From NCBI RefSeq assembly GCF_011045215.1, contig NZ_CP049202.1: DNA of 64,000 bases. One strand, written 5' to 3'. The stretch comes from Escherichia coli (GTDB lineage Bacteria > Pseudomonadota > Gammaproteobacteria > Enterobacterales > Enterobacteriaceae). The position numbers were made by a program, and so were the translations under genes. Positions 1 through 64,000 of this stretch are shown here, piece by piece (positions within the stretch are counted from its first letter, which is position 1; each line of letters opens with the position of its first letter). The notes under the pieces were generated by a model, which had not been told where the DNA came from, searched no databases, and was given only the letters and a program-made list of their open reading frames with translations.

Positions 1-22008: not shown

Positions 22009-22520
22009 ACTTACATAAAAAGTCACTAGTAGGGGGGCAACAGGAACAGGATACTCAGAGTGAACAGTTATAACAAACAATTGATTCAATTTACTGTTCC
22101 AGTGCCCCCCAAATCCCAACTCCGCCGCTTGTTGCTGTCAGCATGTTAATGCTGGGGTTCTAAGCCGGAATCCCAGAAAATTCCGTCATTAAAGCTGACG
22201 GTCACTCAATCGGTCGTTTGTGTTTACGGACAAGCCACTTGGCCAAGTGTAAGTTAACCTACGCCACCCGATAACTCCAACATCTGCACATAGTACACCT
22301 TTGCCACTAGACTCGATTTATCCATCCCCAGCGTTTTATACACCTACGGCAACTTCTCTCTACACACAGACGCTTATCTTTTGCTTACCGTATGTTTTCG
22401 TGTGGTTGACTTTCAAACTCTAGGTTTAGTATTTTAATCTGTAACATATGTGCTCTACTTTTATTTCAATGAGTTTACAGGTGAGCAAGGAGCAAATTAA
22501 ATCACAGAAGGTCAAATGGA

Positions 22521-23084
22521 ATGAAATTTAGTAATGTTATAAAAATTGTAGTATTAGCTTTTTTTTCTCTTATTGTTTCTGGATGCACTATTATGCACAA
22601 TATAACATTATATGTAGAAGGGGTTGATACATACAAAAGTTCAGTTCAATCACTTTTATACAAAACAGATGATACTCCATACTATAACGGCCCAATTAAT
22701 TACTTTATTAAAGCGGACAGAAAAAAAAGATACATCACTTATATATATGATGTTGGAGCATTCATCGTAGGAATGCCGTCTTTTTACAAAGAAAACATCA
22801 ATCAAGATCTAAAGAAACTAGATATGTTTATTGACTGGGCCAGCCAACCGTATGGTATGAGAGTTAAAACAAAAGATAAAGTAGAATCACAATTACCAAA
22901 CAATAGTATAAAAGCAGCAAAAGGTATTACTGATTTTTCTTTATATATGTCGAAAAAAATAAACAATAATGAACCTTACTTAGTATATACACGTGATGTG
23001 GATTATTTTAATAAGGTCATGTTCTTGATTAATAAAAGAAACGCTGAAAAAATGAAAGGAGAGCTAACCCTATTCCTTAAGTAA
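22521..23084 (+). CDS. Hypothetical lipoprotein
   Basis: 187-aa ORF with lipobox-like LIVSGC; very AT-rich. Confidence 0.45.
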   Translation: MKFSNVIKIVVLAFFSLIVSGCTIMHNITLYVEGVDTYKSSVQSLLYKTDDTPYYNGPINYFIKADRKKRYITYIYDVGAFIVGMPSFYKENINQDLKKLDMFIDWASQPYGMRVKTKDKVESQLPNNSIKAAKGITDFSLYMSKKINNNEPYLVYTRDVDYFNKVMFLINKRNAEKMKGELTLFLK

Positions 23085-23602
23085 GCAATTAGGGGATTGA
23101 GCGATGCAAGAAGTAGTAGTCATTTTTGGGGCTCAGAAAATATAATGAATAAATATTATCTGCTTGAACGATAGAAATTTAAACCCTAAAAAGCTTAAAA
23201 AAGCACCATGAAACGGATGTTTATTCAACACTGCCTGCGTGCCATGAGTACGCCGCCGTTAATTAAATGGACTGCATTGATTGATACCAGGTATCAGTGA
23301 TGGTTTTTTGCTCTGTTTCCCTCAAAATGGACGTAATTTCCCCGATGCGGCTCTCAGCCGCACCACCGCATTCGTGCCAGCGTTTCGCCGGACTCAGGAA
23401 ACCGTAGTACCTCACCATCCGGAACCCCTTATCGGGGTCTGAAGTCCAATGGAACGAAAACGTACGTTAGTGAAGTAACTGTCTGATATATCAAAACATA
23501 ATGGACATAGAAAAACGGTAAGCGTAAACCGACCGCCGTATGTAGCCATTAGACAAGAATTGGTAACTTAGACGCCCATCTGACACAGACGGACATCTAA
23601 GT

Positions 23603-24022
23603 ATGGAATTACAGGACTGGCGAAAAGAACCTCGTAAAAAGTATTCGAATGAATTCAAACTTCGTATGGTTGAACTGGCATCACAACCCGGTGCTTGTGT
23701 GGCTCAGATTGCACGAGAAAATGGCGTCAATGATAATGTTATTTTCAAATGGCTCAGACTCTGGCAAAACGAAGGGCGTATATCACGGCGTCTTCCGGTG
23801 ACAACCACTTCTGACGCAGGCCTTGAATTATTACCTGTAGAGATAACGCCTGATGAGCCGAAAGAACCGATGGCTGCTCTTACTCCGCCCTTATCCACTC
23901 AGACTACTGTCAGTGCCAGCTCCTGCAAGGTGGAGTTCCGTCACGGTAACATGACACTGGAAAATCCTTCACCAGAGCTGCTCACTGTATTGATTCGTGA
24001 ACTGACCGGGAGGGGAAGATGA
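23603..24022 (+). CDS. IS66 Orf1 (TnpA)
   Basis: 139-aa ORF. Confidence 0.8.
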   Translation: MELQDWRKEPRKKYSNEFKLRMVELASQPGACVAQIARENGVNDNVIFKWLRLWQNEGRISRRLPVTTTSDAGLELLPVEITPDEPKEPMAALTPPLSTQTTVSASSCKVEFRHGNMTLENPSPELLTVLIRELTGRGR

Positions 24023-24369
24023 TCTCACTCCCATCCGGTACCCGTATCTGGCTCGTTGCCGGGATAACCGATATGCGTAAGTCTTTCAACGGGCTGGGTG
24101 AACAGGTACAGCATGTGTTAAATGTTAATCCCTTCTCCGGTCACCTGTTTATCTTCCGTGGCCGACGGGGTGACACCGTTAAAATTCTTTGGGCTGATGC
24201 TGATGGTCTGTGCCTGTTCACCAAACGCCTGGAGGAAGGCCAGTTTATCTGGCCTGCGGTACGTGACGGCAAGGTATCCATTACCCGTTCGCAACTGGCA
24301 ATGCTCCTCGATAAGCTGGACTGGCGTCAGCCAAAAACATCCCGCCTTAACTCACTGACAATGTTGTAA
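24019..24369 (+). CDS. IS66 Orf2 (TnpB)
   Basis: 116-aa ORF overlapping orf1. Confidence 0.85.
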   Translation: MISLPSGTRIWLVAGITDMRKSFNGLGEQVQHVLNVNPFSGHLFIFRGRRGDTVKILWADADGLCLFTKRLEEGQFIWPAVRDGKVSITRSQLAMLLDKLDWRQPKTSRLNSLTML

Positions 24370-24399
24370 AAAACTCCTGACCGCATTATAAAAACGGCC

Positions 24400-26082
24400 A
24401 TGAGTCAGAAATACCTCATTCGCATTGCAGAACTGGAAAGCCAGCTCCGCCAGAAAGACCAGCAACTGAGTCTGGTTGAAGAGACGGAGGCCTTCCTGCG
24501 CTCTGCACTGGCACGTGCCGAAGAAAAGATCGAAGAAGATGAACGGGAAATAGAACATCTGCGGGCTCAGATAGAAAAACTGCGCCGGATGCTGTTCGGT
24601 ACCCGTTCTGAAAAACTGCGTCGTGAAGTTGAACAGGCTGAGGCCCTGCTGAAACAACGCGAACAGGACAGCGATCGTTACAGTGGGCGGGAAGACGATC
24701 CACAGGTTCCCCGCCAGTTGCGACAGTCGCGCCATCGTCGTCCGTTACCGGCACACCTTCCCCGTGAAATACAGCGTCTGGAGTCTGAAGAAAGCTGTTG
24801 CCCGGAGTGTGGCGGTGAGCTGGATTATCTGGGGGAAGTCAGTGCAGAACAACTGGAACTGGTGAGCAGCGCCCTGAAAGTGATCCGCACAGAACGGGTA
24901 AAAAAAGCCTGTATAAAATGTGACTGCATCGTTGAAGCACCGGCGCCGTCCCGCCCGATAGAGCGTGGTATCGCGGGCCCCGGATTACTTGCCCGCGTGT
25001 TAACGGGAAAATACTGCGAACACCTGCCACTGTATCGTCAGAGTGAAATCTTTGCCCGACAGGGTGTCGAACTGAGCCGTGCATTACTCTCCAACTGGGT
25101 TGACGCGTGCTGCCAGTTAATGACACCGCTGAATGATGCCCTGTACCGTTATGTGATGAATACCCGCAAGCTTCACACTGACGACACACCGGTAAAGGTA
25201 CTGGCACCGGGCCTGAAAAAGACGAAAACAGGGCGCATCTGGACGTATGTCCGGGATGATCGCAATGCGGGTTCGTCATCTCCTCCGGCGGTCTGGTTCG
25301 CGTACTCACCGAACCGGCAGGGGAAACACCCGGAGCAACACCTCCGCCCCTTCCGGGGTATCCTGCAGGCGGATGCGTTCACAGGTTATGACAGGCTGTT
25401 CAGTGCAGAACGTGAAGGTGGTGCGCTGACAGAAGTTGCGTGCTGGGCCCATGCCCGGAGAAAAATCCACGATGTATACATCAGCAGCAAAAGTGCGACG
25501 GCAGAAGAAGCCCTGAAGCGAATCAGTGAACTGTACGCCATCGAGGATGAGATACGGGGATTACCAGAGTCAGAGCGTCTTGCAGTCAGACAGCAGCGAA
25601 GCAAAGCGTTACTGACGTCGCTGCATGAATGGATGGTGGAGAAGAATGGCACGCTGTCGAAAAAATCCAGACTGGGCGAAGCGTTCAGCTATGTACTGAA
25701 TCAGTGGGACGCCCTCTGTTATTACAGTGATGACGGACTGGCGGAGACGGACAATAACACAGCGGAAAGAGCGCTTCGTGCAGTCTGTCTTGGAAAGAAA
25801 AATTACGTGTTCTTCGGTAGCGATCACGGCGGCGAGCGTGGTGCACTGCTATACGGGCTGATCGGCACCTGCCGTCTGAACGGTATCGATCCGGAAGCGT
25901 ATCTGCGCCATATTCTGAGCGTACTGCCGGAATGGCCCTCCAACCGTGTTGACGAACTCCTTGCAAAATGGCATCTGAATCGATCGCAGTTTGGCATTCG
26001 AATCGATCATGATTTGGCATCCATCTCCGATCACAGTTTGGCATCACAATCGATCACGATTTGGCATACTTCCGATCATTGA
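24400..26082 (+). CDS. IS66 TnpC transposase, 3' end altered by IS21 insertion
   Basis: 560-aa ORF; the last ~35 codons read into IS21 terminal repeats. Confidence 0.75.
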   Translation: MSQKYLIRIAELESQLRQKDQQLSLVEETEAFLRSALARAEEKIEEDEREIEHLRAQIEKLRRMLFGTRSEKLRREVEQAEALLKQREQDSDRYSGREDDPQVPRQLRQSRHRRPLPAHLPREIQRLESEESCCPECGGELDYLGEVSAEQLELVSSALKVIRTERVKKACIKCDCIVEAPAPSRPIERGIAGPGLLARVLTGKYCEHLPLYRQSEIFARQGVELSRALLSNWVDACCQLMTPLNDALYRYVMNTRKLHTDDTPVKVLAPGLKKTKTGRIWTYVRDDRNAGSSSPPAVWFAYSPNRQGKHPEQHLRPFRGILQADAFTGYDRLFSAEREGGALTEVACWAHARRKIHDVYISSKSATAEEALKRISELYAIEDEIRGLPESERLAVRQQRSKALLTSLHEWMVEKNGTLSKKSRLGEAFSYVLNQWDALCYYSDDGLAETDNNTAERALRAVCLGKKNYVFFGSDHGGERGALLYGLIGTCRLNGIDPEAYLRHILSVLPEWPSNRVDELLAKWHLNRSQFGIRIDHDLASISDHSLASQSITIWHTSDH

Positions 26083-26162
26083 TTGGAATTCGCCAGTCAC
26101 TCCGGGAATTAACTCTTTTCACCACAGTCTCCATTGCCGTGTTTAAACCAGTGGAGACGTCA

Positions 26163-27728
26163 ATGTCCAAAAAGAGAAAATCCAGGAGCACTATGGAAAC
26201 TTGTTTTAAGATCCTTCAGCTCAAGTTCGATAAGAAGCTGACTAACCGTTGTATCGGACTGACGTTACACATCAGCGCCTCAACCGTTTTTGAGGTTCTT
26301 GCCCGCTTCAAAGCCTCTTCTCTGTCATGGCCATTACCTGCTGATATATCCCATGACACGCTGGAGAAACTCATTTTCCCGCCCAAAGACACCTCTGCGT
26401 CAGAGCTTGTTATGCCTGACATGCTGTACTTCGATACGGAAATGAGAAAACCTGGCGTGACGCGCCAACTGTTGTGGATGGAATACAAGGCACAGGCGGG
26501 TGACAAAGCGATGGGATACTCACACTTCTGCCGTTGCTACCGGAAGTGGAAAAAAACGCGACGCCTCTCCATGCGACAGGAGCATCGTGCTGGCGAAAAG
26601 CTCTTTATCGACTTCTGTGGTCCTACGGTCCCTGTTATTAATCCGGACACCGGAGAGATACGCCGCGTGGCAATCTTCGTGGCTGTAATGGGGGCGTCCA
26701 ACTATACCTATGTTGAAGCGTGCGAAGGTCAGGACATGATGTCATGGTTAAATGCCCACAGCCGTTGCCTGACCTTCCTGGGCGGCGTACCGAAGCTGCT
26801 CATCCCCGATAACCTCAGAAGCGCAGTGAAAAAAGCCGATCGCTATGAGCCTGTCATCAACGACAGTTATCAGGCGCTGGCTGAGCACTATGGCACGGTT
26901 ATTATCCCGGCCCGCCCGCGCAAACCTAAAGATAAACCAAAAGCAGAAAACGGCGTCCTCATCGTCGAGCGATGGCTTCTTGCCCGCATCCGTAATGAAA
27001 CCTTCCACACGCTCAGGGCGCTGAATGCACGCCTTCGGGAGTTGCTGACGGACATGAATAACCGACCAATGAAGGGATACGGTAATCAAACCCGCGCAGA
27101 ACGCTTCCGCATGCTGGATGCACCAGCACTCTCTCCGCTGCCTCTGGAGCCTTATGAATACACGGAATACAAAGCCGTGAAGGTTGGCCCTGACTACCAC
27201 GTTGAATATGCCCGTCACTGGTACTCCGTTCCACACGAACTGGTCGGTCAGCGTCTGTCACTGAAGGTGGGGCAGTCGGTGGTACAGCTCTGGCACAAGG
27301 GGCAGTGTGTGGCGCAACATCCGCGCAGCACACATGAATATAAACACACAACCAATCCGCTTCACATGCCAGAACGCCACCGGCGGCATGGGACATGGAC
27401 ACCGGAACGCCTTATCGAGCAGGGAAACCGTACAGGTCCGTCCACAGGCCGGGTGGTTGAATCCATGCTGAAAGCCAAACCCCATCCGGAGCTGGCTTAC
27501 CGTGCAGTCCTGGGTCTGCTGGCACTTCAGAAAAAATACGGCCCGGAACGGCTGGAAAAGGCCTGTTACGTTGCCCTGCACTATAACGCCCCGGACAGAC
27601 GCTTTATCGACAATCTGCTGCGTCATCATCGGGATAACGTTGAGCTTCCGTTATCCCGCCAGGGCGAACAACATCCGGCATATGCTTCAGAGCATGAAAA
27701 CCTGCGTGGTCCTGGCTACTACCACTGA
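26163..27728 (+). CDS. istA: IS21 IstA transposase
   Basis: About 521 aa from Met MSKKRK… within track ORF 26061..27728. Confidence 0.8.
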   Translation: MSKKRKSRSTMETCFKILQLKFDKKLTNRCIGLTLHISASTVFEVLARFKASSLSWPLPADISHDTLEKLIFPPKDTSASELVMPDMLYFDTEMRKPGVTRQLLWMEYKAQAGDKAMGYSHFCRCYRKWKKTRRLSMRQEHRAGEKLFIDFCGPTVPVINPDTGEIRRVAIFVAVMGASNYTYVEACEGQDMMSWLNAHSRCLTFLGGVPKLLIPDNLRSAVKKADRYEPVINDSYQALAEHYGTVIIPARPRKPKDKPKAENGVLIVERWLLARIRNETFHTLRALNARLRELLTDMNNRPMKGYGNQTRAERFRMLDAPALSPLPLEPYEYTEYKAVKVGPDYHVEYARHWYSVPHELVGQRLSLKVGQSVVQLWHKGQCVAQHPRSTHEYKHTTNPLHMPERHRRHGTWTPERLIEQGNRTGPSTGRVVESMLKAKPHPELAYRAVLGLLALQKKYGPERLEKACYVALHYNAPDRRFIDNLLRHHRDNVELPLSRQGEQHPAYASEHENLRGPGYYH

Positions 27729-27744
27729 CAGAAGGAACAACCGT

Positions 27745-28500
27745 ATGAGTGATAATCTGTTAAACAAACTGACCCAACTGAAACTCCCGGCGATGGCCGG
27801 GAGCCTGATACGGCAACGGGAAACGCCTCAGACTTACGACGAACTGTCGTTCGAGGAAAGGCTGACACTGCTGGTTGATGACGAGCTTCTGAGCAGAGAA
27901 AACAGTCGTGTGGCACGGTTGAGAAAAAATGCCTGCCTGAAATATCAGGCAACACCGGAAGGGCTGCGTTATCCGGCCTCAAGAGGTCTGCGGGCTGAAC
28001 AGATGAGGGAACTGCTGAACGGCCACTACATAATCCACAGGAAAAACCTACTGATAACCGGTCCGACAGGATGCGGTAAGAGCTGGATAGCCAATGCGCT
28101 GGGCGAACAGGCATGTCGACAGAAATACAGCGTCCGGTACTGTAGAACCGGGCGATTACTGGAACAGTTGGCTCAGGGACGTGTTGATGGCAGTTGGCTG
28201 AAATATCTGAAACAGTTGCAAAAAATACAGGTTCTAATCCTGGACGATCTGGGGCTGGAACAGTTAAGTAACGCCCAGTGTAATGACCTTCTGGAGATCA
28301 CAGAGGATCGTTACGGACAAAGCAGCACGATAGTGGTAAGCCAGTTCCCGGTAGATAAATGGCATGGTCTGATGGAGAACCCAACAACAGCAGATGCCAT
28401 CCTGGACAGACTGGTACATAACTCACACAGAGTGGTCCTTCAGGGAGAGTCCCTGAGGAAAAATCCCCCGACAGTGGAAAGCAGCGAAAAAACGAGTTAA
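27745..28500 (+). CDS. istB: IS21 IstB ATP-binding helper
   Basis: About 251 aa from Met MSDNLL… within track ORF 27502..28500; Walker A GPTGCGKS. Confidence 0.8.
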   Translation: MSDNLLNKLTQLKLPAMAGSLIRQRETPQTYDELSFEERLTLLVDDELLSRENSRVARLRKNACLKYQATPEGLRYPASRGLRAEQMRELLNGHYIIHRKNLLITGPTGCGKSWIANALGEQACRQKYSVRYCRTGRLLEQLAQGRVDGSWLKYLKQLQKIQVLILDDLGLEQLSNAQCNDLLEITEDRYGQSSTIVVSQFPVDKWHGLMENPTTADAILDRLVHNSHRVVLQGESLRKNPPTVESSEKTS

Positions 28501-28620
28501 AAAGCGGTAGAAAAAGTTAAGTTCCCGGTTGATCGAATGGATGCGAATCGCTGATCGAACTTCGATGCCAATCCGTGATCGAATAGAGCGGAATACGCAC
28601 TCCTGCCATGGAACGTGGTT

Positions 28621-28730
28621 CTCACCAATAAATAAGCGTCAATACGGTGCTCCGTTGACGCTTACGAACGTAGTACTCACCAATAAATAAGTGTCAATAC
28701 GGCGCTCCGTTAACGCTTACGAGTAATGGT
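28621..28730. repeat. Tandem direct repeat, 2 x 55 bp, each with a short palindromic core
   Basis: 28621-28675 and 28676-28730 differ at only a few positions; each contains GTCAATACGG…CCGTTGAC. Confidence 0.7.
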
Positions 28731-28789
28731 GTTGTCGAAGGTCATGTAAATCGCCTGAAGATGCTAAAACGCCAGATGTATGGTCGAGC

Positions 28790-29103
28790 GGATTTGAACT
28801 ACTCAGGCAGAGGGTCATGAGTCCACTGGCATGAAAATCTCAACCCAGGTTGCGGAAGAGCCGTTTTTCGGCTTTTGCGACATCCTGCGGCCACTGGCGC
28901 AGGGATTTAAACGGAATGTCGTAAAGTTCACAGTACTGTTCACGGGTAAGGCCGCTTGCGCGCCATGCGGCAACGTGATGTTTTTTCTGATCAAGCGTCC
29001 ATCGCATCCTGGGCATTGTTTACTCTCCACAGAAAGAAGTTATACGAATACCGGAATGCTAATGAACAGAATATTTCTGTGAAAGATGAGGTCCCCGGAA
29101 CAT
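28790..29103 (-). mobile_element. Inverted IS66 left-end fragment (terminal region plus 5' part of orf1)
   Basis: Reverse complement of 29040-29103 matches 17567-17640; ORF 28815..29030 repeats the IS66-A orf1 region. Confidence 0.65.
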
Positions 29104-29108
29104 TACGA

Positions 29109-29747
29109 TTAATTAACAGTCCAGGATTGACTGAAATTTTCTTCCTGAAACAGTTCCGTCAGCCCGCTAATCTGTTTCAGTCTCAGCACTTCATCCTGGT
29201 CCATCCCCAGCTCTGTACCAATGCGTTCATCCGTCCAGCCCAGACGTGACAGGTCTCTGACAATATCAGACATTGAGGTTATCTGGTGTTTCCCCCTGGC
29301 CCGGTTATGTCGAATGGTCGCAGCAATACGTGAGGCCTGCCCCCTTCTGTCCGGATTAATACAGGTCACTGGCAACCAGCCCTTCAGACGTTTTCCCGTA
29401 CCTGCTTCCCTGCCCAGTAATTGACGATGAAAACCATCCACGACCAGATAATGCTCCTTCTCTTCCGAGACAACCACAGGCTGCGTGAACCCATCCTGCT
29501 CCAGTGAATGTTTCAGCAGTTTTTTCTCACCCGGTGCCATGACATTGGGGTTATAATCATTGGCCACCACCTCATCCGCTTTCACCCACAGCACACAGTC
29601 CACAGGCTCCTGTGCAAAAGGACTGACCTCATGCAGCACCCTGCGCAGATGATTCAGAGCCTGTATGGTCTCTTCTTCTGCTCGCTCCTGGCTGAAGTAC
29701 TGACGAATCATGTTACCCAGTATCTCCGCTGTCACAGAATCCCCCAT
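29109..29747 (-). CDS. ibrB: ParB-like nuclease-domain protein, IbrB-like
   Basis: 212-aa ORF recognised as ParB/Srx-fold IbrB-like; overlaps upstream partner by 16 nt. Confidence 0.6.
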   Translation of the reverse strand: MGDSVTAEILGNMIRQYFSQERAEEETIQALNHLRRVLHEVSPFAQEPVDCVLWVKADEVVANDYNPNVMAPGEKKLLKHSLEQDGFTQPVVVSEEKEHYLVVDGFHRQLLGREAGTGKRLKGWLPVTCINPDRRGQASRIAATIRHNRARGKHQITSMSDIVRDLSRLGWTDERIGTELGMDQDEVLRLKQISGLTELFQEENFSQSWTVN

Positions 29748-30982
29748 TCCTTCCTCCTTTCTTTCATACGCTGCAGGTAACGTTCATAGTGCCGGGGTTT
29801 GTTCGGGCTGAAGGAGAGGGTCCGGCACCAGAAATCATTCTTTATGAGTGTCTTACAGATACGTCGCCAGGACGGAATATCCCGGCAGCCCAGGTCATTT
29901 TCCTGTTCATCCGGGATATCGTCCGGGAAGCCCCGCGTTTGATACCAGCGCAGGTAGACAGCAATTTTGTTACGGTAATGTTCTGCCGTTCTTTCCGGCA
30001 TCACATCCAGCAGGAACATCGCATAGCTGCGCCAGGTATGATGAGCCGGTTTTGATATACGTTTACGCAGGGCAAAATAGGCACCGCTTTCATTGGCATA
30101 ACGCGCCCCACTGGCAGCCCCTGACACCCGCTCACACATCCTGGCCCAGGTTTCCGGCTCCAGAACATGGTAAAGCCACAGCCCCTTACGTTGTTCCGGG
30201 CCAAAAGGCTCACAGACACGCATGTTACGTAACGGCACACCGGCACGGTACATCAGGTCATACAGGGGATTGTAGATGGCACGGGTTCTGGCGTTATATA
30301 TCCAGATATCACGGGCTTTCCAGTCATACAATGGATACATGGTGTAGTAAAACCCTTGAGGTGATGCCGTGGTCCAGGGTTTATCATCGGCATATCTGAG
30401 CTTACGCTGAGACACCAGTCCCATAAAGCGGTTGAGGGATTCATCCGCACGGACACCAGTCAGTATCGCCACACCGCACCGGTTACCGGCAAACCAGGAA
30501 GAAAATGCCGGAACAAATTCTTCAAAGGTCATGGCATACCGGTAGAAGGGAAAATACGCCATATCCGTAATGGCCTCTTCCGGTGGCTGACGGACCCAGG
30601 TCACACCAGGTTCCCAGCATATCCACTCCGGCTGAAACTGTGAGACACCGTTTACCGTGGTCAGGGGAAGTGCCACCCAGTAAAAGGTCTCCGTCACATC
30701 CCCGTACATATTCCGCATCTTCTGAATATGTTCAACGGTACACTGGTACTGGGCTTCCCAGTCAATGAACAGTACAGAGAATCGACGTTTTTTCCTGCGG
30801 GCCACATTTGCCACAAGATGGAACAGTACGGTGGAATCCTTTCCACCTGAAAAAGACAGACATACCGACGGAAATGTTTCAAAAACCCACTCAATGCGGG
30901 CAATTGCAGCACGCAGAACGTTATTACCTGTCAGGATTTTTGTGATGAAAGAGTCATTCACTTCTGCTTTTCTCATTAACAA
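29732..30982 (-). CDS. ibrA: PAPS-reductase/PP-loop ATP-pyrophosphatase family protein, IbrA-like
   Basis: 416-aa ORF with PP-loop motif SGGKDS near N-terminus; operon partner of ParB-like gene. Confidence 0.6.
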   Translation of the reverse strand: MLMRKAEVNDSFITKILTGNNVLRAAIARIEWVFETFPSVCLSFSGGKDSTVLFHLVANVARRKKRRFSVLFIDWEAQYQCTVEHIQKMRNMYGDVTETFYWVALPLTTVNGVSQFQPEWICWEPGVTWVRQPPEEAITDMAYFPFYRYAMTFEEFVPAFSSWFAGNRCGVAILTGVRADESLNRFMGLVSQRKLRYADDKPWTTASPQGFYYTMYPLYDWKARDIWIYNARTRAIYNPLYDLMYRAGVPLRNMRVCEPFGPEQRKGLWLYHVLEPETWARMCERVSGAASGARYANESGAYFALRKRISKPAHHTWRSYAMFLLDVMPERTAEHYRNKIAVYLRWYQTRGFPDDIPDEQENDLGCRDIPSWRRICKTLIKNDFWCRTLSFSPNKPRHYERYLQRMKERRKEWGIL

Positions 30983-31614
30983 ATAAGAGGCTCTCCTCTT
31001 CCCGAAGAATTCTCCTGGCTATATATCCTGAGCACCCGGCGCAACCCTGAGAAAAATCAGGAATAACACATATCAGAAATCATCTTCTGTTAATCCCCTG
31101 CCACGACGTGTGCATAAAAATAATAAACACCAGACGCTTCCTGACAATAACTACCAGCCAAATGGTCTGCCACAGTCTGTACTGTTATCTTCACACCCAT
31201 GGTCCCTGATTCGTTCCATTCGTATATCGCGCTTCTGATGTCCTTTACTGTCCTCTTTATATATCGGTGTACCTGCCCCTCCTGTTATAATCTGTTCCCT
31301 GCCGCTGTAAATCGCTTCATCTGGCGGAACACAGGATGTAATACAGAATAACACGGTCAGTACCGGGTAACATAATAAACATCTTTTCCTGAACATAATA
31401 TTACACCGTAAAACATTACTCCTGTTAATCAGAACCACATGCCCGGTTTTTTAATCTTTTATAAAACATTATTTCTCCGCTCCCTCCCACTGATAACGCG
31501 CCTGACAATCTCCGGCCGTTTTCTTTCTCATGCCCCTCCCCGGACTCATCATTCAGCATCAGCGAAATTTCACTACTCCCCCCTGAATGTCTGTCTCCGG
31601 CACCGCCCTTCCGG

Positions 31615-32454
31615 TTAACTGACCGGGATGTAAAGCGTACAGAACACCCGCTCCTCATGGTAACGAAAGACGAGTATGTCCACCCCGGGCGTACGGACAA
31701 CTCCATGAGCGGGCAGGATGTTCATATAAATGTAATCTGCACGGGCCGCATGGGTGGTCGTTGTGGTCTCAAACGTGACAGACAGGTAATCCCCCTCGGC
31801 CCATGAGAAGACGTTTCCGCACGGGTTATCCGGTGCGCCCACACCACAACGGACCTCATAATCCCCTTTCCTGCCTCCCACCGGCGTTATTGCCGTCACC
31901 ACCAACCACTGAGCCTCCTGCTGACAGGCAAACACACTTTCGGAAAATGCCGCCGCCCCGTTATCCCGGACCTCATGTATACGGCCGGAAAACGTCAGTG
32001 GTCGTCCCACAATACGGCCTTCCGGAAGATGAACCCTCTCCGGGACCGGAACAGAAAAAGAGATGCCGGCACGACCTGCCAGCGGCAAAAGCCGCCATTC
32101 CGGCTGGCTGCGGTACTGTCCGGGCGTCACGCCGGCTGTTTTCCTGAATTCACGGTTAAATGTCTGCTGGGAATCAAATCCCAGACTACAGGCAATATCC
32201 TGAAACCCACGTAACGACAGGCGACAGAGCAGGGCAGCCCGACTCAGTCGCCTGCGACGAATATATTCGCCCAGCCGCATTCCCGTCTCCAGCAGAAAAA
32301 TACGCTGCAGATGTCTGCGGCAGTAACCGGAATAAGCACTCAGTGAATGAATGCTCATCCGTTTACCACTTTCAAGATGAAGTTCGATATATTCGATAAT
32401 CCTGTCAATGGTCATTTTCCGTATCAGCGCCGTCCCTGTCTTTTTATCATTCAT
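31615..32454 (-). CDS. AraC-family transcriptional regulator with N-terminal HTH and C-terminal GyrI-like effector domain (Rob-type architecture)
   Basis: 279-aa ORF; N-terminal AraC HTH signature (…DSQQTFNREFRK…TPGQYR); paralogue of 39180..40085. Confidence 0.7.
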   Translation of the reverse strand: MNDKKTGTALIRKMTIDRIIEYIELHLESGKRMSIHSLSAYSGYCRRHLQRIFLLETGMRLGEYIRRRRLSRAALLCRLSLRGFQDIACSLGFDSQQTFNREFRKTAGVTPGQYRSQPEWRLLPLAGRAGISFSVPVPERVHLPEGRIVGRPLTFSGRIHEVRDNGAAAFSESVFACQQEAQWLVVTAITPVGGRKGDYEVRCGVGAPDNPCGNVFSWAEGDYLSVTFETTTTTHAARADYIYMNILPAHGVVRTPGVDILVFRYHEERVFCTLYIPVS

Positions 32455-32474
32455 GTTGTTTTTCTGATTTCACA

Positions 32475-33353
32475 TCATGTTTTCAGACCAAAAGAAAATG
32501 ACACCCCTCTGACTCCCCCGTTCCCCTTTATGAAGCCCGGCCCGGCACGCAGAGAGAAAACATGACCACCAACACAGAAGGGAATACTGAACAACAGTTG
32601 CGTCTCATTCACCAGACTGAATCCCAGGTCTTCTTTCCAGCCCGGACCGTAAAAACCTCCGGTATTGTTTTCCACAATGACATCACTTCCGCGCCCCATC
32701 ACACGGAACACATCCCGGAACGTATAAGTCATCCTGACGGAATAACTTCCCGCGTGCGAACCAATATCATGACGGGATGATGAGAATTCACGCAGGGATA
32801 AAAATGAGAGACCCGGACTCAGGGTAAAATTACCGGACGTTATCGTACTGCTGATTTCGGGGGAAACAATCAGGGCATTTTTTCGCTCCCACCCCAGCAC
32901 CTCTTCATAATTTTCATCACCTTCCATCCCGCGACTCATGTTGCGAACCCGGGCATATCCCACGCCCAGACCTCCCCTGACTGAAACATGTTCAGACAAC
33001 CTGACGGTGACATCTGTCCCCACAAGCGTGCCATATGACCGCCAGTGAACCACGGCACCATCATCAACATCCCCTTTCAGGTCAATATAACTTCCCCTGA
33101 GGTACACCCCGGAGCAGACCATCCCCGTGTCATACAGACATTCGCTGTGCCAGGGAACAGTCCAGCGGGAATATTTCCCCCCTCCCTCTGTCCGCAATCC
33201 GGAAGCACTGATGTCATCCGAAAAATGCATACTTAATATTCTGGCATAAGTGCCTGACAGTTCATGACTGTACCCGTAAACCGGTATGACAATACCTGCC
33301 AGAAGTAAAATGAGACGCCATGCTCCCCTGTGATGTTCCACCTGAATGTTCAT
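32475..33353 (-). CDS. Hypothetical exported/outer-membrane protein
   Basis: Track ORF 32475..33452; probable start at internal Met (MNIQ…) followed by a signal-peptide-like segment; GC-rich. Confidence 0.4.
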   Translation of the reverse strand: MNIQVEHHRGAWRLILLLAGIVIPVYGYSHELSGTYARILSMHFSDDISASGLRTEGGGKYSRWTVPWHSECLYDTGMVCSGVYLRGSYIDLKGDVDDGAVVHWRSYGTLVGTDVTVRLSEHVSVRGGLGVGYARVRNMSRGMEGDENYEEVLGWERKNALIVSPEISSTITSGNFTLSPGLSFLSLREFSSSRHDIGSHAGSYSVRMTYTFRDVFRVMGRGSDVIVENNTGGFYGPGWKEDLGFSLVNETQLLFSIPFCVGGHVFSLRAGPGFIKGNGGVRGVSFSFGLKT

Positions 33354-33387
33354 AACATCCACTCCCTGCAACCCAAAACACACCCTC

Positions 33388-34533
33388 TCACGGACAGAAT
33401 CTGTCACGGGAGACACTGTCCCCGGCCCGGGCCCGGGACGCCAGCCCCGCAAAATCCTTCCCGGTGTAATACCCTTCCGGTACCGGAAGACGCTTCATGT
33501 CCTGTCCGGGCCAGAGCTGTAATTCCGCCAGCACCGCGGCTTCCGGTCTGAGAGGGAGCGACAGGCGCAGTGGCTTCATATCGCCCCCCGGAACAGATAC
33601 GGGAAGCCGGTCCGCATCAACATCATAATTGCGCTTTATCACCAGCCACTTGTCCGGCAGAAGACACCGGCTGTTCCACCACACCCTGTCCAGCATACGG
33701 AGCTGAAAACGGGTACGGGACACCGCGCCACCTCCCAGATGAACCAGCACCTGTTTCAGCGCATTCTGCATGGCCGTTTCATACATTCGCCTGTCTGCCG
33801 TCTGTCCGCTGAAGATAAGAGAGAGGGCCACTCTTGCCCCCAGAAGATTGGACCACAGATCCTCCGGTGAAAATGCCGACACAGTTTCAGGATAACCCGG
33901 TACGGATTCGAAGCCGTACCACTGTGCAATTTCATGCCATACCGCCAGCTGGTATGCCAGACGGGCTGATATTTCCGCGGCCAGCACATAACGGTCCCGG
34001 ACGGAAGACGGGGGAGTGAATGCCCGGAAAACCAGCCGCCGTTGTGCCAGTTCATCTCTGCCCGGAGACAACACAAACGCCTGCCCCAGACGTGGCCACA
34101 GACGGGTAAAAATAAACACCGTCATATCCGCCGTATCACGGACATGCGCCGTATCAACAAATCCCCCCTGCGTGGTGAAAATGATACCGTTATGCTCTCT
34201 TCCGCCCCCTGTCAGAGACAACATGCCGGAAACAAAACTGTCGTTGTAATGGTGTCCCCCGGTACTGCCGGCCTCCACCACATTGTCCAGATGAAAGAAT
34301 GGCAATGGTGTACGGAGCCACGGCACCCTCACCCCCAGGTCATACCCAAACGCACAGCAGGCCCGTAACCCCTCCGGGGGGGATAACGGAGGCATAACCG
34401 GCCAGGCACTCGTTGTCATTTCCTTCCCGTCCAGCCATAAAGGAAGCGGAAGTGCGGCCTGCGCCTGACAACACCATAACAACAAAAATAACAACCATTT
34501 TATTTTCTGTTGTCTGTCAGTAATATATCCCAT
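33388..34533 (-). CDS. Hypothetical exported protein
   Basis: 381-aa ORF with N-terminal signal peptide (…LLWCCQAQA); GC-rich. Confidence 0.45.
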   Translation of the reverse strand: MGYITDRQQKIKWLLFLLLWCCQAQAALPLPLWLDGKEMTTSAWPVMPPLSPPEGLRACCAFGYDLGVRVPWLRTPLPFFHLDNVVEAGSTGGHHYNDSFVSGMLSLTGGGREHNGIIFTTQGGFVDTAHVRDTADMTVFIFTRLWPRLGQAFVLSPGRDELAQRRLVFRAFTPPSSVRDRYVLAAEISARLAYQLAVWHEIAQWYGFESVPGYPETVSAFSPEDLWSNLLGARVALSLIFSGQTADRRMYETAMQNALKQVLVHLGGGAVSRTRFQLRMLDRVWWNSRCLLPDKWLVIKRNYDVDADRLPVSVPGGDMKPLRLSLPLRPEAAVLAELQLWPGQDMKRLPVPEGYYTGKDFAGLASRARAGDSVSRDRFCP

Positions 34534-34625
34534 ACTGCATTATTCCGGTTATGAAATTCACTCCGCAGTAATATATGAATGCCGTTTCAGATATTACCGG
34601 ATATCAGATTTCCGTCCTGTCTTTG

Positions 34626-34931
34626 TCAGACAAGAAACCACTGTCTGGACAACCTGTTATTATTTTCGTCGTAATCCACCAGTCCGGCTTCATACAAAAA
34701 ATTCAGACAGATACAACACTGGCGCACAGACATATCCAGTCCGTACGCAATATCAATAACACGAAACAAGACTTCACCATATTTATCCTCCCGGAATTTC
34801 ATCCAGAGGAGCAGTGCTTCACAGTCATCCTGATATAATGCGGTATTGTCCCTGCGTTTCATGGTTTTGTCACACATAGATAATCTCCTGTGCATGCGGG
34901 AATAACATACACATTGCAACAAATATTCCAC
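34626..34931 (-). CDS. Hypothetical small protein
   Basis: 101-aa ORF in operon-like context; no recognisable motif. Confidence 0.25.
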   Translation of the reverse strand: MEYLLQCVCYSRMHRRLSMCDKTMKRRDNTALYQDDCEALLLWMKFREDKYGEVLFRVIDIAYGLDMSVRQCCICLNFLYEAGLVDYDENNNRLSRQWFLV

Positions 34932-35074
34932 AAAGATATTAATATATTAAATTTTATTATCGTCAGCCCGGCATTATTTCTTTTTTGTGCACCCGCTGAA
35001 TCTAATCATGGTATTTATCCTGATACGGCGATAATTATATTATCGCCGTATCCACCGGGCTGTCTTCTCCAGGT

Positions 35075-36028
35075 TCAGAACCGGTATTCACCGGAAACAA
35101 AAAAACTTTTCCGCTTTTCAAACCCCGCTTCGGCGATAAGACTGAAGTGCCGGCTGGGGTCATAGCGTATGCCAGCCAGCATGTTCCACGGTTTTTTCAG
35201 ATGCTGCCTGACATCAAAACGCGCATCCCCCGTTTTATTCAGTTGTGACAACCCCGCCTGCAGTGCAGGTGATGGCATATTCAGGTCATTCAGTTTACCC
35301 CTGAAGCGCTGTTCAACATCCTGGTACATCCCCCCGACCCATACACTCATTCTGCCCGCAGAACTCTGCAGTACCGGTACCGAAGGGACATCAAAGTAAT
35401 ACCCCACCCGGGGTGAGAATGTGACAGTATCAATATGACCATCAAGAATATCAAAGCGTGTCTGCGTATAATTGGCATCCAGCGAGGTGAACCAGTTATT
35501 CATCCCGCCCACCAGGGTGGTGCCGACACCATATGTGGTTCCCTGAAAATCCAGACGGAACTTCAGGTTCTGTGTACCGGCCCCCGGAAACGCCCCGCCG
35601 GTAAACAGAGGTGTTCGGACCCGGATATCTGATACAGACTGTCCGGTTGTTTTTCCCAGAAGCCCATACAGATTCATAAAAGGAAACACCCATGCATCAA
35701 ACCGGAGTGTTCCGGTATGACTTTTCTGTCGGGTCTTTCCGGCATCAATATGTACAATATTATCCAGAGGAAGTCTGCCCAGGTGTAACCCGGAAAACCG
35801 GATACTGTCCACCGATATCCCCTGCCGGATTTGCATATAATTCAGATTAACACCAAATGGTTCCGGCAGTTCATAACCTTCTGCCAGCTCCCGGAAAAAC
35901 GGCAGTACAGACTGTTCACGTCTGACTTCCGGAGCAGCAGACACTTCAGCAGCCCCCGCCTGGTGACTGAATACCCCCGGCAGAACAGCAGCCATCAGGG
36001 CCGCCTGAATACAGCTTTTCATCATCAT
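35075..36028 (-). CDS. Putative outer-membrane beta-barrel protein
   Basis: 317-aa ORF with signal peptide (…SHQAGA), alternating-hydrophobic pattern, C-terminal …GEYRF; immediately downstream of virK-like gene. Confidence 0.45.
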   Translation of the reverse strand: MMMKSCIQAALMAAVLPGVFSHQAGAAEVSAAPEVRREQSVLPFFRELAEGYELPEPFGVNLNYMQIRQGISVDSIRFSGLHLGRLPLDNIVHIDAGKTRQKSHTGTLRFDAWVFPFMNLYGLLGKTTGQSVSDIRVRTPLFTGGAFPGAGTQNLKFRLDFQGTTYGVGTTLVGGMNNWFTSLDANYTQTRFDILDGHIDTVTFSPRVGYYFDVPSVPVLQSSAGRMSVWVGGMYQDVEQRFRGKLNDLNMPSPALQAGLSQLNKTGDARFDVRQHLKKPWNMLAGIRYDPSRHFSLIAEAGFEKRKSFFVSGEYRF

Positions 36029-36033
36029 CCTGG

Positions 36034-36975
36034 TTACATCAGCGTTATTGTGTTTCTGAAATCACAGCCATTCTGCTGTGCAGCCATCAGCCCTCGCCGT
36101 ACCTCATCAAGCAGGGCATTTCGCCTTCTGTACTCAGCCCGTTTTCTTGCAGGGATTTCACCGGCATCTTTACGGGGTAGTTCCGGAGGCAGGTACCAGA
36201 ACCCATCAAAATATTTTCCTCCGGCAGACTTCCAGCACTCACTGTAACGGGCAACAAACCGGCCCTTTTTCTGGTAAAAATAACGCAACTGCCGCATCAC
36301 ATGATTGTCCTCACTGACAGCCACTATCCCCCCGGCTCCGCACATCCCTGCCACCACACTCAGTGCCTCACAGAGCAGACGGCGCGGAAACAGGCCATAA
36401 CAGGCACGGGTGGCCTCCCGGATAATCGCTGTGCCCGTCCCCGCTGCAGGCCCCTGCAATCCCCCGACAAACACCATCCGGTGCCCCTGCCAGTAAAGAA
36501 GTGTGAAGGAAATACGGGTGATAACCTCACCATTAAAACGCAGTATCAGCATCAGCTCCCCCTCGCGGTCAAAGCCACAGGGGGAACAACTGATATCCAG
36601 CCACCTGCCGTCCTTCCCTTCGGTGCGGACAAGCGATGTTTCCCGGCTGACGTTCAGCATTCGCCTGACCTCCTGCGGAAGGCTCCGGATAAGATGATAA
36701 TGGTCAAGAACTGCCTGTACCCGGAATCCGGTGCGACTGTTCCGGAAGAGATAGGGACGGTGAATCTTGGCCGGTAAGGTCGGGTTGACCTCAAGAAGAT
36801 CGTCGATATCGCTCAGTTCACACAGGGCACGAAAATAATGGGTTGTGATCAGAGGATGACAACAACAACGCAGCAGAAATTTATAACGAAACTTTCTGTC
36901 CTCCCACTTCCCTCTGTGGAAAGTACGGCCAGTCATCAGTTTCACAACAAGCGAAATAACAGACAGATTACTCAT
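36034..36975 (-). CDS. virK: VirK-family (DUF535-like) protein
   Basis: 313-aa ORF; size and position after deacetylase and glycosyltransferase match the shf-capU-virK arrangement of Shigella/EAEC plasmids. Confidence 0.5.
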   Translation of the reverse strand: MSNLSVISLVVKLMTGRTFHRGKWEDRKFRYKFLLRCCCHPLITTHYFRALCELSDIDDLLEVNPTLPAKIHRPYLFRNSRTGFRVQAVLDHYHLIRSLPQEVRRMLNVSRETSLVRTEGKDGRWLDISCSPCGFDREGELMLILRFNGEVITRISFTLLYWQGHRMVFVGGLQGPAAGTGTAIIREATRACYGLFPRRLLCEALSVVAGMCGAGGIVAVSEDNHVMRQLRYFYQKKGRFVARYSECWKSAGGKYFDGFWYLPPELPRKDAGEIPARKRAEYRRRNALLDEVRRGLMAAQQNGCDFRNTITLM

Positions 36976-37056
36976 AATATTCAGATGGTATGTCAGATAT
37001 CAGATAACACAGTCCATAACTCAAAAACAAAATACCCGTCTCCTGTACAGGCAACA

Positions 37057-38160
37057 TCAGAAGGGCAGACAGCCCAGCGACAACAGCCTGTCAAGGGTTA
37101 CCTCCATACTGAAACGACTCATCACATCCCTGCGGGCCATGGCCGCCATTTCCGCGAACCCGGCCGGTGCGGACAGGTACGCACGCAGGGCTTCCAGCCA
37201 GGCCTGCCGGTTATCCGGCGGGAGCAGAATACCGGTCCGCTCATGATGAATGACGGAAGATAACCCTCCTGTATTACTGGCCATTACCGGCACACCACAT
37301 GCAGCAGCCTCCACTGCAGCCATACCAAATGATTCACAGGTGGAAGGCATCACCATCAGGGAAGCCACCCTGTAGAGCGGATATACCGGCGTAAGATAAC
37401 CGCATATCAGTACACCCCCTTCCATCCCCAGCGCATGAATTTTACGGCGTAACAGGCGCTCCTCTTCCGGACGCCCGCCACCGACTATCAGCCAGTGAAA
37501 CTGGCCTCCCTCACGTTTCAGATGAAAGAGTGTTTTCAGCATGAAATCCAGGCCTTTCTCCGGACGTAACATTCCGATCTGAACAATGACCGGATGAGGT
37601 GCTCTCGCTTCCAGCCATTCACGAACATGTTCCGGCAGGGGCATGCTCATGGCTTCCCGGATTGCATCAAAATCAAATCCCGGTGAAACCACCCGGATGG
37701 TGTTTGTACATCCCGCAGCCTGCAGCGCCTCCTTCATCGCCTGTCCGGGGACAGCAACGGCATCACAGAAGTGATTCAGCGAAAACACCTCCATCTTTCG
37801 GGTCAGATATGTCTTCTGACGGACAATACTGAACCTGCCCGCCCCTCCGGTAAGCGTGGCCCGGGTCAGAGCCACTGTGTTACTGTCATGTCCGCTGTGA
37901 CACACCACCATATCCGGCCGGAAAGTCAGAACAAGACGACGGAGTCGCCAGACTGATGAAAAATGCAGACTGTTCCTGAAAGGAATATATGTAACCGCAG
38001 TCTGCTGCCTGACCGCTTCCGCGGCTATCCGGCTGTTTTCGCGACATGCCAGCATGACACTGTGCCCGGCACGCTGCATTGCAGCCATCTGAGCCAGCGC
38101 CTGCAACTCCTGACCACCAATATTGGGAGAGGATTCGGTATAAAGAATTTTCATCACCAC
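37057..38160 (-). CDS. capU: Family-1 glycosyltransferase (CapU/RfbU/WabB-like hexosyltransferase)
   Basis: 367-aa ORF with GT-B features (N-terminal …NIGGQE…, C-terminal E-x7-E-like region). Confidence 0.7.
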   Translation of the reverse strand: MVMKILYTESSPNIGGQELQALAQMAAMQRAGHSVMLACRENSRIAAEAVRQQTAVTYIPFRNSLHFSSVWRLRRLVLTFRPDMVVCHSGHDSNTVALTRATLTGGAGRFSIVRQKTYLTRKMEVFSLNHFCDAVAVPGQAMKEALQAAGCTNTIRVVSPGFDFDAIREAMSMPLPEHVREWLEARAPHPVIVQIGMLRPEKGLDFMLKTLFHLKREGGQFHWLIVGGGRPEEERLLRRKIHALGMEGGVLICGYLTPVYPLYRVASLMVMPSTCESFGMAAVEAAACGVPVMASNTGGLSSVIHHERTGILLPPDNRQAWLEALRAYLSAPAGFAEMAAMARRDVMSRFSMEVTLDRLLSLGCLPF

Positions 38161-38163
38161 CTC

Positions 38164-38994
38164 TCAGTCATCATTCAGCCGGGGCCCCTTATGAAGGGCC
38201 AGAAGCGATGAAAAAAACGGAGTGGTGTAATAAAAGAGACGGCGCTTCAGCCAGCCGGAATGTTCACGCTCCTTTGTACTGATACGCCCGATACGCCGGG
38301 GACCCGCCACCGGTGAATTCATCCGCCGCTCAGTGGTGTAGAGGTGGGTGAATCCCAGTTTCTCCGCCACCCTGATATAGTCCGGATTGTAATACCCCTC
38401 CGGCCAGCATAAATGACGACTGCATGAACCGGTCATTTGCCTCATTCGCGCCTGTCCGAGAAGAATATCGGACTCAAGAAAGACGGACGGCTCACGGACG
38501 TTATCCAGCAGATCCCAGCGACGGTGGGTATGTGTGTGCAGATGAAACTCGACCAGCCCGCTCCGGCTCATTTCCCTGACCTCAGACCAGCGCAGCATGA
38601 CATCATCAGCCCGCCCCTGTGCAATCAGGGTCTCGCATTCCCGGTGAGAAAACATATGACGCCCCCCGCTTTCTTCATGTTGCCGGGCGGGACCATCACC
38701 GATAAGCCCCGTGACAAGAAAGATATGAGCCCGGAGACCAAATGCCTGTAACACCGGAAAGGCATAAAACCAGTTATCCAGGTAGCCGTCATCAAAGGTC
38801 AGCATGACGCTTTTGCGTGGCAGTTTCCCGCCACAATAAAAGAATTCCATTTCAGCTGCCGAAACAGTTTTCCAGCCATTTTCAGCCAGCCACTGCATCT
38901 GCTCACGGAAAGTCCGGAGTGAAAGCGTCACCAGCCCTGGATTATTACTGATATGGTGATACATTAATACAGGTAAGTAATGTGCATAAAGCAT
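38164..38994 (-). CDS. shf: Polysaccharide deacetylase-family protein (Shf/IcaB-like)
   Basis: 276-aa ORF with TFDDGY motif characteristic of NodB-type deacetylases; first gene of cluster. Confidence 0.7.
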   Translation of the reverse strand: MLYAHYLPVLMYHHISNNPGLVTLSLRTFREQMQWLAENGWKTVSAAEMEFFYCGGKLPRKSVMLTFDDGYLDNWFYAFPVLQAFGLRAHIFLVTGLIGDGPARQHEESGGRHMFSHRECETLIAQGRADDVMLRWSEVREMSRSGLVEFHLHTHTHRRWDLLDNVREPSVFLESDILLGQARMRQMTGSCSRHLCWPEGYYNPDYIRVAEKLGFTHLYTTERRMNSPVAGPRRIGRISTKEREHSGWLKRRLFYYTTPFFSSLLALHKGPRLNDD

Positions 38995-39179
38995 TTTATG
39001 ATATAACTTAATAAAATAAGTGATTTTTAACCATCTAAAACAAATATTTTATTTATTGAAATGATTTTGCTACACGCTGTCTTGTCTTTTTATGCAAACA
39101 CCCGGCATTAAAAGTTATTTTTTCGGGAATGCTGAATGCACCTCGCATATATAGCCTTCCTAAAATAGGAGTAAAAACT

Positions 39180-40085
39180 TCATTTTAAAAATGAAGAGAT
39201 TTTAACTATGTCTCCAAGAGAAGGTAGTTTATCTCTTGAAACAAGAAAGGAGTCACTCACCACTGGCATGTAATACTCAAAAAAATACTCCCCCTCTTTC
39301 TGATTGTGTTTCTCTATTATTTCAATATCACCCCCATTCAATCTGTTTAATCCATAAAAACCAAGTACATTCATATATATATGGTTTATAAAGTGTATAT
39401 ATTGCTGTTTTGTTCCTGTGAATTTAAAACCAGCATAAAGACCTTTTTTTAAAGTTAAAAATGAATTATTGTCTCGAGTCTTTTCCTTCCAAACCTTACT
39501 CTCTATAATGAAATCCTCACTTCGTTTTTGCCCTTGATAAACCTCATTTGAGATAATCAGAAAGGGGAGGGAATGGGAAAGTAACTTTTCAATTCTATCC
39601 CACCTTTTGGTGGCGCAATTAATAGTATAAGGTATCATTCCTTTATAAACATACAAATCTGCGAAAATCTTTTTCATTTCACAATCGAAGTAATAAAAAT
39701 CAGGACTCTCAAACTCAGGATTAACCGTCAGAGGACCACTGATGTTATGAAACACCCACACTTTATTTTCCCTGTACTGTTTTGGTGTATATCCTGTATG
39801 CTTCTTAAATTCTCTTGTAAAAGTTTGTTGTGAGTCATAACACAATGTTGTAGATATAACTGACAACGGCAGGTTGGTCAATCGTAGAAGAACAGCGCTA
39901 CGGCTAACTCTGCGTAGTCTGATGTATTTACCCACAGGCATACCAACAAATCGTTTAAATAATAATTGTAAATTACGTCTACTATACCCAGAACGGGTAA
40001 CAAGGCTATCTATATCTATATTATAGATATCTAAATTATCTTCAATATATTGAAGAATCTCTTTTATTGTAAGAAGTCTTATCAT
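39180..40085 (-). CDS. AraC-family transcriptional regulator with C-terminal GyrI-like domain (paralogue of 31615..32454)
   Basis: 301-aa ORF; N-terminal AraC HTH (…DSQQTFTREFKK…TPKQYR); AT-rich; between TAA gene and shf. Confidence 0.7.
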   Translation of the reverse strand: MIRLLTIKEILQYIEDNLDIYNIDIDSLVTRSGYSRRNLQLLFKRFVGMPVGKYIRLRRVSRSAVLLRLTNLPLSVISTTLCYDSQQTFTREFKKHTGYTPKQYRENKVWVFHNISGPLTVNPEFESPDFYYFDCEMKKIFADLYVYKGMIPYTINCATKRWDRIEKLLSHSLPFLIISNEVYQGQKRSEDFIIESKVWKEKTRDNNSFLTLKKGLYAGFKFTGTKQQYIHFINHIYMNVLGFYGLNRLNGGDIEIIEKHNQKEGEYFFEYYMPVVSDSFLVSRDKLPSLGDIVKISSFLK

Positions 40086-40384
40086 ATCTTGACCTTATAC
40101 ATCACCGGGAAGCATACGCCAGAAAGCAATTAAGCATGTTTGTGCTTTTTATTTATTGTTTTTTTGTGCACTCAACACTTTATTCTCTATATAAACCCAT
40201 GTTAAAAATGTTAAATTATATTTTGCCATAAACAATGAAGTATTTAACCCCAATAAACAAACCACTATTTACACATGATTAATCATGCAAATGGATACCA
40301 ATTTATTGAGGCTGTTACCGTGGTTAATTAACGTAATATTATTCGGTTAATTATTATTAACAGTAATGTCATATAAATATAAAA

Positions 40385-43300
40385 TTACCATTGATAACCA
40401 ACCCCCACAGAAGCACCAAAGTCATTCTGGGTATTCCCGCCAGCATGTAATTTCGTTATCCAGTGTCCATTTTGTGATATATGAGAAACACCTACAGCAA
40501 TTGCCGATTCGCCACCATAGGTACCTGCAGATACTCCGACCAGACTTGAATCGGGCTGATAGGCCTGTGGAATTCCTGATAAAGCCATCGATGTTGCGAT
40601 ACCTGCAGTCAGTTTTGTTTTCATATCCCCCATCTTTTTATCAAGAGAATCCACCTTTCTGTCGGTATACTGTTTTAAACTGGAGAAACTTTCATTAAGC
40701 TGTCCTACAGTTACAGCATCAGATCGGTTAACTCCCGGAGCAACATTGGTTATTCTTCGCTGATTCAGTGAAGAGCCAACTGACACTGTGTTATCCTCAC
40801 TTGCTACAGAATTACTCCCGAGGGCCACGCTATTTTTTGATGAAACAGTACTTTTGTTCCCAATACCAATGCTGTTTTCTCCGGTTACATTCACATCAGC
40901 ACCAACTGCAATGGCATTATCTTTTTCTGCTCTGGCGTTACCTCCTAAAGCGATTGCATTTTTACCGGTGGCTTTAGGTTTCATTGTTTTTTCTGAGTTT
41001 ACTGCCAACATTGATGCATCTCCTATACTGCCTGAAACCTCTTTTAACTGGCTGACAGTCACTACATCATTATCATTGACCCCTTCTTTCACCCCTGTTA
41101 TTTGTCGATTACCATCAGTACCACTGACGGTTATTTTCTCGCCGCCACTATTTTTTGCTATTGTCACCTCAGAAAGATTTGAGGATTGCTGAACCAGACC
41201 GACTTTTCCGTCTTCAATGTCTTTTATTCCTGAACTTAACTTATTTATTTCAGTTGTATTCTGGGCAACTTTTTGATTCGTTTCATATAACTGTTTACCA
41301 TTTACAGCATCAGTACTGGTTGCACTGACTGCTCCATCGGCAATCCCTGTTAGAACCCTTTCACCATCCGTCCCGCGAAAATCGACCAGTGCTCCTCCAC
41401 TTCCGGAACCAACAGATATTACTTTGTTGTTTGCATTCTGTTGTACCAAACCACTTTGTCCAGCCTGAAGAGAGTTAATCTTTGATATATTTTCAGTTAA
41501 CGTATTGTCAACAGCAATAAACGCATCCCCCACGTTATATTTACTCTGTCCCTGAATGATATAAACAGGATTTCTGAACTGACTAATATTATCGAATGAA
41601 GCCCCACCACCAAGAGCTGTAGCCACTGAACTCAGGACGGTATTTGTCTGATAAAGCTGACTGCCGGTCACGGCTTCGCTGCTGTCCGCTGCTAGAGTAC
41701 CATCCCGAACGCCGGTCAGGGTACGGACACCGTCCGTACCGGTCAGATCCACTGATGTTCCCCCACTGGCTGCTGCAACGCTGACCACCCGGGATGTCGG
41801 ATCCTGACGTACCAGCCCCACGGAGCCACTGCTGATATTATTCACGTCATTCTGCAGTGTGGTTATATTGCCGGTGTTCGCGGTGACCGAGGTATCCAGT
41901 GCCGTCAGGGCATCCCCCACAGTTGAGCGGCCACTGCCCTGAATCTGATAAGTTGGTGCAGTGAAGGAGCCATCCGTTGCGATGGCGGCCCCGCCACCAA
42001 GACTCTGTGTCAGGCCGGACAGCTGTCCCGTATGCTGTGTCAGTGTCTGCCCCTGGGTTGTGAGGGTTCCGGTGTTGGTGGCGATCGCTGCAGTGTTGGT
42101 GGTCACATTCTGGTTGGTGGTAAAAAGCTGACTGCCGGTCACGGCTTCGCTGCTGTCCGCTGCTAGAGTACCATCCCGGACGCCGGTCAGGGTACGGACA
42201 CCGTCCGTACCGGTCAGATCCACTGATGTTCCCCCACTGGCTGCTGCAACGCTGACCACCCGGGATGTCGGATCCTGACGTACCAGCCCCACGGAGCCAC
42301 TGCTGATATTATTCACGTCATTCTGCAGTGTGGTTATATTGCCGGTGTTCGCGGTGACCGAGGTATCCAGTGCCGTCAGGGCATCCCCCACAGTTGAGCG
42401 GCCACTGCCCTGAATCTGATAAGTTGGTGCAGTGAAGGAGCCATCCGTTGCGATGGCGGCCCCGCCACCAAGACTCTGTGTCAGGCCGGACAGCTGTCCC
42501 GTATGCTGTGTCAGTGTCTGCCCCTGGGTTGTGAGGGTTCCGGTGTTGGTGGCGATCGCTGCAGTGTTGGTGGTCACATTCTGGTTGGTGGTAAAAAGCT
42601 GACTGCCGGTCACGGCTTCGCTGCTGTCCGCTGCTAGAGTACCATCCCGGACGCCGGTCAGGGTACGGACACCGTCCGTACCGGTCAGATCCACTGATGT
42701 TCCCCCACTGGCTGCTGCAACGCTGACCACCCGGGATGTCGGATCCTGACGTACCAGCCCCACGGAGCCACTGCTGATATTATTCACGTCATTCTGCAGT
42801 GTGGTTATATTGCCGGTGTTCGCGGTGACCGAGGTATCCAGTGCCGTCAGGGCATCCCCCACAGTTGAGCGGTCACTGCCCTGAATCTGATAAGTTGGTG
42901 CAGTGAAGGAGCCATCCGTTGCGATGGCGGCCCCGCCCCCCAAAGAGTCGGCAATATTATTAATGTTATTACCGGATTGTGTTAGTGCACTGTTCGTTGC
43001 AAAAAGCTGGCTGCCGTTAACAGCGTCAGTACTGATTCCGGATATTCGTCCGGCTGCAACATTTTGCAGCTGACGTTCTTTCCCTGTATCACCAATACTC
43101 AGGGCTGCTACCGGACTGGTACCTGCGTAGGTATATTCCTTATTATTTATGATACCGGATGTTGTTGCAGTCACAGCGGCTGTTTTTGCCTCACTCCCTA
43201 AAGCCACATCGCCATCATTTGATGAAGATGCTCCCATTCCAATGGCCACACTATTATCGCCCCCGGCATTTGAAACAGACCCCAGAGAAATACTGGAATC

Positions 43301-43912
43301 ACCCGCAGCTTCAGCACCGACCCCAATGGCCAGACTGGTCGTCCCGGATGCCAGAGCTGAAACACCAAAAGCCTGAGCTGCAGCACCTGTTGCAGTGGCG
43401 TTACTGCCGAATGCAGTGGAATAGTTTCCTGTGGTATATGCGCCACAACCCGACGCCCATGAATACACACCAAACGCCTCGGGCACAGCATTTGTCACCC
43501 CACCCGTTAACGGCCCTTGATAACCGATGTTATTGGTTGTTGTACCATTACCACTCCAGTTAACTACCGTGGATGAAGTTCCATATGGGTGCATGCCACT
43601 GAATTCAGTATCATTAATAAAACGCTGGTACTGTTCAAATGCCGTTATGGCTCCTGTTGTCACATCAGTTACAGTTCTGCGTCCAATGACATTGTCTGCC
43701 CCACAATAGTCATCATCACCTGCTAAAGTAATCGCCCCATGACTAACATTGGGGTATCCCTGACTGGCAGCAGTAGATGAATAATTTGAAGAACTGAGTA
43801 AGGTTAAGTTAGATGCAGAAACGGAGTATATATATACATATGAAATTAAAAGAACAATAAATTGTACTATAGTTCTACTTTTCATAAGAATTCCTACTAA
43901 AGGTAAAATCAT
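40385..43912 (-). CDS. Trimeric autotransporter adhesin (YadA/Hia-type) with repetitive stalk
   Basis: 1175-aa ORF: signal peptide, head repeats (SVAIG/NSVALG-type), three tandem ~157-aa stalk repeats, C-terminal YadA-like anchor ending …GVGYQW. Confidence 0.9.
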   Translation of the reverse strand: MILPLVGILMKSRTIVQFIVLLISYVYIYSVSASNLTLLSSSNYSSTAASQGYPNVSHGAITLAGDDDYCGADNVIGRRTVTDVTTGAITAFEQYQRFINDTEFSGMHPYGTSSTVVNWSGNGTTTNNIGYQGPLTGGVTNAVPEAFGVYSWASGCGAYTTGNYSTAFGSNATATGAAAQAFGVSALASGTTSLAIGVGAEAAGDSSISLGSVSNAGGDNSVAIGMGASSSNDGDVALGSEAKTAAVTATTSGIINNKEYTYAGTSPVAALSIGDTGKERQLQNVAAGRISGISTDAVNGSQLFATNSALTQSGNNINNIADSLGGGAAIATDGSFTAPTYQIQGSDRSTVGDALTALDTSVTANTGNITTLQNDVNNISSGSVGLVRQDPTSRVVSVAAASGGTSVDLTGTDGVRTLTGVRDGTLAADSSEAVTGSQLFTTNQNVTTNTAAIATNTGTLTTQGQTLTQHTGQLSGLTQSLGGGAAIATDGSFTAPTYQIQGSGRSTVGDALTALDTSVTANTGNITTLQNDVNNISSGSVGLVRQDPTSRVVSVAAASGGTSVDLTGTDGVRTLTGVRDGTLAADSSEAVTGSQLFTTNQNVTTNTAAIATNTGTLTTQGQTLTQHTGQLSGLTQSLGGGAAIATDGSFTAPTYQIQGSGRSTVGDALTALDTSVTANTGNITTLQNDVNNISSGSVGLVRQDPTSRVVSVAAASGGTSVDLTGTDGVRTLTGVRDGTLAADSSEAVTGSQLYQTNTVLSSVATALGGGASFDNISQFRNPVYIIQGQSKYNVGDAFIAVDNTLTENISKINSLQAGQSGLVQQNANNKVISVGSGSGGALVDFRGTDGERVLTGIADGAVSATSTDAVNGKQLYETNQKVAQNTTEINKLSSGIKDIEDGKVGLVQQSSNLSEVTIAKNSGGEKITVSGTDGNRQITGVKEGVNDNDVVTVSQLKEVSGSIGDASMLAVNSEKTMKPKATGKNAIALGGNARAEKDNAIAVGADVNVTGENSIGIGNKSTVSSKNSVALGSNSVASEDNTVSVGSSLNQRRITNVAPGVNRSDAVTVGQLNESFSSLKQYTDRKVDSLDKKMGDMKTKLTAGIATSMALSGIPQAYQPDSSLVGVSAGTYGGESAIAVGVSHISQNGHWITKLHAGGNTQNDFGASVGVGYQW
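41657..43070. repeat. Three near-identical tandem repeats of ~471 bp inside the TAA gene
   Basis: Same sequence (…CTGACTGCCGGTCACGGCTTCGCTGCTGTCCGCTGCTAGAGTACCATCCCG…) restarts at ~41657, ~42128 and ~42600. Confidence 0.85.
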
Positions 43913-44639
43913 ATATAATTAAGTAAATTTAACACAGTATACTAAGTGTAGTGAAAATAATTTGCCTTTTAAGATAAAGTTATATTCCAATGAAGATTAG
44001 TTCTTTATTAAATACTATGAGAAGCATAAAAAATATACTAGTTACAAATAAATGTATCAATAATGTGTAGAATGTTGTATCATATCGAATACTCTACAAC
44101 TTCATGACGTGGATAATACCCATTATTCAGAATAAACGGTAATACCAACTCTAAATTTACATTATCCACTCCCTGTATATTCAGCAGTTCCAAATAAAGG
44201 TAATATTACGATTCCTTTACTCAACTTAGCATGTTTTTTTGACATCTTACCTATCTTTATACTTGAGAACTGAAGAAATTTTGTAATAAACATCGTTCAA
44301 ACTGCTTCCATAGGTATTCAAACTTTTTAAGGATCGCCATAAGTGACATTTTCCCAAATTATAATTTTCTTTACGATAAACTGTATGCGAACTTAAAGCT
44401 TATTTCCAACGGGATTTTTATGAGTATATTTTTCCTTTAGTACAGTACACTATGAAAAGGCGTACTTATTTTGCAGATGAAAATCCTGGTCCGGAAAGTA
44501 CAGCTAACGTCACCAAATAGCAAATTTTTCGCCTTCTCAGGTAACCTCGAATGTAAAACGTAGACAGCGAAGTAGCCAAACCAAAGCCAAATGATGAACA
44601 TGCTCCCCACGAAATAGAAGTATTTGTGAGGACCGATAG

Positions 44640-45223
44640 CCGGTTGGATTTGTTCTTATATTTCCAGACACCTGTTATCACTTACCCCATGACTGGTCCG
44701 CTGCTGCAGATATTCCCGTAGCAAGCGATAACTCAGCGCATCGTTATAGTGCTCGAACGCCTCCGTAAGGTTCTTTACTATCGTTAACCCATCAGTTTGG
44801 GCATGATATATAGTCACGTTTTATCGTTTTCACGAAGCTCTCTGCTATTCCGTTACTCTCTGAACTCCGCACCGCCGTGTTCTTCGATTCAAACCACAAT
44901 ATTCGGACGAACTGGCATGTTTCATTAGCTCGGTAGTATGACCCATTATCTGTCAGCCACTCTACTAGCGATGTCGGAAGACCTTTGCCGAAGCGGTGTT
45001 CCGCCGCACCCAGCATATCCATTACTTCCCCCGTATACTCATTGATGAAGTGAATCTGAATAAGATGCTTTGCGATATCAACGCCAACCGGTGTATATTT
45101 CATTTTGTGGAGTCTCCAGTCTGAGGGAACTTTATGTATCCCGTATTGGGCACTATGCTGCCGGAAATCTGCGAGGCTCCACACCTTCCTGTTTTTTCCT
45201 TCATCCATCACAGTGCACCTCAC
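44640..45223 (-). mobile_element. IS2-like (IS3-family) fragment: orfB 3' portion plus degenerate terminal repeat
   Basis: ORF 44792..45223 contains …[14 protein letters not shown]…[18 protein letters not shown], recognised as IS2 OrfB-like; truncated. Confidence 0.55.
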
Positions 45224-45592
45224 TTAATAGGGTGGGATGTGTTCATTACATTTTTTGAACGCAGCAGCTATCACACGGGTGGTCATCCCTTTGGCATACA
45301 ACGAGAGGATCTGGTTATCTATCCCAGTAATACGGGGCTGATTTTTCTTTACCAGTTGTGGTTCGAAGGTACCGTAACGATCGCGCGGAGTACGCACCTC
45401 CAGTGGACCGTCGCCTGTGATAACAGTCTTTGTGGAATAACCGTTGCGGGAGTTAGCTCCCGGTCTGGACTGATTTTTCTCATATCCAGGGGTTCTGCGC
45501 CCATTTCCTCCAAAAGTCTCACTCTTAGCATAAAAACCATTATTTATCATGTTGTTAACCGTCATATTCGGACTCAATATCTCCGATATCAC
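45224..45592 (-). mobile_element. IS256-family transposase N-terminal fragment
   Basis: 122-aa ORF resembles the N-terminal region of IS256-family transposases. Confidence 0.5.
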
Positions 45593-45661
45593 TTAGTGGG
45601 TCTACTCCCTCCAAAAGACTGAACCGCCCCGGGTTTCCTGGAGAGTGTTTTATCTGTGAAC

Positions 45662-46552
45662 TCAGGCTGCCAGATCATCGTTTCCGATGGAAGCATAATA
45701 AGCTTTTTCTGCTTCTGCCGGTGGGATATGGCCCAGCCTTTCCAGCAATCGTCGATTGTTATACCAGTCCACCCACGTGAGTGTGGACAGCTCCACTTCT
45801 GTCCGGTTTTTCCAGCGCTTACGGTGTATTACCTCCGCTTTGTAAAGGCCATTGATGCTCTCCGCCATCGCGTTGTCATACGAGTCACCAGTACTCCCTG
45901 TTGATGCCAGTAAGCCGGCTTCCTTAAGCCGCTGCGTGTAGGCCAGCGATACATACTGAGAACCTTTATCACTGTGGTGGATTGTGCCGGACGGCCGACG
46001 GGCCCACAACGCCTGCTCCAGTGCATCCGGCACGAATGCCGTTTCCATGGATGATGAGACCCGCCATCCCACGATGTATCCGGCGAACACATCAATGATG
46101 AACGCCACATAAACGAAGCCCTGCCATGTGCTTACCCAGGTAAAATCAGCCACCCACAACTGGTCAGGACGTTCTGCCACGAACTGACGGTTTACGCGGT
46201 CGCATGCGGCAACGGCTTTCCGGCTGACGGTAGTGCGGACCTTTTTACCCCGGAGAACACCGGCAAGTCCCATAACCGCCATGAGACGTGCCACAGTGCA
46301 TCTGGCCACTCTGATACCTTCCCGTAACAACTGACGCCAGACTTTACGCACACCGTATACCTGGTGATTTTCATCGTATACGCGCTGTATCTCTTTCTTC
46401 AGCCAGTCATCGCGCTGCGCACGGGCACTGCGTTTATCAGGATGATGTCGCTGTTGCTGACAGTGGTAATACGTTGACGGGGCAATATGCAGTTCGCTGC
46501 ATACCGGTCCGACCCCGTACTGCTCACGCAGCTTATCCAGCAGTGGCATCAT
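45662..46552 (-). CDS. IS629 OrfB (transposase catalytic subunit)
   Basis: 296-aa ORF with rve-type DDE region. Confidence 0.85.
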
Positions 46553-46875
46553 TTTTTCCAGAGGCGGTCGAACTCCGCCTTCGCAAAATAAGCGGAAGCC
46601 TGGCGAAGGATATCGTTACTGCGGCGCAGTTCACGATTTTCACGTTCCAGCTCTTTCAGACGCTGACGTTCAGCGGTGGTGAGCCCACCATCACCGCCCC
46701 CGGTATCCCGCTCATGCTGGCGTACCCAGACACGCAGAGTCTCCGGCGTACAGCCAATTTTTGGAGCAATGGAACAAATTGCCGCCCACTGTGAATCATA
46801 CTCATCCTGACTTTCCAGAACCATACGAATCGCTCGCTGACGGACTTCGGGGGAAAAACGAGTATTTTTAGTCAT
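46549..46875 (-). CDS. IS629 OrfA
   Basis: 108-aa [22 protein letters not shown]…, HTH plus leucine zipper. Confidence 0.85.
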
Positions 46876-46926
46876 CCTGTTTACCTCTTTCTCAGGGAGT
46901 TTAGTCTCCAGGATTCCCGGGACGGT

Positions 46927-49224
46927 TCAATGATTGTCAGTCGCTAATGACTTTGGTTGTATTTCACTGGTATTGTTATATAACAAGTCAAATGCAAAAT
47001 GACCTTCATATTCATTTGGAGAAATTACCACAGTTGATAATGGCACATGATTAGATACCAGTGTCATCGCAGAACCCCCTTTCCCCTTTCTGAAATACTT
47101 GGCAGAATAACGGGCTTTAAATGTATTTATTCTGCAAGTGTGCTTCTGCCCATCAACACTTCCAAATGGAGAATTTTCATTTATCGTCCAGTATTTATAT
47201 ACAGAAAGATTTGCAATTACATCAGATATTACTGTGTTGGCCATTCCTGTTGTTTCTGGACGAATGAATTTGTCATTCACATCACGTAGTATTCCAATAC
47301 TACGGTCTGATGCAGATGCCATTCTGTGAACACCATAATTTGCGCCATTACCAAATATACAAGCAAGAAGGTCATTATAGTTAGCTTCAAGATTATTTTT
47401 CCTAGATGATATGGCATTAAACACAGACAAAAAATTCGTCTCATTGTTTACATACTTCATTACGTCAACTATCCCGATATTTTTATCTGATTGTAAATCG
47501 GATTATCGATGCTGGTCTTCTATTTTTTACTGGCCAGACTCCACTGTAATCTGTTGGAGTGTGGTTGTTTTTTCACAAACTCATTAACATCTGAGTTTAT
47601 TCCAATGGTTATACGAGCCAGTTTATCGCTAAAGGTATTCTCCAGGTCATTAAGAGTCTGCGTTATTGGTGTGATAAGTCGTTCAAGGCCTGTTTTCTCT
47701 ATCAAAATCGATTTATTCTTATCCCAGTAACTTCGTTCTATGAGATCATCTTCCAGTCTCTTGTTTTGTTCACTCTCCGCAGCATAAAAGACACCGTTTT
47801 CCAGATGGTTAGATACCCTGCTGTACATATGAAATTCGAATCGTTGAGTGTTAATTTCTCCTTTTTTTACAATGTAATTTTTCTCGGATGGATGAATTAC
47901 CCTCAGATCCTTAGCATCCAGCTTTCCTTTTCCTCTGAGATCATCCTTGGCAGCAGTAATTTGCTGGCCAATAACAGACTTCTCGTTGTCATATACTATT
48001 ATCTATAGTCAGAAAAAGCTTTCGGATTGAATTGGCGATCTTAAGGTGATGGCTGTCAATATACTACCATTGATATTCAATTACATCGATTTTATTTTTG
48101 TCAAAAAATTCACTCACAAGATGCATATCATCTTTCGATATAAGTGAAAAAACCTTTTCACGAACATATCCAAACGGGATGCTGTCTTCAATGTTACTAT
48201 CAACGAAGAAGTTAAATATTTTACTCGCAAACTTAAGCTTTTTATTTATTAGATCTATTTCCTCTGTTGCCCGAGCTTTTGCAAACAAAACTGAAGCGTC
48301 TTTATGTTTTTTTACTAAATATCTGAAGGCCGTGATTATTTTATCATTTATCTCTCTGTATCTGAAGTACAAGTAGCAGCACAAATAAAGTATTCCTTGC
48401 CATTTAGGGTGTCGCTTAAGTCTGAATGTTGTACTGTGTTTTACGATAGTTGCATAGTACTCCATGTTTCCCTGGGATATACCTAATGAATTAATTATAT
48501 CTTTTATTTCATAGTAAATACTACTTATCACATTGTGTGTTCTTAATTCATTTTCTATTTCTGATGCTGAGAAGTCCCTCGTGCTATAATTACATCCATC
48601 ATCATGGATGATGGATGTAATCTTTTGTGCAGTGGCAGGATAAATTCTCTTTGACAAAATATTAATTGTCCTTTTCCTTTCAAAGTTTAAAGCATCTGAA
48701 ACGAGGTTCTGGACAGTACTGTATCCAGGAAGAGCTATACGCCGCTGTCCTAAAAAAGCAAGTAATTCATCAAAAATATATTTGGGTTCCATACATATAG
48801 TAGCAACATCATTCAGACGTTCACTTAACTCATTTTTTATAGATGGGGTGAGTTGTTCAAATCCTAGAGTAGAAAGCATTCGTTTAACAAGGCGGTGCTT
48901 TGTACTTTTAGGTATGTTTAAATTGAGATTAGTACTTTCGTTTTTATAATATGTCTGGATAATATATTTCACATCCCTTTTTACGTCTTTTAATGTAAAT
49001 TCAGGAATCACAGGTTTATATCTGAAATACCCTGTTATTAATATCAGATACACCCTGCTTTCTATATTTATTATTTTATCAATTTCTCTTTTAAGGCTGA
49101 TATCCAGCGAAAAAAACTCATCCCTTTCAACAGGATTAAAAGAGGGGACTTGATATAATTCATTTATTTCACTTTTTGTTAATATACTAATTCTTTTCTT
49201 GTACTTCTGCATACATTTACCCAA
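46927..49224 (-). pseudogene. tnpA: Tn3-family transposase (tnpA) remnant, fragmented into three ORFs and 3'-truncated by IS629
   Basis: ORFs 48064..49224, 47520..47828, 46927..47460 resemble N-terminal, middle and DDE regions of Tn3-family TnpA; AT-rich. Confidence 0.55.
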
Positions 49225-49367
49225 ATGCTAAATATTTTTAAATATGGCGAGTATTAAATATTAAGATATCTGATACCTGTCTAAAACAGCATAAAAGCAG
49301 GTTTCAAAAATCGTATTTTGTACATTATGATACCATGCAGTGTCGAAAACGATAAGTGAGACTAAAA

Positions 49368-49949
49368 ATGGCGTTATTGGGGTATGCACGGGTATCAACT
49401 AGTCATCAGAAGCTAACACATCAAATCTCGGAGCTAAAAAATGCCGGGGTACGGGAAGATCGTATTTTTACGGATATGATGACTGGCGCAACTGATGAAC
49501 GGGAAGGACTACAGCGGTTGTTGGCCCGTGCAGAGAAAGACGACGTAATCATCTGTACAAAAATGGACCGACTGGGGCGTAACACTGCTGACATGATTCG
49601 TGTGGTTGATAGCTGTTACAAAAAGGGGATCGCCATCCGGTTCCTGGAGAACGGTCTCAGTACAGAAGGGACAATGGGCAAAATGGTTATCCAAATCCTT
49701 GCTGCTGTAGCTGAAGCGGAACGTGAGCGTATTCTGGAGCGGACAAACGACGGAAGAATAGCGGCACTTGCCGCAGGCGTAAAATTTGGCAGGAAGAAGC
49801 ATCCACGAACGCCTACAGCGTTGGAGCTTATATCACAGGGAGAATCTCTGGGCAGTGTGACAGAAAAAACAGGTATCTCTCGATCGACGTACTTCAGGTT
49901 AAAAAGAACAATAAAAAATGATGCTAAAATTGCAACGTTTTATAAATAA
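49368..49949 (+). CDS. tnpR: Serine recombinase/resolvase (TnpR-like)
   Basis: About 193 aa from Met (MALLGYARVSTS…) within track ORF 49356..49949; catalytic-Ser motif and C-terminal HTH; divergent from tnpA remnant. Confidence 0.8.
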   Translation: MALLGYARVSTSHQKLTHQISELKNAGVREDRIFTDMMTGATDEREGLQRLLARAEKDDVIICTKMDRLGRNTADMIRVVDSCYKKGIAIRFLENGLSTEGTMGKMVIQILAAVAEAERERILERTNDGRIAALAAGVKFGRKKHPRTPTALELISQGESLGSVTEKTGISRSTYFRLKRTIKNDAKIATFYK

Positions 49950-49972
49950 ATTCAATTAATTACCTAAGCAAG

Positions 49973-50587
49973 GTGAGACTTTTAGAGGAAATGGGCGCGA
50001 ACCCCCATAATCTGAGAGAACTGCAGTTCGGTATATACCCTGAGTCAATTCATGTGCTTGACTGGTTTCATATAACGATGAGGCTGACGGTGTTAATGCA
50101 GTATGCAAAGGGACCGCAGGCATCAGAGCCAGCGACGGGCAGTAAGGTGTTATCGCTTCTGGAAAGCAGTAAACGATATCTCTGGCACGGTAATGTTGCC
50201 ACTGCACTGGATCGCATTGACGATTGCGTTATGTACTGTGATGACCATGAACTCAACTATGTAAACCTGAAAGCCCTGCAAAAACAGCTGGATGAGATGT
50301 ATACCTACATCCGCAATAATCAGATGATGATCCCAAACTACGGAGAAATGTGCCGGTATGGTGAGCCGGTTTCAACAGCGTTTGTCGAGTCAACAATCAA
50401 CGAAGTGATCGCCCGACGAATGGCCAAAAAGCAGCAGATGCAGTGGAGTAGAAAGGGCGCGCATTATTTGTTACAGACCAGAACTGCAGTCCTGAATAAC
50501 GAACTACAGGACAAATTCGCCAGTTGGTATCCCGGTTGTACGATAGACGCTCAGAGTAGAGGGACGTTATCCGCGATGGCAGCATAG
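49973..50587 (+). mobile_element. Transposase C-terminal fragment (possibly ISKra4-like); family uncertain
   Basis: 204-aa ORF with transposase-like C-terminal blocks (…LDWFHI…, …QWSRKGAHYLLQTRTAVLN…). Confidence 0.35.
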
Positions 50588-50643
50588 CTACTGCCCCAGG
50601 GTTTTTCATGCTCTCCTTAACTGACCCAGTGAGGTGAAGACCT

Positions 50644-52174
50644 TTGATAATCATAATCAGTGAAATGCAACGCAAGCTTGCCACATGGACAGCAACCGCC
50701 CCGTCCCGACGGATTACACGGCTGCTGCGTCTGATAACACAACCAGAATGGCTGGCTGAAGCCGCACGGATCACCCTTTCATCAAAAAGGGCACATACCC
50801 CCGGTGTTGACGGTGTGAGTAAAGCAAAGCTACAGGCCAGACTGCCTGCTGAGTTGCAGAGACTCAGCGAAGAACTTCTCTCTGGTCACTACCAGCCTGT
50901 ACCAGCCAGACGGATTTATATCCCTAAAAGCAACGGCAAACTGCGACCACTGGGTATCCCCACGTTGCGGGAACGTATTGTTCAGCGGACCATGCTGATG
51001 GCGATGGAGCCGATATGGGAGAGTGATTTTCATGCGCTCTCGTATGGCTTCCGGCCTGAACGCAGTGTCCATCACGCGATCCGCACGGTAAAATTACAGC
51101 TCACCGACGGTAGTGAAACCCGGGGACGCTGGGTGATACAAGGGGGATCTGTCCAGCTACTTCGATACAGTACATCATCGACTGCTGATGAAAGCAGTAC
51201 GCCGCAGGCTCAGGGATCCACGCTTTATGGTCCTGCTGTGGAAAATCATTAAAGCAGGACACGTTGATGTCGAACTCTTCCGGGCGGCCAGTGAAGGTGT
51301 GCCACAGGGCGGAGTGATCTCGCCGTTGCTGTCGAACATCATGCTAAATGAGTTCGACCAGTATCTTCATGAACGTTACCTGAGCGGAAAAGCCCGGAAA
51401 GACAGCTGGTACAGGAATAACAGTATCCAGCGGGGTCGAAGCACAGCAGTCAGTGAAAACTGGCAGTGGAAACCAGCGGTGGCGTACTGCCGCTATGCCG
51501 ATGATTTCGTGCTCATCGTTAAAGGTACTAAATCACAGGCAGAAACCATCAGGGAGGAGTGTCGTAGCGTGCCCGAAGACAGTCTGAAACTCAGGCTGAA
51601 CATGGACAAGACCAGAATCACCCATGTTAACGACGGCTTTATCTTTCTGGGGCGCAGGATTATCCGCAAACGCAGTCGTTACGGCGGTATGCGGGTGGTC
51701 ACGACGATCCCACGTGATAAAGCCAGAAACTTCGCGGCATCCCTGACGACATTGTTATCAGGCAATTACAGTGAAAGCAAAATCGATATGGTTGAGATAC
51801 TCAACCGAAAGCTGAAAGGCTGAGCTGCGTTCTATCAGTTAGTTGATTTTAAAGCCAAAGTGTTCAGTTCTATCGACCGAGTTGTGTTCTGGAAGCTGGC
51901 TCACTGGCTGGCCCGAAAATACCGTAAAAGTATTGCATACCTGATGAGGTGGTGGTGTAAATCGCCAAAACTAGGTCAGAGTAAAACGTGGATTTTATTT
52001 GGTAAAACCAACCACGGGAAGCTCAACGGTGAAGTACTTTACCGGTTGGTCGGACAAGGCAAGAAGTCGTTCCGCTGGCGTGTGCCTGAGAGTAACCCTT
52101 ACCTGAGGACAGAGACCAGAAACACGTACACGTCACGATATCCGGAAGTGGCAATGGCACTAGCCAGCGTTTAG
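50644..52174 (+). pseudogene. Group II intron reverse transcriptase/maturase, inactivated (one frameshift, one in-frame TGA)
   Basis: Three consecutive ORFs carry RT domains (…GVDGVS…, YADD in AYCRYADDFVLIV) and maturase domain; frame change near the G-run at ~51141; TGG-to-TGA at ~51824. Confidence 0.75.
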
Positions 52175-52249
52175 ACGGAAAGCCGGATGCGCTGAAAGGT
52201 GCACGTCCGGTTTGGAGAGGAGAGACAGGGAAATAGCCCGACTACGCCC

Positions 52250-52790
52250 TGTCTCTTACTCTACTCAGCACATGGCAGGGCTTCGTCTATGTGGCGTTCA
52301 TCATTGATGTGTTTGCCGGATACATTGTGGGATGGAGGGCCTCATCGTCCATGGAAACGACATTTGTGCTGGATGCACTGGAGCGTCGACCGTCCGGCAC
52401 TGTCCATCACAGTGATAAGGGTTCTCAGTATGTATCACTAGCCTACACGCAACGGCTAAAGGAAGCCGGATTACTGGCATCAACAGGGAGTACAGGCGAC
52501 TCATATGACAACTCGATGGCGGAGAGCATCAATGGTCTTTACAAAGCGGAGGTAATACATCGTAAGAGCTGGAAAAACCGTGCAGAAGTGAAACTGGCCA
52601 CACTCACATGGGTGGACTGGTATAACAATCAACGCTTACTGGAAAGGCTGGGCCATATCCCTCCGTCAGAAGCAGAAAAAGCGTATTATGCTTCCATCGG
52701 AAATGATGATCTGGCAGCCTGAGTTCACAGATAAAACTCTCTCCAGGAAACAGGAAACCCAGGGCGGTTCAGATATGTCCACGATGCGTG
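52250..52790 (+). mobile_element. IS629-like fragment (3' part of orfB plus terminal repeat)
   Basis: ORF 52291..52722 near-identical to the C-terminal half of IS629 OrfB; IR-like sequence at ~52735-52790. Confidence 0.7.
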
Positions 52791-52948
52791 CGTTGTGACG
52801 AAGGCTGGGATGCCTGAAAGTGTGCGTATCATCTGACAACAGCAACCGTTGGCTGGGGTGCTTATTCAAAATCTGATTTATTCAACAAAACCGCTAATCA
52901 GCTTTCCTGCAGGCCGGTCTGATTAACGGTTTTGTAGTATTCCTATCT

Positions 52949-53698
52949 TTACGATATATTAATCATGTTTTTTTTCATTTCCATTGGAGTGATACCAAAG
53001 TATTGCCTGAAGGTACTAATGAAATAAGAAGTACTTGAATATCCACATCTTGTTGCTAACTTATTTATAGATAATTCACTTATCATTAAACGTCTGGCAT
53101 GTTGCATACGCACATCTAACAAGATTTGAGAAAAAGATGTGTTTTCTTCATAAAGTTTTCTTTTTATAGAACTTTCACTCATGTAAAGATACTGCCCAAT
53201 ATCTTTCATTTTCCATATTCGTGATGGTTGTGAATATATAATACATCTTATTTTCATTACCAATGAGTTGATGCTTTTAACCAACAGAGATAAGAACCCT
53301 GTTTGCTCAGAAAATGCTGAAATACATGTAAAAAACATCTGCTCTGAAAATGCAATGGGTAGTAATGTATCGGAATTGAGTTTTCGTATTATACTGCGTA
53401 AGATAGATACCTCTTCTAATGGTGCTTTTATATAATGTGTAACATTCGGATTTTCTACATACAATGGTATACAGGTGCATTCCAGATACTTTGTTATTGT
53501 TTTTTCACTAATTTTTAATTCTGTAAATTTACTGGAATATACATAAAAATCATATCTTGATCTACTATCTGTTAGAAAAGCATGATTTTTATTTGCTTTT
53601 ATTTTTTTTCCATCGATGTTAATGATGAATGATGAATTAACCAGAATTACTGAACAGGGATACATCTCAATTGCTCCATTATTTAGTTCATAAGCCAT
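52949..53698 (-). CDS. AraC-family virulence-type regulator (AggR/Rns/PerA-like, C-terminal HTH)
   Basis: 249-aa ORF; C-terminal …GYSSTSYFISTFRQYFGITP… typical of this subfamily; very AT-rich. Confidence 0.65.
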   Translation of the reverse strand: MAYELNNGAIEMYPCSVILVNSSFIINIDGKKIKANKNHAFLTDSRSRYDFYVYSSKFTELKISEKTITKYLECTCIPLYVENPNVTHYIKAPLEEVSILRSIIRKLNSDTLLPIAFSEQMFFTCISAFSEQTGFLSLLVKSINSLVMKIRCIIYSQPSRIWKMKDIGQYLYMSESSIKRKLYEENTSFSQILLDVRMQHARRLMISELSINKLATRCGYSSTSYFISTFRQYFGITPMEMKKNMINIS

Positions 53699-54230
53699 AC
53701 CATTGTTGAATGATGGGGTTGTATGTCATGTATATGGAAAATGTATATATATCTTTTAAAGTCACCTCTCCCGATAAATTATTAATTCATCATAACTTAC
53801 TCCTGACTTATAAATAATTTTGTTGTAACTATGGTTTTATCTAGAATTTTCTCGGTGTTATGCGTTTCAGTTATTTGTAAATAATATTAAATATATTCTA
53901 TGTGTTATTTTTGTTATTTTGGAACAAAATTAACTTGTTAACAATAATAACTTTTACAAGTTCAATGAAATTAAACGATTTAGTCAATATTCATAATTAT
54001 GGTTTGACTCATAGTTATATAAAAATACCTTTAATATATATCAATACATTGAAAATATTGGTATTTTATTTTTTTTGTTGTTTTGTTTTTTGTATCATGT
54101 TGTTCTTAAAAAAGAAAAGTGTACATAAAAATTAACATACCTCCTTATTGGTATTTTTTATGGTTTCTACATTACCGTGATATAATTTATTCGCAGTATA
54201 TATAAATTTTACTTATTGTTGGAGATGGAA
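53699..54230. promoter_or_regulatory. AT-rich divergent intergenic region between AraC-type regulator and YfdX-family gene
   Basis: About 530 bp, extremely AT-rich, between divergently oriented genes; promoter positions not determined. Confidence 0.3.

Positions 54231-64000: not shown

Follow-up and report, generated by a model that had tools for sequence, protein, structure and literature searches.

A probable five-insertion stack of IS elements and remnants beside ibrAB on an Escherichia IncF-type plasmid

In a 64,000-nt stretch of Escherichia coli DNA (contig NZ_CP049202.1, hereafter the window), the ibrAB module is bordered by an IS-rich region that is, with high confidence, a pile-up of five insertions that left a nested stack of remnants on an Escherichia IncF-type plasmid. 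What had appeared as a "2 x 55 bp tandem repeat" within this stack very probably represents the adjacent right termini of two related IS66 elements. The region is an ordinary IS mosaic, all component elements of which are already known; IncF plasmids commonly carry nested IS elements and solo IS ends, and the stack has in all likelihood no function of its own. The nested arrangement described in the first-pass annotation holds overall, although several of its coordinates and one of its interpretations were wrong. The corrected annotation of this plasmid region comprises five IS elements or remnants, each with its ends placed exactly (Table 1).

Elements and their ends

Table 1 Features of the IS-rich edge of ibrAB (window coordinates)
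Feature	Coordinates	Strand	Basis
IS66-family element C, internally deleted	16519–17567	−	sequence comparison including three related plasmids
IS66-family element A, full-length, 2772 bp	17568–20339	+	reference for the inverted fragment
IS66-B, interrupted by ISSso4	23518–28665	+	ends by alignment to intact relative L011:601–3105
tnpA of IS66-B, 139 aa	23603–24022	+	NCBIfam NF047595 IS66_ISRel24_TnpA, 81.9 bits (cut-off 74)
tnpB of IS66-B, 116 aa	24019–24369	+	NCBIfam NF033819 IS66_TnpB, 119.4 bits (cut-off 50)
tnpC of IS66-B, main part	24400–25961	+	NF033517 transpos_IS66, 446.6 bits (cut-off 180)
ISSso4, IS21 family, 2638 bp	25962–28599	+	99.9–100% identity to Shigella sonnei plasmid copies
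55-bp unit, copy 1	28611–28665	+	last 55 bp of IS66-B, single-copy in intact relatives
55-bp unit, copy 2	28666–28720	+	right-end stump of other IS66-family element X
ISEc38-like ISL3 right-end remnant, 142 bp	28721–28862	+	96% identity to ISEc38 tails, many genomes
A', inverted left-end fragment of type A IS66, 244 bp	28863–29106	−	97% identity to 17568–17810
ibrB, IbrB-like / ParB N-terminal domain protein, 212 aa	29109–29747	−	99.8% identity to L007
ibrA	29732–30982		PAPS_reduct and DUF3440 domains in product

The element beginning at 23518 (GTAAGCGTAAAC) had been assigned to the IS66 family, and rightly so: it carries consecutive tnpA, tnpB and tnpC genes with a DDE-type TnpC, and all three exceed their NCBIfam cut-offs. 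As found, this element, IS66-B, measures 5148 bp, which reduces to 2505 bp upon removal of ISSso4 and one copy of its target duplication. It is bounded by a left inverted repeat GTAAGCGTAAACCGACCGCCGTATG and a right inverted repeat ...CCGTTGACGCTTAC, its termini matching GTAAGCG-type repeats (left, GTAAGCGTAAACCGACCGCCGTAT at 23518; right, as reverse complement, GTAAGCGTCAACGGAGCACCGTAT, ending at 28665). ISSso4 breaks tnpC 10 codons ahead of the stop: the main part runs through codons 1–520 and two bases into codon 521, the frame as found reads into ISSso4 to 26082 as a 560-aa fusion, and the leftover 3′ end lies at 28605–28635. Joining 24400–25961 to 28605–28635 yields an open 530-aa TnpC ending ...NRVDELLPWNVVLTNK at the stop, and the tnpC of its relatives is likewise 1593 nt, equal to the restored gene.

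An intact 2505-bp relative (L011; E. coli H20 MIN6, NZ_CP069692), 99.4% identical to IS66-B, has the same length, inverted repeats and tnpA/tnpB/tnpC layout as the restored element and is flanked by the target duplication TGGACAAC; a second intact relative (L001) is flanked by CATCAGGC. This element type occurs in >3400 E. coli records, where PGAP labels it only "IS66 family", and IS66-B diverges by <1% from its closest relatives. In contrast to the L011 element, the window copy has ISSso4 within it and a second right end behind it, and it lacks an 8-bp target duplication (flanks GAAAAACG and GAACGTAG). Since the relatives have such a duplication, its absence points to replacement of one flank, and hence to the history of this copy rather than to its family.

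The IS21-family element earlier noted at the 3′ end of tnpC is likewise borne out, both by IstA and IstB family matches and by its identity to ISSso4. Its istA (26193–27728, 511 aa; NF033546, 287.1 bits, cut-off 160) and istB (27745–28500, 251 aa; NF038214, 250.8 bits, cut-off 200) are both open. The ends, set by comparison of three independent insertions, are of the TG...CA type (TGCAAAATGG...GGAATACGCA), and the left end carries a 23/47-bp periodic array of reiterated TTTGGCAT/CGATC motifs (25969–26092). The 5-bp duplication CTCCT flanks the element (25957–25961 and 28600–28604), as against 6 bp at the L003 insertion; IS21-family target duplications range from 4 to 8 bp. Compared to the PGAP-annotated ISSso4 of S. 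sonnei pSS-type plasmids, the window copy differs in insertion site alone, and ISSso4 is probably still active.

Between the 55-bp units and the inverted IS66 fragment lies an ISL3 remnant that the first-pass annotation had overlooked. It consists of ~33 codons from the end of the transposase gene, in which 1 bp is deleted, and a right inverted repeat ...GTTGCGGAAGAGCC ending at 28862; it matches PGAP-annotated ISEc38 elements at 96.0% over 149 nt and was also compared directly with L003 and L008. Both the ISL3-family terminal repeat GGCTCTTCCGCAAC and family similarity at the transposase 3′ end were found. The second end and any target duplication are absent from the window copy; with the element down to its last 142 bp and the rest of ISEc38 displaced by the insertion of X, it is a remnant rather than a functional member of the family.

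The two 55-bp units

Two 55-bp units indeed lie head to tail, at 28611–28720 (TRF: period 55, 2.0 copies, 91% matches, score 189) rather than at 28621–28730 as initially placed. By exact comparison they are identical at 50/55 positions, a match of a kind for which the chance expectation is none. Each corresponds to the last 25 nt of tnpC (eight codons plus stop) followed by the right inverted repeat: copy 1 encodes NVVLTNK, the tnpC stop (28633–28635) and then the repeat with its hairpin TAAGCGTCAA...TTGACGCTTA. The palindromic core ascribed to the unit is strong in copy 1 (DNA hairpin −14.8 kcal/mol, z = −5.8) but degraded in copy 2 (−4.8 kcal/mol, z = −0.7), which ends ...CCGTTAACGCTTAC. The unit is present once in each of the intact relatives L011 and L001. 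As judged by these alignments, elements of this IS66 subgroup normally end on the right in one such unit, and the palindrome is the subterminal hairpin normally found at that end. The first-pass annotation had itself named a normal single-copy IS terminal feature as the finding that would speak against its reading, and this is essentially what was found.

The unit occurs twice because the right end of IS66-B abuts a 55-bp stump of another IS66-family element, X. Copy 2 is base-for-base the X-type solo tail of three other IncF plasmids (L007, L009 and L010) and of ST69-type loci (E. coli ST69 chromosome). The same three plasmids carry the X stump joined to the ISL3 remnant with no IS66-B alongside, and the segment spanning copy 2 and this junction (28666–28853) is 98.9% identical in them; their stump measures 59 bp, compared to 55 bp in the window. 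No full-length X-type element was present in any genome data retrieved for the analysis.

IS66 family transposition is poorly characterised, and we considered whether IS66-family ends preferentially join 55–60 bp inside the right end of this subgroup, around CCATGGAACG. Such a hot spot may lie just upstream of the terminal hairpin, within which a pseudo-left-end motif, TAAGCGTCAA, faces the true terminus, and joining there may give abutting or tandem IS66 ends and loss of the resident element as a recurrent rather than accidental outcome. Four junctions, each to a different partner, lie no more than 6 bp apart: IS66-B joins by its right end at −55 (window), C by its left end at −59 (L007, L009, L010), ISEc8 by its left end at −60 (ST69-type chromosomal locus) and ISEc22 by its right end at −60 (CFT073 and a further 74 genomes). 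All 4/4 are without a target duplication and have lost the rest of the resident element, and the left end of A similarly abuts C 20 bp from the terminus of C. However, 2/4 cases came from a search pattern restricted to 0–12 bp upstream of GAACGT and thus carry ascertainment bias, and the X tail is identical in the C and ISEc8 cases, which could stem from one event. Further, if the C/X junction is ancestral, IS66-B simply inserted into a 59-bp stump. An unbiased sample of 61 viral-contig tails had 0/7 distinct truncation points at −55 to −60, and no IS66 terminus was found at these points. We therefore regard a preferred joining site as unlikely. End-directed targeting is known for some other IS families, e.g., IS30, and to our knowledge has not been described for IS66; if true, recurrent joining near another IS66 right terminus would inform IS66 target choice, the only point of possible wider relevance in otherwise routine biology.

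The first-pass annotation read the units as tandemly duplicated. Had the right end of IS66-B been duplicated locally, via slippage or unequal exchange and with later divergence of copy 2, the units would lie exactly head to tail with a period of 55, as they do. This origin is rejected as highly improbable: the five differences of copy 2 constitute a variant found in other loci, the repeat boundary falls precisely on the IS terminus, and the 9% divergence between copies far exceeds the <1% that separates IS66-B from its closest relatives. Moreover, three plasmids have copy 2 and its right-hand junction without IS66-B, and their stump, 4 bp longer, excludes derivation from the window arrangement by precise loss of IS66-B. 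Least probable of all is an assembly artefact, for although IS-dense regions misassemble easily and the B/X junction was found in the window alone (with none in E. coli complete genomes, PLSDB, GTDB representative genomes or JGI metagenomes), the two sides of the junction are each supported independently, IS66-B matching intact relatives at its right end and the X/ISL3 junction recurring in three finished plasmids, and copies differing at 5 positions are not expected to be collapsed or expanded by an assembler.

The ibrB boundary and the order of insertions

The inverted IS66 left-end fragment, A', is real, yet it spans 28863–29106 rather than 28790–29103, and the gap between its terminus and the ibrB stop codon (29109–29111) is 2 bp instead of 6 bp. 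Nor is it of the same kind as IS66-B, as had been supposed: it belongs to a third IS66 type, of which element A is a full copy. Within A' lie the left inverted repeat GTAATGTTCCGGGGACC and ~51 codons from the start of tnpA; the fragment is cut by the ISL3 insertion and ends where BLAST matches terminate (29106/29107). The earlier proposal that an IS66 end marks the edge of the ibrAB segment is upheld by conservation of this junction in related plasmids: it is common to L006, L007, L009 and L010, and in IncF plasmids of E. fergusonii and E. coli its identity is 98.6–99.8% (PGAP names the L007 counterpart of ibrB an IbrB-like domain-containing protein). This shows that the A'/ibrB junction is the only old, shared boundary of the ibrAB module and that IS turnover particular to the lineage accounts for everything to its left.

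Element A (left repeat GTAATGTTCC..., right repeat ...CCGGAATATTAC) is without a target duplication (flanks GACCAGAC and ACTTGTTT). What remains of element C is the right repeat GTAAGCGGCTCGCC, the last two-thirds of tnpC and a ~90 bp left-end leader; in the window it lacks its terminal 20 bp, at which point element A abuts, and in three related plasmids the intact left repeat of C abuts the X stump.

As first proposed, the nesting records successive transposition and recombination events, the likely order of which follows from which element cuts which. A type A IS66 (now A') would have arrived first, 2 bp past the ibrB stop, an ISEc38-like ISL3 element would then have inserted into its tnpA, and the ISL3 transposase gene would in turn have been entered by X at its 3′ end, with 142 bp left to the right terminus of the ISL3 element. 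X was presumably then reduced to a terminal stump, to which IS66-B would in this lineage have become joined by its right end, 55 bp from the X terminus. Either IS66-B would have inserted at the target GAACGTAG and the left product later been lost, or an adjacent deletion mediated by an IS would have stopped at that point. Finally, ISSso4 would have inserted into tnpC of IS66-B and duplicated CTCCT; as the sole event with an intact target duplication, it is probably the most recent. The identities and ends of the elements, the duplication made by ISSso4, the existence of copy 2 apart from IS66-B and the conserved A'/ibrB and X/ISL3 junctions are shown by the comparisons, whereas the sequence of events and the way IS66-B came to be joined to X are inferred.

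Several observations weigh against this scheme, among them the lack of a full-length X-type element in the data retrieved and the B/X junction being found in the window alone among the collections searched. Target duplications are absent from the window for A, B and C alike, which implies at least one further rearrangement per element that cannot be reconstructed, and among the relatives none showed the state before or after the arrival of IS66-B. The DNA to the left of IS66-B (20340–23517) is absent from PLSDB apart from ccdAB, and the ccdAB-bearing segment between elements A and B was probably acquired via IS66-mediated recombination.

Comparison with related loci

The closest counterparts of the window are the ibrAB-flanking IS mosaics of E. 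coli C5 plasmid A (NZ_CP010123), pCeylon31IncF (NZ_CP076271) and pRHB18-C12_2 (CP057674). Like the window, all three have element C in the flank on the YadA-adhesin side, the X stump/ISL3 tail and A'/ibrB junctions, and an ibrAB that is 99.7–99.8% identical. Unlike the window, they have neither IS66-B::ISSso4 nor the ccdAB segment, and a 59-bp X stump lies against the intact left end of C. Their ISL3 right repeat is 9 bp short and joined to a 5′-truncated element A, and A' is cut at 28951/28957 rather than at 28863.

Two chromosomal loci resemble the window in having an IS66-family terminus set directly against a solo right-end tail of the B/X subgroup with no target duplication. In CFT073 (NC_004431, L022), ISEc22 is followed by a 60-bp IS66 tail, and in E. 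coli ST69 (NZ_CP102488, L083) an X tail is followed by ISEc8::IS100. Both differ from the window in tail length (60 vs. 55 bp), in partner element, in orientation (inverted in ST69) and in genomic context.

Element ends and the ISSso4 insertion

Five mobile-element pieces lie end to end in window positions 23518-29106, and their identities, ends and nesting bear out the first-pass annotation in its general reading of nested insertions as successive transposition events. Its IS66 assignment extended too far, covering part of an ISL3-family right-end remnant that had been overlooked. Several of its coordinates were also wrong; those established here are collected in the table.

Coordinates of mobile elements, genes and repeats in the window
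Feature	Position	Length	Details
Element C (IS66 family)	16519-17567		internally deleted, only the 3′ two-thirds of tnpC; L007:1221-2291 in a related plasmid
Element A (IS66 family)	17568-20339	2772 bp	full-length; repeats start GTAATGTTCC / GTAATATTCC
A-B segment	20340-23517	3.2 kb	
ORF in A-B segment	20350-20928		no Pfam match
ccdA/ccdB	21362-22008		
ORF in A-B segment	22521-23084		no Pfam match
IS66-B	23518-28665		begins GTAAGCGTAAAC; alignment to intact relatives
tnpA of B	23603-24022		TnpA above NCBIfam cut-off
tnpB of B	24019-24369		TnpB above NCBIfam cut-off
tnpC of B	from 24400		TnpC above NCBIfam cut-off; frame broken after 25961 by IS21-family element
ISSso4	25962-28599	2638 bp	ends TGCAAAATGG...GGAATACGCA
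istA	26193-27728		frame open
istB	27745-28500		frame open
Direct repeat CTCCT	25957-25961, 28600-28604	5 bp	surrounds ISSso4
55-bp unit, copy 1	28611-28665	55 bp	
55-bp unit, copy 2	28666-28720	55 bp	
ISL3-family right-end remnant	28721-28862	142 bp	last 142 bp; 96% identical to ISEc38; one 1-bp deletion; end ...GTTGCGGAAGAGCC
A′, inverted IS66 left end	28863-29106	244 bp	97% identical to 17568-17810
ibrB stop codon	29109-29111		

The IS21-family element within tnpC of B was identified by BLAST against PLSDB, in which positions 25962-28602 matched ISSso4 of Shigella sonnei plasmids at 99.9-100% identity; its exact ends were placed by comparing three independent insertions (window, L003 and L002), and repeated motifs of the kind characteristic of the IS21 family are present at its left end. 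Removal of ISSso4 together with one CTCCT restores an open tnpC frame of 530 aa, ending in ...NRVDELLPWNVVLTNK and the stop, and leaves an element of 2505 bp. The closest intact relative, in E. coli H20 MIN6 (L011:601-3105), is likewise 2505 bp long, is 99.4% identical to B, is flanked by an 8-bp duplication (TGGACAAC) and holds the 55-bp unit as a single copy at its end, while a further relative (L001) has the duplication CATCAGGC; the length, duplications and single unit of these intact relatives set the right end of B at 28665. Target duplications are typically 8 bp for IS66 and 4-8 bp for the IS21 family. IS679/IS66 was reportedly described by Han et al. (2001).

An ISSso4 event common to the window and ETEC chromosomes (L003) was rejected, as ISSso4 there sits directly in ISEc38 with another breakpoint and the duplication TATATG. 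Apparent near-full matches in E. albertii and cattle plasmids (H34, H42, H43) were also set aside, containing only ISSso4 and unrelated ISL3 copies. Mouse E. coli hits H166-168 were likewise rejected: ISEc38 is inserted there on the upstream side of an IS66 tail, with the pieces arranged in another order.

Elsewhere in the window, two YadA-family trimeric autotransporter adhesin genes (13859-16043, + strand; 40385-43912, − strand) are in inverted orientation and have stretches of 87-98% identity in common; the former is split into two ORFs, and the latter encodes 1175 aa and includes three near-perfect 471-bp tandem repeats (41653-42894). Positions 57845-57939 hold an 11-bp-periodic array of alternating units AATTACCCCCG and AATTGATAGCG, possibly iterons or another binding-site array.

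Origin of the 55-bp repeat

Both TRF and a repeat finder placed the two 55-bp units 10 bp further left than first annotated, with 50/55 positions identical between them. Copy 1 is the final 55 bp of B, comprising the tnpC codons NVVLTNK, the stop codon (28633-28635) and the right inverted repeat, and is predicted to fold into a hairpin in which the terminal TTGACGCTTA of the right repeat pairs with the upstream TAAGCGTCAA (−14.8 kcal/mol, z = −5.8). Inspection of the two copies revealed no compensatory changes in this hairpin, which in copy 2 contains a single wobble pair and a single mismatch. Copy 2 begins exactly at the end of B and has an IS66 terminus, ...CCGTTAACGCTTAC, at its own far end.

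Copy 2 and the sequence to its right (28666-28853) recur in one piece, at 98.9% identity, in three finished plasmids that we term C5-type (E. coli C5 plasmid A, pCeylon31IncF and pRHB18-C12_2), all of which lack B at that site. The unit is 4 bp longer there (CATG + 55), and its left neighbour is the left inverted repeat GTAAGCGCCTCATCTGAGCC of element C. Furthermore, each of the five positions at which copy 2 departs from copy 1 matches a variant that is identical in the C5-type plasmids and in an ST69-type chromosomal locus. The occurrence of copy 2 without B in three plasmids, the longer stump there and the presence of the variant elsewhere show that copy 2 is what remains of another IS66-family element, X; it is not the tandem duplication previously annotated. 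The X-type tail variant (AAGTGTCAATACGGCGCTCCGTTAACGCTTAC; L007, L009, L010, L012, L014-L019 and window 28666-28720) was seen solely as solo 55-60-bp stumps, with no full-length element carrying it among the fetched loci.

The B|X junction itself was found nowhere else in E. coli complete genomes, PLSDB, GTDB representatives or JGI metagenomes. An assembly artefact is nevertheless an unlikely source of it, since each half of the junction is corroborated independently and the two 55-bp copies differ at five positions. Local slippage is contradicted by the junction of X stump and ISL3 remnant that exists without B in three plasmids, and by the variant found elsewhere.

Junctions near the IS66 right end

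Metagenome contigs searched for an IS66 terminus at most 12 bp from the start of the 55-bp unit yielded ten contigs of two kinds. In the CFT073-type locus, which 75 complete E. coli genomes share, a 60-bp B-type tail comes immediately after ISEc22 (L022:1751-4204, 2454 bp), and a target duplication is absent; in the ST69-type locus, the left end of ISEc8::IS100 adjoins an inverted 60-bp X-type tail. Together with the window (−55 from the right terminus) and the C5-type plasmids (−59), four partner elements were thus joined within 6 bp of one site, and the remainder of the resident element is missing at every junction. This recurrence could point to a favoured site for joining, immediately upstream of the terminal hairpin, and IS30 is an example of an end-targeting IS family; however, two of the four cases came from a search restricted to that very site, and those involving C and ISEc8 have an identical tail and might stem from one event. 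An unbiased set of 61 viral-contig tails contained 9 truncated copies with 7 distinct breakpoints, all of them away from the site and without an IS66 end. Movement of the ST69 tail and ISEc8 as one unit was not supported either, as no empty site was recovered from 5426 E. coli genomes and the flanks belong to two separate genes, hsdR and one for an outer-membrane protein. Taken together, we regard a preferred joining site as improbable. A literature search on IS66 target choice returned no usable match. At the ST69-type locus (E. coli ST69 NZ_CP102488; L083 381-394 and 4856-4866), the X tail and ISEc8::IS100 lie between hsdR′ and a truncated outer-membrane protein gene, with ATATTTATCG adjoining them on both flanks.

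Probable order of events and the ibrAB boundary

The nesting of the elements suggests an order of events. A′ would first have come to lie beside ibrB; an ISL3 element would then have entered tnpA of A′, and X the ISL3 transposase gene. X would next have been cut to a stump by another IS66-family end (C at −59 in C5-type plasmids, B at −55 in the window), before ISSso4 entered tnpC of B. ISSso4 alone has kept its target duplication: no duplication paired any ends of A, B, C or B+X, in direct or reverse-complement comparison, and the mismatched flanks of A, B and C point to later exchange or deletion in each.

The terminus of A′ and the ibrB stop codon lie 2 bp apart, and IncF plasmids of E. fergusonii and E. 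coli have this junction too, 98.6-99.8% identical, with A′ cut at other points. Among the boundaries of the ibrAB module, the A′/ibrB junction is the only one that is both old and shared. Literature on ibrAB with IS66 gave no usable match. The exact ISL3|A′ junction of the window was not found elsewhere. The candidates H63-65 and H111 ("214-508") were rejected, as an A-type IS66 is inserted there in an ISL3 end. In the C5-type plasmids (L007:2460-2500), the final 9 nt of the ISL3 right repeat are gone, and a shared GTTGC marks its fusion to IS66-A tnpA, which is in direct orientation; in the window (28840-28880) the repeat is intact and adjoins A′ in inverted orientation. Insertion of A into A′, followed by deletion across the resulting large inverted repeat, could explain this difference.

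Element C still has its two inverted repeats in related plasmids, but the window copy has the IS66-A left end in place of its terminal 20 bp, another instance in which one IS66 end has landed within the end region of a second IS66. The 20-nt terminus was not found in GTDB representatives. Further sequence resembling IS66-family tnpC lies at the window's right edge (63908-64000; also 16911-17030 / 62452-62571); it is 89-92% identical to parts of A and C and points to one or more additional IS66 copies.

The A-B segment matched nothing in PLSDB besides ccdAB (≤92.6% identity; Pectobacterium and Klebsiella plasmids) and looks like foreign DNA caught between two IS66 elements. Every element described here is a member of a known family, and the arrangement is found in this replicon alone among the collections searched, yet is of an entirely familiar kind.

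Follow-up and report, generated by a model that had tools for sequence, protein, structure and literature searches.

What does an Escherichia coli plasmid gain from a pair of overlapping genes for a PP-loop enzyme and a ParB-like protein, and do the two belong to any system already known? The pair lies in a 64,000-nucleotide (nt) stretch of DNA (the window). The initial annotation had called it IbrAB-like and, in architecture, DndB/DndC-like, and had considered its biochemical role unclear. The two open reading frames (ORFs) that it described, of 416 and 212 amino acids (aa) with 16 nt in common, were found at these positions:

29732..30982, minus strand: ibrA, encoding a PP-loop ATP-pyrophosphatase-type enzyme with PAPS_reduct-like and DUF3440 domains (ORF)
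29109..29747, minus strand: ibrB, encoding a ParB/Noc/KorB-like protein of 212 aa (ORF, phrog_2159, PDB profile, AF2 model, and Foldseek)
29732..29747, minus strand: 16-nt overlap between the ibrA stop and the ibrB start (ORF coordinates)

The length of 416 aa for IbrA is counted from a TTG start, with AGGAG located 9 nt on its 5' side; the start is ambiguous, because RefSeq copies begin at ATG 30976 (414 aa) or GTG 30961 (409 aa). Comparison with three other alleles gave dN/dS values of 0.08 to 0.12 for ibrA and ibrB, which shows that they are real coding genes and that purifying selection acts on both (dN/dS of about 0.1). The 16-nt overlap probably couples the translation of ibrB to that of ibrA, and short overlaps or small gaps were the usual junction among 79 paired loci.

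Identity and distribution of the pair

Judged by sequence comparison, the pair is a plasmid allele of the known and already named E. coli genes ibrA and ibrB and is not new. The description "IbrAB-like" was correct and even understated, since the locus is an actual ibrAB allele, down to the gene order and the overlap. On three plasmids of ruminant E. coli, the pair occurs at 99.8% identity, and the annotated plasmid copies overall were 99.6 to 99.8% identical. Chromosomal E. coli copies, which are annotated as "IbrB-like," shared approximately 93% nt identity with the window pair; the two proteins were 92.8% and 94.8% identical (aa) to those of NCTC9082, chromosomal alleles overall showed 92 to 95% aa identity to the window proteins, and the "IbrA" of Escherichia phage PhiR5_2 was 91.8% identical (aa) to the window IbrA. 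The weight of the finding at the level of the window is small, as this is a catalogued allele that RefSeq already annotates as ibrAB on near-identical plasmids. The family itself is noteworthy for its strong conservation and its spread over many plasmids and phages, and 37% of the complete E. coli genomes had it. Hundreds of Klebsiella hypervirulence plasmids and Escherichia plasmids carry ibrAB, as do 224 phage records, the phages with the pair range from Firmicutes to Bacteroidota, and most copies are chromosomal or phage borne.

Related loci were collected with a 10-sequence alignment, an 86-sequence alignment being too diverse as a query. Of 80 loci drawn from many phyla, 79 had ibrB directly downstream of ibrA on the same strand, and the pairing recurred in Streptococcus, Mycobacterium, and Flavobacterium phages; it is essentially obligatory, and the two genes form one unit. 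The distance matrices of IbrA and IbrB were correlated (Mantel r = 0.67). Two further partners recurred: an SNF2-type helicase gene immediately upstream of the pair (16 of 80 loci) and a gene for a small GNAT-like protein (about 19 of 80 loci). The surroundings varied otherwise. In virulent S. thermophilus phages, the pair is part of an accessory region flanked by the lysis genes and the early genes; it lies beside the terminase gene in mycobacteriophages, and adjoins siderophore genes on Klebsiella plasmids, and the paralogous pair ybdNM occupies a conserved chromosomal site. In one E. coli island, the pair adjoins a TerB/ATPase/helicase trio, which we take to resemble the Shango defense system, and in another island, it adjoins the gene for an ATP-dependent nuclease. 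The judgment that the biochemical role is unclear agrees with the searchable literature, in which the biochemistry of the family appears only in annotation-level mentions more than 20 years after the genetic description; a 2025 survey of ParB folds mentions neither IbrB nor PAPS reductase (PMC12704722).

Domains, folds, and conserved residues

The PP-loop motif SGGKDS reported in the initial annotation was located at residues 45 to 50 of IbrA, within the first of two domains:

30833..30850, minus strand: PP-loop SGGKDS, residues 45 to 50, ATP beta/gamma-phosphate binding motif (sequence)
30245..30865, minus strand: PAPS-reductase-like alpha-hydrolase domain of IbrA, about residues 40 to 246
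29795..30241, minus strand: helical C-terminal DUF3440 domain of IbrA, about residues 248 to 396

In Pfam, IbrA matched PAPS_reduct (5e-7 and 1e-6) and DUF3440 (6e-24). Its AF2 model (pLDDT 92.6) matched CysH, the PAPS domain of FAD synthase, and CysD, and the DUF3440 domain had no structural match in the PDB. Profile search and structure comparison thus agreed on the PP-loop/PAPS_reduct assignment, and a CysH-type fold was found, in that IbrA has a PAPS-reductase-like alpha-hydrolase domain; as modeled, IbrA adopts the PAPS-reductase/FMN-adenylyltransferase/CysD fold with an intact ATP PP-loop. SGGKDS was kept in 91 to 97% of 82 diverse IbrA representatives (27 to 53% identity). About 20 charged or polar positions were nearly invariant among them, which, together with the motif, indicates that IbrA is an enzyme. 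The conserved residues of the alpha-hydrolase domain were D74, E76, R131, R178, E181, S182, R185, D220, D225, N238, and Y241. Long representatives were inspected for domain fusions, and only insertions, one of them intein-like, and probable frameshift products were found.

PAPS reductase (CysH) carries a C-terminal catalytic cysteine motif, ECGLH. Among the 82 IbrA representatives, no family-conserved cysteine was found. The sole column with 84% cysteine (column 104) holds alanine in the window IbrA, some members have no cysteine in any candidate column, and the position of C257 is cysteine in just 44% of representatives. It follows that IbrA is neither a PAPS reductase nor a DndC, and the label "auxiliary sulfur metabolism gene" on phage copies is therefore probably wrong.

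In IbrB, a helical hairpin at the N terminus precedes a nucleotide-binding N-domain of the ParB type and a helix-turn-helix (HTH) domain, with the following features:

29424..29438, minus strand: DGFHR motif of IbrB, residues 104 to 108, at the position of ParB box II (GERR; HMM alignment to Noc/ParB)
29292..29312, minus strand: RHNRARG motif of IbrB, residues 146 to 152 (96 to 100% conserved)
29151..29282, minus strand: helical HTH-type region of IbrB, about residues 156 to 199, LGMDxDEVLRLKQ (secondary structure and Foldseek)

The ParB-like character claimed for this protein is evident from a PHROG match (phrog_2159, 9e-82), from its family profile against the PDB (Noc, 6e-8; ParB, 2e-6), and from Foldseek matches of its AF2 model (pLDDT 86.7) to Noc/ParB/KorB at 3e-8, in which the alignments with 7nfu, 6sdk, and 8qa9 extended over 150 to 180 columns and spanned the N-domain and the HTH; by Pfam alone, it is nonsignificant (ParB_N, E = 0.013). 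IbrB also matched fusions of a ParB domain to a DNA methyltransferase (phrog_498, 6e-8), and the ParB/Srx-fold enzymes SerK and SbnI were among its profile matches. Within DGFHR, conservation is 100% for D, G, and R and 98% for H; compared with GERR, the G and the last R are retained, F takes the place of the catalytic E, and H takes that of R. We propose RHNRARG as a candidate counterpart of ParB box III. The protein ends approximately 13 residues past the HTH helices, and a C-terminal dimerization domain is absent; together with the replacement of the catalytic Glu by Phe, this makes a ParB-style CTP clamp doubtful for IbrB. ParB-fold proteins are nucleotide gated and can bind CTP, ATP, or GTP, and their nucleotide specificity is unpredictable from sequence (PMC12704722).

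Flanking DNA and the adhesin cluster

The initial annotation had the pair bracketed by IS66 fragments and mobilized as a unit. IS66 DNA was found on one side only, and on the other side, the sequence from 30983 to 31700 is unique non-IS DNA that runs into an AraC/Rob-type gene; neither the bracketing nor the mobilization as a unit found support. The flanking features are as follows:

28843..29016, minus strand: IS66 TnpA fragment truncating the locus (NCBIfam 1e-7 and blastn), 93 nt downstream of ibrB
30983..31614, minus strand: 632-nt non-IS region upstream of ibrA
31615..43912, minus strand: codirectional cluster upstream of ibrAB (conserved gene order)

The 632-nt region contains a small conserved ORF and, at 31120..31147, a putative promoter, a sigma-70-like site identified by consensus match only. 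The cluster upstream of it is headed by an intact trimeric autotransporter (TAA) gene (40385..43912), followed by a Rob/AraC-type regulator, a polysaccharide deacetylase, GT4, VirK/YbjX, hypothetical proteins, DUF4056, and a second Rob/AraC-type regulator (31615..32454), and ibrAB forms its end. This order was kept in pCeylon31IncF, and both the order and the TAA linkage were kept in an E. fergusonii plasmid with about 5% divergence. The three TAA loci counted in the window by the initial annotation were roughly right: besides the intact gene just named, there is a locus that a frameshift has split (13859..16043) and a fragment from the N terminus (9067..9573). Other ibrAB alleles adjoin a classical autotransporter gene or another TAA gene, and the neighborhood contained an adhesin gene in only about five of nine sampled contexts; pathogenicity islands are rich in adhesin genes in any case. 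The proposed link to TAAs thus gains circumstantial support from conserved cluster linkage and from adhesin-adjacent alleles.

The upstream regions of the TAA and AraC genes have a GC content of 28 to 34%. Neither a palindrome resembling parS nor a common motif was found upstream of ibrA and of the three TAA loci, beyond chance 10- to 12-mers. A perC-family gene follows ibrB in six of the nine sampled contexts and in most E. coli alleles, and no perC homolog was found in the window, where the IS66 fragment stands in its place. Co-induction of ibrB with the adjacent perC upon host-cell contact has been described (PMC7649339).

Proposed function and comparison with known systems

The identity of ibrAB, the folds of its products, the intact PP-loop, the lack of a catalytic cysteine, the obligatory pairing, and the purifying selection are established here. 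We regard the chances as evenly balanced that the plasmid ibrAB is functional and encodes a DNA-targeted adenylylating enzyme and a ParB-like partner that raise the expression of silenced surface adhesins. In this proposal, ibrAB would be a module of two genes that travels on mobile elements. DNA binding is the most probable activity of IbrB, and a bound nucleoside triphosphate may gate it. IbrA would be an ATP-consuming PP-loop enzyme, and its nearest relatives by structure are adenylyltransferases, namely FMNAT/FAD synthase and CysD. The most probable reaction of IbrA is the adenylylation of an oxygen on a target delivered by IbrB, with the release of PPi, and in our thinking, that target would be DNA. 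In E. coli, the outcome would be increased transcription of poorly expressed, horizontally acquired genes for surface proteins, and the likely targets on the window plasmid are those of the AT-rich TAA/adhesin cluster that ibrAB ends. DNA as the substrate, adenylylation as the chemistry, and the neighboring TAA cluster as the target are what we infer; hints of a DNA substrate come from the upstream SNF2-type helicase and from the phrog_498 match of IbrB. The presence of the pair in virulent phages and beside siderophore genes on Klebsiella plasmids indicates that adhesin activation is not its ancestral role. A broader conjecture, which we hold to be improbable, is that phages, plasmids, and genomic islands share a widespread non-sulfur system that modifies or marks DNA and has ibrAB at its core, with a ParB-like loader that brings a cysteine-free PP-loop adenylyltransferase to DNA, and that the mark or the DNA-protein complex wakes silenced adhesin genes in enterobacteria and serves phages in another way. 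In some lineages, such a system would also include an SNF2 translocase or a GNAT-like protein, and phages might benefit, for example, by evading restriction.

IbrA may instead spare DNA and AMPylate IbrB or another protein, or make or alter a nucleotide ligand that switches IbrB, which would then be a conventional anti-silencer or transcription factor. The nucleotide gating of ParB-fold proteins (PMC12704722), the matches of IbrB to SerK and SbnI, the GNAT-like third partner, and the use of small molecules by the closest structural relatives (conversion of FMN into FAD and of sulfate into APS) fit this alternative, but the SNF2 helicase partner and the similarity to ParB-methyltransferase fusions point to DNA, and the size and conservation of the DUF3440 domain suggest that the substrate is a macromolecule. 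We rate it as rather unlikely. The pair could also be a module of phage-host conflict, serving in antiphage defense or in counterdefense by phages and mobile elements, such as the marking of self DNA against restriction, with eib activation as a side effect. This is consistent with the phage records, among them those of virulent S. thermophilus phages with the pair in an accessory region, with the adjoining Shango-like trio and ATP-dependent nuclease in E. coli islands, with the resemblance of the SNF2 partner to the DISARM and Zorya helicases, and with a weak PADLOC match to BrxP (28.4 bits), which covers residues 25 to 104 at the N terminus of IbrA only. However, a full-length match to BrxP was lacking, no BREX genes were found near the pair, PADLOC returned no system-level match for the pair and no match at all for IbrB, and no restriction-type effector is consistently linked; furthermore, the pair lies beside the terminase in mycobacteriophages, and the paralog ybdNM, at its conserved place in the chromosome, is controlled by a LysR repressor (PMC9068703). 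We regard a conflict module as quite an unlikely explanation.

It is very unlikely that the pair is a Dnd/Ssp-type module of DNA phosphorothioation, with IbrA as DndC/SspD and IbrB as DndB. The architectural likeness to DndB and DndC claimed at the outset stands at the level of superfamilies, in that a PP-loop is present in both enzymes and the DGFHR of IbrB resembles the DGQHR of DndB, and weak DndC matches were obtained (NCBIfam, 0.009; PADLOC, 1.7e-4, with no significant domain). It does not extend to the families: the DndC profile TIGR03183 scored 14.9 bits against a cutoff of 290.4 bits, TIGR03187 and TIGR03233 gave no match at E<=0.01, no DndB/DGQHR match was obtained, and the single match of IbrB was to Noc (5e-4). 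DndC requires C280 to ligate its [4Fe-4S] cluster (PMC11662687), whereas IbrA has no conserved cysteine and the window protein has alanine in the 84%-cysteine column. Nor was a cysteine desulfurase gene (dndA/iscS), dndD, or dndE found nearby, where the neighbors are an AraC-type regulator gene, a small ORF, and IS elements. The cutoff scores and the absent cysteines largely refute phosphorothioation. Taken literally, the RefSeq product names, which the PAPS_reduct match and the ParB fold echo, would make the pair a PAPS reductase of sulfate assimilation beside a plasmid-partition ParB, which is exceedingly improbable. The PAPS reductase profiles TIGR02057 (36 bits against 254.2) and NF002537 (34.6 against 154) scored below their cutoffs, and these scores and the lack of conserved cysteines rule out a PAPS reductase; moreover, the PP-loop is a canonical ATP PP-loop, and IbrA is paired with IbrB. 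A role in plasmid partition is ruled out by the lack of a ParA gene next to the pair, the missing dimerization domain, and the chromosomal location of most copies.

The options for the pair are thus narrowed to an IbrA that is neither a PAPS reductase nor a DndC and that comes with a ParB/KorB-like partner. Should the pair indeed control TAAs and other adhesins on ruminant E. coli plasmids, as in the adhesin-activating proposal, it would be a regulator of virulence and colonization. The closest known system is IbrA/IbrB of E. coli ECOR-9 (Sandt, Hopper & Hill 2002), which comprises the same genes, with the likeness judged via RefSeq "IbrB-like" loci; as cited in PMC7649339 and PMC4490671, genetic work showed ibrAB to activate the expression of the eib genes, which encode TAAs (Sandt 2002). 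The window copy shares gene order, short overlap, and domain architecture with chromosomal ibrAB but is plasmid borne, is tied to a TAA/glycosyltransferase cluster, and has an IS66 fragment instead of a following perC-family gene; approximately 14 N-terminal codons and both flanks differ, and the homology is limited to 29129..30941. YbdN/YbdM of E. coli K-12 is a paralogous pair of the same PAPS reductase/DUF3440 and ParB-like architecture, with about 58 to 62% aa identity to IbrA, and is repressed by the adjacent LysR regulator YbdO/CitR (PMC9068703).

Likeness to DndC/DndB (and to SspD and BrxP) lies in the combination of a PAPS-reductase-like PP-loop enzyme with a ParB/Srx-superfamily protein bearing xGxHR, and DndC-type chemistry is thought to start with an ATP-dependent activation, as would that of IbrA. 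Unlike DndC, IbrA lacks Fe-S or catalytic cysteines and falls far under the family cutoffs, the partners DndA, DndD, and DndE are missing beside ibrAB, and IbrB, with its ParB N-domain and HTH, fails the DndB profiles, so that the DGFHR likeness is at the level of the motif. IbrA differs from FMN adenylyltransferase and CysD in its extra DUF3440 domain (about 170 residues) and in its conserved substrate-side residues, and from CysD also in having no CysN-like GTPase partner. With the ParB-CTPase regulators VirB, KorB, and Noc, IbrB shares the N-domain and HTH fold and a location on mobile elements, and VirB provides a precedent for a ParB-like protein that relieves the silencing of AT-rich, horizontally acquired genes (PMC10770331). 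IbrB departs from these regulators in having DGFHR rather than GERR in box II and no C-terminal dimerization domain, and compared with VirB and KorB, the obligatory enzymatic partner, IbrA, is specific to IbrB.

Identity and distribution of the gene pair

The initial annotation described two open reading frames with a 16-nt overlap, the first encoding an SGGKDS PP-loop motif, and all of these features were found in the sequence, on the minus strand, with the motif at residues 45 to 50.

29732..30982, minus strand: ibrA, 416 aa counted from a TTG start
29109..29747, minus strand: ibrB, 212 aa

The start of ibrA is ambiguous among TTG, ATG, and GTG: AGGAG lies 9 nt 5' of the TTG, and RefSeq copies start either at an ATG 2 codons downstream of it (1,245 nt) or at a GTG 7 codons downstream (1,230 nt). 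The dN/dS values of both genes, 0.08 to 0.12 against chromosomal, O157:H7, and Klebsiella plasmid alleles, indicated genuine coding genes under purifying selection.

By sequence comparison the pair is assigned to ibrAB, which is already known and annotated, and the name first given to it was correct. The 1.87-kb coding region showed 99.8% identity on the ruminant E. coli plasmids C5 plasmid A, pCeylon31IncF, and CP057674, 94.8% identity to E. fergusonii plasmids, and about 89 to 93% identity to chromosomal copies, with homology to the chromosomal alleles confined to the two genes alone (29129..30941). RefSeq names the products "phosphoadenosine phosphosulfate reductase" and "IbrB-like domain-containing protein," and in a temperate E. 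coli phage the same genes (91.8% amino acid identity) are annotated IbrA and IbrB. Copies with at least 80% query coverage were found in 2,031 of 5,426 complete E. coli genomes, chromosomal for the most part and in as many as four places per genome. A total of 579 PLSDB plasmids had a match, 508 of them at at least 80% query coverage, including 318 Klebsiella and 61 Shigella plasmids. In three sampled plasmids of these 61, the alignment spanned just 40% of the query, at the ibrB end; on a Shigella flexneri pINV-type plasmid (L091 5979..6617), ibrB alone survives, with IS2 and IS600 in place of ibrA. The one Klebsiella plasmid inspected of the 318, an IncFIB/IncHI1B liver-abscess plasmid of Klebsiella pneumoniae (L090 6981..8842), carries an allele of about 89% nucleotide identity between fecIRA and iroBCD. 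K-12 has a paralogous pair, ybdNM, whose repressor is YbdO/CitR (PMC9068703). The literature found on ibrAB function consists of genetic information alone: the genetics of Sandt (2002), as cited in PMC7649339 and PMC4490671, has ibrAB enhancing expression of the immunoglobulin-binding Eib proteins, which are trimeric autotransporters (TAAs).

Folds and conserved residues of IbrA and IbrB

The PP-loop assignment of the first protein was borne out by Pfam, which matched PAPS_reduct in split form together with DUF3440, and the AF2 model was confident (pLDDT, 92.6; pTM, 0.90). Among 82 full-length family representatives with 27 to 53% mutual identity, hardly any variation was seen in the PP-loop and at about 20 charged or polar positions, and no conserved cysteine was found: the best column, with 84% Cys, corresponds to Ala104 in the window protein, C257 is Cys in no more than 44% of members, and some members lack Cys in every candidate column. 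Residue 104 (window 30669..30671) lies in the sole widely conserved Cys column, in a W-x-C-x-P context, and Ala also occupies it in homologues from Edwardsiella, Neisseria, and Martelella (P0014, P0106, and P0113), in the representative P0056, and in phage PhiR5_2.

CysH requires a catalytic cysteine, and to our knowledge the characterized PP-loop sulfurtransferases all rely on conserved cysteines. IbrA scored 36 bits against the curated PAPS reductase model (cut-off, 254) and 14.9 bits against the curated DndC model (cut-off, 290). Because these scores are far under the cut-offs and no cysteine is conserved, IbrA is judged to be neither a PAPS reductase nor DndC, and sulfur-transfer chemistry is unlikely, given the dependence of characterized sulfurtransferases on such residues. 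IbrA is predicted to be an active ATP-pyrophosphatase or adenylyltransferase-type enzyme. One 631-aa representative (P0266) contains an insertion of about 240 residues (IbrA positions ~217 to 455) that looks intein-like by eye (CTPDHRW...); inteins are usually found at conserved sites of DNA-metabolism proteins.

The ParB-like fold proposed for the second protein was likewise supported. The Pfam ParB_N match of IbrB was below significance alone (E = 0.013); phrog_2159 matched at 9e-82, and the family profile (79 sequences) matched Noc (6e-8), ParB (2e-6), and Spo0J, as well as the ParB/Srx-fold kinases SerK and SbnI. The AF2 model (pLDDT, 86.7) aligned with Noc, ParB, and KorB across 150 to 180 columns, comprising the nucleotide-binding N-domain and the HTH domain, whereas sulfiredoxin aligned over a core of ~87 residues only. 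The family motifs NxYNPN, VDGFHR, TIRHNRARGxH, and LGMDxDExLRLKQ were 90 to 100% conserved. The ParB GERR box aligns with DGFHR, which keeps the Gly and final Arg and has Phe in place of the Glu, and the C-terminal dimerization domain is absent from IbrB. No ParA gene was adjacent to ibrB, and IbrB had no DndB or DGQHR profile match.

An obligatory pair and its genomic settings

In one-genome-per-species contigs, 79 of 80 loci had ibrA followed directly by an IbrB-type gene in the same orientation. The loci span Enterobacterales, Bacteroidota, Verrucomicrobiota, Clostridia, Bacilli, Alphaproteobacteria, Fibrobacterota, Actinomycetota, Helicobacter, and an Asgard MAG; in the single unpaired locus, the contig ends 166 nt past ibrA. 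IbrA and IbrB distances were correlated (Mantel r, 0.67; maximum of 999 permutations, 0.09). The two genes thus form one unit, and their pairing is obligatory. Relatives of IbrA occurred in 224 phage records, among them virulent Streptococcus thermophilus and S. equinus phages, with an overlapping pair between the lysis and early modules, and Flavobacterium phages, with gene order B then A. In Mycobacterium phage Obutu (L008 1..4474), the PAPS-reductase-like gp4 and ParB-like gp5 genes overlap by 4 nt directly upstream of the large terminase gene, a place where the small terminase would be expected; gp1 is a second ParB-like gene unrelated to gp5.

Two lineage-specific third partners of ibrAB appeared. 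An SNF2-type helicase gene lay immediately upstream of ibrA in 16 of 80 loci, and about 19 of 80 encoded a small protein weakly similar to GNAT proteins. The helicase (~420 aa, SNF2-rel_dom plus Helicase_C, same strand; L028 4739..5983, L032, L041, L053, L060, L063, and others) was seen in Opitutales, Clostridia, Alphaproteobacteria, Desulfobacteraceae, and Chitinophaga, and "DNA helicase" ORFs also lie just upstream of the pair in Streptococcus phage PY1. The GNAT-like partner (~120 to 140 aa; RibT, 5e-4; a few members match Pfam GNAT models) is encoded between ibrA and ibrB in Clostridia and Sphingomonas (L034 2000..2359, L043-L052, and L059) and upstream of ibrA in Bacteroides (L063 and L068-L083).

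In the window, the pair forms the 3' end of a block of ~15 kb with IS elements at its bounds.

28843..29016: IS66 TnpA fragment, 93 nt downstream of ibrB
31615..40085, minus strand: conserved block between the TAA and ibrAB, with two Rob/AraC-type regulators, deacetylase, GT4, VirK/YbjX, and DUF4056
40385..43912, minus strand: intact TAA, 1175 aa, at the far end of the cluster from ibrA

The pair had been described as bracketed by IS66, which is wrong, because no IS lies on the upstream side of ibrA; the 632-nt spacer there is unique DNA common to related plasmids. Past the IS66 fragment, an IS21 copy is inserted beside the IS66 tnpC gene; this element (istA/istB, 26061..28500, plus strand) lies between tnpC (24400..26082) and ibrB and looks like a recent insertion, since it is not at the corresponding position in C5 plasmid A or pCeylon31IncF. 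Between the AraC-type gene and ibrA, an 81-aa ORF (31151..31396, minus strand) encodes a signal peptide of the lipoprotein type (MFRKR..., lipobox ITSC); the C5 and Ceylon31 plasmids have copies with 100% identity, the E. fergusonii plasmid matches at 81/82 aa, and the ORF is annotated in no record.

Starting from ibrA, the co-directional upstream cluster comprises a Rob/AraC-type regulator, a hypothetical gene, DUF4056, further hypotheticals, VirK/YbjX, a GT4 glycosyltransferase, a polysaccharide deacetylase, a second Rob/AraC-type regulator, and the intact TAA. The block, including a TAA remnant, is kept in an E. fergusonii plasmid at ~5% divergence. GC content is 28 to 34% in the regions upstream of the TAA and AraC genes, as expected for H-NS-silenced DNA, and no motif common to these regions and the ibrA upstream region was found. 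In a second TAA gene (13859..16043, plus strand), a frameshift separates ORFs of 531 and 199 aa (the C5 homologue is intact, 767 aa); over its last 202 aa, the second TAA shares 97% identity with the membrane-anchor end of the 1175-aa TAA, which hints that TAA genes have recombined. Within the fimbrial region lies an orphan piece of a TAA N terminus (9067..9573, plus strand; ~169 aa), 76% identical to residues 7 to 155 of the 1175-aa TAA.

Elsewhere, one ibrAB allele follows a classical autotransporter gene at a distance of 153 nt, another lies 4 kb from a different TAA beside F17 fimbriae, and the O157:H7 allele is close to cah and a POTRA/TPS gene; further alleles adjoin siderophore genes. 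The association with adhesins is suggestive. The ibrAB locus of E. coli ABU 83972 (L097 11886..15092), unrelated to the one in the window, likewise adjoins PIG-L deacetylase, glycosyltransferase, acetyltransferase, and YaiO outer-membrane protein genes. A PerC-family regulator followed ibrB in six of nine sampled contexts and was absent from the window; in L002, L003, L092, L094, L095, and L098 it was usually accompanied by a hypothetical gene of ~215 aa. As perC follows ibrB in most E. coli alleles, and as contact with epithelial host cells induces ibrB in STEC along with the adjacent perC and the hypothetical gene (PMC7649339), the usual unit may be ibrA-ibrB-perC, truncated in the window.

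Proposed role and alternatives

The best-supported reading is that ibrAB is a two-protein unit activating poorly expressed, horizontally acquired surface-protein genes. IbrB, resembling ParB, KorB, and VirB, would bind DNA; IbrA would use ATP to adenylylate a target, most likely DNA or something held at DNA; and such genes, in the window presumably the TAA cluster, would be switched on. The likeliest of four alternatives differs in the substrate, with IbrA working on IbrB or a nucleotide ligand instead of DNA. Next in likelihood is a phage-host conflict module; the PADLOC defense models did not match the pair, and one allele lies beside a TerB/ATPase/helicase trio, which we take to be the Shango defense system.

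Phosphorothioation of the Dnd type ranks third and is largely refuted. The analogy drawn in the initial annotation holds at superfamily level and fails beyond it: the DndC score is far too low, IbrB matches neither DndB nor DGQHR, and IbrA lacks conserved cysteines for the [4Fe-4S] cluster, with Cys ligands, that DndC requires (PMC11662687). The literal annotation of the pair as a PAPS reductase plus a partition ParB ranks last and is refuted by the PAPS reductase score and the lack of a conserved cysteine and of ParA. The family is spread very widely in phages and virulence plasmids. For activation of poorly expressed surface-protein genes by ibrAB, the ParB-like VirB provides a precedent in anti-silencing (PMC10770331).

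Follow-up and report, generated by a model that had tools for sequence, protein, structure and literature searches.

Gene content of the locus

The window analysed here is a stretch of 64,000 nucleotides of Escherichia coli DNA, in which positions 31615-40085 hold nine ORFs, all on the minus strand (Table 1). Nine same-strand genes in this order had been read in the original prediction, and both the ORFs and the RefSeq annotation of near-identical plasmids, which lists the same nine genes, agree with it. Judged from its sequence, the locus is a shf-capU-virK-type LPS-decorating trio joined to an outer-membrane module consisting of two beta-barrels and a predicted secreted lipocone enzyme.

Table 1 Coordinates of the genes and intergenic features of the locus
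Feature	Position	Strand	Basis
Regulator B, AraC family, 279 aa, Rob-like HTH, divergent C-terminal domain	31615..32454	-	HTH_18 1.7e-18
P292, predicted OM beta-barrel, 292 aa, ~12 strands, signal peptide, own GGGAG Shine-Dalgarno	32475..33353	-	AF2 pLDDT 61 (moderate confidence)
DUF4056 protein, 381 aa, signal peptide, CapCone-DUF4056 of the Lipocone superfamily	33388..34533	-	Pfam PF13265 2e-105
Small ORF, 83 aa (ATG) or 101 aa (GTG at 34931)	34626..34877	-	Match to FaeA/PapI
OMP317, predicted OM beta-barrel, 317 aa, ~10 long strands, signal peptide	35075..36028	-	AF2 pLDDT 82; C-terminus ...GEYRF
VirK/YbjX (DUF535) protein, 313 aa	36034..36975	-	RefSeq annotation; Pfam DUF535 on the L007 orthologue
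GT4-virK spacer: terminator-like hairpin (37053-37033), then promoter-like site (37003-36974)	36974..37053	-	Consensus matches only
GT4 glycosyltransferase, 365-367 aa, CapU/RfbU/SfGtr4/Ecf2 homologue	37057..38160	-	Sequence comparison
NodB-type polysaccharide deacetylase, 276 aa, Shf/SfPgdA/Ecf1 homologue	38164..38994	-	Sequence comparison
AT-rich spacer upstream of the deacetylase gene, GC 0.29	38995..39179	-	GC; position
Regulator A, Rob-like AraC family, 301 aa, N-terminal double HTH and GyrI-like C-terminal domain	39180..40085	-	NCBIfam RobA

The 8.9-kb block is rare. It was found in seven PLSDB plasmids and in 2 of 5,426 complete E. coli genomes, the hosts being cattle and sheep, and in the E. 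fergusonii copy nine of nine ORFs are intact. The host plasmid is a mosaic with many IS66 elements and variable flanks, and its neighbouring adhesin and fimbrial genes are those of a virulence-type plasmid. When the locus was compared with the E. fergusonii copy, dS changed abruptly on both sides of the core. Genes are closely spaced from virK to the OMP317 gene (5 nt), from the DUF4056 gene to that of P292 (34 nt) and from P292 to regulator B (20 nt). Promoter-like and terminator-like sites within the cluster, all of them consensus matches only, suggest several transcription units. In Shigella, a promoter region of virK itself has been mapped (PMC12562796).

The deacetylase shares 68 % identity with the Shigella pINV protein (Shf) and matches the PgaB N-domain (3.7e-28) and the deacetylase domain of IcaB (1.2e-14). 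Its translation begins without a signal peptide, and the cytoplasmic side is therefore its expected place of action. The GT4 gene starts 3 nt past the deacetylase stop, and its product is 53 % identical to Ecf2 (annotated as LPS alpha-1,7-GlcNAc transferase) and 52 % to Shigella CapU, although it forms a clade separate from both in the tree. The top NCBIfam matches are GT4 enzymes that use UDP-GlcNAc (BshA, MshA and GlcNAc-PG synthase). Ecf2 is said to have been described as a core GlcNAc transferase by Kaniuk et al. in 2004; otherwise the assignment is a GenBank annotation. VirK is 47 % identical to Shigella VirK. The latter is cytoplasmic with a predicted GNAT-like fold, and its loss raises both outer-membrane permeability and sensitivity to cationic antimicrobial peptides (PMC12562796). 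In addition, SfGtr4 and SfPgdA interact, and resistance to lysozyme and neutrophils is affected when they are lost (PMC7355660). The upstream half belongs to the shf-capU-virK/ecf family as a diverged member without msbB2.

OMP317, the first gene product of the DUF4056 module, is confidently modelled as a 10-strand outer-membrane barrel. The small ORF that follows probably encodes a PapI/FaeA-like winged-helix regulator, as it aligns collinearly with the FaeA/PapI protein of locus L002 (27 % identity; E-value 3e-4); a Pfam search of this ORF returned no match. It lies in a low-GC insert (GC 0.43, flanking spacers 0.38-0.39) that is absent from the related loci L003 and L007.

The DUF4056 protein is likely the enzyme of the downstream half. 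It is predicted to be soluble, to reside in the periplasm or be secreted, and to use lipids with phosphate-linked head groups as substrates, acting on these groups. In alignment A1 the residues G124...H130, W199-H200-E201 and S219xxS222xxD225...N229 are invariant and agree with the published family signature, and the His/Glu/Asp site (His130, Glu201, Asp225) is intact. The stand-alone DUF4056 proteins of Budvicia and Limnobaculum carry a lipobox.

The structural genes of the module end with that of P292, a member of a very small family (7 clusters, 33 representatives). In L003 and L007 this gene begins 4 nt before the DUF4056 gene ends, and a P292 homologue adjoins a Wza-like gene in E. marmotae (L011). 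The top Foldseek matches are autotransporter beta-domains (TM ~0.5). An LpxR fold is not supported for P292: LpxR ranked ninth (TM 0.42), and the protein looks like a generic 12-strand barrel. The original prediction had proposed lipid A-modifying enzyme folds of this kind. PagP, PagL and LpxR are, like the barrels of the module, outer-membrane beta-barrels encoded alongside LPS-modifying genes; however, none of the three folds was found, and the proposal is unsupported. Four uncharacterised exported proteins had also been expected. Plausible signal peptides are present in the 317-, 381- and 292-aa proteins, but the product of the small ORF has no signal peptide and is not exported, and the family of the 381-aa protein has already been described.

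Regulators and base composition

Rob, of the MarA/SoxS/Rob subfamily, combines an AraC N-domain with a GyrI-like C-domain. Regulator A aligns with it end to end (138 bits; residues 7-275 on positions 5-285 of the 286 in the NCBIfam RobA model), whereas regulator B does so over the HTH half (112 bits; residues 16-161). Both scores are far below the model cutoff of 380 bits. In regulator B the C-terminal domain can hardly be recognised, and its match to Cass2 is non-significant (E-value 0.33). The two proteins had been called clear paralogues bracketing the cluster. They do share the motifs on which this was based, and their alignment runs from end to end (30 % identity; E-value 3e-29), but at this identity they are Rob/MarA/SoxS-like homologues and not recent paralogues. 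Two more Rob-like genes occur in L007, one of them closer to A (43 % identity) than to B (29 %), the other at 31 % to both.

The bracket itself is not conserved. Regulator B lies within the conserved core block (dS 0.015). Regulator A is a variable, separately evolving flank outside it, with a dS of 0.24 against 0.007-0.06 for core genes; in plasmid C5 the match stops at approximately window position 38976 and regulator A is replaced by FaeA and a fimbrial operon. The AT-rich spacer between regulator A and the deacetylase gene is probably the promoter/regulatory region of the deacetylase-GT4 unit. It contained no marbox or PhoP-box match, and a marbox search of the whole cluster found none.

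A GC-richer downstream half had been taken as a sign of fused origin. Per-gene GC is 0.51-0.57 in both halves (deacetylase 0.53, GT4 0.56, VirK 0.53, OMP317 0.51, DUF4056 0.57, P292 0.51 and regulator B 0.54), and low values are confined to regulator A (0.33), the small ORF and the intergenic spacers. Base composition therefore shows no fusion. A composite origin is nevertheless supported, since the two halves each exist apart, as described below.

Relationship to known operons and to a chromosomal triad

The plasmid-borne operons shf(SfpgdA)-rfbU/capU(Sfgtr4)-virK-msbB2 of Shigella pINV and shf-capU-virK of EAEC pAA have their first three genes in the same order as the locus, and the roles published for these operons relate to the envelope, to cationic antimicrobial peptides and to lysozyme (PMC7355660, PMC12562796). 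In contrast to them, the locus has no msbB2/lpxM2, and virK is followed by a barrel, the PapI-like gene, DUF4056, a second barrel and an AraC-family gene. This agrees with the original prediction of an outer-membrane module in the msbB2 position. The known operons are reported to be PhoPQ-controlled, whereas Rob-like regulators lie alongside the locus.

The ecf1-ecf4 operon of EHEC pO157/pO145, on plasmids of bovine-associated E. coli, contains the same deacetylase-GT4 pair followed by envelope-lipid enzymes. Its third and fourth genes encode a CptA-like phosphoethanolamine transferase (970 bits) and LpxM2, and it lacks VirK, barrels and lipocone. Across the sister operons (EHEC Ecf1, Ecf2, CptA-like and LpxM2; Shigella shf-capU-virK-lpxM), all genes but those of VirK and the deacetylase are annotated as LPS-acting. 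These annotations imply that the terminal slot carries LPS/lipid A phospho- and acyl-modifying enzymes.

A further comparison is offered by GpgS/GpgD(/GpgF) of P. aeruginosa and HexSDF of C. difficile, in which a cytoplasmic GT4 places GlcNAc on a lipid and a cytoplasmic deacetylase converts it to GlcN (PMC12713373), the same logic as that of the window pair. However, the window GT4 scored 74 bits (9e-21) against the GlcNAc-PG synthase model, whose cutoff is 480, and is thus not an equivalog; GpgD belongs to COG3233 and is not of the NodB type, and the locus has no UPF0104 flippase.

The window DUF4056 protein has all the diagnostic motifs (Gly/His, His-Glu and SxxSxxD...N) given for CapCone-DUF4056, a relative of TelC and PTDSS1/2, in the parts of Burroughs, Nicastro and Aravind 2025 (PMC12419801) that treat the family. 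Like the family as presented there, it is soluble with a signal peptide and has a barrel gene upstream; the context table of that study lists an OMP beta-barrel upstream of DUF4056 in 151 loci. The sections of the paper on DUF4056 contain no discussion of its function or of an Omp85 partner, and the passages and supplement entries naming it mention no link to an LPS-core unit of deacetylase, GT4 and VirK.

DUF4056 was found in 241 Enterobacterales species and is tightly tied to outer-membrane barrels. In approximately 65 of 80 species-level loci examined, it closes a full triad of barrel, POTRA-less Omp85 and DUF4056, an uncharacterised arrangement that we define here. The Omp85 partner (379 aa) matches the barrel part of BamA and leaves no room for POTRA domains. 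In the Citrobacter loci L004 and L005, 4-nt overlaps join the genes. The triad occurs in chromosomal contexts across the genera Photorhabdus, Xenorhabdus, Edwardsiella and Providencia at 45-57 % identity, and the gene after it varies (FAD enzyme in Citrobacter, EamA in Edwardsiella). The barrel and DUF4056 protein of the window are 45-63 % identical to those of the triad and keep their relative order; their genes derive from this three-gene module. Compared with the triad, the locus lacks the Omp85 gene and has P292, unrelated to Omp85 (hhalign probability 0.5 %), after DUF4056 instead; it also has the PapI-like insertion and the joining to the shf-type genes. None of the ~65 full triads has shf, capU or virK nearby. 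The outer-membrane module thus has no need of the deacetylase-GT4-VirK arm, which counts against the two-arm reading proposed below. Conversely, shf-capU-virK and the ecf operon also occur without the triad, and in the decayed loci L012-L014 deacetylase, GT4 and VirK remain although the barrel and DUF4056 genes have disappeared.

The joining is not a one-off accident. The window, Citrobacter L003 and E. coli L007/L103 keep the order deacetylase, GT4, (VirK), barrel, DUF4056 and P292 at 49-71 % protein identity, in three lineages, two genera and differing plasmid backgrounds, so that the joining is seen in at least three lineages, together one clade. The plasmid DUF4056 and barrel proteins separated from those of the chromosomal triads in 100 of 100 bootstraps, and their clade has diversified in step with the deacetylase and GT4 genes, down to ~60 % identity. 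For this reason the linkage is old and maintained. The joined locus is a testable lead to the role of the widespread, uncharacterised DUF4056 outer-membrane module.

Proposed function and alternatives

On balance we lean slightly towards a plasmid-borne locus of composite make-up whose two arms, in different compartments, would remodel LPS and the outer membrane. In the cytoplasmic arm, GT4 would add GlcNAc to a lipid-linked acceptor, most likely the inner-core heptose of LPS as annotated for Ecf2; the signal-peptide-less deacetylase would then turn the added GlcNAc into GlcN, and VirK would act in the same pathway. In the outer-membrane arm, the secreted DUF4056 enzyme, through His130, Glu201 and Asp225, may partner the two dedicated barrels (10 and ~12 strands) and cleave or exchange phosphate-linked head groups of LPS or outer-membrane lipids. 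Members of the Lipocone superfamily, of which TelC and PTDSS are characterised, are predicted in the relevant parts of PMC12419801 to strip or exchange such head groups. With this predicted chemistry, DUF4056 would fill the slot given elsewhere to an MsbB2/LpxM2 acyltransferase or a CptA-like phosphoethanolamine transferase. Local control could involve regulator B in the core, the PapI/FaeA-like small protein and the exchangeable regulator A. The analysis shows the gene content, the homologies and folds, the intact catalytic motif, the old, maintained linkage and the modular ancestry, whereas the substrates, the site of DUF4056 action, the functional coupling of the arms and the regulation of the locus are what we infer. 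The IS66-rich mosaic plasmid, the internal promoter-like and terminator-like sites and the moderate confidence of the P292 model count against the remodelling reading. So do two published observations: VirK of K. pneumoniae leaves lipid A unchanged (PMC13109725), and the Lipocone supplement, in its entries on CapCone-DUF4056, files the family under "biological conflict" (PMC12419801).

That label would suit a downstream module for toxin export, in which the barrels carry DUF4056 to the surface or medium in a two-partner or split type V-like manner, the enzyme attacks lipid II or the membrane lipids of rival bacteria or host cells, and adjacency to shf-capU-virK is meaningless. We consider this quite unlikely. 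In its favour, PMC12419801 treats the sister families (CapCone-1, CapCone-2 and TelC) as domains of polymorphic toxins, and an effector role has been proposed for a DUF4056 ORF in a Salmonella T6SS island (PMC11669294). Export would be well served by an Omp85-family partner and by a 12-strand barrel nearest to autotransporter translocators, and adhesin and fimbrial genes lie nearby on a virulence-type plasmid. However, there is no candidate immunity gene, as the gene after the triad is unconserved; the triad is chromosomal across whole genera and is not hypervariable as toxin cassettes are; it has no delivery domains such as PAAR, Rhs or TPS; and the Omp85 partner is too short for POTRA domains. 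CapCone-DUF4056 is also not among the families recruited as toxin tips in the portions of PMC12419801 dealing with it, and the linkage with deacetylase and GT4 has been maintained to ~60 % identity. A PNAG-type exopolysaccharide, built by GT4, partly de-N-acetylated by the Shf deacetylase as by PgaB/IcaB and exported through the barrels as a PgaA/Wza-like pore, is very unlikely. The PgaB and IcaB domain matches would fit, as would the tie between EAEC shf and biofilm formation given in the introduction of PMC7355660, the larger sugar-gene block (epimerase, acyltransferase, GT2) that precedes the cluster in Citrobacter L003, and the Wza-like gene beside the P292 homologue of E. marmotae. But PgaB and IcaB act outside the cytoplasm, and the window deacetylase is made without a signal peptide. 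Neither a processive GT2 synthase nor an inner-membrane export component of the Wzx/Wzy, ABC or PgaD type is encoded in the locus; the named relative closest to the GT4 carries the annotation of an LPS core transferase; known PNAG systems have no role for a lipocone enzyme; and the barrels do not specifically resemble PgaA, Wza or AlgE, with TM values of 0.30-0.35 for the matches to PelBC and a "polysaccharide secretin".

Finally, the locus could be a chance mosaic on an IS-rich plasmid, with an LPS-core unit, a separate derivative of the outer-membrane triad and regulators of neighbouring adhesin or fimbrial genes sharing no pathway or regulation. The IS66 copies and variable flanks, the abrupt dS change at both core ends, the internal promoter-like and terminator-like sites, the low-GC insert with its gene of fimbrial-operon kind and the decayed loci are all consistent with it, but we regard it as unlikely. 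The module proteins are monophyletic, the two-arm order is kept across the three lineages despite their different plasmid backgrounds, and the spacing of the core genes is tight.

Content and conserved core of the cluster

The cluster is a variant of a known operon type and links VirK-type operons with the outer-membrane triad of DUF4056. All nine minus-strand genes of the original prediction were found (regulator A, deacetylase, GT4, VirK, a 317-aa barrel, a small ORF, the 381-aa DUF4056 protein, the 292-aa barrel P292 and regulator B), and the same nine are annotated by RefSeq on near-identical plasmids as two "helix-turn-helix" proteins, a polysaccharide deacetylase, GT4, VirK/YbjX, three hypothetical proteins and DUF4056. 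The window, a segment of an IncF/RepB-type plasmid, also encodes Pef-like fimbriae and YadA-type adhesins and contains IS elements.

When PLSDB was searched with megablast, the 8.9-kb block proved rare: most of its length was present in seven plasmids (97.5-99.4% identity), all of the IncF type and carried by E. coli or E. fergusonii of bovine or ovine origin. Two of 5,426 complete E. coli genomes contained it, plasmid-borne every time. When compared with the E. fergusonii copy, dS was 0.007-0.06 from the deacetylase gene through regulator B, 0.24 in regulator A, and 0.26 and 0.12 in the downstream ibrA-like and ibrB-like genes, respectively. In plasmid C5, FaeA and a fimbrial operon replace regulator A. 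Due to this replacement and the dS shifts at the flanks, we concluded that the conserved core extends from the deacetylase gene as far as regulator B. Substitutions inside the core block are too few for dN/dS to be informative.

Coordinates of the cluster and of further features in the window and in related loci
Sequence	Position	Strand	Feature	Remark
Window	29109-30982	minus	ibrA/ibrB-like pair (PAPS-reductase-like and ParB-like)	directly downstream of cluster
Window	31615-40085	minus	nine-gene cluster	
Window	40192-40208	minus	PhoP-box-like direct repeat, one mismatch (TTTTTAACATGGGTTTA)	about 110-120 nt upstream of regulator A; chance-level class
Window	40385-43912	minus	YadA-family trimeric autotransporter, 1175 aa	
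Window	41653-42937		471-bp unit within the YadA-family gene	2.7 copies, 99% identity
L003 (Citrobacter freundii contig)	7551-8511		deacetylase as two ORFs (190 and 131 aa)	probably a frameshift
L011 (E. marmotae contig)	961-2989		P292-family homologue, 246 aa	directly after a Wza-like polysaccharide export gene
L012 (E. coli contig)	10001-11224		407-aa ORF, barrel N-terminus remnant plus P292 homologue	FaeA upstream, ibrAB downstream
L095 (pO145_112648_1)	4847-6391		third ecf-operon gene, annotated "membrane protein"	CptA-like phosphoethanolamine transferase (970 bits)

The two arms and their relatives

Plasmids of Shigella, EAEC and EHEC have long been known to carry shf-capU-virK and ecf operons as virulence and fitness loci, whose chemistry is only partly understood. 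In the window, the first gene of this unit encodes a NodB-type deacetylase without a signal peptide (68% identity over 277 aa to Shf/SfPgdA of Shigella pINV). GT4 follows 3 nt after the deacetylase stop and shares 52% identity with Shigella CapU and 53% with Ecf2 of the EHEC plasmid (99% coverage). VirK (DUF535; 47% identity to Shigella VirK) is the third gene, as in the Shigella/EAEC type. The search for GT4 homologues gave 791 plasmids, with identity below 60% in nearly all of them. Judged from these comparisons, the upstream half represents a third, diverged lineage within the shf/ecf family. Ecf2 is labelled LPS alpha-1,7-N-acetylglucosamine transferase in GenBank records, and Ecf2/WabB is said to be the inner-core GlcNAc transferase characterised by Kaniuk et al. 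in 2004. By analogy, GT4 would most likely transfer GlcNAc to the LPS inner core (WabB/Ecf2 activity).

To our knowledge, VirK has no assigned activity. It had no match in NCBIfam and no relatives in the PDB sequence search, and PHROGs offered one function-less family only. VirK has been described as a cytoplasmic protein with a predicted GNAT-like fold, required for outer-membrane impermeability and cationic-peptide resistance (PMC12562796), and VirK of K. pneumoniae leaves lipid A unchanged (PMC13109725). In Shigella, SfGtr4 and SfPgdA bind each other, and PhoP regulates the operon (PMC7355660). VirK was also considered as the counterpart of the GpgF flippase of GlcN-PG operons and was rejected, as GpgF is a UPF0104 membrane protein.

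The gene order is shf-capU-virK-lpxM in Shigella and ecf1-ecf2, a CptA-like phosphoethanolamine transferase gene and lpxM on EHEC plasmids; EHEC Ecf3, being CptA-like, was thereby rejected as a VirK homologue. From this comparison, the deacetylase-GT4 pair is a mobile unit and has been coupled repeatedly to enzymes that act on LPS or lipid A. The window shares the Shf-, CapU- and VirK-type genes with the Shigella/EAEC operon but differs in the terminal slot, where known operons carry msbB2 or nothing. No LpxM homologue (MsbB2/LpxM2, the terminal lipid A myristoyltransferase of the Shigella and EHEC types) was found within the cluster, and the barrels and DUF4056 lie downstream instead.

The 381-aa protein is a full-length DUF4056 (PF13265, E-value 2e-105, model positions 3-266 of 266), with no NCBIfam match and no relatives in the PDB sequence search. 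In the study that places this family in the Lipocone superfamily as CapCone-DUF4056, Lipocone enzymes are predicted to remove or exchange phosphate-linked lipid head groups, and TelC (lipid II cleavage) and PTDSS1/2 are given as characterised relatives (Burroughs, Nicastro and Aravind 2025, PMC12419801). The family signature described there (Gly six residues before the H2 His, the H3 Glu, S/GxxSxx ahead of the H4 Asp, and Asn at +4) is complete in the window protein as G124/H130, E201, S219-A-F-S222-P-E-D225 and N229, all invariant in the family alignment. The AQA-A in its N-terminus is consistent with cleavage by signal peptidase I, and barrel genes lie on both sides. A soluble exported protein with an associated OMP beta-barrel gene is what the window has in common with the CapCone-DUF4056 family context table, and the supplement counts an OMP beta-barrel upstream in 151 loci (PMC12419801). 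DUF4056 itself is predicted to cleave or exchange phospho-linked lipid head groups. The superfamily has been defined recently, and its lipid chemistry is mostly prediction.

On Enterobacterales chromosomes, DUF4056 is the last gene of a tight three-gene unit, after a 10-strand barrel and an Omp85-family barrel of about 379 aa; in Citrobacter the genes overlap by 4 nt. The Omp85 protein matches only the barrel part of BamA, is too short for POTRA domains and had no relatives in the PDB sequence search. When one genome per species was surveyed, DUF4056 was found in at least 241 species, and the 80 loci listed (L015-L094), whose neighbourhoods were checked within 7 kb, were all from Enterobacterales. 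Genera with the module include Edwardsiella, Providencia, Photorhabdus, Citrobacter and Klebsiella. The full triad was present in about 65 of the 80 listed loci; in a few, the Omp85-like gene comes first (Raoultella and Kluyvera) or is missing. Budvicia and Limnobaculum have DUF4056 alone, as a lipobox-bearing lipoprotein. None of the 80 listed loci had a homologue of the deacetylase, GT4 or VirK within 7 kb of DUF4056, and our literature search found no experimental study of the three-gene module. At blastn-distant sensitivity, neither the triad nor a remnant was detected on the chromosomes of the 5,426 complete E. coli genomes, in which the module is restricted to seven plasmids. Four of these seven carry an Omp85-type triad; in the one examined (L096), IS66 flanks the triad, and ibrAB-like and perC-like genes are close by.

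The 317-aa barrel has homologues on many Enterobacterales chromosomes. The protein gave nothing significant in Pfam (best OMP_b-brl, E-value 0.18) and no NCBIfam match. In the family alignment, a near-invariant LPF..(G)....GY.LPEPFGV (window residues 42-59) lies ahead of the barrel, and an invariant D184-x-N-x-T-x-T...L-D-G (residues 184-197) alternates along one strand. These motifs may mark a functional face or a peptide that binds a partner.

P292 had no Pfam match even at an E-value of 10 and none in NCBIfam. Its family is tiny: a search of 5.8 billion proteins gave seven clusters, and one of 1.84 billion representatives gave 33 hits. The more distant relatives are encoded by OMP genes that stand alone. 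The structure model, moderately confident (pLDDT 61), shows about 12 strands, and its nearest folds are autotransporter beta-domains (TM about 0.5). The 16-strand Omp85 barrel (PF01103) of the chromosomal triads was not found in the window module. We also considered P292 as a diverged or truncated Omp85 and as a duplicate of the 317-aa barrel; both were rejected (hhalign probability 0.5% and 0.4%, respectively; BLASTP E-value 0.17). The lipid A enzyme folds originally proposed for the barrels (PagP, PagL and LpxR) were checked, and no specific fold similarity was observed. The E. marmotae arrangement in the table is the sole hint tying the P292 family to polysaccharide export.

The small ORF (83 aa from ATG) has no signal peptide and no match in Pfam or NCBIfam. 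It is collinear with a FaeA/PapI regulator (27% identity, E-value 3e-4) and lies within a low-GC insert that is missing from related loci. Judged from its sequence, it is probably a regulator and not an exported protein. The description of this region as four uncharacterised exported proteins therefore fails for the small ORF, and the 381-aa protein, as DUF4056, belongs to a described family.

Age of the linkage and functional reading

Besides the window, the two-arm arrangement was observed in three places. The Citrobacter freundii contig (L003) lacks VirK and has deacetylase, GT4, barrel and DUF4056 together with a barrel of 289 aa. E. coli K88-type fimbrial plasmids, one of them from a human stool isolate from Kenya, have deacetylase, GT4, VirK, barrel and DUF4056 together with a barrel of 294 aa; two divergent Rob-like genes precede them. 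The third is a decayed form on three E. coli contigs (L012-L014), where the barrel and DUF4056 genes have been deleted and what remains of the barrel is fused to the P292 homologue. The C. freundii cluster follows a larger block of sugar genes (UDP-GlcNAc 2-epimerase, acyltransferase and GT2).

Protein identity between the two-arm lineages is 49-71%. When neighbour-joining trees were drawn, the plasmid-type DUF4056 and barrel proteins each formed one clade (100/100 bootstraps) apart from the chromosomal triads, and the linked GT4s were set apart from CapU and Ecf2. In L003 and in the E. coli locus L007, P292 starts before DUF4056 has ended, so that start and stop overlap. The clades and low identities thus point to a single capture of the module, with loss of the Omp85 gene, gain of P292 and co-diversification with deacetylase-GT4. 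Mainly from this co-diversification, we infer that the two arms work together.

The best-supported reading, held with moderate confidence, is a composite locus for LPS and outer-membrane remodelling. The cytoplasmic arm would attach an amino sugar to a lipid-linked acceptor, for which the LPS inner core is the most likely candidate, and would process that sugar. The outer-membrane arm, with the lipocone enzyme at its centre, would act on phosphate-linked head groups and would fill the slot held by LpxM2 or the phosphoethanolamine transferase in sister operons. That the cluster is a functionally unrelated mosaic is unlikely, as the linkage is old and the genes co-diversify. In the Lipocone supplement CapCone-DUF4056 stands under "biological conflict", and the passages available to us do not discuss its barrel association (PMC12419801). 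Export of a lipocone toxin is nevertheless quite improbable, since immunity genes are absent and the chromosomal distribution is stable. We consider a PNAG-like exopolysaccharide system the least probable explanation; the deacetylase is cytoplasmic, and neither a synthase nor an inner-membrane exporter is present.

Within the remodelling reading, a bolder and tentative proposal is that the barrel, the second barrel and DUF4056 form a previously unrecognised machine for editing lipid head groups at the outer membrane, captured on plasmids as the last LPS-tailoring step. Dedicated barrels would either keep the soluble lipocone at the outer membrane or let it pass through. Chromosomes have the POTRA-less Omp85 as the second of these barrels, and the plasmids have the translocator-like one with 12 strands. 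Shf, CapU and VirK would make GlcN- or acyl-modified LPS in the cytoplasm, and its phosphate-linked groups would be trimmed or exchanged on reaching the outer membrane. If true, this would be the first physiological role for a Lipocone family in LPS biology and would give VirK a pathway context.

The original prediction was thus confirmed in part as an observation and supported in part as an interpretation. An old and maintained linkage narrows the hypotheses for both systems to remodelling of LPS or outer-membrane lipid head groups. VirK-type operons and the DUF4056 triad are both poorly understood and become experimentally approachable through the window locus. Because the module was found on seven plasmids and never on a chromosome in the 5,426 complete E. 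coli genomes, each arm can be added to E. coli K-12 for a readout by lipid and LPS mass spectrometry.

Regulators, transcription signals and flanking genes

Regulators A and B had been called clear paralogues. The quoted motifs are common to both and the two align over their full length, but they share only 30% identity. Both match the RobA, SoxS, RamA and MarA models well below cutoff and have a double HTH of the MarA/SoxS/Rob type (HTH_18 at 1.7e-18 in regulator B). As to a GyrI-like effector-binding C-terminal domain, the alignment of regulator A covers the whole RobA model. The C-terminal domain of regulator B is barely recognisable (Cass2 only, E-value 0.33), and this half aligns with regulator A. 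On these alignments, they are distant members of one family and not recent paralogues.

The downstream half is not GC-richer, as had been claimed, because the structural genes and regulator B all lie at 0.51-0.57; regulator A (0.33) is the sole strong outlier. GC and codon composition were therefore rejected as evidence of fusion by the per-gene values. A consensus scan found a hairpin and a promoter-like site in the GT4-virK spacer, and AT-rich spacers flank the small ORF on both sides, which suggests several transcription units. No marbox (Rob/MarA/SoxS site) was found inside the cluster, and the window total was below chance. The spacer upstream of the deacetylase gene contained no PhoP box, and the 22 PhoP-box matches in the whole window are at chance level (22.8 expected).

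The ibrA/ibrB-like pair also adjoins related clusters on other plasmids (L010, L012 and L096), in many cases with genes for YadA-type adhesins or fimbriae nearby. In related plasmids, the YadA-family gene is truncated or interrupted by IS66.

What the first reader, a model, noticed from the sequence alone, without database searches (positions are those of the whole stretch)
41657..43070. Three near-identical 471-bp tandem repeats in the TAA stalk
The repeat unit (157 aa) is almost perfectly conserved at nucleotide level across three copies, implying recent expansion or ongoing homogenisation. Repeat-number change by recombination would alter stalk length and surface projection, and the repeats are an assembly hazard: short-read assemblies can collapse them. 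The paralogue at 13859..16043 has only one unit.
Basis: seen in the sequence. Interest (0 to 1): 0.55.

Follow-up and report, generated by a model that had tools for sequence, protein, structure and literature searches.

The report
Tandem stalk modules in plasmid adhesin
A plasmid gene for a trimeric surface adhesin of E. coli carries 2.7 almost identical 471-bp copies of a standard stalk building block; this is real, breaks short-read assemblies, and is an ordinary feature of this adhesin family.

Summary
The repeat is real, but smaller than described. The near-perfect period-471 array spans 41653-42937 (1285 bp, 2.73 copies, two internal substitutions). The stretch 42938-43070 is not repeat.

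It lies in an intact minus-strand gene, 40385-43885, which encodes a 1166-aa trimeric autotransporter adhesin (TAA) identical to WP_164476282.1. Each 157-aa unit is a canonical TAA stalk module: FGG, coiled coil, DALL1, neck, coiled coil. This is the architecture repeated in Bartonella BadA and solved in AtaA and SadA. A fourth, diverged module follows the array.

Public draft assemblies bear out the assembly hazard:
- One isolate has a 598-bp contig (471 + 127, with prefix equal to suffix).
- Of 14 listed partial proteins, ten end just inside the repeat and four begin within the last copy or at its end.

Two alleles on uninterrupted contigs hold only 0.73 unit. The population therefore appears polymorphic, but no complete genome available here could confirm this.

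Homologues in other Enterobacterales hold 6-8 units. Units are 92-95% alike within a protein and 59-75% alike between proteins, which indicates concerted evolution.

One unexpected result: the array is a compositional island (GC3 0.6 against 0.3 for the rest of the gene), probably imported from a GC-richer TAA.

The paralogue is a truncated, frameshifted pseudogene. Overall this is a new member of a known kind, of low interest.

The parts
40385..43885 (-). Intact TAA gene (1166 aa from the ATG at 43885; the first in-frame ATG at 43912 would give 1175 aa). Identical to QIF16406.1 / WP_164476282.1, 'YadA-like family protein [Escherichia coli]'.
   Evidence: ORF list; translation; Pfam YadA_anchor 1.2e-16, YadA_stalk and YadA_head; exact-sequence look-up; GGA 7 nt upstream of the 43885 ATG.
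43814..43885 (-). Predicted Sec signal peptide, MKSRTIVQFIVLLISYVYIYSVSA.
   Evidence: Read from the translation: basic N-terminus, hydrophobic core, SVSA cleavage-type motif. No predictor was run.
42944..43462 (-). N-terminal YadA-like head repeats and the first neck (aa 151-323 of the 1175-codon ORF).
   Evidence: Pfam YadA_head hits at aa 151-242 and YadA_stalk at aa 281-323.
41653..42937 (-). Near-perfect tandem array: period 471 bp, 2.73 copies, 99.8% self-identity, in frame (157 codons per unit). It is a compositional island (GC 0.60, GC3 0.59-0.64).
42467..42937 (-). Unit 1 in gene orientation. Carries the private non-synonymous site 42873 (D347).
41996..42466 (-). Unit 2.
41653..41995 (-). 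Unit 3, partial (343 bp, 0.73 unit). It covers FGG, coiled coil, DALL1 and neck, and ends at the neck motif TGSQL. Carries the private synonymous site 41708.
41225..41614 (-). Fourth, diverged stalk module (ALGGGASFDN... to ...AVNGKQLYETNQ). It is 44% identical to unit 1, has low GC3 (0.29), and is conserved in all relatives.
40772..40972 (-). Membrane-proximal YadA-like head repeats (aa 981-1047).
   Evidence: Pfam.
40388..40570 (-). YadA-like beta-barrel membrane anchor (aa 1115-1175).
   Evidence: Pfam PF03895, E 1.2e-16, full-length match.
14053..16043 (+). Paralogue, a pseudogene. It is the ortholog (99.1%) of the 767-aa TAA of E. coli C5 plasmid A. It lacks the first 314 nt (and so the signal peptide) and has a 1-nt insertion at 15435. 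It holds one degenerate, low-GC unit.
9172..9572 (+). Third TAA remnant: a copy of nt 62-464 of the main-type gene (N-terminal region only).

Best explanation
The window carries an intact, plasmid-borne gene for a trimeric autotransporter adhesin (type Vc secretion). Its stalk contains a young tandem array of a 157-aa module. The module consists of an FGG beta-meander, a coiled coil, a DALL1 connector, a neck, and a polar (N/T-rich) coiled coil.

Shown here:
- The array is 2.73 copies with two substitutions.
- The unit is homologous to solved AtaA and SadA stalk segments.
- The same module is arrayed 6-8 times in related enterobacterial TAAs.
- Units within one protein are much more alike than units between proteins.
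- The array has twice the GC3 of the rest of the gene.
- Short-read assemblies of other E. coli isolates break or collapse at this array.

Inferred history: a segment with more than one unit was brought in by recombination from a GC-richer TAA gene. Since then it has been kept homogeneous, and changed in number, by unequal homologous recombination or slippage between the 471-bp direct repeats. Every such event stays in frame.

Inferred function: each unit adds roughly 10 nm of rigid trimeric fibre. This figure is scaled from AtaA and BadA at about 0.06-0.07 nm per residue. Gain or loss of units would therefore move the N-terminal head nearer to or further from the cell surface. It would also change the number of exposed FGG and DALL-neck loops.
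For: - Repeat anatomy.
- TAA identity: Pfam anchor, stalk and head. NCBIfam gives partial hits to Ata, EmaA, Vomp and YadA models, all below their cut-offs, so the protein is an unnamed family member.
- Module identity: phmmer finds AtaA 3WPA (E 2e-27; FGG at query 37-103, DALL1-neck at 82-166), AtaA 3WPO, and SadA 2YO2 (FGG, DALL, neck). PMC4786415 Table 2 assigns 3WPA/3WPO to DALL1 and the long neck. PMC4910087 describes the L-GGG tri-glycine loop of the FGG motif in 3WPA.
- Family pattern: unit counts are 1, 3, 6 and 8. Unit lengths differ by multiples of 7 aa. Identity is 92-95% within a protein against 59-75% between proteins. At nucleotide level it is 89-99.6% between adjacent units against 69-75% between proteins.
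- Foreign composition: GC3 is 0.59-0.64 in the units and 0.29-0.37 elsewhere in the gene.
- Independent isolates: contig L005 is 598 bp with a 127-nt prefix equal to its suffix, giving period 471, and differs from the window at 1 base. Junction-bearing partial proteins P0136-P0138 stand for 32 member sequences. Of 14 listed fragments, ten end at aa 325-346 and four start at aa 654-755.
- A 0.73-unit allele lies on an uninterrupted 10.5-kb contig.
Against: - No reads are available, so the count in this record (2.73) is unverified.
- No complete genome or plasmid in PLSDB or in RefSeq complete E. coli carries this allele, so copy-number variation could not be measured on closed assemblies.
- The 0.73-unit contigs have exactly the sequence that graph collapse would also produce.
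- No donor closer than about 74% nucleotide identity was found for the GC-rich cassette.
- Expression, trimerisation and any adhesion phenotype are untested.
- The DALL1 label rests on sequence homology to solved structures, not on a daTAA run or a model.
Confidence: 0.85

Rival explanations
1. The copy number in this record is an assembly artefact. The real gene would have fewer or more units, and the array as written was produced by a long-read or hybrid assembler.
For: Repeats of this kind are demonstrably mis-assembled in public data. The only full-length record of this allele is the one the window comes from. A 0.73-unit version exists.
Against: Units 1 and 3 each carry a private substitution (42873 and 41708), which a purely artefactual duplication would not create. 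At least one other isolate independently shows the unit-to-unit junction and a 471-bp loop. At least 1.27 copies are therefore real in the population.
Confidence: 0.12
2. The units are kept mainly as repeated ligand-binding sites, giving avidity, rather than as a length spacer. In Bartonella BadA, DALL-neck hairpins and FGG loops in repeated stalk domains bind fibronectin.
For: The module architecture is the same as the BadA neck/stalk domains (FGG, coiled coil, DALL, neck). In BadA, antibodies to a DALL motif block fibronectin binding (PMC9602544). Unit sequence is strongly conserved within arrays.
Against: High within-array identity is explained equally well by recombination alone. The BadA study itself found quick saturation and proposed that the stalk acts mainly as a spacer and an evolutionary toolbox. 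There is no ligand data for this protein. This rival does not exclude the spacer role.
Confidence: 0.25
3. The gene is an unexpressed or decaying remnant in an IS-rich plasmid region, and the repeat is selectively neutral debris from recombination among TAA paralogues.
For: Two other TAA copies in the window are pseudogenes or fragments. IS3, IS256 and Tn3 fragments lie immediately upstream. The flanks are about 30% GC and the promoter is only a consensus match.
Against: The 3.5-kb ORF is uninterrupted, with a signal peptide, a head, a full-length anchor match and a plausible ribosome-binding site. All unit changes preserve the reading frame. The exact allele or its fragments occur in at least 71 clustered sequences from many isolates.
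Confidence: 0.1

Closest known systems
Bartonella henselae BadA neck/stalk domains
   Same: A TAA whose stalk is built from repeated FGG, coiled coil, DALL, neck modules. Domain duplication, acquisition and deletion by recombination give different lengths among isolates. Short reads could not assemble the gene, and long reads were needed (PMC9602544; PMC8859334).
   Different: BadA has 30 domains of several subtypes on the chromosome of an alphaproteobacterium. Here there are only 2.73 nearly identical units plus one diverged module, on an E. coli F-type-like plasmid, and the units are compositionally foreign to the rest of the gene. No direct sequence match to BadA was sought beyond the shared motifs.
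Acinetobacter sp. [quoted passage not shown]
   Same: These are the best solved-structure matches to the unit: FGG with the L-GGG tri-glycine loop, then DALL1 and the long neck.
   Different: Identity is only about 40-50% over parts of the unit. AtaA and SadA are chromosomal, much longer and mosaic rather than near-perfect tandem arrays.
Multi-unit enterobacterial homologues P0001 (record labelled Salmonella Choleraesuis, AP025685.1, 1997 aa) and P0002 (JGI 3300066021, 1782 aa)
   Same: They share the overall architecture and the same module, arrayed 8 and 6 times and followed by the same diverged last module, C-terminal head and anchor. They are 56-61% identical overall.
   Different: They are chromosomal and GC-rich throughout (GC3 about 0.7). 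Their units are 168-196 aa long, with extra heptads. Units are 68-75% identical to those of the window.
Periscope Proteins (variable-length surface proteins with repeats of high DNA identity)
   Same: Near-identical in-frame DNA repeats sit in the stalk of a surface adhesin. Repeat-number change is expected to alter the projection of a distal functional domain. Short reads cannot resolve the repeats (PMC9704523).
   Different: The class is defined for monomeric single-chain proteins whose repeat domains fold on their own. The review explicitly excludes TAAs, while noting that they may serve a similar function.
Haemophilus cryptic genospecies Cha and STEC Saa (TAAs with variable tandem peptide repeats)
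   Same: These are TAAs in which the number of tandem peptide repeats differs between strains. In Cha this modulates adhesive activity (Sheets and St Geme 2011, as cited in PMC9704523). Saa is plasmid-encoded on pO113 (PMC2681110). That Saa varies in repeat number is recalled from my own knowledge (Paton 2001) and was not checked here.
   Different: Those repeats are short peptides of about 28-37 aa, a figure also from my own knowledge, not whole FGG-DALL-neck modules. No nucleotide-level match to pO113 was found in the plasmid search.

Membership tests
Trimeric autotransporter adhesins (type Vc secretion) | C-terminal YadA-like beta-barrel anchor domain | tested here: met
   PF03895 at aa 1115-1175, model positions 1-60 of 60, E 1.2e-16.
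Trimeric autotransporter adhesins (type Vc secretion) | Passenger built from head repeats, necks and coiled-coil stalk segments | tested here: met
   YadA_head and YadA_stalk hits along the passenger. Homology to the AtaA and SadA stalk structures.
Trimeric autotransporter adhesins (type Vc secretion) | N-terminal signal peptide for Sec export | tested here: inconclusive
   MKSRTIVQFIVLLISYVYIYSVSA looks like a Sec signal on inspection. No signal-peptide predictor is available here.
Trimeric autotransporter adhesins (type Vc secretion) | Obligate homotrimer displayed on the outer membrane, with adhesive function | not testable with these tools
   Needs biochemistry or microscopy.
FGG, coiled coil, DALL, neck stalk module (BadA/SadA/AtaA type) | [quoted passage not shown] | tested here: met
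   SLGGGAAIATDGSFTAPTYQIQG aligns to the FGG segments of 3WPA (residues 41-108 and 344-401) and 2YO2. The tri-glycine loop is described.
FGG, coiled coil, DALL, neck stalk module (BadA/SadA/AtaA type) | DALL-type alpha-to-beta connector directly followed by a neck | tested here: met
   Query residues 82-166 align to 3WPA 262-343 (i-E 1e-13) and to 3WPO. These structures are listed as DALL1 and long neck in PMC4786415 Table 2. Pfam YadA_stalk matches the three necks only weakly (E 0.005-0.009).
Periscope Proteins | Tandem repeats with very high DNA identity in the stalk | tested here: met
   99.8% identity over 1285 bp.
Periscope Proteins | Repeat number varies among closely related strains | tested here: inconclusive
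   There are 0.73-unit contigs, at least 1.27 units in isolates with junction contigs, and 2.73 here. All but the window come from draft assemblies, and no closed genome with this allele was found.
Periscope Proteins | Monomeric single chain whose repeat domains fold individually | tested here: not met
   The protein is a TAA, and the unit's elements (coiled coils, DALL, neck) are trimeric by nature. The review excludes TAAs by definition.
Simple-sequence contingency loci (phase variation by slipped-strand mispairing) | Short unit (1-9 nt) whose number changes shift the frame or the promoter spacing | tested here: not met
   The unit is 471 nt, or 157 codons, so every change stays in frame.

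The most novel reading that the evidence does not exclude
A plasmid-borne E. coli TAA behaves as a trimeric counterpart of a Periscope Protein. A compositionally foreign 157-aa FGG-DALL1-neck cassette, captured from a GC-richer TAA, would be gained and lost at appreciable frequency by RecA-dependent unequal recombination. Ruminant-associated E. coli populations would then hold a standing mixture of stalk lengths (0.73, 1.73, 2.73 ... units, in steps of about 10 nm). This mixture would tune head exposure relative to O-antigen, capsule or the co-resident fimbriae.
Probability: 0.3. Interest if true: 0.35.

Novelty: new member of a known kind. Interest (0 to 1): 0.2.

Why it matters
The main value is practical. 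This adhesin gene is fragmented or collapsed in most public draft E. coli assemblies, where it shows up as many 'partial' proteins and 400-600-bp orphan contigs. Presence/absence and length calls for it in short-read adhesiome or virulome surveys are therefore unreliable.

Biologically, it is one more clean example of how TAA stalks evolve: a module is imported, amplified and homogenised. Here the foreign origin of the cassette is unusually easy to see, because its GC3 is twice that of the host gene. It does not open a new question, because the same behaviour is documented for BadA and other TAAs.

Tried and rejected
- Counting units in closed genomes failed. Megablast of the gene against PLSDB found 7 records, none covering 80% of the query or more. 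Against 5,426 complete RefSeq E. coli genomes it found 2 genomes, both carrying only the short paralogue type.
- The look-up of encoding contigs for the exact 1166-aa protein found nothing on record, so the source contig could not be re-read.
- Tandem Repeats Finder found nothing in the Salmonella-labelled and JGI homologues because their periods (504-588 bp) exceed the tool's 500-bp limit. I replaced it with a script.
- A literature search for the protein accessions gave no paper. pO113's putative TAA LH0147 was considered as a relative, but pO113 did not appear among the nucleotide matches.
- I rejected a simple-sequence phase-variation switch, because the unit is 157 codons.
- I rejected the idea that the 0.73-unit allele is the ancestor of the array by simple duplication. 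The 128-bp remainder of the unit is absent from that allele, so it must derive from a multi-unit form, by deletion or by assembly collapse.
- Structure prediction was not run. A monomer model of an obligate trimeric coiled-coil fibre would not be informative.
- The capped metagenome and genome scans were not used. Short-read contigs there would be collapsed in the same way.
Full report
**Observation.** Tandem Repeats Finder reports one array in 38000-47000: 41653-42937, period 471, 2.7 copies, 99% matches and no indels. The repeat finder places three copies in register at 41653, 42124 and 42595. A base-by-base comparison at a shift of 471 shows identity from 41653 to 42466, except at 41708 and 42402/42873. 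Outside that span identity falls to about 28-29%, which is chance level. The array is therefore 1285 bp, or 2.73 units. Of the two substitutions, 41708 is synonymous (V735) and private to the last unit. The other, 42873, changes G to D at residue 347 and is private to the first unit.

**What it lies in.** The array is on the minus strand, inside ORF 40385-43912. From the ATG at 43885, which has GGA 7 nt upstream, the product is 1166 aa. It is identical to QIF16406.1 / WP_164476282.1, 'YadA-like family protein [Escherichia coli]', recorded on a 167,766-bp contig. Pfam finds a full-length YadA anchor at the C-terminus, YadA head repeats near both ends, and YadA_stalk (neck) matches, including three weak ones inside the units. 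NCBIfam gives only sub-threshold partial matches to the Ata, EmaA, Vomp, BimA and YadA models, so this is an unnamed TAA. The gene is intact and has a Sec-type signal sequence on inspection.

**What the unit is.** Searched against all PDB sequences, the unit matches four structures:
- The AtaA C-terminal stalk, 3WPA (E 2e-27).
- AtaA 3WPO.
- SadA 2YO2.
- SadA 2YNY.

'SLGGGAAIATDGSFTAPTYQIQG...VGDALTALD' aligns with the FGG segments of these structures. The leucine followed by a tri-glycine loop is the feature described for FGG in 3WPA (PMC4910087). 'GSVGLVRQD...VSVAAASGGTSVDLTGTDGVRTLTGVRDGTLAADSSEAVTGSQL' aligns with 3WPA residues 262-343 and with 3WPO. PMC4786415 Table 2 lists these under DALL1 and the long neck. 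The rest of the unit is an N/T-rich coiled coil.

The module is therefore FGG, coiled coil, DALL1, neck, coiled coil. This is the same 'typical domain architecture' described for the repeated neck/stalk domains of Bartonella BadA (PMC9602544). After the partial third unit comes a fourth module that is 44% identical to unit 1. It is followed by another DALL/neck, a second head and the anchor.

**Relatives.** The closest complete plasmids are E. coli C5 plasmid A, pCeylon31IncF, and the E. fergusonii and E. coli RHB plasmids. They carry 767-784-aa versions with one degenerate unit and no array. That type is the ortholog of the window's paralogue, not of the main gene.

The protein database holds the following:
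- P0003 (852 aa) is the same allele minus exactly 314 aa, or two units.
- P0005 is a hybrid with one unit.
- P0001 (1997 aa) and P0002 (1782 aa) have 8 and 6 units, followed by the same diverged last module.

Unit lengths across these proteins are 157, 168, 175, 182, 189 and 196 aa, which differ by whole heptads. One E. coli variant (P0137, 12 member sequences) lacks the single heptad AAIATNT. Units are 92-95% identical within a protein and 59-75% between proteins. At nucleotide level, adjacent units are 89-99.6% identical and units of different proteins 69-75%. This is the signature of concerted evolution or repeated lineage-specific expansion.

**Assembly hazard, shown on public data.** The 90% cluster of the window protein has 71 members, and almost all those listed are 'partial' proteins on contigs of 0.8-3 kb. 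Of the 14 listed fragments, ten are N-terminal pieces that end at aa 325-346, which is 0-21 residues into the repeat. The other four are C-terminal pieces that start at aa 654-755, within or just after the last unit.

A search with the unit found three further clusters of orphan fragments (32 member sequences) that contain the unit-to-unit junction GLTQ|SLGGG. One of these contigs, L005 from GCA_002326765.1, is 598 bp long with its first 127 nt identical to its last 127 nt. That gives 471 + 127, the form a tandem repeat takes when a k=127 graph assembler collapses it into a loop. It differs from the window at one base. The tandem arrangement is therefore real in at least one other isolate (L005), and junction-bearing fragments suggest it in more. 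Short reads do not resolve it.

**Is the number polymorphic?** L004 (10.5 kb) runs without a break through flank, 0.73 unit, flank, and it differs from the window by 0.6% upstream and 1.8% downstream. P0005 does the same on a 33-kb contig. A graph assembler normally breaks where a loop joins, as it did in the other isolates, so these probably are genuine short alleles. However, X + 0.73 unit + Y is also exactly what collapse would give, and I cannot tell the two apart without reads.

The 0.73-unit form cannot be the ancestor of the array by simple duplication, because the remaining 128 bp of the unit is absent from it. It must derive from a multi-unit form.

**Unexpected: the array is compositionally foreign.** GC is 0.60 across the array, against about 0.42 in the 3' half of the gene and about 0.30 in the flanks. 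GC3 values are as follows:
- Units: 0.59-0.64.
- N-terminal region: 0.29-0.37.
- Fourth module: 0.29.
- C-terminal part: 0.32.

The edges of the island coincide with the edges of the array. P0001 and P0002 have GC3 of about 0.7 throughout. The most economical reading is that a segment of more than one unit was imported by recombination from a GC-richer homologous TAA and has since been amplified or homogenised. The donor was not found; the nearest units are about 74% identical.

**Mechanism.** The following is shown: 471-bp direct repeats in frame, near-identity between copies, and different counts in relatives. The rest is inferred. Unequal homologous recombination or slippage would add or remove whole modules. 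Each module would lengthen the trimeric fibre by roughly 10 nm. This figure is scaled from AtaA, whose passenger of about 3,400 aa forms a fibre longer than 200 nm (PMC4910087), and it is only a rough estimate. Changing the unit number would also change the number of exposed FGG and DALL-neck loops, which bind fibronectin in BadA.

**Comparison with known systems.** The closest analogue in behaviour is BadA. Its stalk uses the same module type, its lengths differ among isolates through domain duplication and deletion, and long reads were needed to assemble it (PMC8859334). The Periscope Protein concept matches in logic. However, it excludes TAAs by definition, while conceding that they may play a similar role (PMC9704523).

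**Surroundings.**
- Downstream on the same strand lie a Rob-like AraC/GyrI regulator, a PgaB-N-like polysaccharide deacetylase and a GT4 glycosyltransferase.
- Upstream are IS3, IS256 and Tn3 fragments.
- The 'paralogue' at 14053-16043 lacks its first 314 nt and has a 1-nt insertion at 15435 relative to its intact 99%-identical ortholog.
- A third remnant lies at 9172-9572.

**Verdict.** The phenomenon is a textbook property of TAA stalks, so this is a new member of a known kind. Interest is low. The GC3 island adds a neat, modest piece of evolutionary detail.

Noticed in passing
window 41653-42937, against the rest of 40385-43885: The repeat array is a sharp compositional island: GC3 0.59-0.64 against 0.29-0.37 in the rest of the same gene, with flanks at about 30% GC. 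This suggests the module cassette was imported from a GC-richer TAA gene. No donor closer than about 74% nucleotide identity was found.
   Followed up: partly
window 14053-16043 (+): The second TAA copy is a pseudogene. It is 99% identical to the intact 767-aa gene of E. coli C5 plasmid A, but it lacks the first 314 nt and has a 1-nt insertion at 15435. In pRHB33-C07_2 and pCeylon31IncF, about 2.2-2.6 kb lies between the gene and the fimbrial-chaperone region. That segment is deleted here.
   Followed up: yes
window 9172-9572 (+): A third TAA remnant: a 400-bp copy of nt 62-464 of the main-type gene (96.5% to L004), carrying ORF 9205-9564 and lacking both a start context and an anchor.
   Followed up: partly
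window 37057-40085 (-): Directly downstream of the TAA on the same strand lie a Rob-like AraC/GyrI-domain regulator (39180-40085), a PgaB-N-terminal-like polysaccharide deacetylase (38164-38994) and a GT4 glycosyltransferase (37057-38160). The regulator also follows the TAA in L004. This could be a regulatory or glycan-modification partnership with the adhesin; it was not examined.
   Followed up: no
P0137 (12 member sequences, 442-bp contig) compared with window units: A unit variant in other E. coli isolates lacks exactly one heptad (AAIATNT) of the coiled coil, giving a 450-bp unit. In the homologues P0001, P0002 and P0012, unit lengths also differ by multiples of 7 aa (157 to 196).
   Followed up: partly
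window 44691-47460: The region upstream of the TAA promoter is a pile of IS3, IS2-like, IS256 and Tn3 transposase fragments. In L004 an intact IS3-family element sits at the equivalent position, interrupting the homology (window 44691-45245 and 42595-44699 are split there).
   Followed up: no
window 41841-41869, 42312-42340, 42783-42811 (+): Each unit carries the same antisense sigma-70-like consensus match (TTCACG, 17 nt, TATATT; 9 of 12). It is most likely a chance match copied along with the repeat.
   Followed up: no
L007 (AP025685.1, labelled Salmonella enterica serovar Choleraesuis): The record that carries the 8-unit homologue is a 4.26-Mb contig whose flanks at this locus have 47% GC. 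That seems small and AT-rich for Salmonella, so the organism label may deserve a check.
   Followed up: no

Follow-up and report, generated by a model that had tools for sequence, protein, structure and literature searches.

When a transposon has lost its transposase, does the site-specific recombination module left beside it still work, or has the whole element become inert? The question is raised by a Tn3-family locus in a 64,000-nucleotide stretch of Escherichia coli DNA (contig NZ_CP049202.1), analysed at its full length and referred to here as the window. The first-pass annotation had described an AT-rich remnant at 46927-49949, with tnpA in three open reading frames and an intact divergent resolvase. 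We read the locus as a larger unit: with a probability of about 0.85, positions 45489-50006 (4.5 kb) are a defective copy of a minimal, unnamed Tn3-family transposon of 3.9 kb, and the resolution module of this copy is structurally complete (Table 1). The interval given earlier covers the core of this unit, but it misses the last 21 codons of tnpA together with IRL (45489-45619), IRR (49973-50006) and a deletion of 668-670 bp. The combination of a dead transposase with a surviving resolvase gene and recombination site is common and unremarkable.

Table 1 Features of the defective element and of its immediate flanks (window coordinates).
Feature	Position	Strand	Remarks
Left flank: IS256-family transposase fragment	45224-45488	-	Pfam Transposase_mut, NCBIfam transpos_IS256, profile positions 6-87 of 338
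IRL	45489-45522		GGGGTTCTGCGCCCATTTCCTCCAAAAGTCTCAC; cut off from remaining element by the IS
tnpA 3' stub	45555-45619	-	codons 992-1012 + stop codon
IS3-family insertion sequence (IS629/IS1203-like)	45620-46929	-	1310 bp, TGA...TCA ends; abuts tnpA fragment 3
orfB of IS	45662-46552	-	
Frameshift pseudoknot of IS	46478-46594	-	Rfam ALIL, 121 bits
orfA of IS	46549-46875	-	
tnpA fragment 3	46930-47484	-	aa 584-768; first half of DDE domain incl. D694, D766
tnpA fragment 2	47472-47999	-	aa 412-587
tnpA fragment 1	48001-49212	-	aa 1-411, DUF4158/DNA-binding part; start codon at 49212
res, three subsites	49250-49363		between tnpA and tnpR
res site I (28 bp, predicted crossover site)	49250-49277		central dinucleotide AA at 49263-49264
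res site II (34-35 bp)	49300-49334		half-sites GGTTTCA, GGTATCA
res site III (25 bp)	49339-49363		half-sites AGTGTCG, AGTCTCA; ends 4 bp short of tnpR ATG
tnpR	49368-49949	+	193-aa serine resolvase, identical to WP_001196199.1
IRR	49973-50006		pairs with IRL
Right flank: 3' 611 bp of ISEc51 (ISKra4 family)	50007-50617	+	NCBIfam transpos_ISKra4, profile positions 270-422 of 422

The layout is IRL, tnpA (leftward), res, tnpR (rightward) and IRR, and passenger genes are absent. IRL and IRR form a 34-nt inverted repeat that is 88% complementary, and both are intact in the window copy. Tn3-family ends are taken to be repeats of ~38 bp starting with GGGG, a description that we judge to fit these 34-nt GGGG-type repeats; the transposase has the expected size of ~1000 aa, DUF4158 forming its N-terminal DNA-binding region and DDE_Tnp_Tn3 its catalytic domain, and the internal resolution site and cognate recombinase of the family are both in place. 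An intact relative (L002) is 98.3% identical and has IRs of the same length and type; its TnpA has 1012 aa and reaches 604 bits against NCBIfam transpos_Tn3, above the cut-off of 500. Positions 7200-7332 of L002 are 100% identical to 45489-45621 of the window. Intact copies flanked by 5-bp target duplications are found in E. coli, E. albertii, Citrobacter and Providencia. IRL and IRR of the Citrobacter copy are identical to each other, and one strain has two identical copies on two plasmids, an indirect sign of replicative transposition through a cointegrate. In PLSDB the element, intact or fragmentary, is found on ~145 enterobacterial plasmids, pAA of the O104:H4 outbreak strain among them. 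No name was found for it, and having its ends, res site and lesions defined is of value mostly for the annotation of this cryptic transposon.

The minus-strand ORFs 48064-49224, 47520-47828 and 46927-47460 are indeed consecutive parts of one Tn3-family transposase: they carry Pfam matches to DUF4158 (E 7e-27) and DDE_Tnp_Tn3 (E 1e-43) and align by tblastn, in order and at 96-97% identity, with successive segments of the intact relative. Fragment 1 has lost 21 bp in frame after 48594 (7 codons, aa about 206-212), and its codon Q390 has become a stop (48064-48066). Between it and fragment 2 a single T has been inserted at 47999; fragment 2 contains a W571-to-stop change (TGG to TAG) at 47520-47522 and is in turn split from fragment 3 by a 1-bp deletion at about 47479-47480. 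The end of the gene is found on the other side of the IS, where tblastn places aa 992-1012 at 45620-45558 with 100% identity, and the deletion beside the IS has removed aa 769-991. Catalytic residues were located via Tn4430 TnpA, whose DDE triad is taken from PMC9579193; the predicted catalytic E896, the equivalent of Tn4430 E881, is lost. With two nonsense codons, two frameshifts, a 7-codon deletion, and an IS insertion plus adjacent deletion, tnpA is irreversibly dead, and the element is unable to move on its own. As both IRs survive, the transposase of an intact sibling could mobilise it in trans.

The insertion that cuts tnpA had been named IS629. The element abutting fragment 3 is a 1310-bp, IS629-like member of the IS3 family, with orfA and orfB, a programmed -1 frameshift and an NCBIfam transpos_IS3 match of 309 bits. 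Its OrfA presumably resembles that of IS629, RefSeq labels it just "IS3 family transposase", and one plasmid match (16-kb region search, 91.5% mean identity) has IS1203 family among its annotated features. The same IS is full-length in 3042 E. coli genomes. No target duplication surrounds it here (GAC versus ATG at its two sides).

A search for res upstream of tnpR, suggested in the first-pass annotation, yields a complete three-subsite site, whose architecture was called by alignment to the experimentally defined gamma-delta res and whose crossover position is predicted. MAFFT needs only one 1-bp gap to align positions 49250-49367 with gamma-delta res and a gamma-delta-type Yersinia res, GT at positions 2-3 being invariant in every left half-site of the alignment. 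Subsites and spacers measure 28/22/35/4/25 bp here versus 28/22/34/5/25 bp in gamma-delta res, a match within 1 bp. Site II contains a sigma-70-like TTCAAA-17-TATGAT motif (49303-49331) directed toward tnpR, and gamma-delta res likewise has a promoter-like motif within site II. The two sites differ in their half-sites, RGTNTC(A) here versus YGTCYG there, and in their central dinucleotide, AA versus AT. The half-site GTATCAAATAT, searched in the window with up to 3 mismatches, gave 255 matches versus 221 expected, which is uninformative, so the res assignment rests on the gamma-delta alignment instead. Only one site I-like sequence is present in the window.

The recombinase encoded next to this site appears equally complete. 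The divergent ORF (49356/49368-49949) matches Pfam Resolvase (E 5e-38, 131 bits), and its product aligns with gamma-delta resolvase (1gdt) over 178 aa at 49% identity (E 3e-51). Residues Y6, R8, S10, D36, R45, D67, R68, R71, E118, R119, E124 and R125 are conserved, so that the Ser10 nucleophile and the Arg8/Asp67/Arg68/Arg71/Glu124 set are aligned and conserved with respect to both 1gdt and 5cy1. The catalytic region is thus intact, as had been claimed, and no inactivating substitution is seen against gamma-delta and Tn3 resolvase; residue 2 is Ala here and Arg in gamma-delta resolvase. In the putative C-terminal HTH region the alignment to gamma-delta reaches residue 178 (SRSTYFR versus ARSTVYK), with Pfam HTH_7 under its cut-off (E 0.009). 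A literature search for WP_001196199 gave no match. The divergent tnpA and tnpR, with res between them and site III beside tnpR, are arranged as in gamma-delta (Tn1000) and Tn3. The transposases, in contrast, show no close relation, their identity being 24% and confined to the C-terminal 400 aa.

One base of site I departs from this picture. The left half-site in the window is AGTATT, whereas all relatives have AGTATC or AGTCTC, a C-to-T change at 49255; C occupies this position in 29/29 other half-sites examined (five in the window and 24 in four relatives). Site III of the window also differs, at 49345, and site I of the Providencia copy forms a perfect 11+4+11 palindrome. The T at 49255 may weaken the crossover site, and resolvase activity is not assured because this invariant base is mutated. 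Homology to the tnpA-less loci L007 and L009 begins exactly at the outer boundary of site I, as one would expect if exchange took place at res site I (PMC7157771). As a marker of the crossover point itself we rejected this break, which falls at the outer edge and not at the centre of site I, likely because any functional partner site needs a similar left half-site.

Based on these features, it is plausible that the res-tnpR module resolves cointegrates and plasmid dimers. Each of the three subsites would be occupied by TnpR dimers, and a supercoiled molecule with two res sites in direct repeat would form a synapse between them. Strand exchange at the centre of site I would then yield monomers from plasmid dimers, or from cointegrates that an intact sibling element had produced. 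As in Tn3, the binding of res by TnpR may also repress the divergent promoters. An active resolvase could help to resolve plasmid dimers or cointegrates, and its recombination with compatible res sites on incoming elements could add to plasmid reshuffling. TnpR may nonetheless be redundant for dimer resolution, because a tyrosine recombinase is already encoded by the plasmid beside its RepFIB-type replicon (1257-1997).

The alternative that survives best is that the whole element, res and tnpR included, is an inert relic, its mutated site I inactive and its tnpR spared as a five-fold smaller target over too little time; we regard this as rather unlikely. Scaled to the shorter tnpR, the 5-6 disabling lesions of tnpA predict 1.0-1.1, so that its escape is unremarkable by this count (P(0) = 0.32-0.38). 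The substitution at 49255 and the tyrosine recombinase adjoining the replicon point the same way, as do the many plasmids on which tnpR of this element survives only as a truncated and clearly dead remnant, for example pAA of O104:H4 and ETEC H10407. However, tnpR differs from an intact copy by a single synonymous change, and with non-synonymous changes as the basis (none in tnpR versus 12 plus 2 nonsense in tnpA) P(0) falls to 0.033; at P about 0.03, the statistics favour selection on tnpR only weakly to modestly. Two broader patterns also argue against a relic. In four independently inactivated copies (window/C5, L003, L019 and L020) tnpR is full-length with at most one amino-acid change, and tnpA-less res-tnpR-IRR modules persist on small plasmids, where they adjoin replication, toxin-antitoxin and partition genes with a dN/dS of about 0.09 (0.07-0.09 for tnpR of the window versus tnpA-less copies).

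Orphan transposon resolvases are known as plasmid multimer-resolution functions, examples being the per function of R46 and ParA/res of RP4. Related modules here resemble them: res-tnpR without tnpA, 88% identical, lies in stable-inheritance regions of Hafnia, Serratia and IncX5 plasmids, whereas in the window, where a tyrosine recombinase is also at hand, we only infer a stabilising role. That the defective element as such has been retained for its usefulness to the plasmid, and not merely for want of time to decay, seems to us improbable. Were it so, res-tnpR may serve as a dimer or cointegrate resolution system with a specificity of its own (half-sites RGTATC, crossover AA), the surviving IRs could make the plasmid immune as a target for intact siblings, and the N-terminal, DNA-binding fragment of TnpA, still open over 382 codons, might aid immunity or act as an inhibitor. 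This fragment has 2 non-synonymous versus 5 synonymous changes, and the rest of the gene 12 versus 4.

The same 88%-identical modules might suggest that the recombinase is a multimer-resolution system of the plasmid backbone and only by chance the neighbour of a transposase pseudogene. We consider this very improbable, since intact copies carry tnpR and res within the IR pair, with the 5-bp duplications outside, and even the tnpA-less copies still have IRR just downstream of tnpR. A Hin/Gin/Pin-type invertase flipping a segment of the IS-rich region, as the inversion proposed earlier for the resolvase would imply, is barely credible: the predicted crossover dinucleotide AA is non-palindromic, as in invertase sites, but the protein scores 176 bits against gamma-delta resolvase and 87 against Gin-type invertases, the site shows the three-subsite architecture of a resolvase, and the window holds a single res and a single serine recombinase. 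Of the two roles first suggested for the protein, resolution thus stays plausible and inversion does not.

Reading the locus, then, as a defective transposon with a structurally complete resolution module, we can ask where it came from. The homology search proposed for the Tn3-family lineage finds IS3000 as the nearest named TnpA (33.6% identity over its full length), the value on which a tentative subgroup placement rests. A Shewanella algae relative (58% identity) has the order tnpR, phd/yefM, parE, tnpA, as reported for TnSpu1 of the Tn3000 subgroup (PMC7157771). The present element differs from this subgroup in being far more AT-rich (34.5% GC), in lacking toxin-antitoxin or passenger genes, and in having tnpR divergent from and directly adjacent to tnpA. 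Its base composition had been described as much lower than that of neighbouring IS elements; this holds for the tnpA remnant (34.4% GC) and the intergenic region with res (29.0%) against the IS (54.2%), but not for tnpR (46.6%; whole window, 45.8%), whose GC3 is 0.43 versus 0.31 for tnpA. With tnpR at 47% GC and AT-richness confined to tnpA and res, the element is a mosaic whose tnpA and tnpR modules have different histories. The low-GC donor suggested earlier is plausible, because the closest equally AT-rich tnpA copies are in Providencia and Yersinia. The locus thereby exemplifies modular evolution from two sides: one TnpA lineage carries either the present res/tnpR or a gamma-delta-type res/tnpR, and res-tnpR-IRR modules outlive tnpA on plasmids.

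Lastly, the flanks record a later rearrangement at one end of the element, as they are unlike each other and the 5 bp adjoining IRL (ATCCA) and IRR (ATAAT) form no target duplication. Such duplications are present in relatives from Citrobacter (AATAA), E. albertii (AAAAT), E. coli (ATGTT) and Providencia (TTTTA); L002 and L003 are likewise without one. The right flank is 98.2% identical to annotated ISEc51, the other half of which was sought in the window and not found. An intramolecular transposition deletion, or else recombination of two copies with each other, probably produced the rearrangement. The host molecule is an E. coli-type plasmid. Among complete E. coli genomes, none spans 36-52 kb of the window, which is collinear with E. 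coli C5 plasmid A only from 42906 onward and has an extra 3.7-kb segment at 56752-60455.

Near-identical copies of the element with an uninterrupted 1012-aa TnpA were recovered by Megablast in PLSDB from E. coli FHI_NMBU_11 (on two plasmids, with identical TnpA), E. albertii and Salmonella, together with a Citrobacter copy at 86-87% identity. The intact relative L002 measures 3900 bp, has a GGGG-type inverted repeat of 34 nt at each end (88% complementarity between the two) and holds nothing beyond tnpA and tnpR, which are separated by a 155-bp intergenic region; against NCBIfam transpos_Tn3, where the cut-off is 500 bits, intact TnpA reaches 604. Four copies are flanked by target duplications (Table), which marks the element as a true Tn3-family transposon of minimal build that has moved recently. 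It is an unnamed representative of a class that is thoroughly understood. Inspection of the flanks of L002 and of L003, a copy with a broken tnpA, revealed no duplication.

At 45489-45621 the window reproduces the left end of the intact copy (the inverted repeat IRL and the last 21 tnpA codons) with 100% identity, and 46930-50012 corresponds to the remainder. The element therefore occupies 45489-50006, and the first-pass annotation, which had placed a remnant at 46927-49949, found the element but set its ends too far inward. The interruption, attributed there to IS629, is a 1310-bp IS3-family element, labeled in RefSeq only as 'IS3 family transposase'; its ends read TGAACCGCCCC...GGTTCA, and it carries both orfA and orfB as well as a frameshift pseudoknot of the ALIL type. 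It has no target duplication (GAC vs ATG at its two sides), and 668-670 bp of adjacent tnpA (aa 769-991), a loss that had been overlooked, are gone; both features fit a deletion that the IS generated next to itself, or else recombination between two copies of it.

Features of the window element and target duplications of related copies
Feature	Position or copy	Sequence or basis
res site I	49250-49277	scripted coordinates
res site II	49300-49334	scripted coordinates
res site III	49339-49363	scripted coordinates
tnpA, 21-bp in-frame deletion	after 48594	
tnpA, Q390 to stop	48064-48066	
tnpA, +1 T insertion	47999	
tnpA, W571 to stop	47520-47522	
tnpA, 1-bp deletion	about 47479-47480	
tnpA, IS insertion and adjacent deletion	45620-46929	
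5-bp target duplication	Citrobacter copy	AATAA
5-bp target duplication	E. albertii copy	AAAAT
5-bp target duplication	E. coli L006 copy	ATGTT
5-bp target duplication	Providencia copy	TTTTA

The element is flanked on the left by an IS256-family transposase fragment and on the right by the last 611 bp of ISEc51 (ISKra4 family), the other half of which was absent when searched for in the window. The unlike 5-bp flanks (ATCCA vs ATAAT) and the missing ISEc51 half indicate that one end was rejoined after insertion, as either an intramolecular transposition deletion or two-copy recombination would produce. A group II intron (50618-52268) separates the ISEc51 fragment from another IS629-like fragment (52269-52751, 89% identical to the first IS629-like copy); the reverse-transcriptase/maturase ORFs of the intron (50644-52174) are frameshifted, and Rfam Intron_gpII gives a domain match at 52178-52264. 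Just right of this IS cluster lies an AraC-family regulator (52949-53698, minus strand; HTH_18 and HTH_AraC) in very AT-rich DNA (22-35% GC). Identity to E. coli C5 plasmid A (NZ_CP010123.1) is 99.9% but begins only at 42906, and at 56752-60455 the window has 3.7 kb more than that plasmid; upstream of 42906 it matches other ruminant-associated IncFIB plasmids with Pef/Afr-type fimbriae and YadA-like adhesins, and no record among the sequences compared spans it entirely.

The ORF listing and Pfam scans show the transposase split, as first described, into three minus-strand ORFs in succession (48064-49224, 47520-47828 and 46927-47460), with DUF4158 on the first and the first half of DDE_Tnp_Tn3 on the last. 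Alignment to Tn4430 TnpA, whose catalytic triad is D679/D751/E881 (PMC9579193), predicts D694, D766 and E896, of which E896 lies within the deleted part. Relative to the intact copy, tnpA carries 9 synonymous, 12 non-synonymous and 2 nonsense changes, a dN/dS of ~0.34, or ~0.4 when the nonsense changes are counted as non-synonymous. The N-terminal 382-codon fragment (48064-49212, minus strand; DUF4158) has 2 non-synonymous vs 5 synonymous changes, and its sole indel is in frame; the remainder has 12 vs 4 (Fisher P = 0.066), a contrast that may reflect chance or residual constraint.

On the plus strand, the divergent ORF that ends at 49949 contains a Pfam Resolvase domain. Starting from the ATG at 49368, tnpR encodes 193 aa and is a single synonymous base apart from L002; one accession, WP_001196199.1, covers the E. 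coli, E. albertii and Salmonella copies. Over residues 1-178 the protein matches the resolvases of gamma-delta (1gdt, E 3e-51) and Tn3; BLASTP gives 49% identity. Alignment to both revealed no inactivating substitution, so the caveat entered in the first-pass annotation falls away, and the catalytic region is intact as claimed there: Y6, R8, S10, D36, R45, D67, R68, R71, E118, R119, E124 and R125 are all kept. Resolution, one of the two activities suggested earlier, is plausible, whereas inversion is unlikely, Gin-type invertases reaching only 87 bits, half the resolvase score.

The res site sought upstream of tnpR was located by alignment to the experimentally defined gamma-delta res of plasmid F. 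With MAFFT, 49250-49367 aligns to this site and to a Yersinia pekkanenii gamma-delta-type res with one 1-bp gap only; every left half-site has GT at positions 2-3, and every right end has AC. Spacers are 22 and 4 bp, with 4 bp from site III to the tnpR ATG, as opposed to a gamma-delta layout of 28-bp site I, 22-bp spacer, 34-bp site II, 5-bp spacer and 25-bp site III, 5 bp from the start codon. Window half-sites read RGTNTC(A), mostly GGTATCA, in contrast to YGTCYG in gamma-delta. In the Providencia copy, site I is a perfect palindrome, GTATCAAATAT-TAAG-ATATTTGATAC, which places the predicted 2-bp crossover at AA, 49263-49264. Site II contains a TTCAAA-17-TATGAT motif oriented toward tnpR, not enriched over shuffles in the scan, whose position agrees with the autoregulated promoters of Tn3 (PMC7157771). 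Position 49255 in site I is T in the window and C5 plasmid A, and C in all other 29 half-sites examined (5 in the window and 24 in four relatives), which makes it a suspicious mutation; site III differs further at 49345.

TnpA is 85-100% identical in E. coli/Salmonella, 80% in Providencia, 72-79% in Yersinia and 54-60% in distant relatives from Aeromonas, Xenorhabdus, Shewanella, Vibrio and Photobacterium. The homology search gave IS3000 as the nearest named transposase (33.6% over full length), as opposed to 28.9% for Tn4401 and 24%, at the C-terminus only, for gamma-delta. In Y. pekkanenii (CQAZ01000076.1, 131-292), a TnpA of the same lineage (74%) accompanies a res of gamma-delta type (28/22/34/5/25 bp) and a resolvase resembling that of gamma-delta; by sequence, the res/tnpR module has clearly been swapped while the transposase lineage stayed the same. 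Conversely, res-tnpR-IRR of the window type (IRR, right inverted repeat) occurs without tnpA in Hafnia, Serratia and IncX5 plasmids at 88% nucleotide identity, the homology starting precisely at site I's outer edge, as would be expected from the exchange at res site I described previously (PMC7157771). Such exchange would explain why the composition of tnpR (GC3 0.43) is unlike that of tnpA (0.31). The AT-richness noted earlier relative to neighboring IS (54.2% GC; whole window 45.8%) holds for the tnpA remnant (34.4%) and the res-containing intergenic region (29.0%) but not for tnpR (46.6%). AT-richness of tnpA (34-36% GC, GC3 about 0.30) extends across E. coli, Citrobacter, Providencia and Yersinia; relatives in Aeromonas, Vibrio and Shewanella have 46-48% GC.

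Based on these comparisons, we consider it plausible, with a probability of roughly 0.55-0.6, that the window res-tnpR module is still functional. At the tnpA-remnant rate, 3.4 non-synonymous changes would be expected in tnpR and none is observed (P = 0.033), tnpR accounts for only 1 of the 24 substitutions (P = 0.031), and comparison with the tnpA-less copies gives it a dN/dS of 0.07-0.09. About one disabling lesion would be expected (P(0) = 0.32-0.38), and full-length tnpR in all four independently broken tnpA copies (window/C5, L003, L019, L020) is not significant given the five-fold target-size difference. A tyrosine recombinase (1257-1997, minus strand) beside the Rep3/RepFIB-type replication initiator (1-978) is possibly the plasmid's own multimer-resolution function, and dead remnants of the element, plainly non-functional, persist on many plasmids; together with the mixed statistics, these keep the function of the module at plausible only. 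The first-pass reading was otherwise essentially right, the corrections being to extent, IS-adjacent deletion, AT-rich scope, inversion and the site I mutation.

A roughly 630-bp miniature derivative is found on pAA-EA11 (NC_018666.1, 3961-4590), among the pAA plasmids of EAEC O104:H4, with a 42-bp IRL that runs straight into tnpR at codon 17; the remaining tnpR and IRR come next, and there is no target duplication. The annotated 'recombinase family protein' therefore lacks residues 1-16, including Y6, R8 and S10. Fragments of the tnpR/IRR end (query 49240-50010) occur in 145 PLSDB plasmids, 132 of them from Escherichia, ETEC H10407 included; most are IRR-proximal scraps of 70-250 bp, with at least 80% of res-tnpR-IRR in only 18 plasmids and at least 80% of tnpA in 10.

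Follow-up and report, generated by a model that had tools for sequence, protein, structure and literature searches.

The stretch of E. coli DNA considered here (contig NZ_CP049202.1; the window, meaning all 64,000 nucleotides analysed) contains reverse transcriptase and maturase motifs that no single open reading frame holds together, which raises the question of what the gene once belonged to, how it was broken and whether any of it still works. A sequence-only reading had described a decayed group II intron maturase, and that description is borne out: with a probability of roughly 94%, the feature at 50617-52264 is what remains of a mobile group II intron, now dead, of the E.c.I4/IntA type. 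It is the broken 3′ two-thirds of such an intron, lying amid insertion-sequence debris on a plasmid, and it keeps a domain IV stub, the reverse transcriptase/maturase ORF and domains V-VI, followed by the original 3′ exon. The object is ordinary rather than novel, and its pseudogene status is already in the RefSeq annotation. Its parts, with the exon, are:

50617-50664, + strand: residual intron domain IV, 48 nt lying 5′ of the ORF (alignment to three relatives)
50665-52174, + strand: ltrA pseudogene, reverse transcriptase/maturase (Pfam on the pieces, TIGR04416 on the repaired protein, RefSeq)
50644/50665-51252, + strand: first ORF piece, RVT_1 profile positions 1-60 (E=5.8e-8)
51138-51140, + strand: frameshift lesion, ACA against TG in all three relatives, net +1
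51188-51823, + strand: second ORF piece, RVT_1 profile positions 74-203 (E=4.9e-19)
51821-51823, + strand: nonsense lesion, Trp386 to stop (W386*), TGA against TGG in all three relatives
51860-52174, + strand: third ORF piece, GIIM maturase domain (E=2.4e-4)
52178-52264, + strand: intron domains V and VI (Rfam RF00029 Intron_gpII, model positions 1-77, full length)
52265-52771, + strand: 3′ exon, right-hand portion of an IS3-family element resembling IS629 (RefSeq; Pfam rve, rve_3 and rve_2)

The identity of the element as a group II intron is secure because the pieces match RVT_1 and GIIM and the RNA that follows (domains V/VI) matches Intron_gpII. The second ORF piece carries the YADD motif (…CRYADDFVLIV…). 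Conceptual repair (one base removed, the stop read as Trp) gives a protein of 502 aa that passes the 300-bit cutoff of NCBIfam TIGR04416 (group II intron RT/maturase) with 326 bits and is 87% identical in amino acids to the intact 502-aa ltrA of pAA-EA11, a plasmid of O104:H4 (NC_018666.1, ltrA WP_001189111.1). The RT and maturase (X) domains of a bacterial group II intron are both there; the gene as found is a pseudogene. The two proteins share the same domains, and no other Pfam domain was matched in the intact pAA-EA11 ltrA. The motifs had been read as lying in three frames: they are indeed spread over separate pieces, but only two frames are used (50644/50665 is in frame 1, 51188 and 51860 are both in frame 2). 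The ORF spans 1510 nt against 1509 nt (502 codons) in intact relatives, which fits a single +1 change.

A covariance search of the kind proposed for 52170-52260 places catalytic domain V and branch-site domain VI right after the ORF, as a bacterial group II intron would have them, at 52178-52264 (63.2 bits, E=4.5e-10, gathering score 40). The two domains fold as expected: an AGC triad is found, and in domain VI the predicted fold leaves the branch-site A bulged. Both helices differ from those of pAA-EA11 by compensatory A-U/G-C changes, and these changes indicate that the domain V/VI RNA was under structural selection while the two lineages diverged. In a permissive Rfam scan of 48500-53500 only domains V/VI were real; a c-di-GMP-I match at 50780-50861 (25 bits against a gathering score of 35, and inside the RT ORF) and a snoRNA match at the permissive threshold were dismissed as chance. 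The intron ends at 52264 (…CTCTAC), and the exon beyond it is an orfB integrase-core fragment with small internal deletions that runs to the IS end, …GGTTCA. This exon shares 90.6% identity with the 3′ part of IS629 in pAA-EA11 and 88% with an uninterrupted IS629-like copy elsewhere in the window (45620-46929). The 3′ junction reads CTCTAC|TCAGCACATGGCAGGG, exactly as in the IS629::intron of pAA-EA11; the 5′ junction is lost. The remnant sits at the conserved site in the orfB (DDE) region of IS3-family (IS629-type) elements into which introns of this type usually retrohome, the target specificity being taken from PMC3522654.

How the gene was broken was determined by alignment to three relatives: pAA-EA11, which is intact, and NZ_CP010151.1 and NZ_LR882059.1, both about 96% identical. 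Exactly two ORF-breaking changes are found in the window ltrA. At the frameshift site the relatives read GTGATTGAGGGGGATC and the window reads GTGATACAAGGGGGATC, which turns …RWVIEGDLSSYFD… into …RWVIQGGSVQ…. A G5 run (51142-51146) lies directly 3′ of the lesion, and simple slippage in this run was rejected as the cause: the 96% relatives have a run of equal length, and what changed is TG, replaced by ACA. The nonsense lesion hits the Trp of the maturase motif NRKLKGW. Alignment to bacterial group II intron ORFs was the check that the sequence-only reading had called for, and it returns the one frameshift and one TGG-to-TGA change that had been predicted, with no other ORF-breaking change, while correcting the particulars of each: the frameshift put at a G-tract near 51141 lies beside the G-run but is a complex TG-to-ACA change 5′ of it with no change in run length, and the stop in the LKGW motif falls at 51821-51823, not at about 51824. 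Both lesions are private with respect to pAA-EA11, NZ_CP010151.1 and NZ_LR882059.1, which carry TG and TGG there; the frameshift and stop codon would have arisen in the window copy's own line.

The 5′ side was compared with the full-length intron of pAA-EA11, which measures 2270 nt (positions 2372-4641 of the compared segment) and runs from GTGTG… to …CTCTAC. Its exons rejoin to a continuous IS629 orfB (…DFTY|VSTWQG…), matching the uninterrupted IS629-like copy of the window. Intron homology in the window starts at 50617, equivalent to segment position 3001 or intron nt 630, and is kept to the intron end; intron nt 1-629 (segment positions 2372-3000) have no match anywhere in the 64 kb window. 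Judged from this comparison, the first 629 nt, with domains I-III and the exon-binding sites, are gone together with the 5′ exon, and an earlier suspicion of 5′ truncation is confirmed. Domains I-III, the 5′ GUGYG and the exon-binding sites are what a functional member would have; the window copy is a fragment of a member. The Rfam models for domains I-IV found nothing even in the full-length relatives CP098958.1 and pAA-EA11, so the absence of the 5′ domains is a result of sequence comparison and not of covariance models. The domain IV stub itself carries a 6-nt tandem duplication (ATAATC, 50647-50652 and 50653-50658) just upstream of the ltrA start codon, which is absent from pAA-EA11, NZ_CP010151.1 and NZ_LR882059.1, all of the relatives aligned.

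What replaces the missing sequence is part of another mobile element:

50007-50616, + strand: right end of an ISKra4-family IS, about 610 bp (blastn to ISKpn19, NF033572, RefSeq)
49973-50587, + strand: ORF for the C-terminal part of an ISKra4-family transposase, 50009-50587 being within the IS (NCBIfam NF033572 positions 270-422 of 422, E=3e-50)

The sequence-only reading had noticed a transposase-like ORF here and no obvious 5′ intron domains, and both points hold, the ORF being this C-terminal part. The fragment is 81% identical to ISKpn19 (blastn aligns 50007-50617; ISKpn19 occupies 1249-4102 of a plasmid segment). Its terminal inverted repeat, …CATGCTCTCC, ends at 50616, and the break in the intron (50616|50617) falls exactly there. 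The terminus was defined by where flanking sequences diverge: two ISKpn19 copies in different plasmids share sequence to …ATGCTCTCC and then part, and in CP098958.1 a 98%-identical copy of the window fragment also stops at …CATGCTCTCC, beyond which the DNA is unrelated. At its left end ISKpn19 has the inverted repeat GGAGAGCATGAAAAA…, complementary to the terminus defined here. Because the intron is joined to an exact IS terminus, the junction is the signature of an IS transposition event, and the exact-terminus junction is the basis on which we infer insertion of the ISKra4-family element into the intron over some other recombination at the IS end. The element would have landed in domain IV of the intron, some 48 nt before the ORF begins, and a later rearrangement of this IS-rich region may have removed everything to the left of the junction. 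The window element is without about 2.2 kb of its own left side, so that its left end and any target-site duplication are missing, and Tn3-family tnpR/tnpA remnants adjoin it.

The F4 (K88) fimbrial plasmids carry a 98%-identical ISKra4-family right end (corresponding to window 50309-50616) directly downstream of an intact IS629::intron, beside faeJ; in CP098958.1 it lies at 5147-5464 of the compared segment. These plasmids gave an apparent collinear match over 50309-52385, which was rejected: blastn places the ISKra4-like piece downstream of the IS629::intron in CP098958.1, and since it is not collinear there, the match is not a longer version of the window junction. The same fragment therefore recurs in a different arrangement.

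The relatives also bear on when function was lost. Between the repaired window ORF and pAA-EA11 ltrA, dN/dS is 0.13 (dS 0.50), which indicates long purifying selection before decay; both lineages were accordingly still functional genes as they diverged. On the individual branches, parsimony gives nonsynonymous to synonymous changes of 19:11 for the window, 21:3 for NZ_CP010151.1 and 11:3 for NZ_LR882059.1, and these counts indicate relaxed constraint on all three. The last two are the closest relatives examined in detail (96.2-96.5%). Like the window copy they are pseudogenes in IS debris; they differ from it in occupying another IS3-family target and in their lesions. NZ_CP010151.1, from the chromosome of E. 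coli D8, carries two nonsense changes (W266* and K396*), has lost 1 nt at the stop and is truncated at its 5′ end by about 45 nt; the plasmid copy NZ_LR882059.1 has a 137-nt ORF deletion and an intact 5′ end.

Three other explanations have to be set against an IS-truncated, inactivated intron. 5′-truncated group II intron copies are common in bacteria. Fragments are reported in PMC3522654, and the NZ_CP010151.1 copy has its 5′ break some 45 nt inside the intron, where the junction is not with an IS, so truncation might come from abortive reverse transcription during retrohoming, the origin of many retroelements that lack their 5′ part, and not from an IS event. A product of that process should abut its 5′ exon (IS629 orfB); the window intron instead abuts the exact ISKra4-family terminal inverted repeat, and we regard this origin as very unlikely. 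The lesions might, alternatively, be sequencing or assembly errors in an ORF that is truly intact. Among public records the nearest to the window is NZ_CP010123.1 (plasmid A of E. coli strain C5, of bovine origin; locus RG28_RS28290). It shows in essence the same locus, between identical types of ISKra4 and IS3 fragment; over 9.6 kb the two sequences are set apart by 10 substitutions and 5 indels in homopolymers. Because of these five homopolymer differences at least one of the two assemblies has indel errors, and the frameshift does adjoin a G5 run. Within the intron part (1648 nt), however, there is one substitution only, at 52031, and all other differences are outside the intron. Both ltrA lesions are present in NZ_CP010123.1, a non-identical record deposited separately, where RefSeq/PGAP annotates ltrA as "frameshifted; internal stop" between an "ISKra4 family transposase, incomplete, missing N-terminus" and an "IS3 family transposase, incomplete, missing N-terminus"; the single ORF that re-sequencing might have restored does not appear. 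Moreover, the frameshift is a TG-to-ACA replacement and not a change of homopolymer length (the G-run being as long as in relatives), the stop is a substitution, and the first 629 nt of the intron would be missing even if the ORF were intact. Error as the source of both lesions is extremely unlikely.

Least credible of all is that the fragment is a domesticated or still-functional RT, working as split polypeptides, through programmed recoding or in trans. ORF-breaking lesions are few (two), domains V/VI are well preserved, and the pieces singly still match RVT_1 and GIIM. Against this, relatives need no frameshift or readthrough at either site, the frameshift cuts the RT domain in two (between about 60 and 74 on the profile), the branch-specific changes show relaxed constraint, a domain I-III partner is absent from the 64 kb window, and other copies of the 96% sublineage bear different, independent inactivating lesions. 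The inactivated intron remains the preferred reading. With domain I missing, its RNA cannot fold or recognise exons; with the maturase not intact, there is no protein help for splicing or reverse transcription; and on both counts the remnant is presumed to have no splicing or mobility function, that is, to be unable to splice or move, and is probably junk travelling with the IS debris of the plasmid. The locus matters very little: in agreement with automated annotation, it holds a retroelement remnant without function among mosaic IS fragments, and is at most one more data point on how Enterobacterales group II introns ride on ISs and plasmids and are often inactivated there.

The family to which the remnant belongs can be stated more closely. 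The E.c.I4 intron described by Leclercq and Cordaux (2012, PMC3522654) has specific insertion positions within the IS3-like transposases of IS629, IS911, ISEc16 and ISEc31; E. coli 55989 contains multiple copies of it, and the paper also records many inactivated copies and fragments on mobile elements. A plasmid of E. coli 55989 is among the sequence matches of the window copy, and membership of E.c.I4 fits its target site and collinearity, the label being attached through the host strains and target sites of that paper and not through a reference sequence. With pAA-EA11 it shares a 502-aa RT and maturase, domains V/VI, the 3′ junction and the conserved DFTY|VSTW site of an IS629-type orfB, and it is collinear over 1641 nt. 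It differs in being 86.7% identical in nucleotides (87% in amino acids), and in the lack of the first 629 of 2270 nt, the +1 frameshift, W386* and the 6-nt duplication upstream of the ATG. The 86.7% is identity to the common intact form found in strains listed by PMC3522654 (55989 plasmid, pAA), not to a curated E.c.I4 reference. This common form, at about 87% to the window copy, is intact and extremely widespread, with matches in 1,838 plasmid records and in 2,313 of the 5,426 complete E. coli genomes.

Introns share a name by convention at about 95% identity. At about 87% the window copy may, by this database convention, be a related but distinct intron. Its best matches at 95-99% identity among plasmids and complete E. 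coli genomes (a band with 18 E. coli records) are pseudogenes or partial copies, as are both of those inspected (NZ_CP010151.1 and NZ_LR882059.1), and no evidently intact copy of the 96% sublineage was found among 72,556 plasmids and the 5,426 complete E. coli genomes. All three copies examined, the window copy included, have independent lesions. It is conceivable, if somewhat doubtful, that the window copy and its 96% relatives form an unnamed sister lineage of E.c.I4, about 13% diverged, of which all known copies are dead. If that is true, the lineage would illustrate concretely the "extinction" phase that has been proposed for group II introns of enterobacteria. On the D8 chromosome another group II intron RT, likewise broken, lies about 3.7 kb further downstream (NZ_CP010151.1 segment 10305-11615); its annotation gives two CDSs, "reverse transcriptase domain-containing protein" and "maturase-specific domain-containing protein", with a transposase fragment after them.

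Comparison with NZ_CP010123.1 also touches a 249-aa ORF on the minus strand at 52949-53698, which is intact in the window. The other record splits the same stretch into two CDSs ("helix-turn-helix domain-containing protein" and "hypothetical protein"), the window having an extra T at about 52968 and an extra A at about 53262; the difference points to homopolymer errors in one assembly or the other.

To the left of the ISKra4-family fragment the window holds the remnants of a Tn3-family transposon (46927-49949), of which these parts can be told apart:

46927-47460, - strand: tnpA fragment, a 177-aa piece
48064-49224, - strand: tnpA fragment, DUF4158 N-terminal part
49356-49949, divergent from the tnpA fragments: resolvase gene, directly abutting the truncated ISKra4-family element

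Beyond them lies the uninterrupted, intron-free IS629-like IS3-family element on the minus strand (45620-46929), which is 95-96% identical to the pAA-EA11 IS629. It has an ALIL frameshifting pseudoknot at 46478-46594 (Rfam, 121.5 bits), and its E.c.I4-type homing position reads DFTW|VSTW, not DFTY|VSTW.
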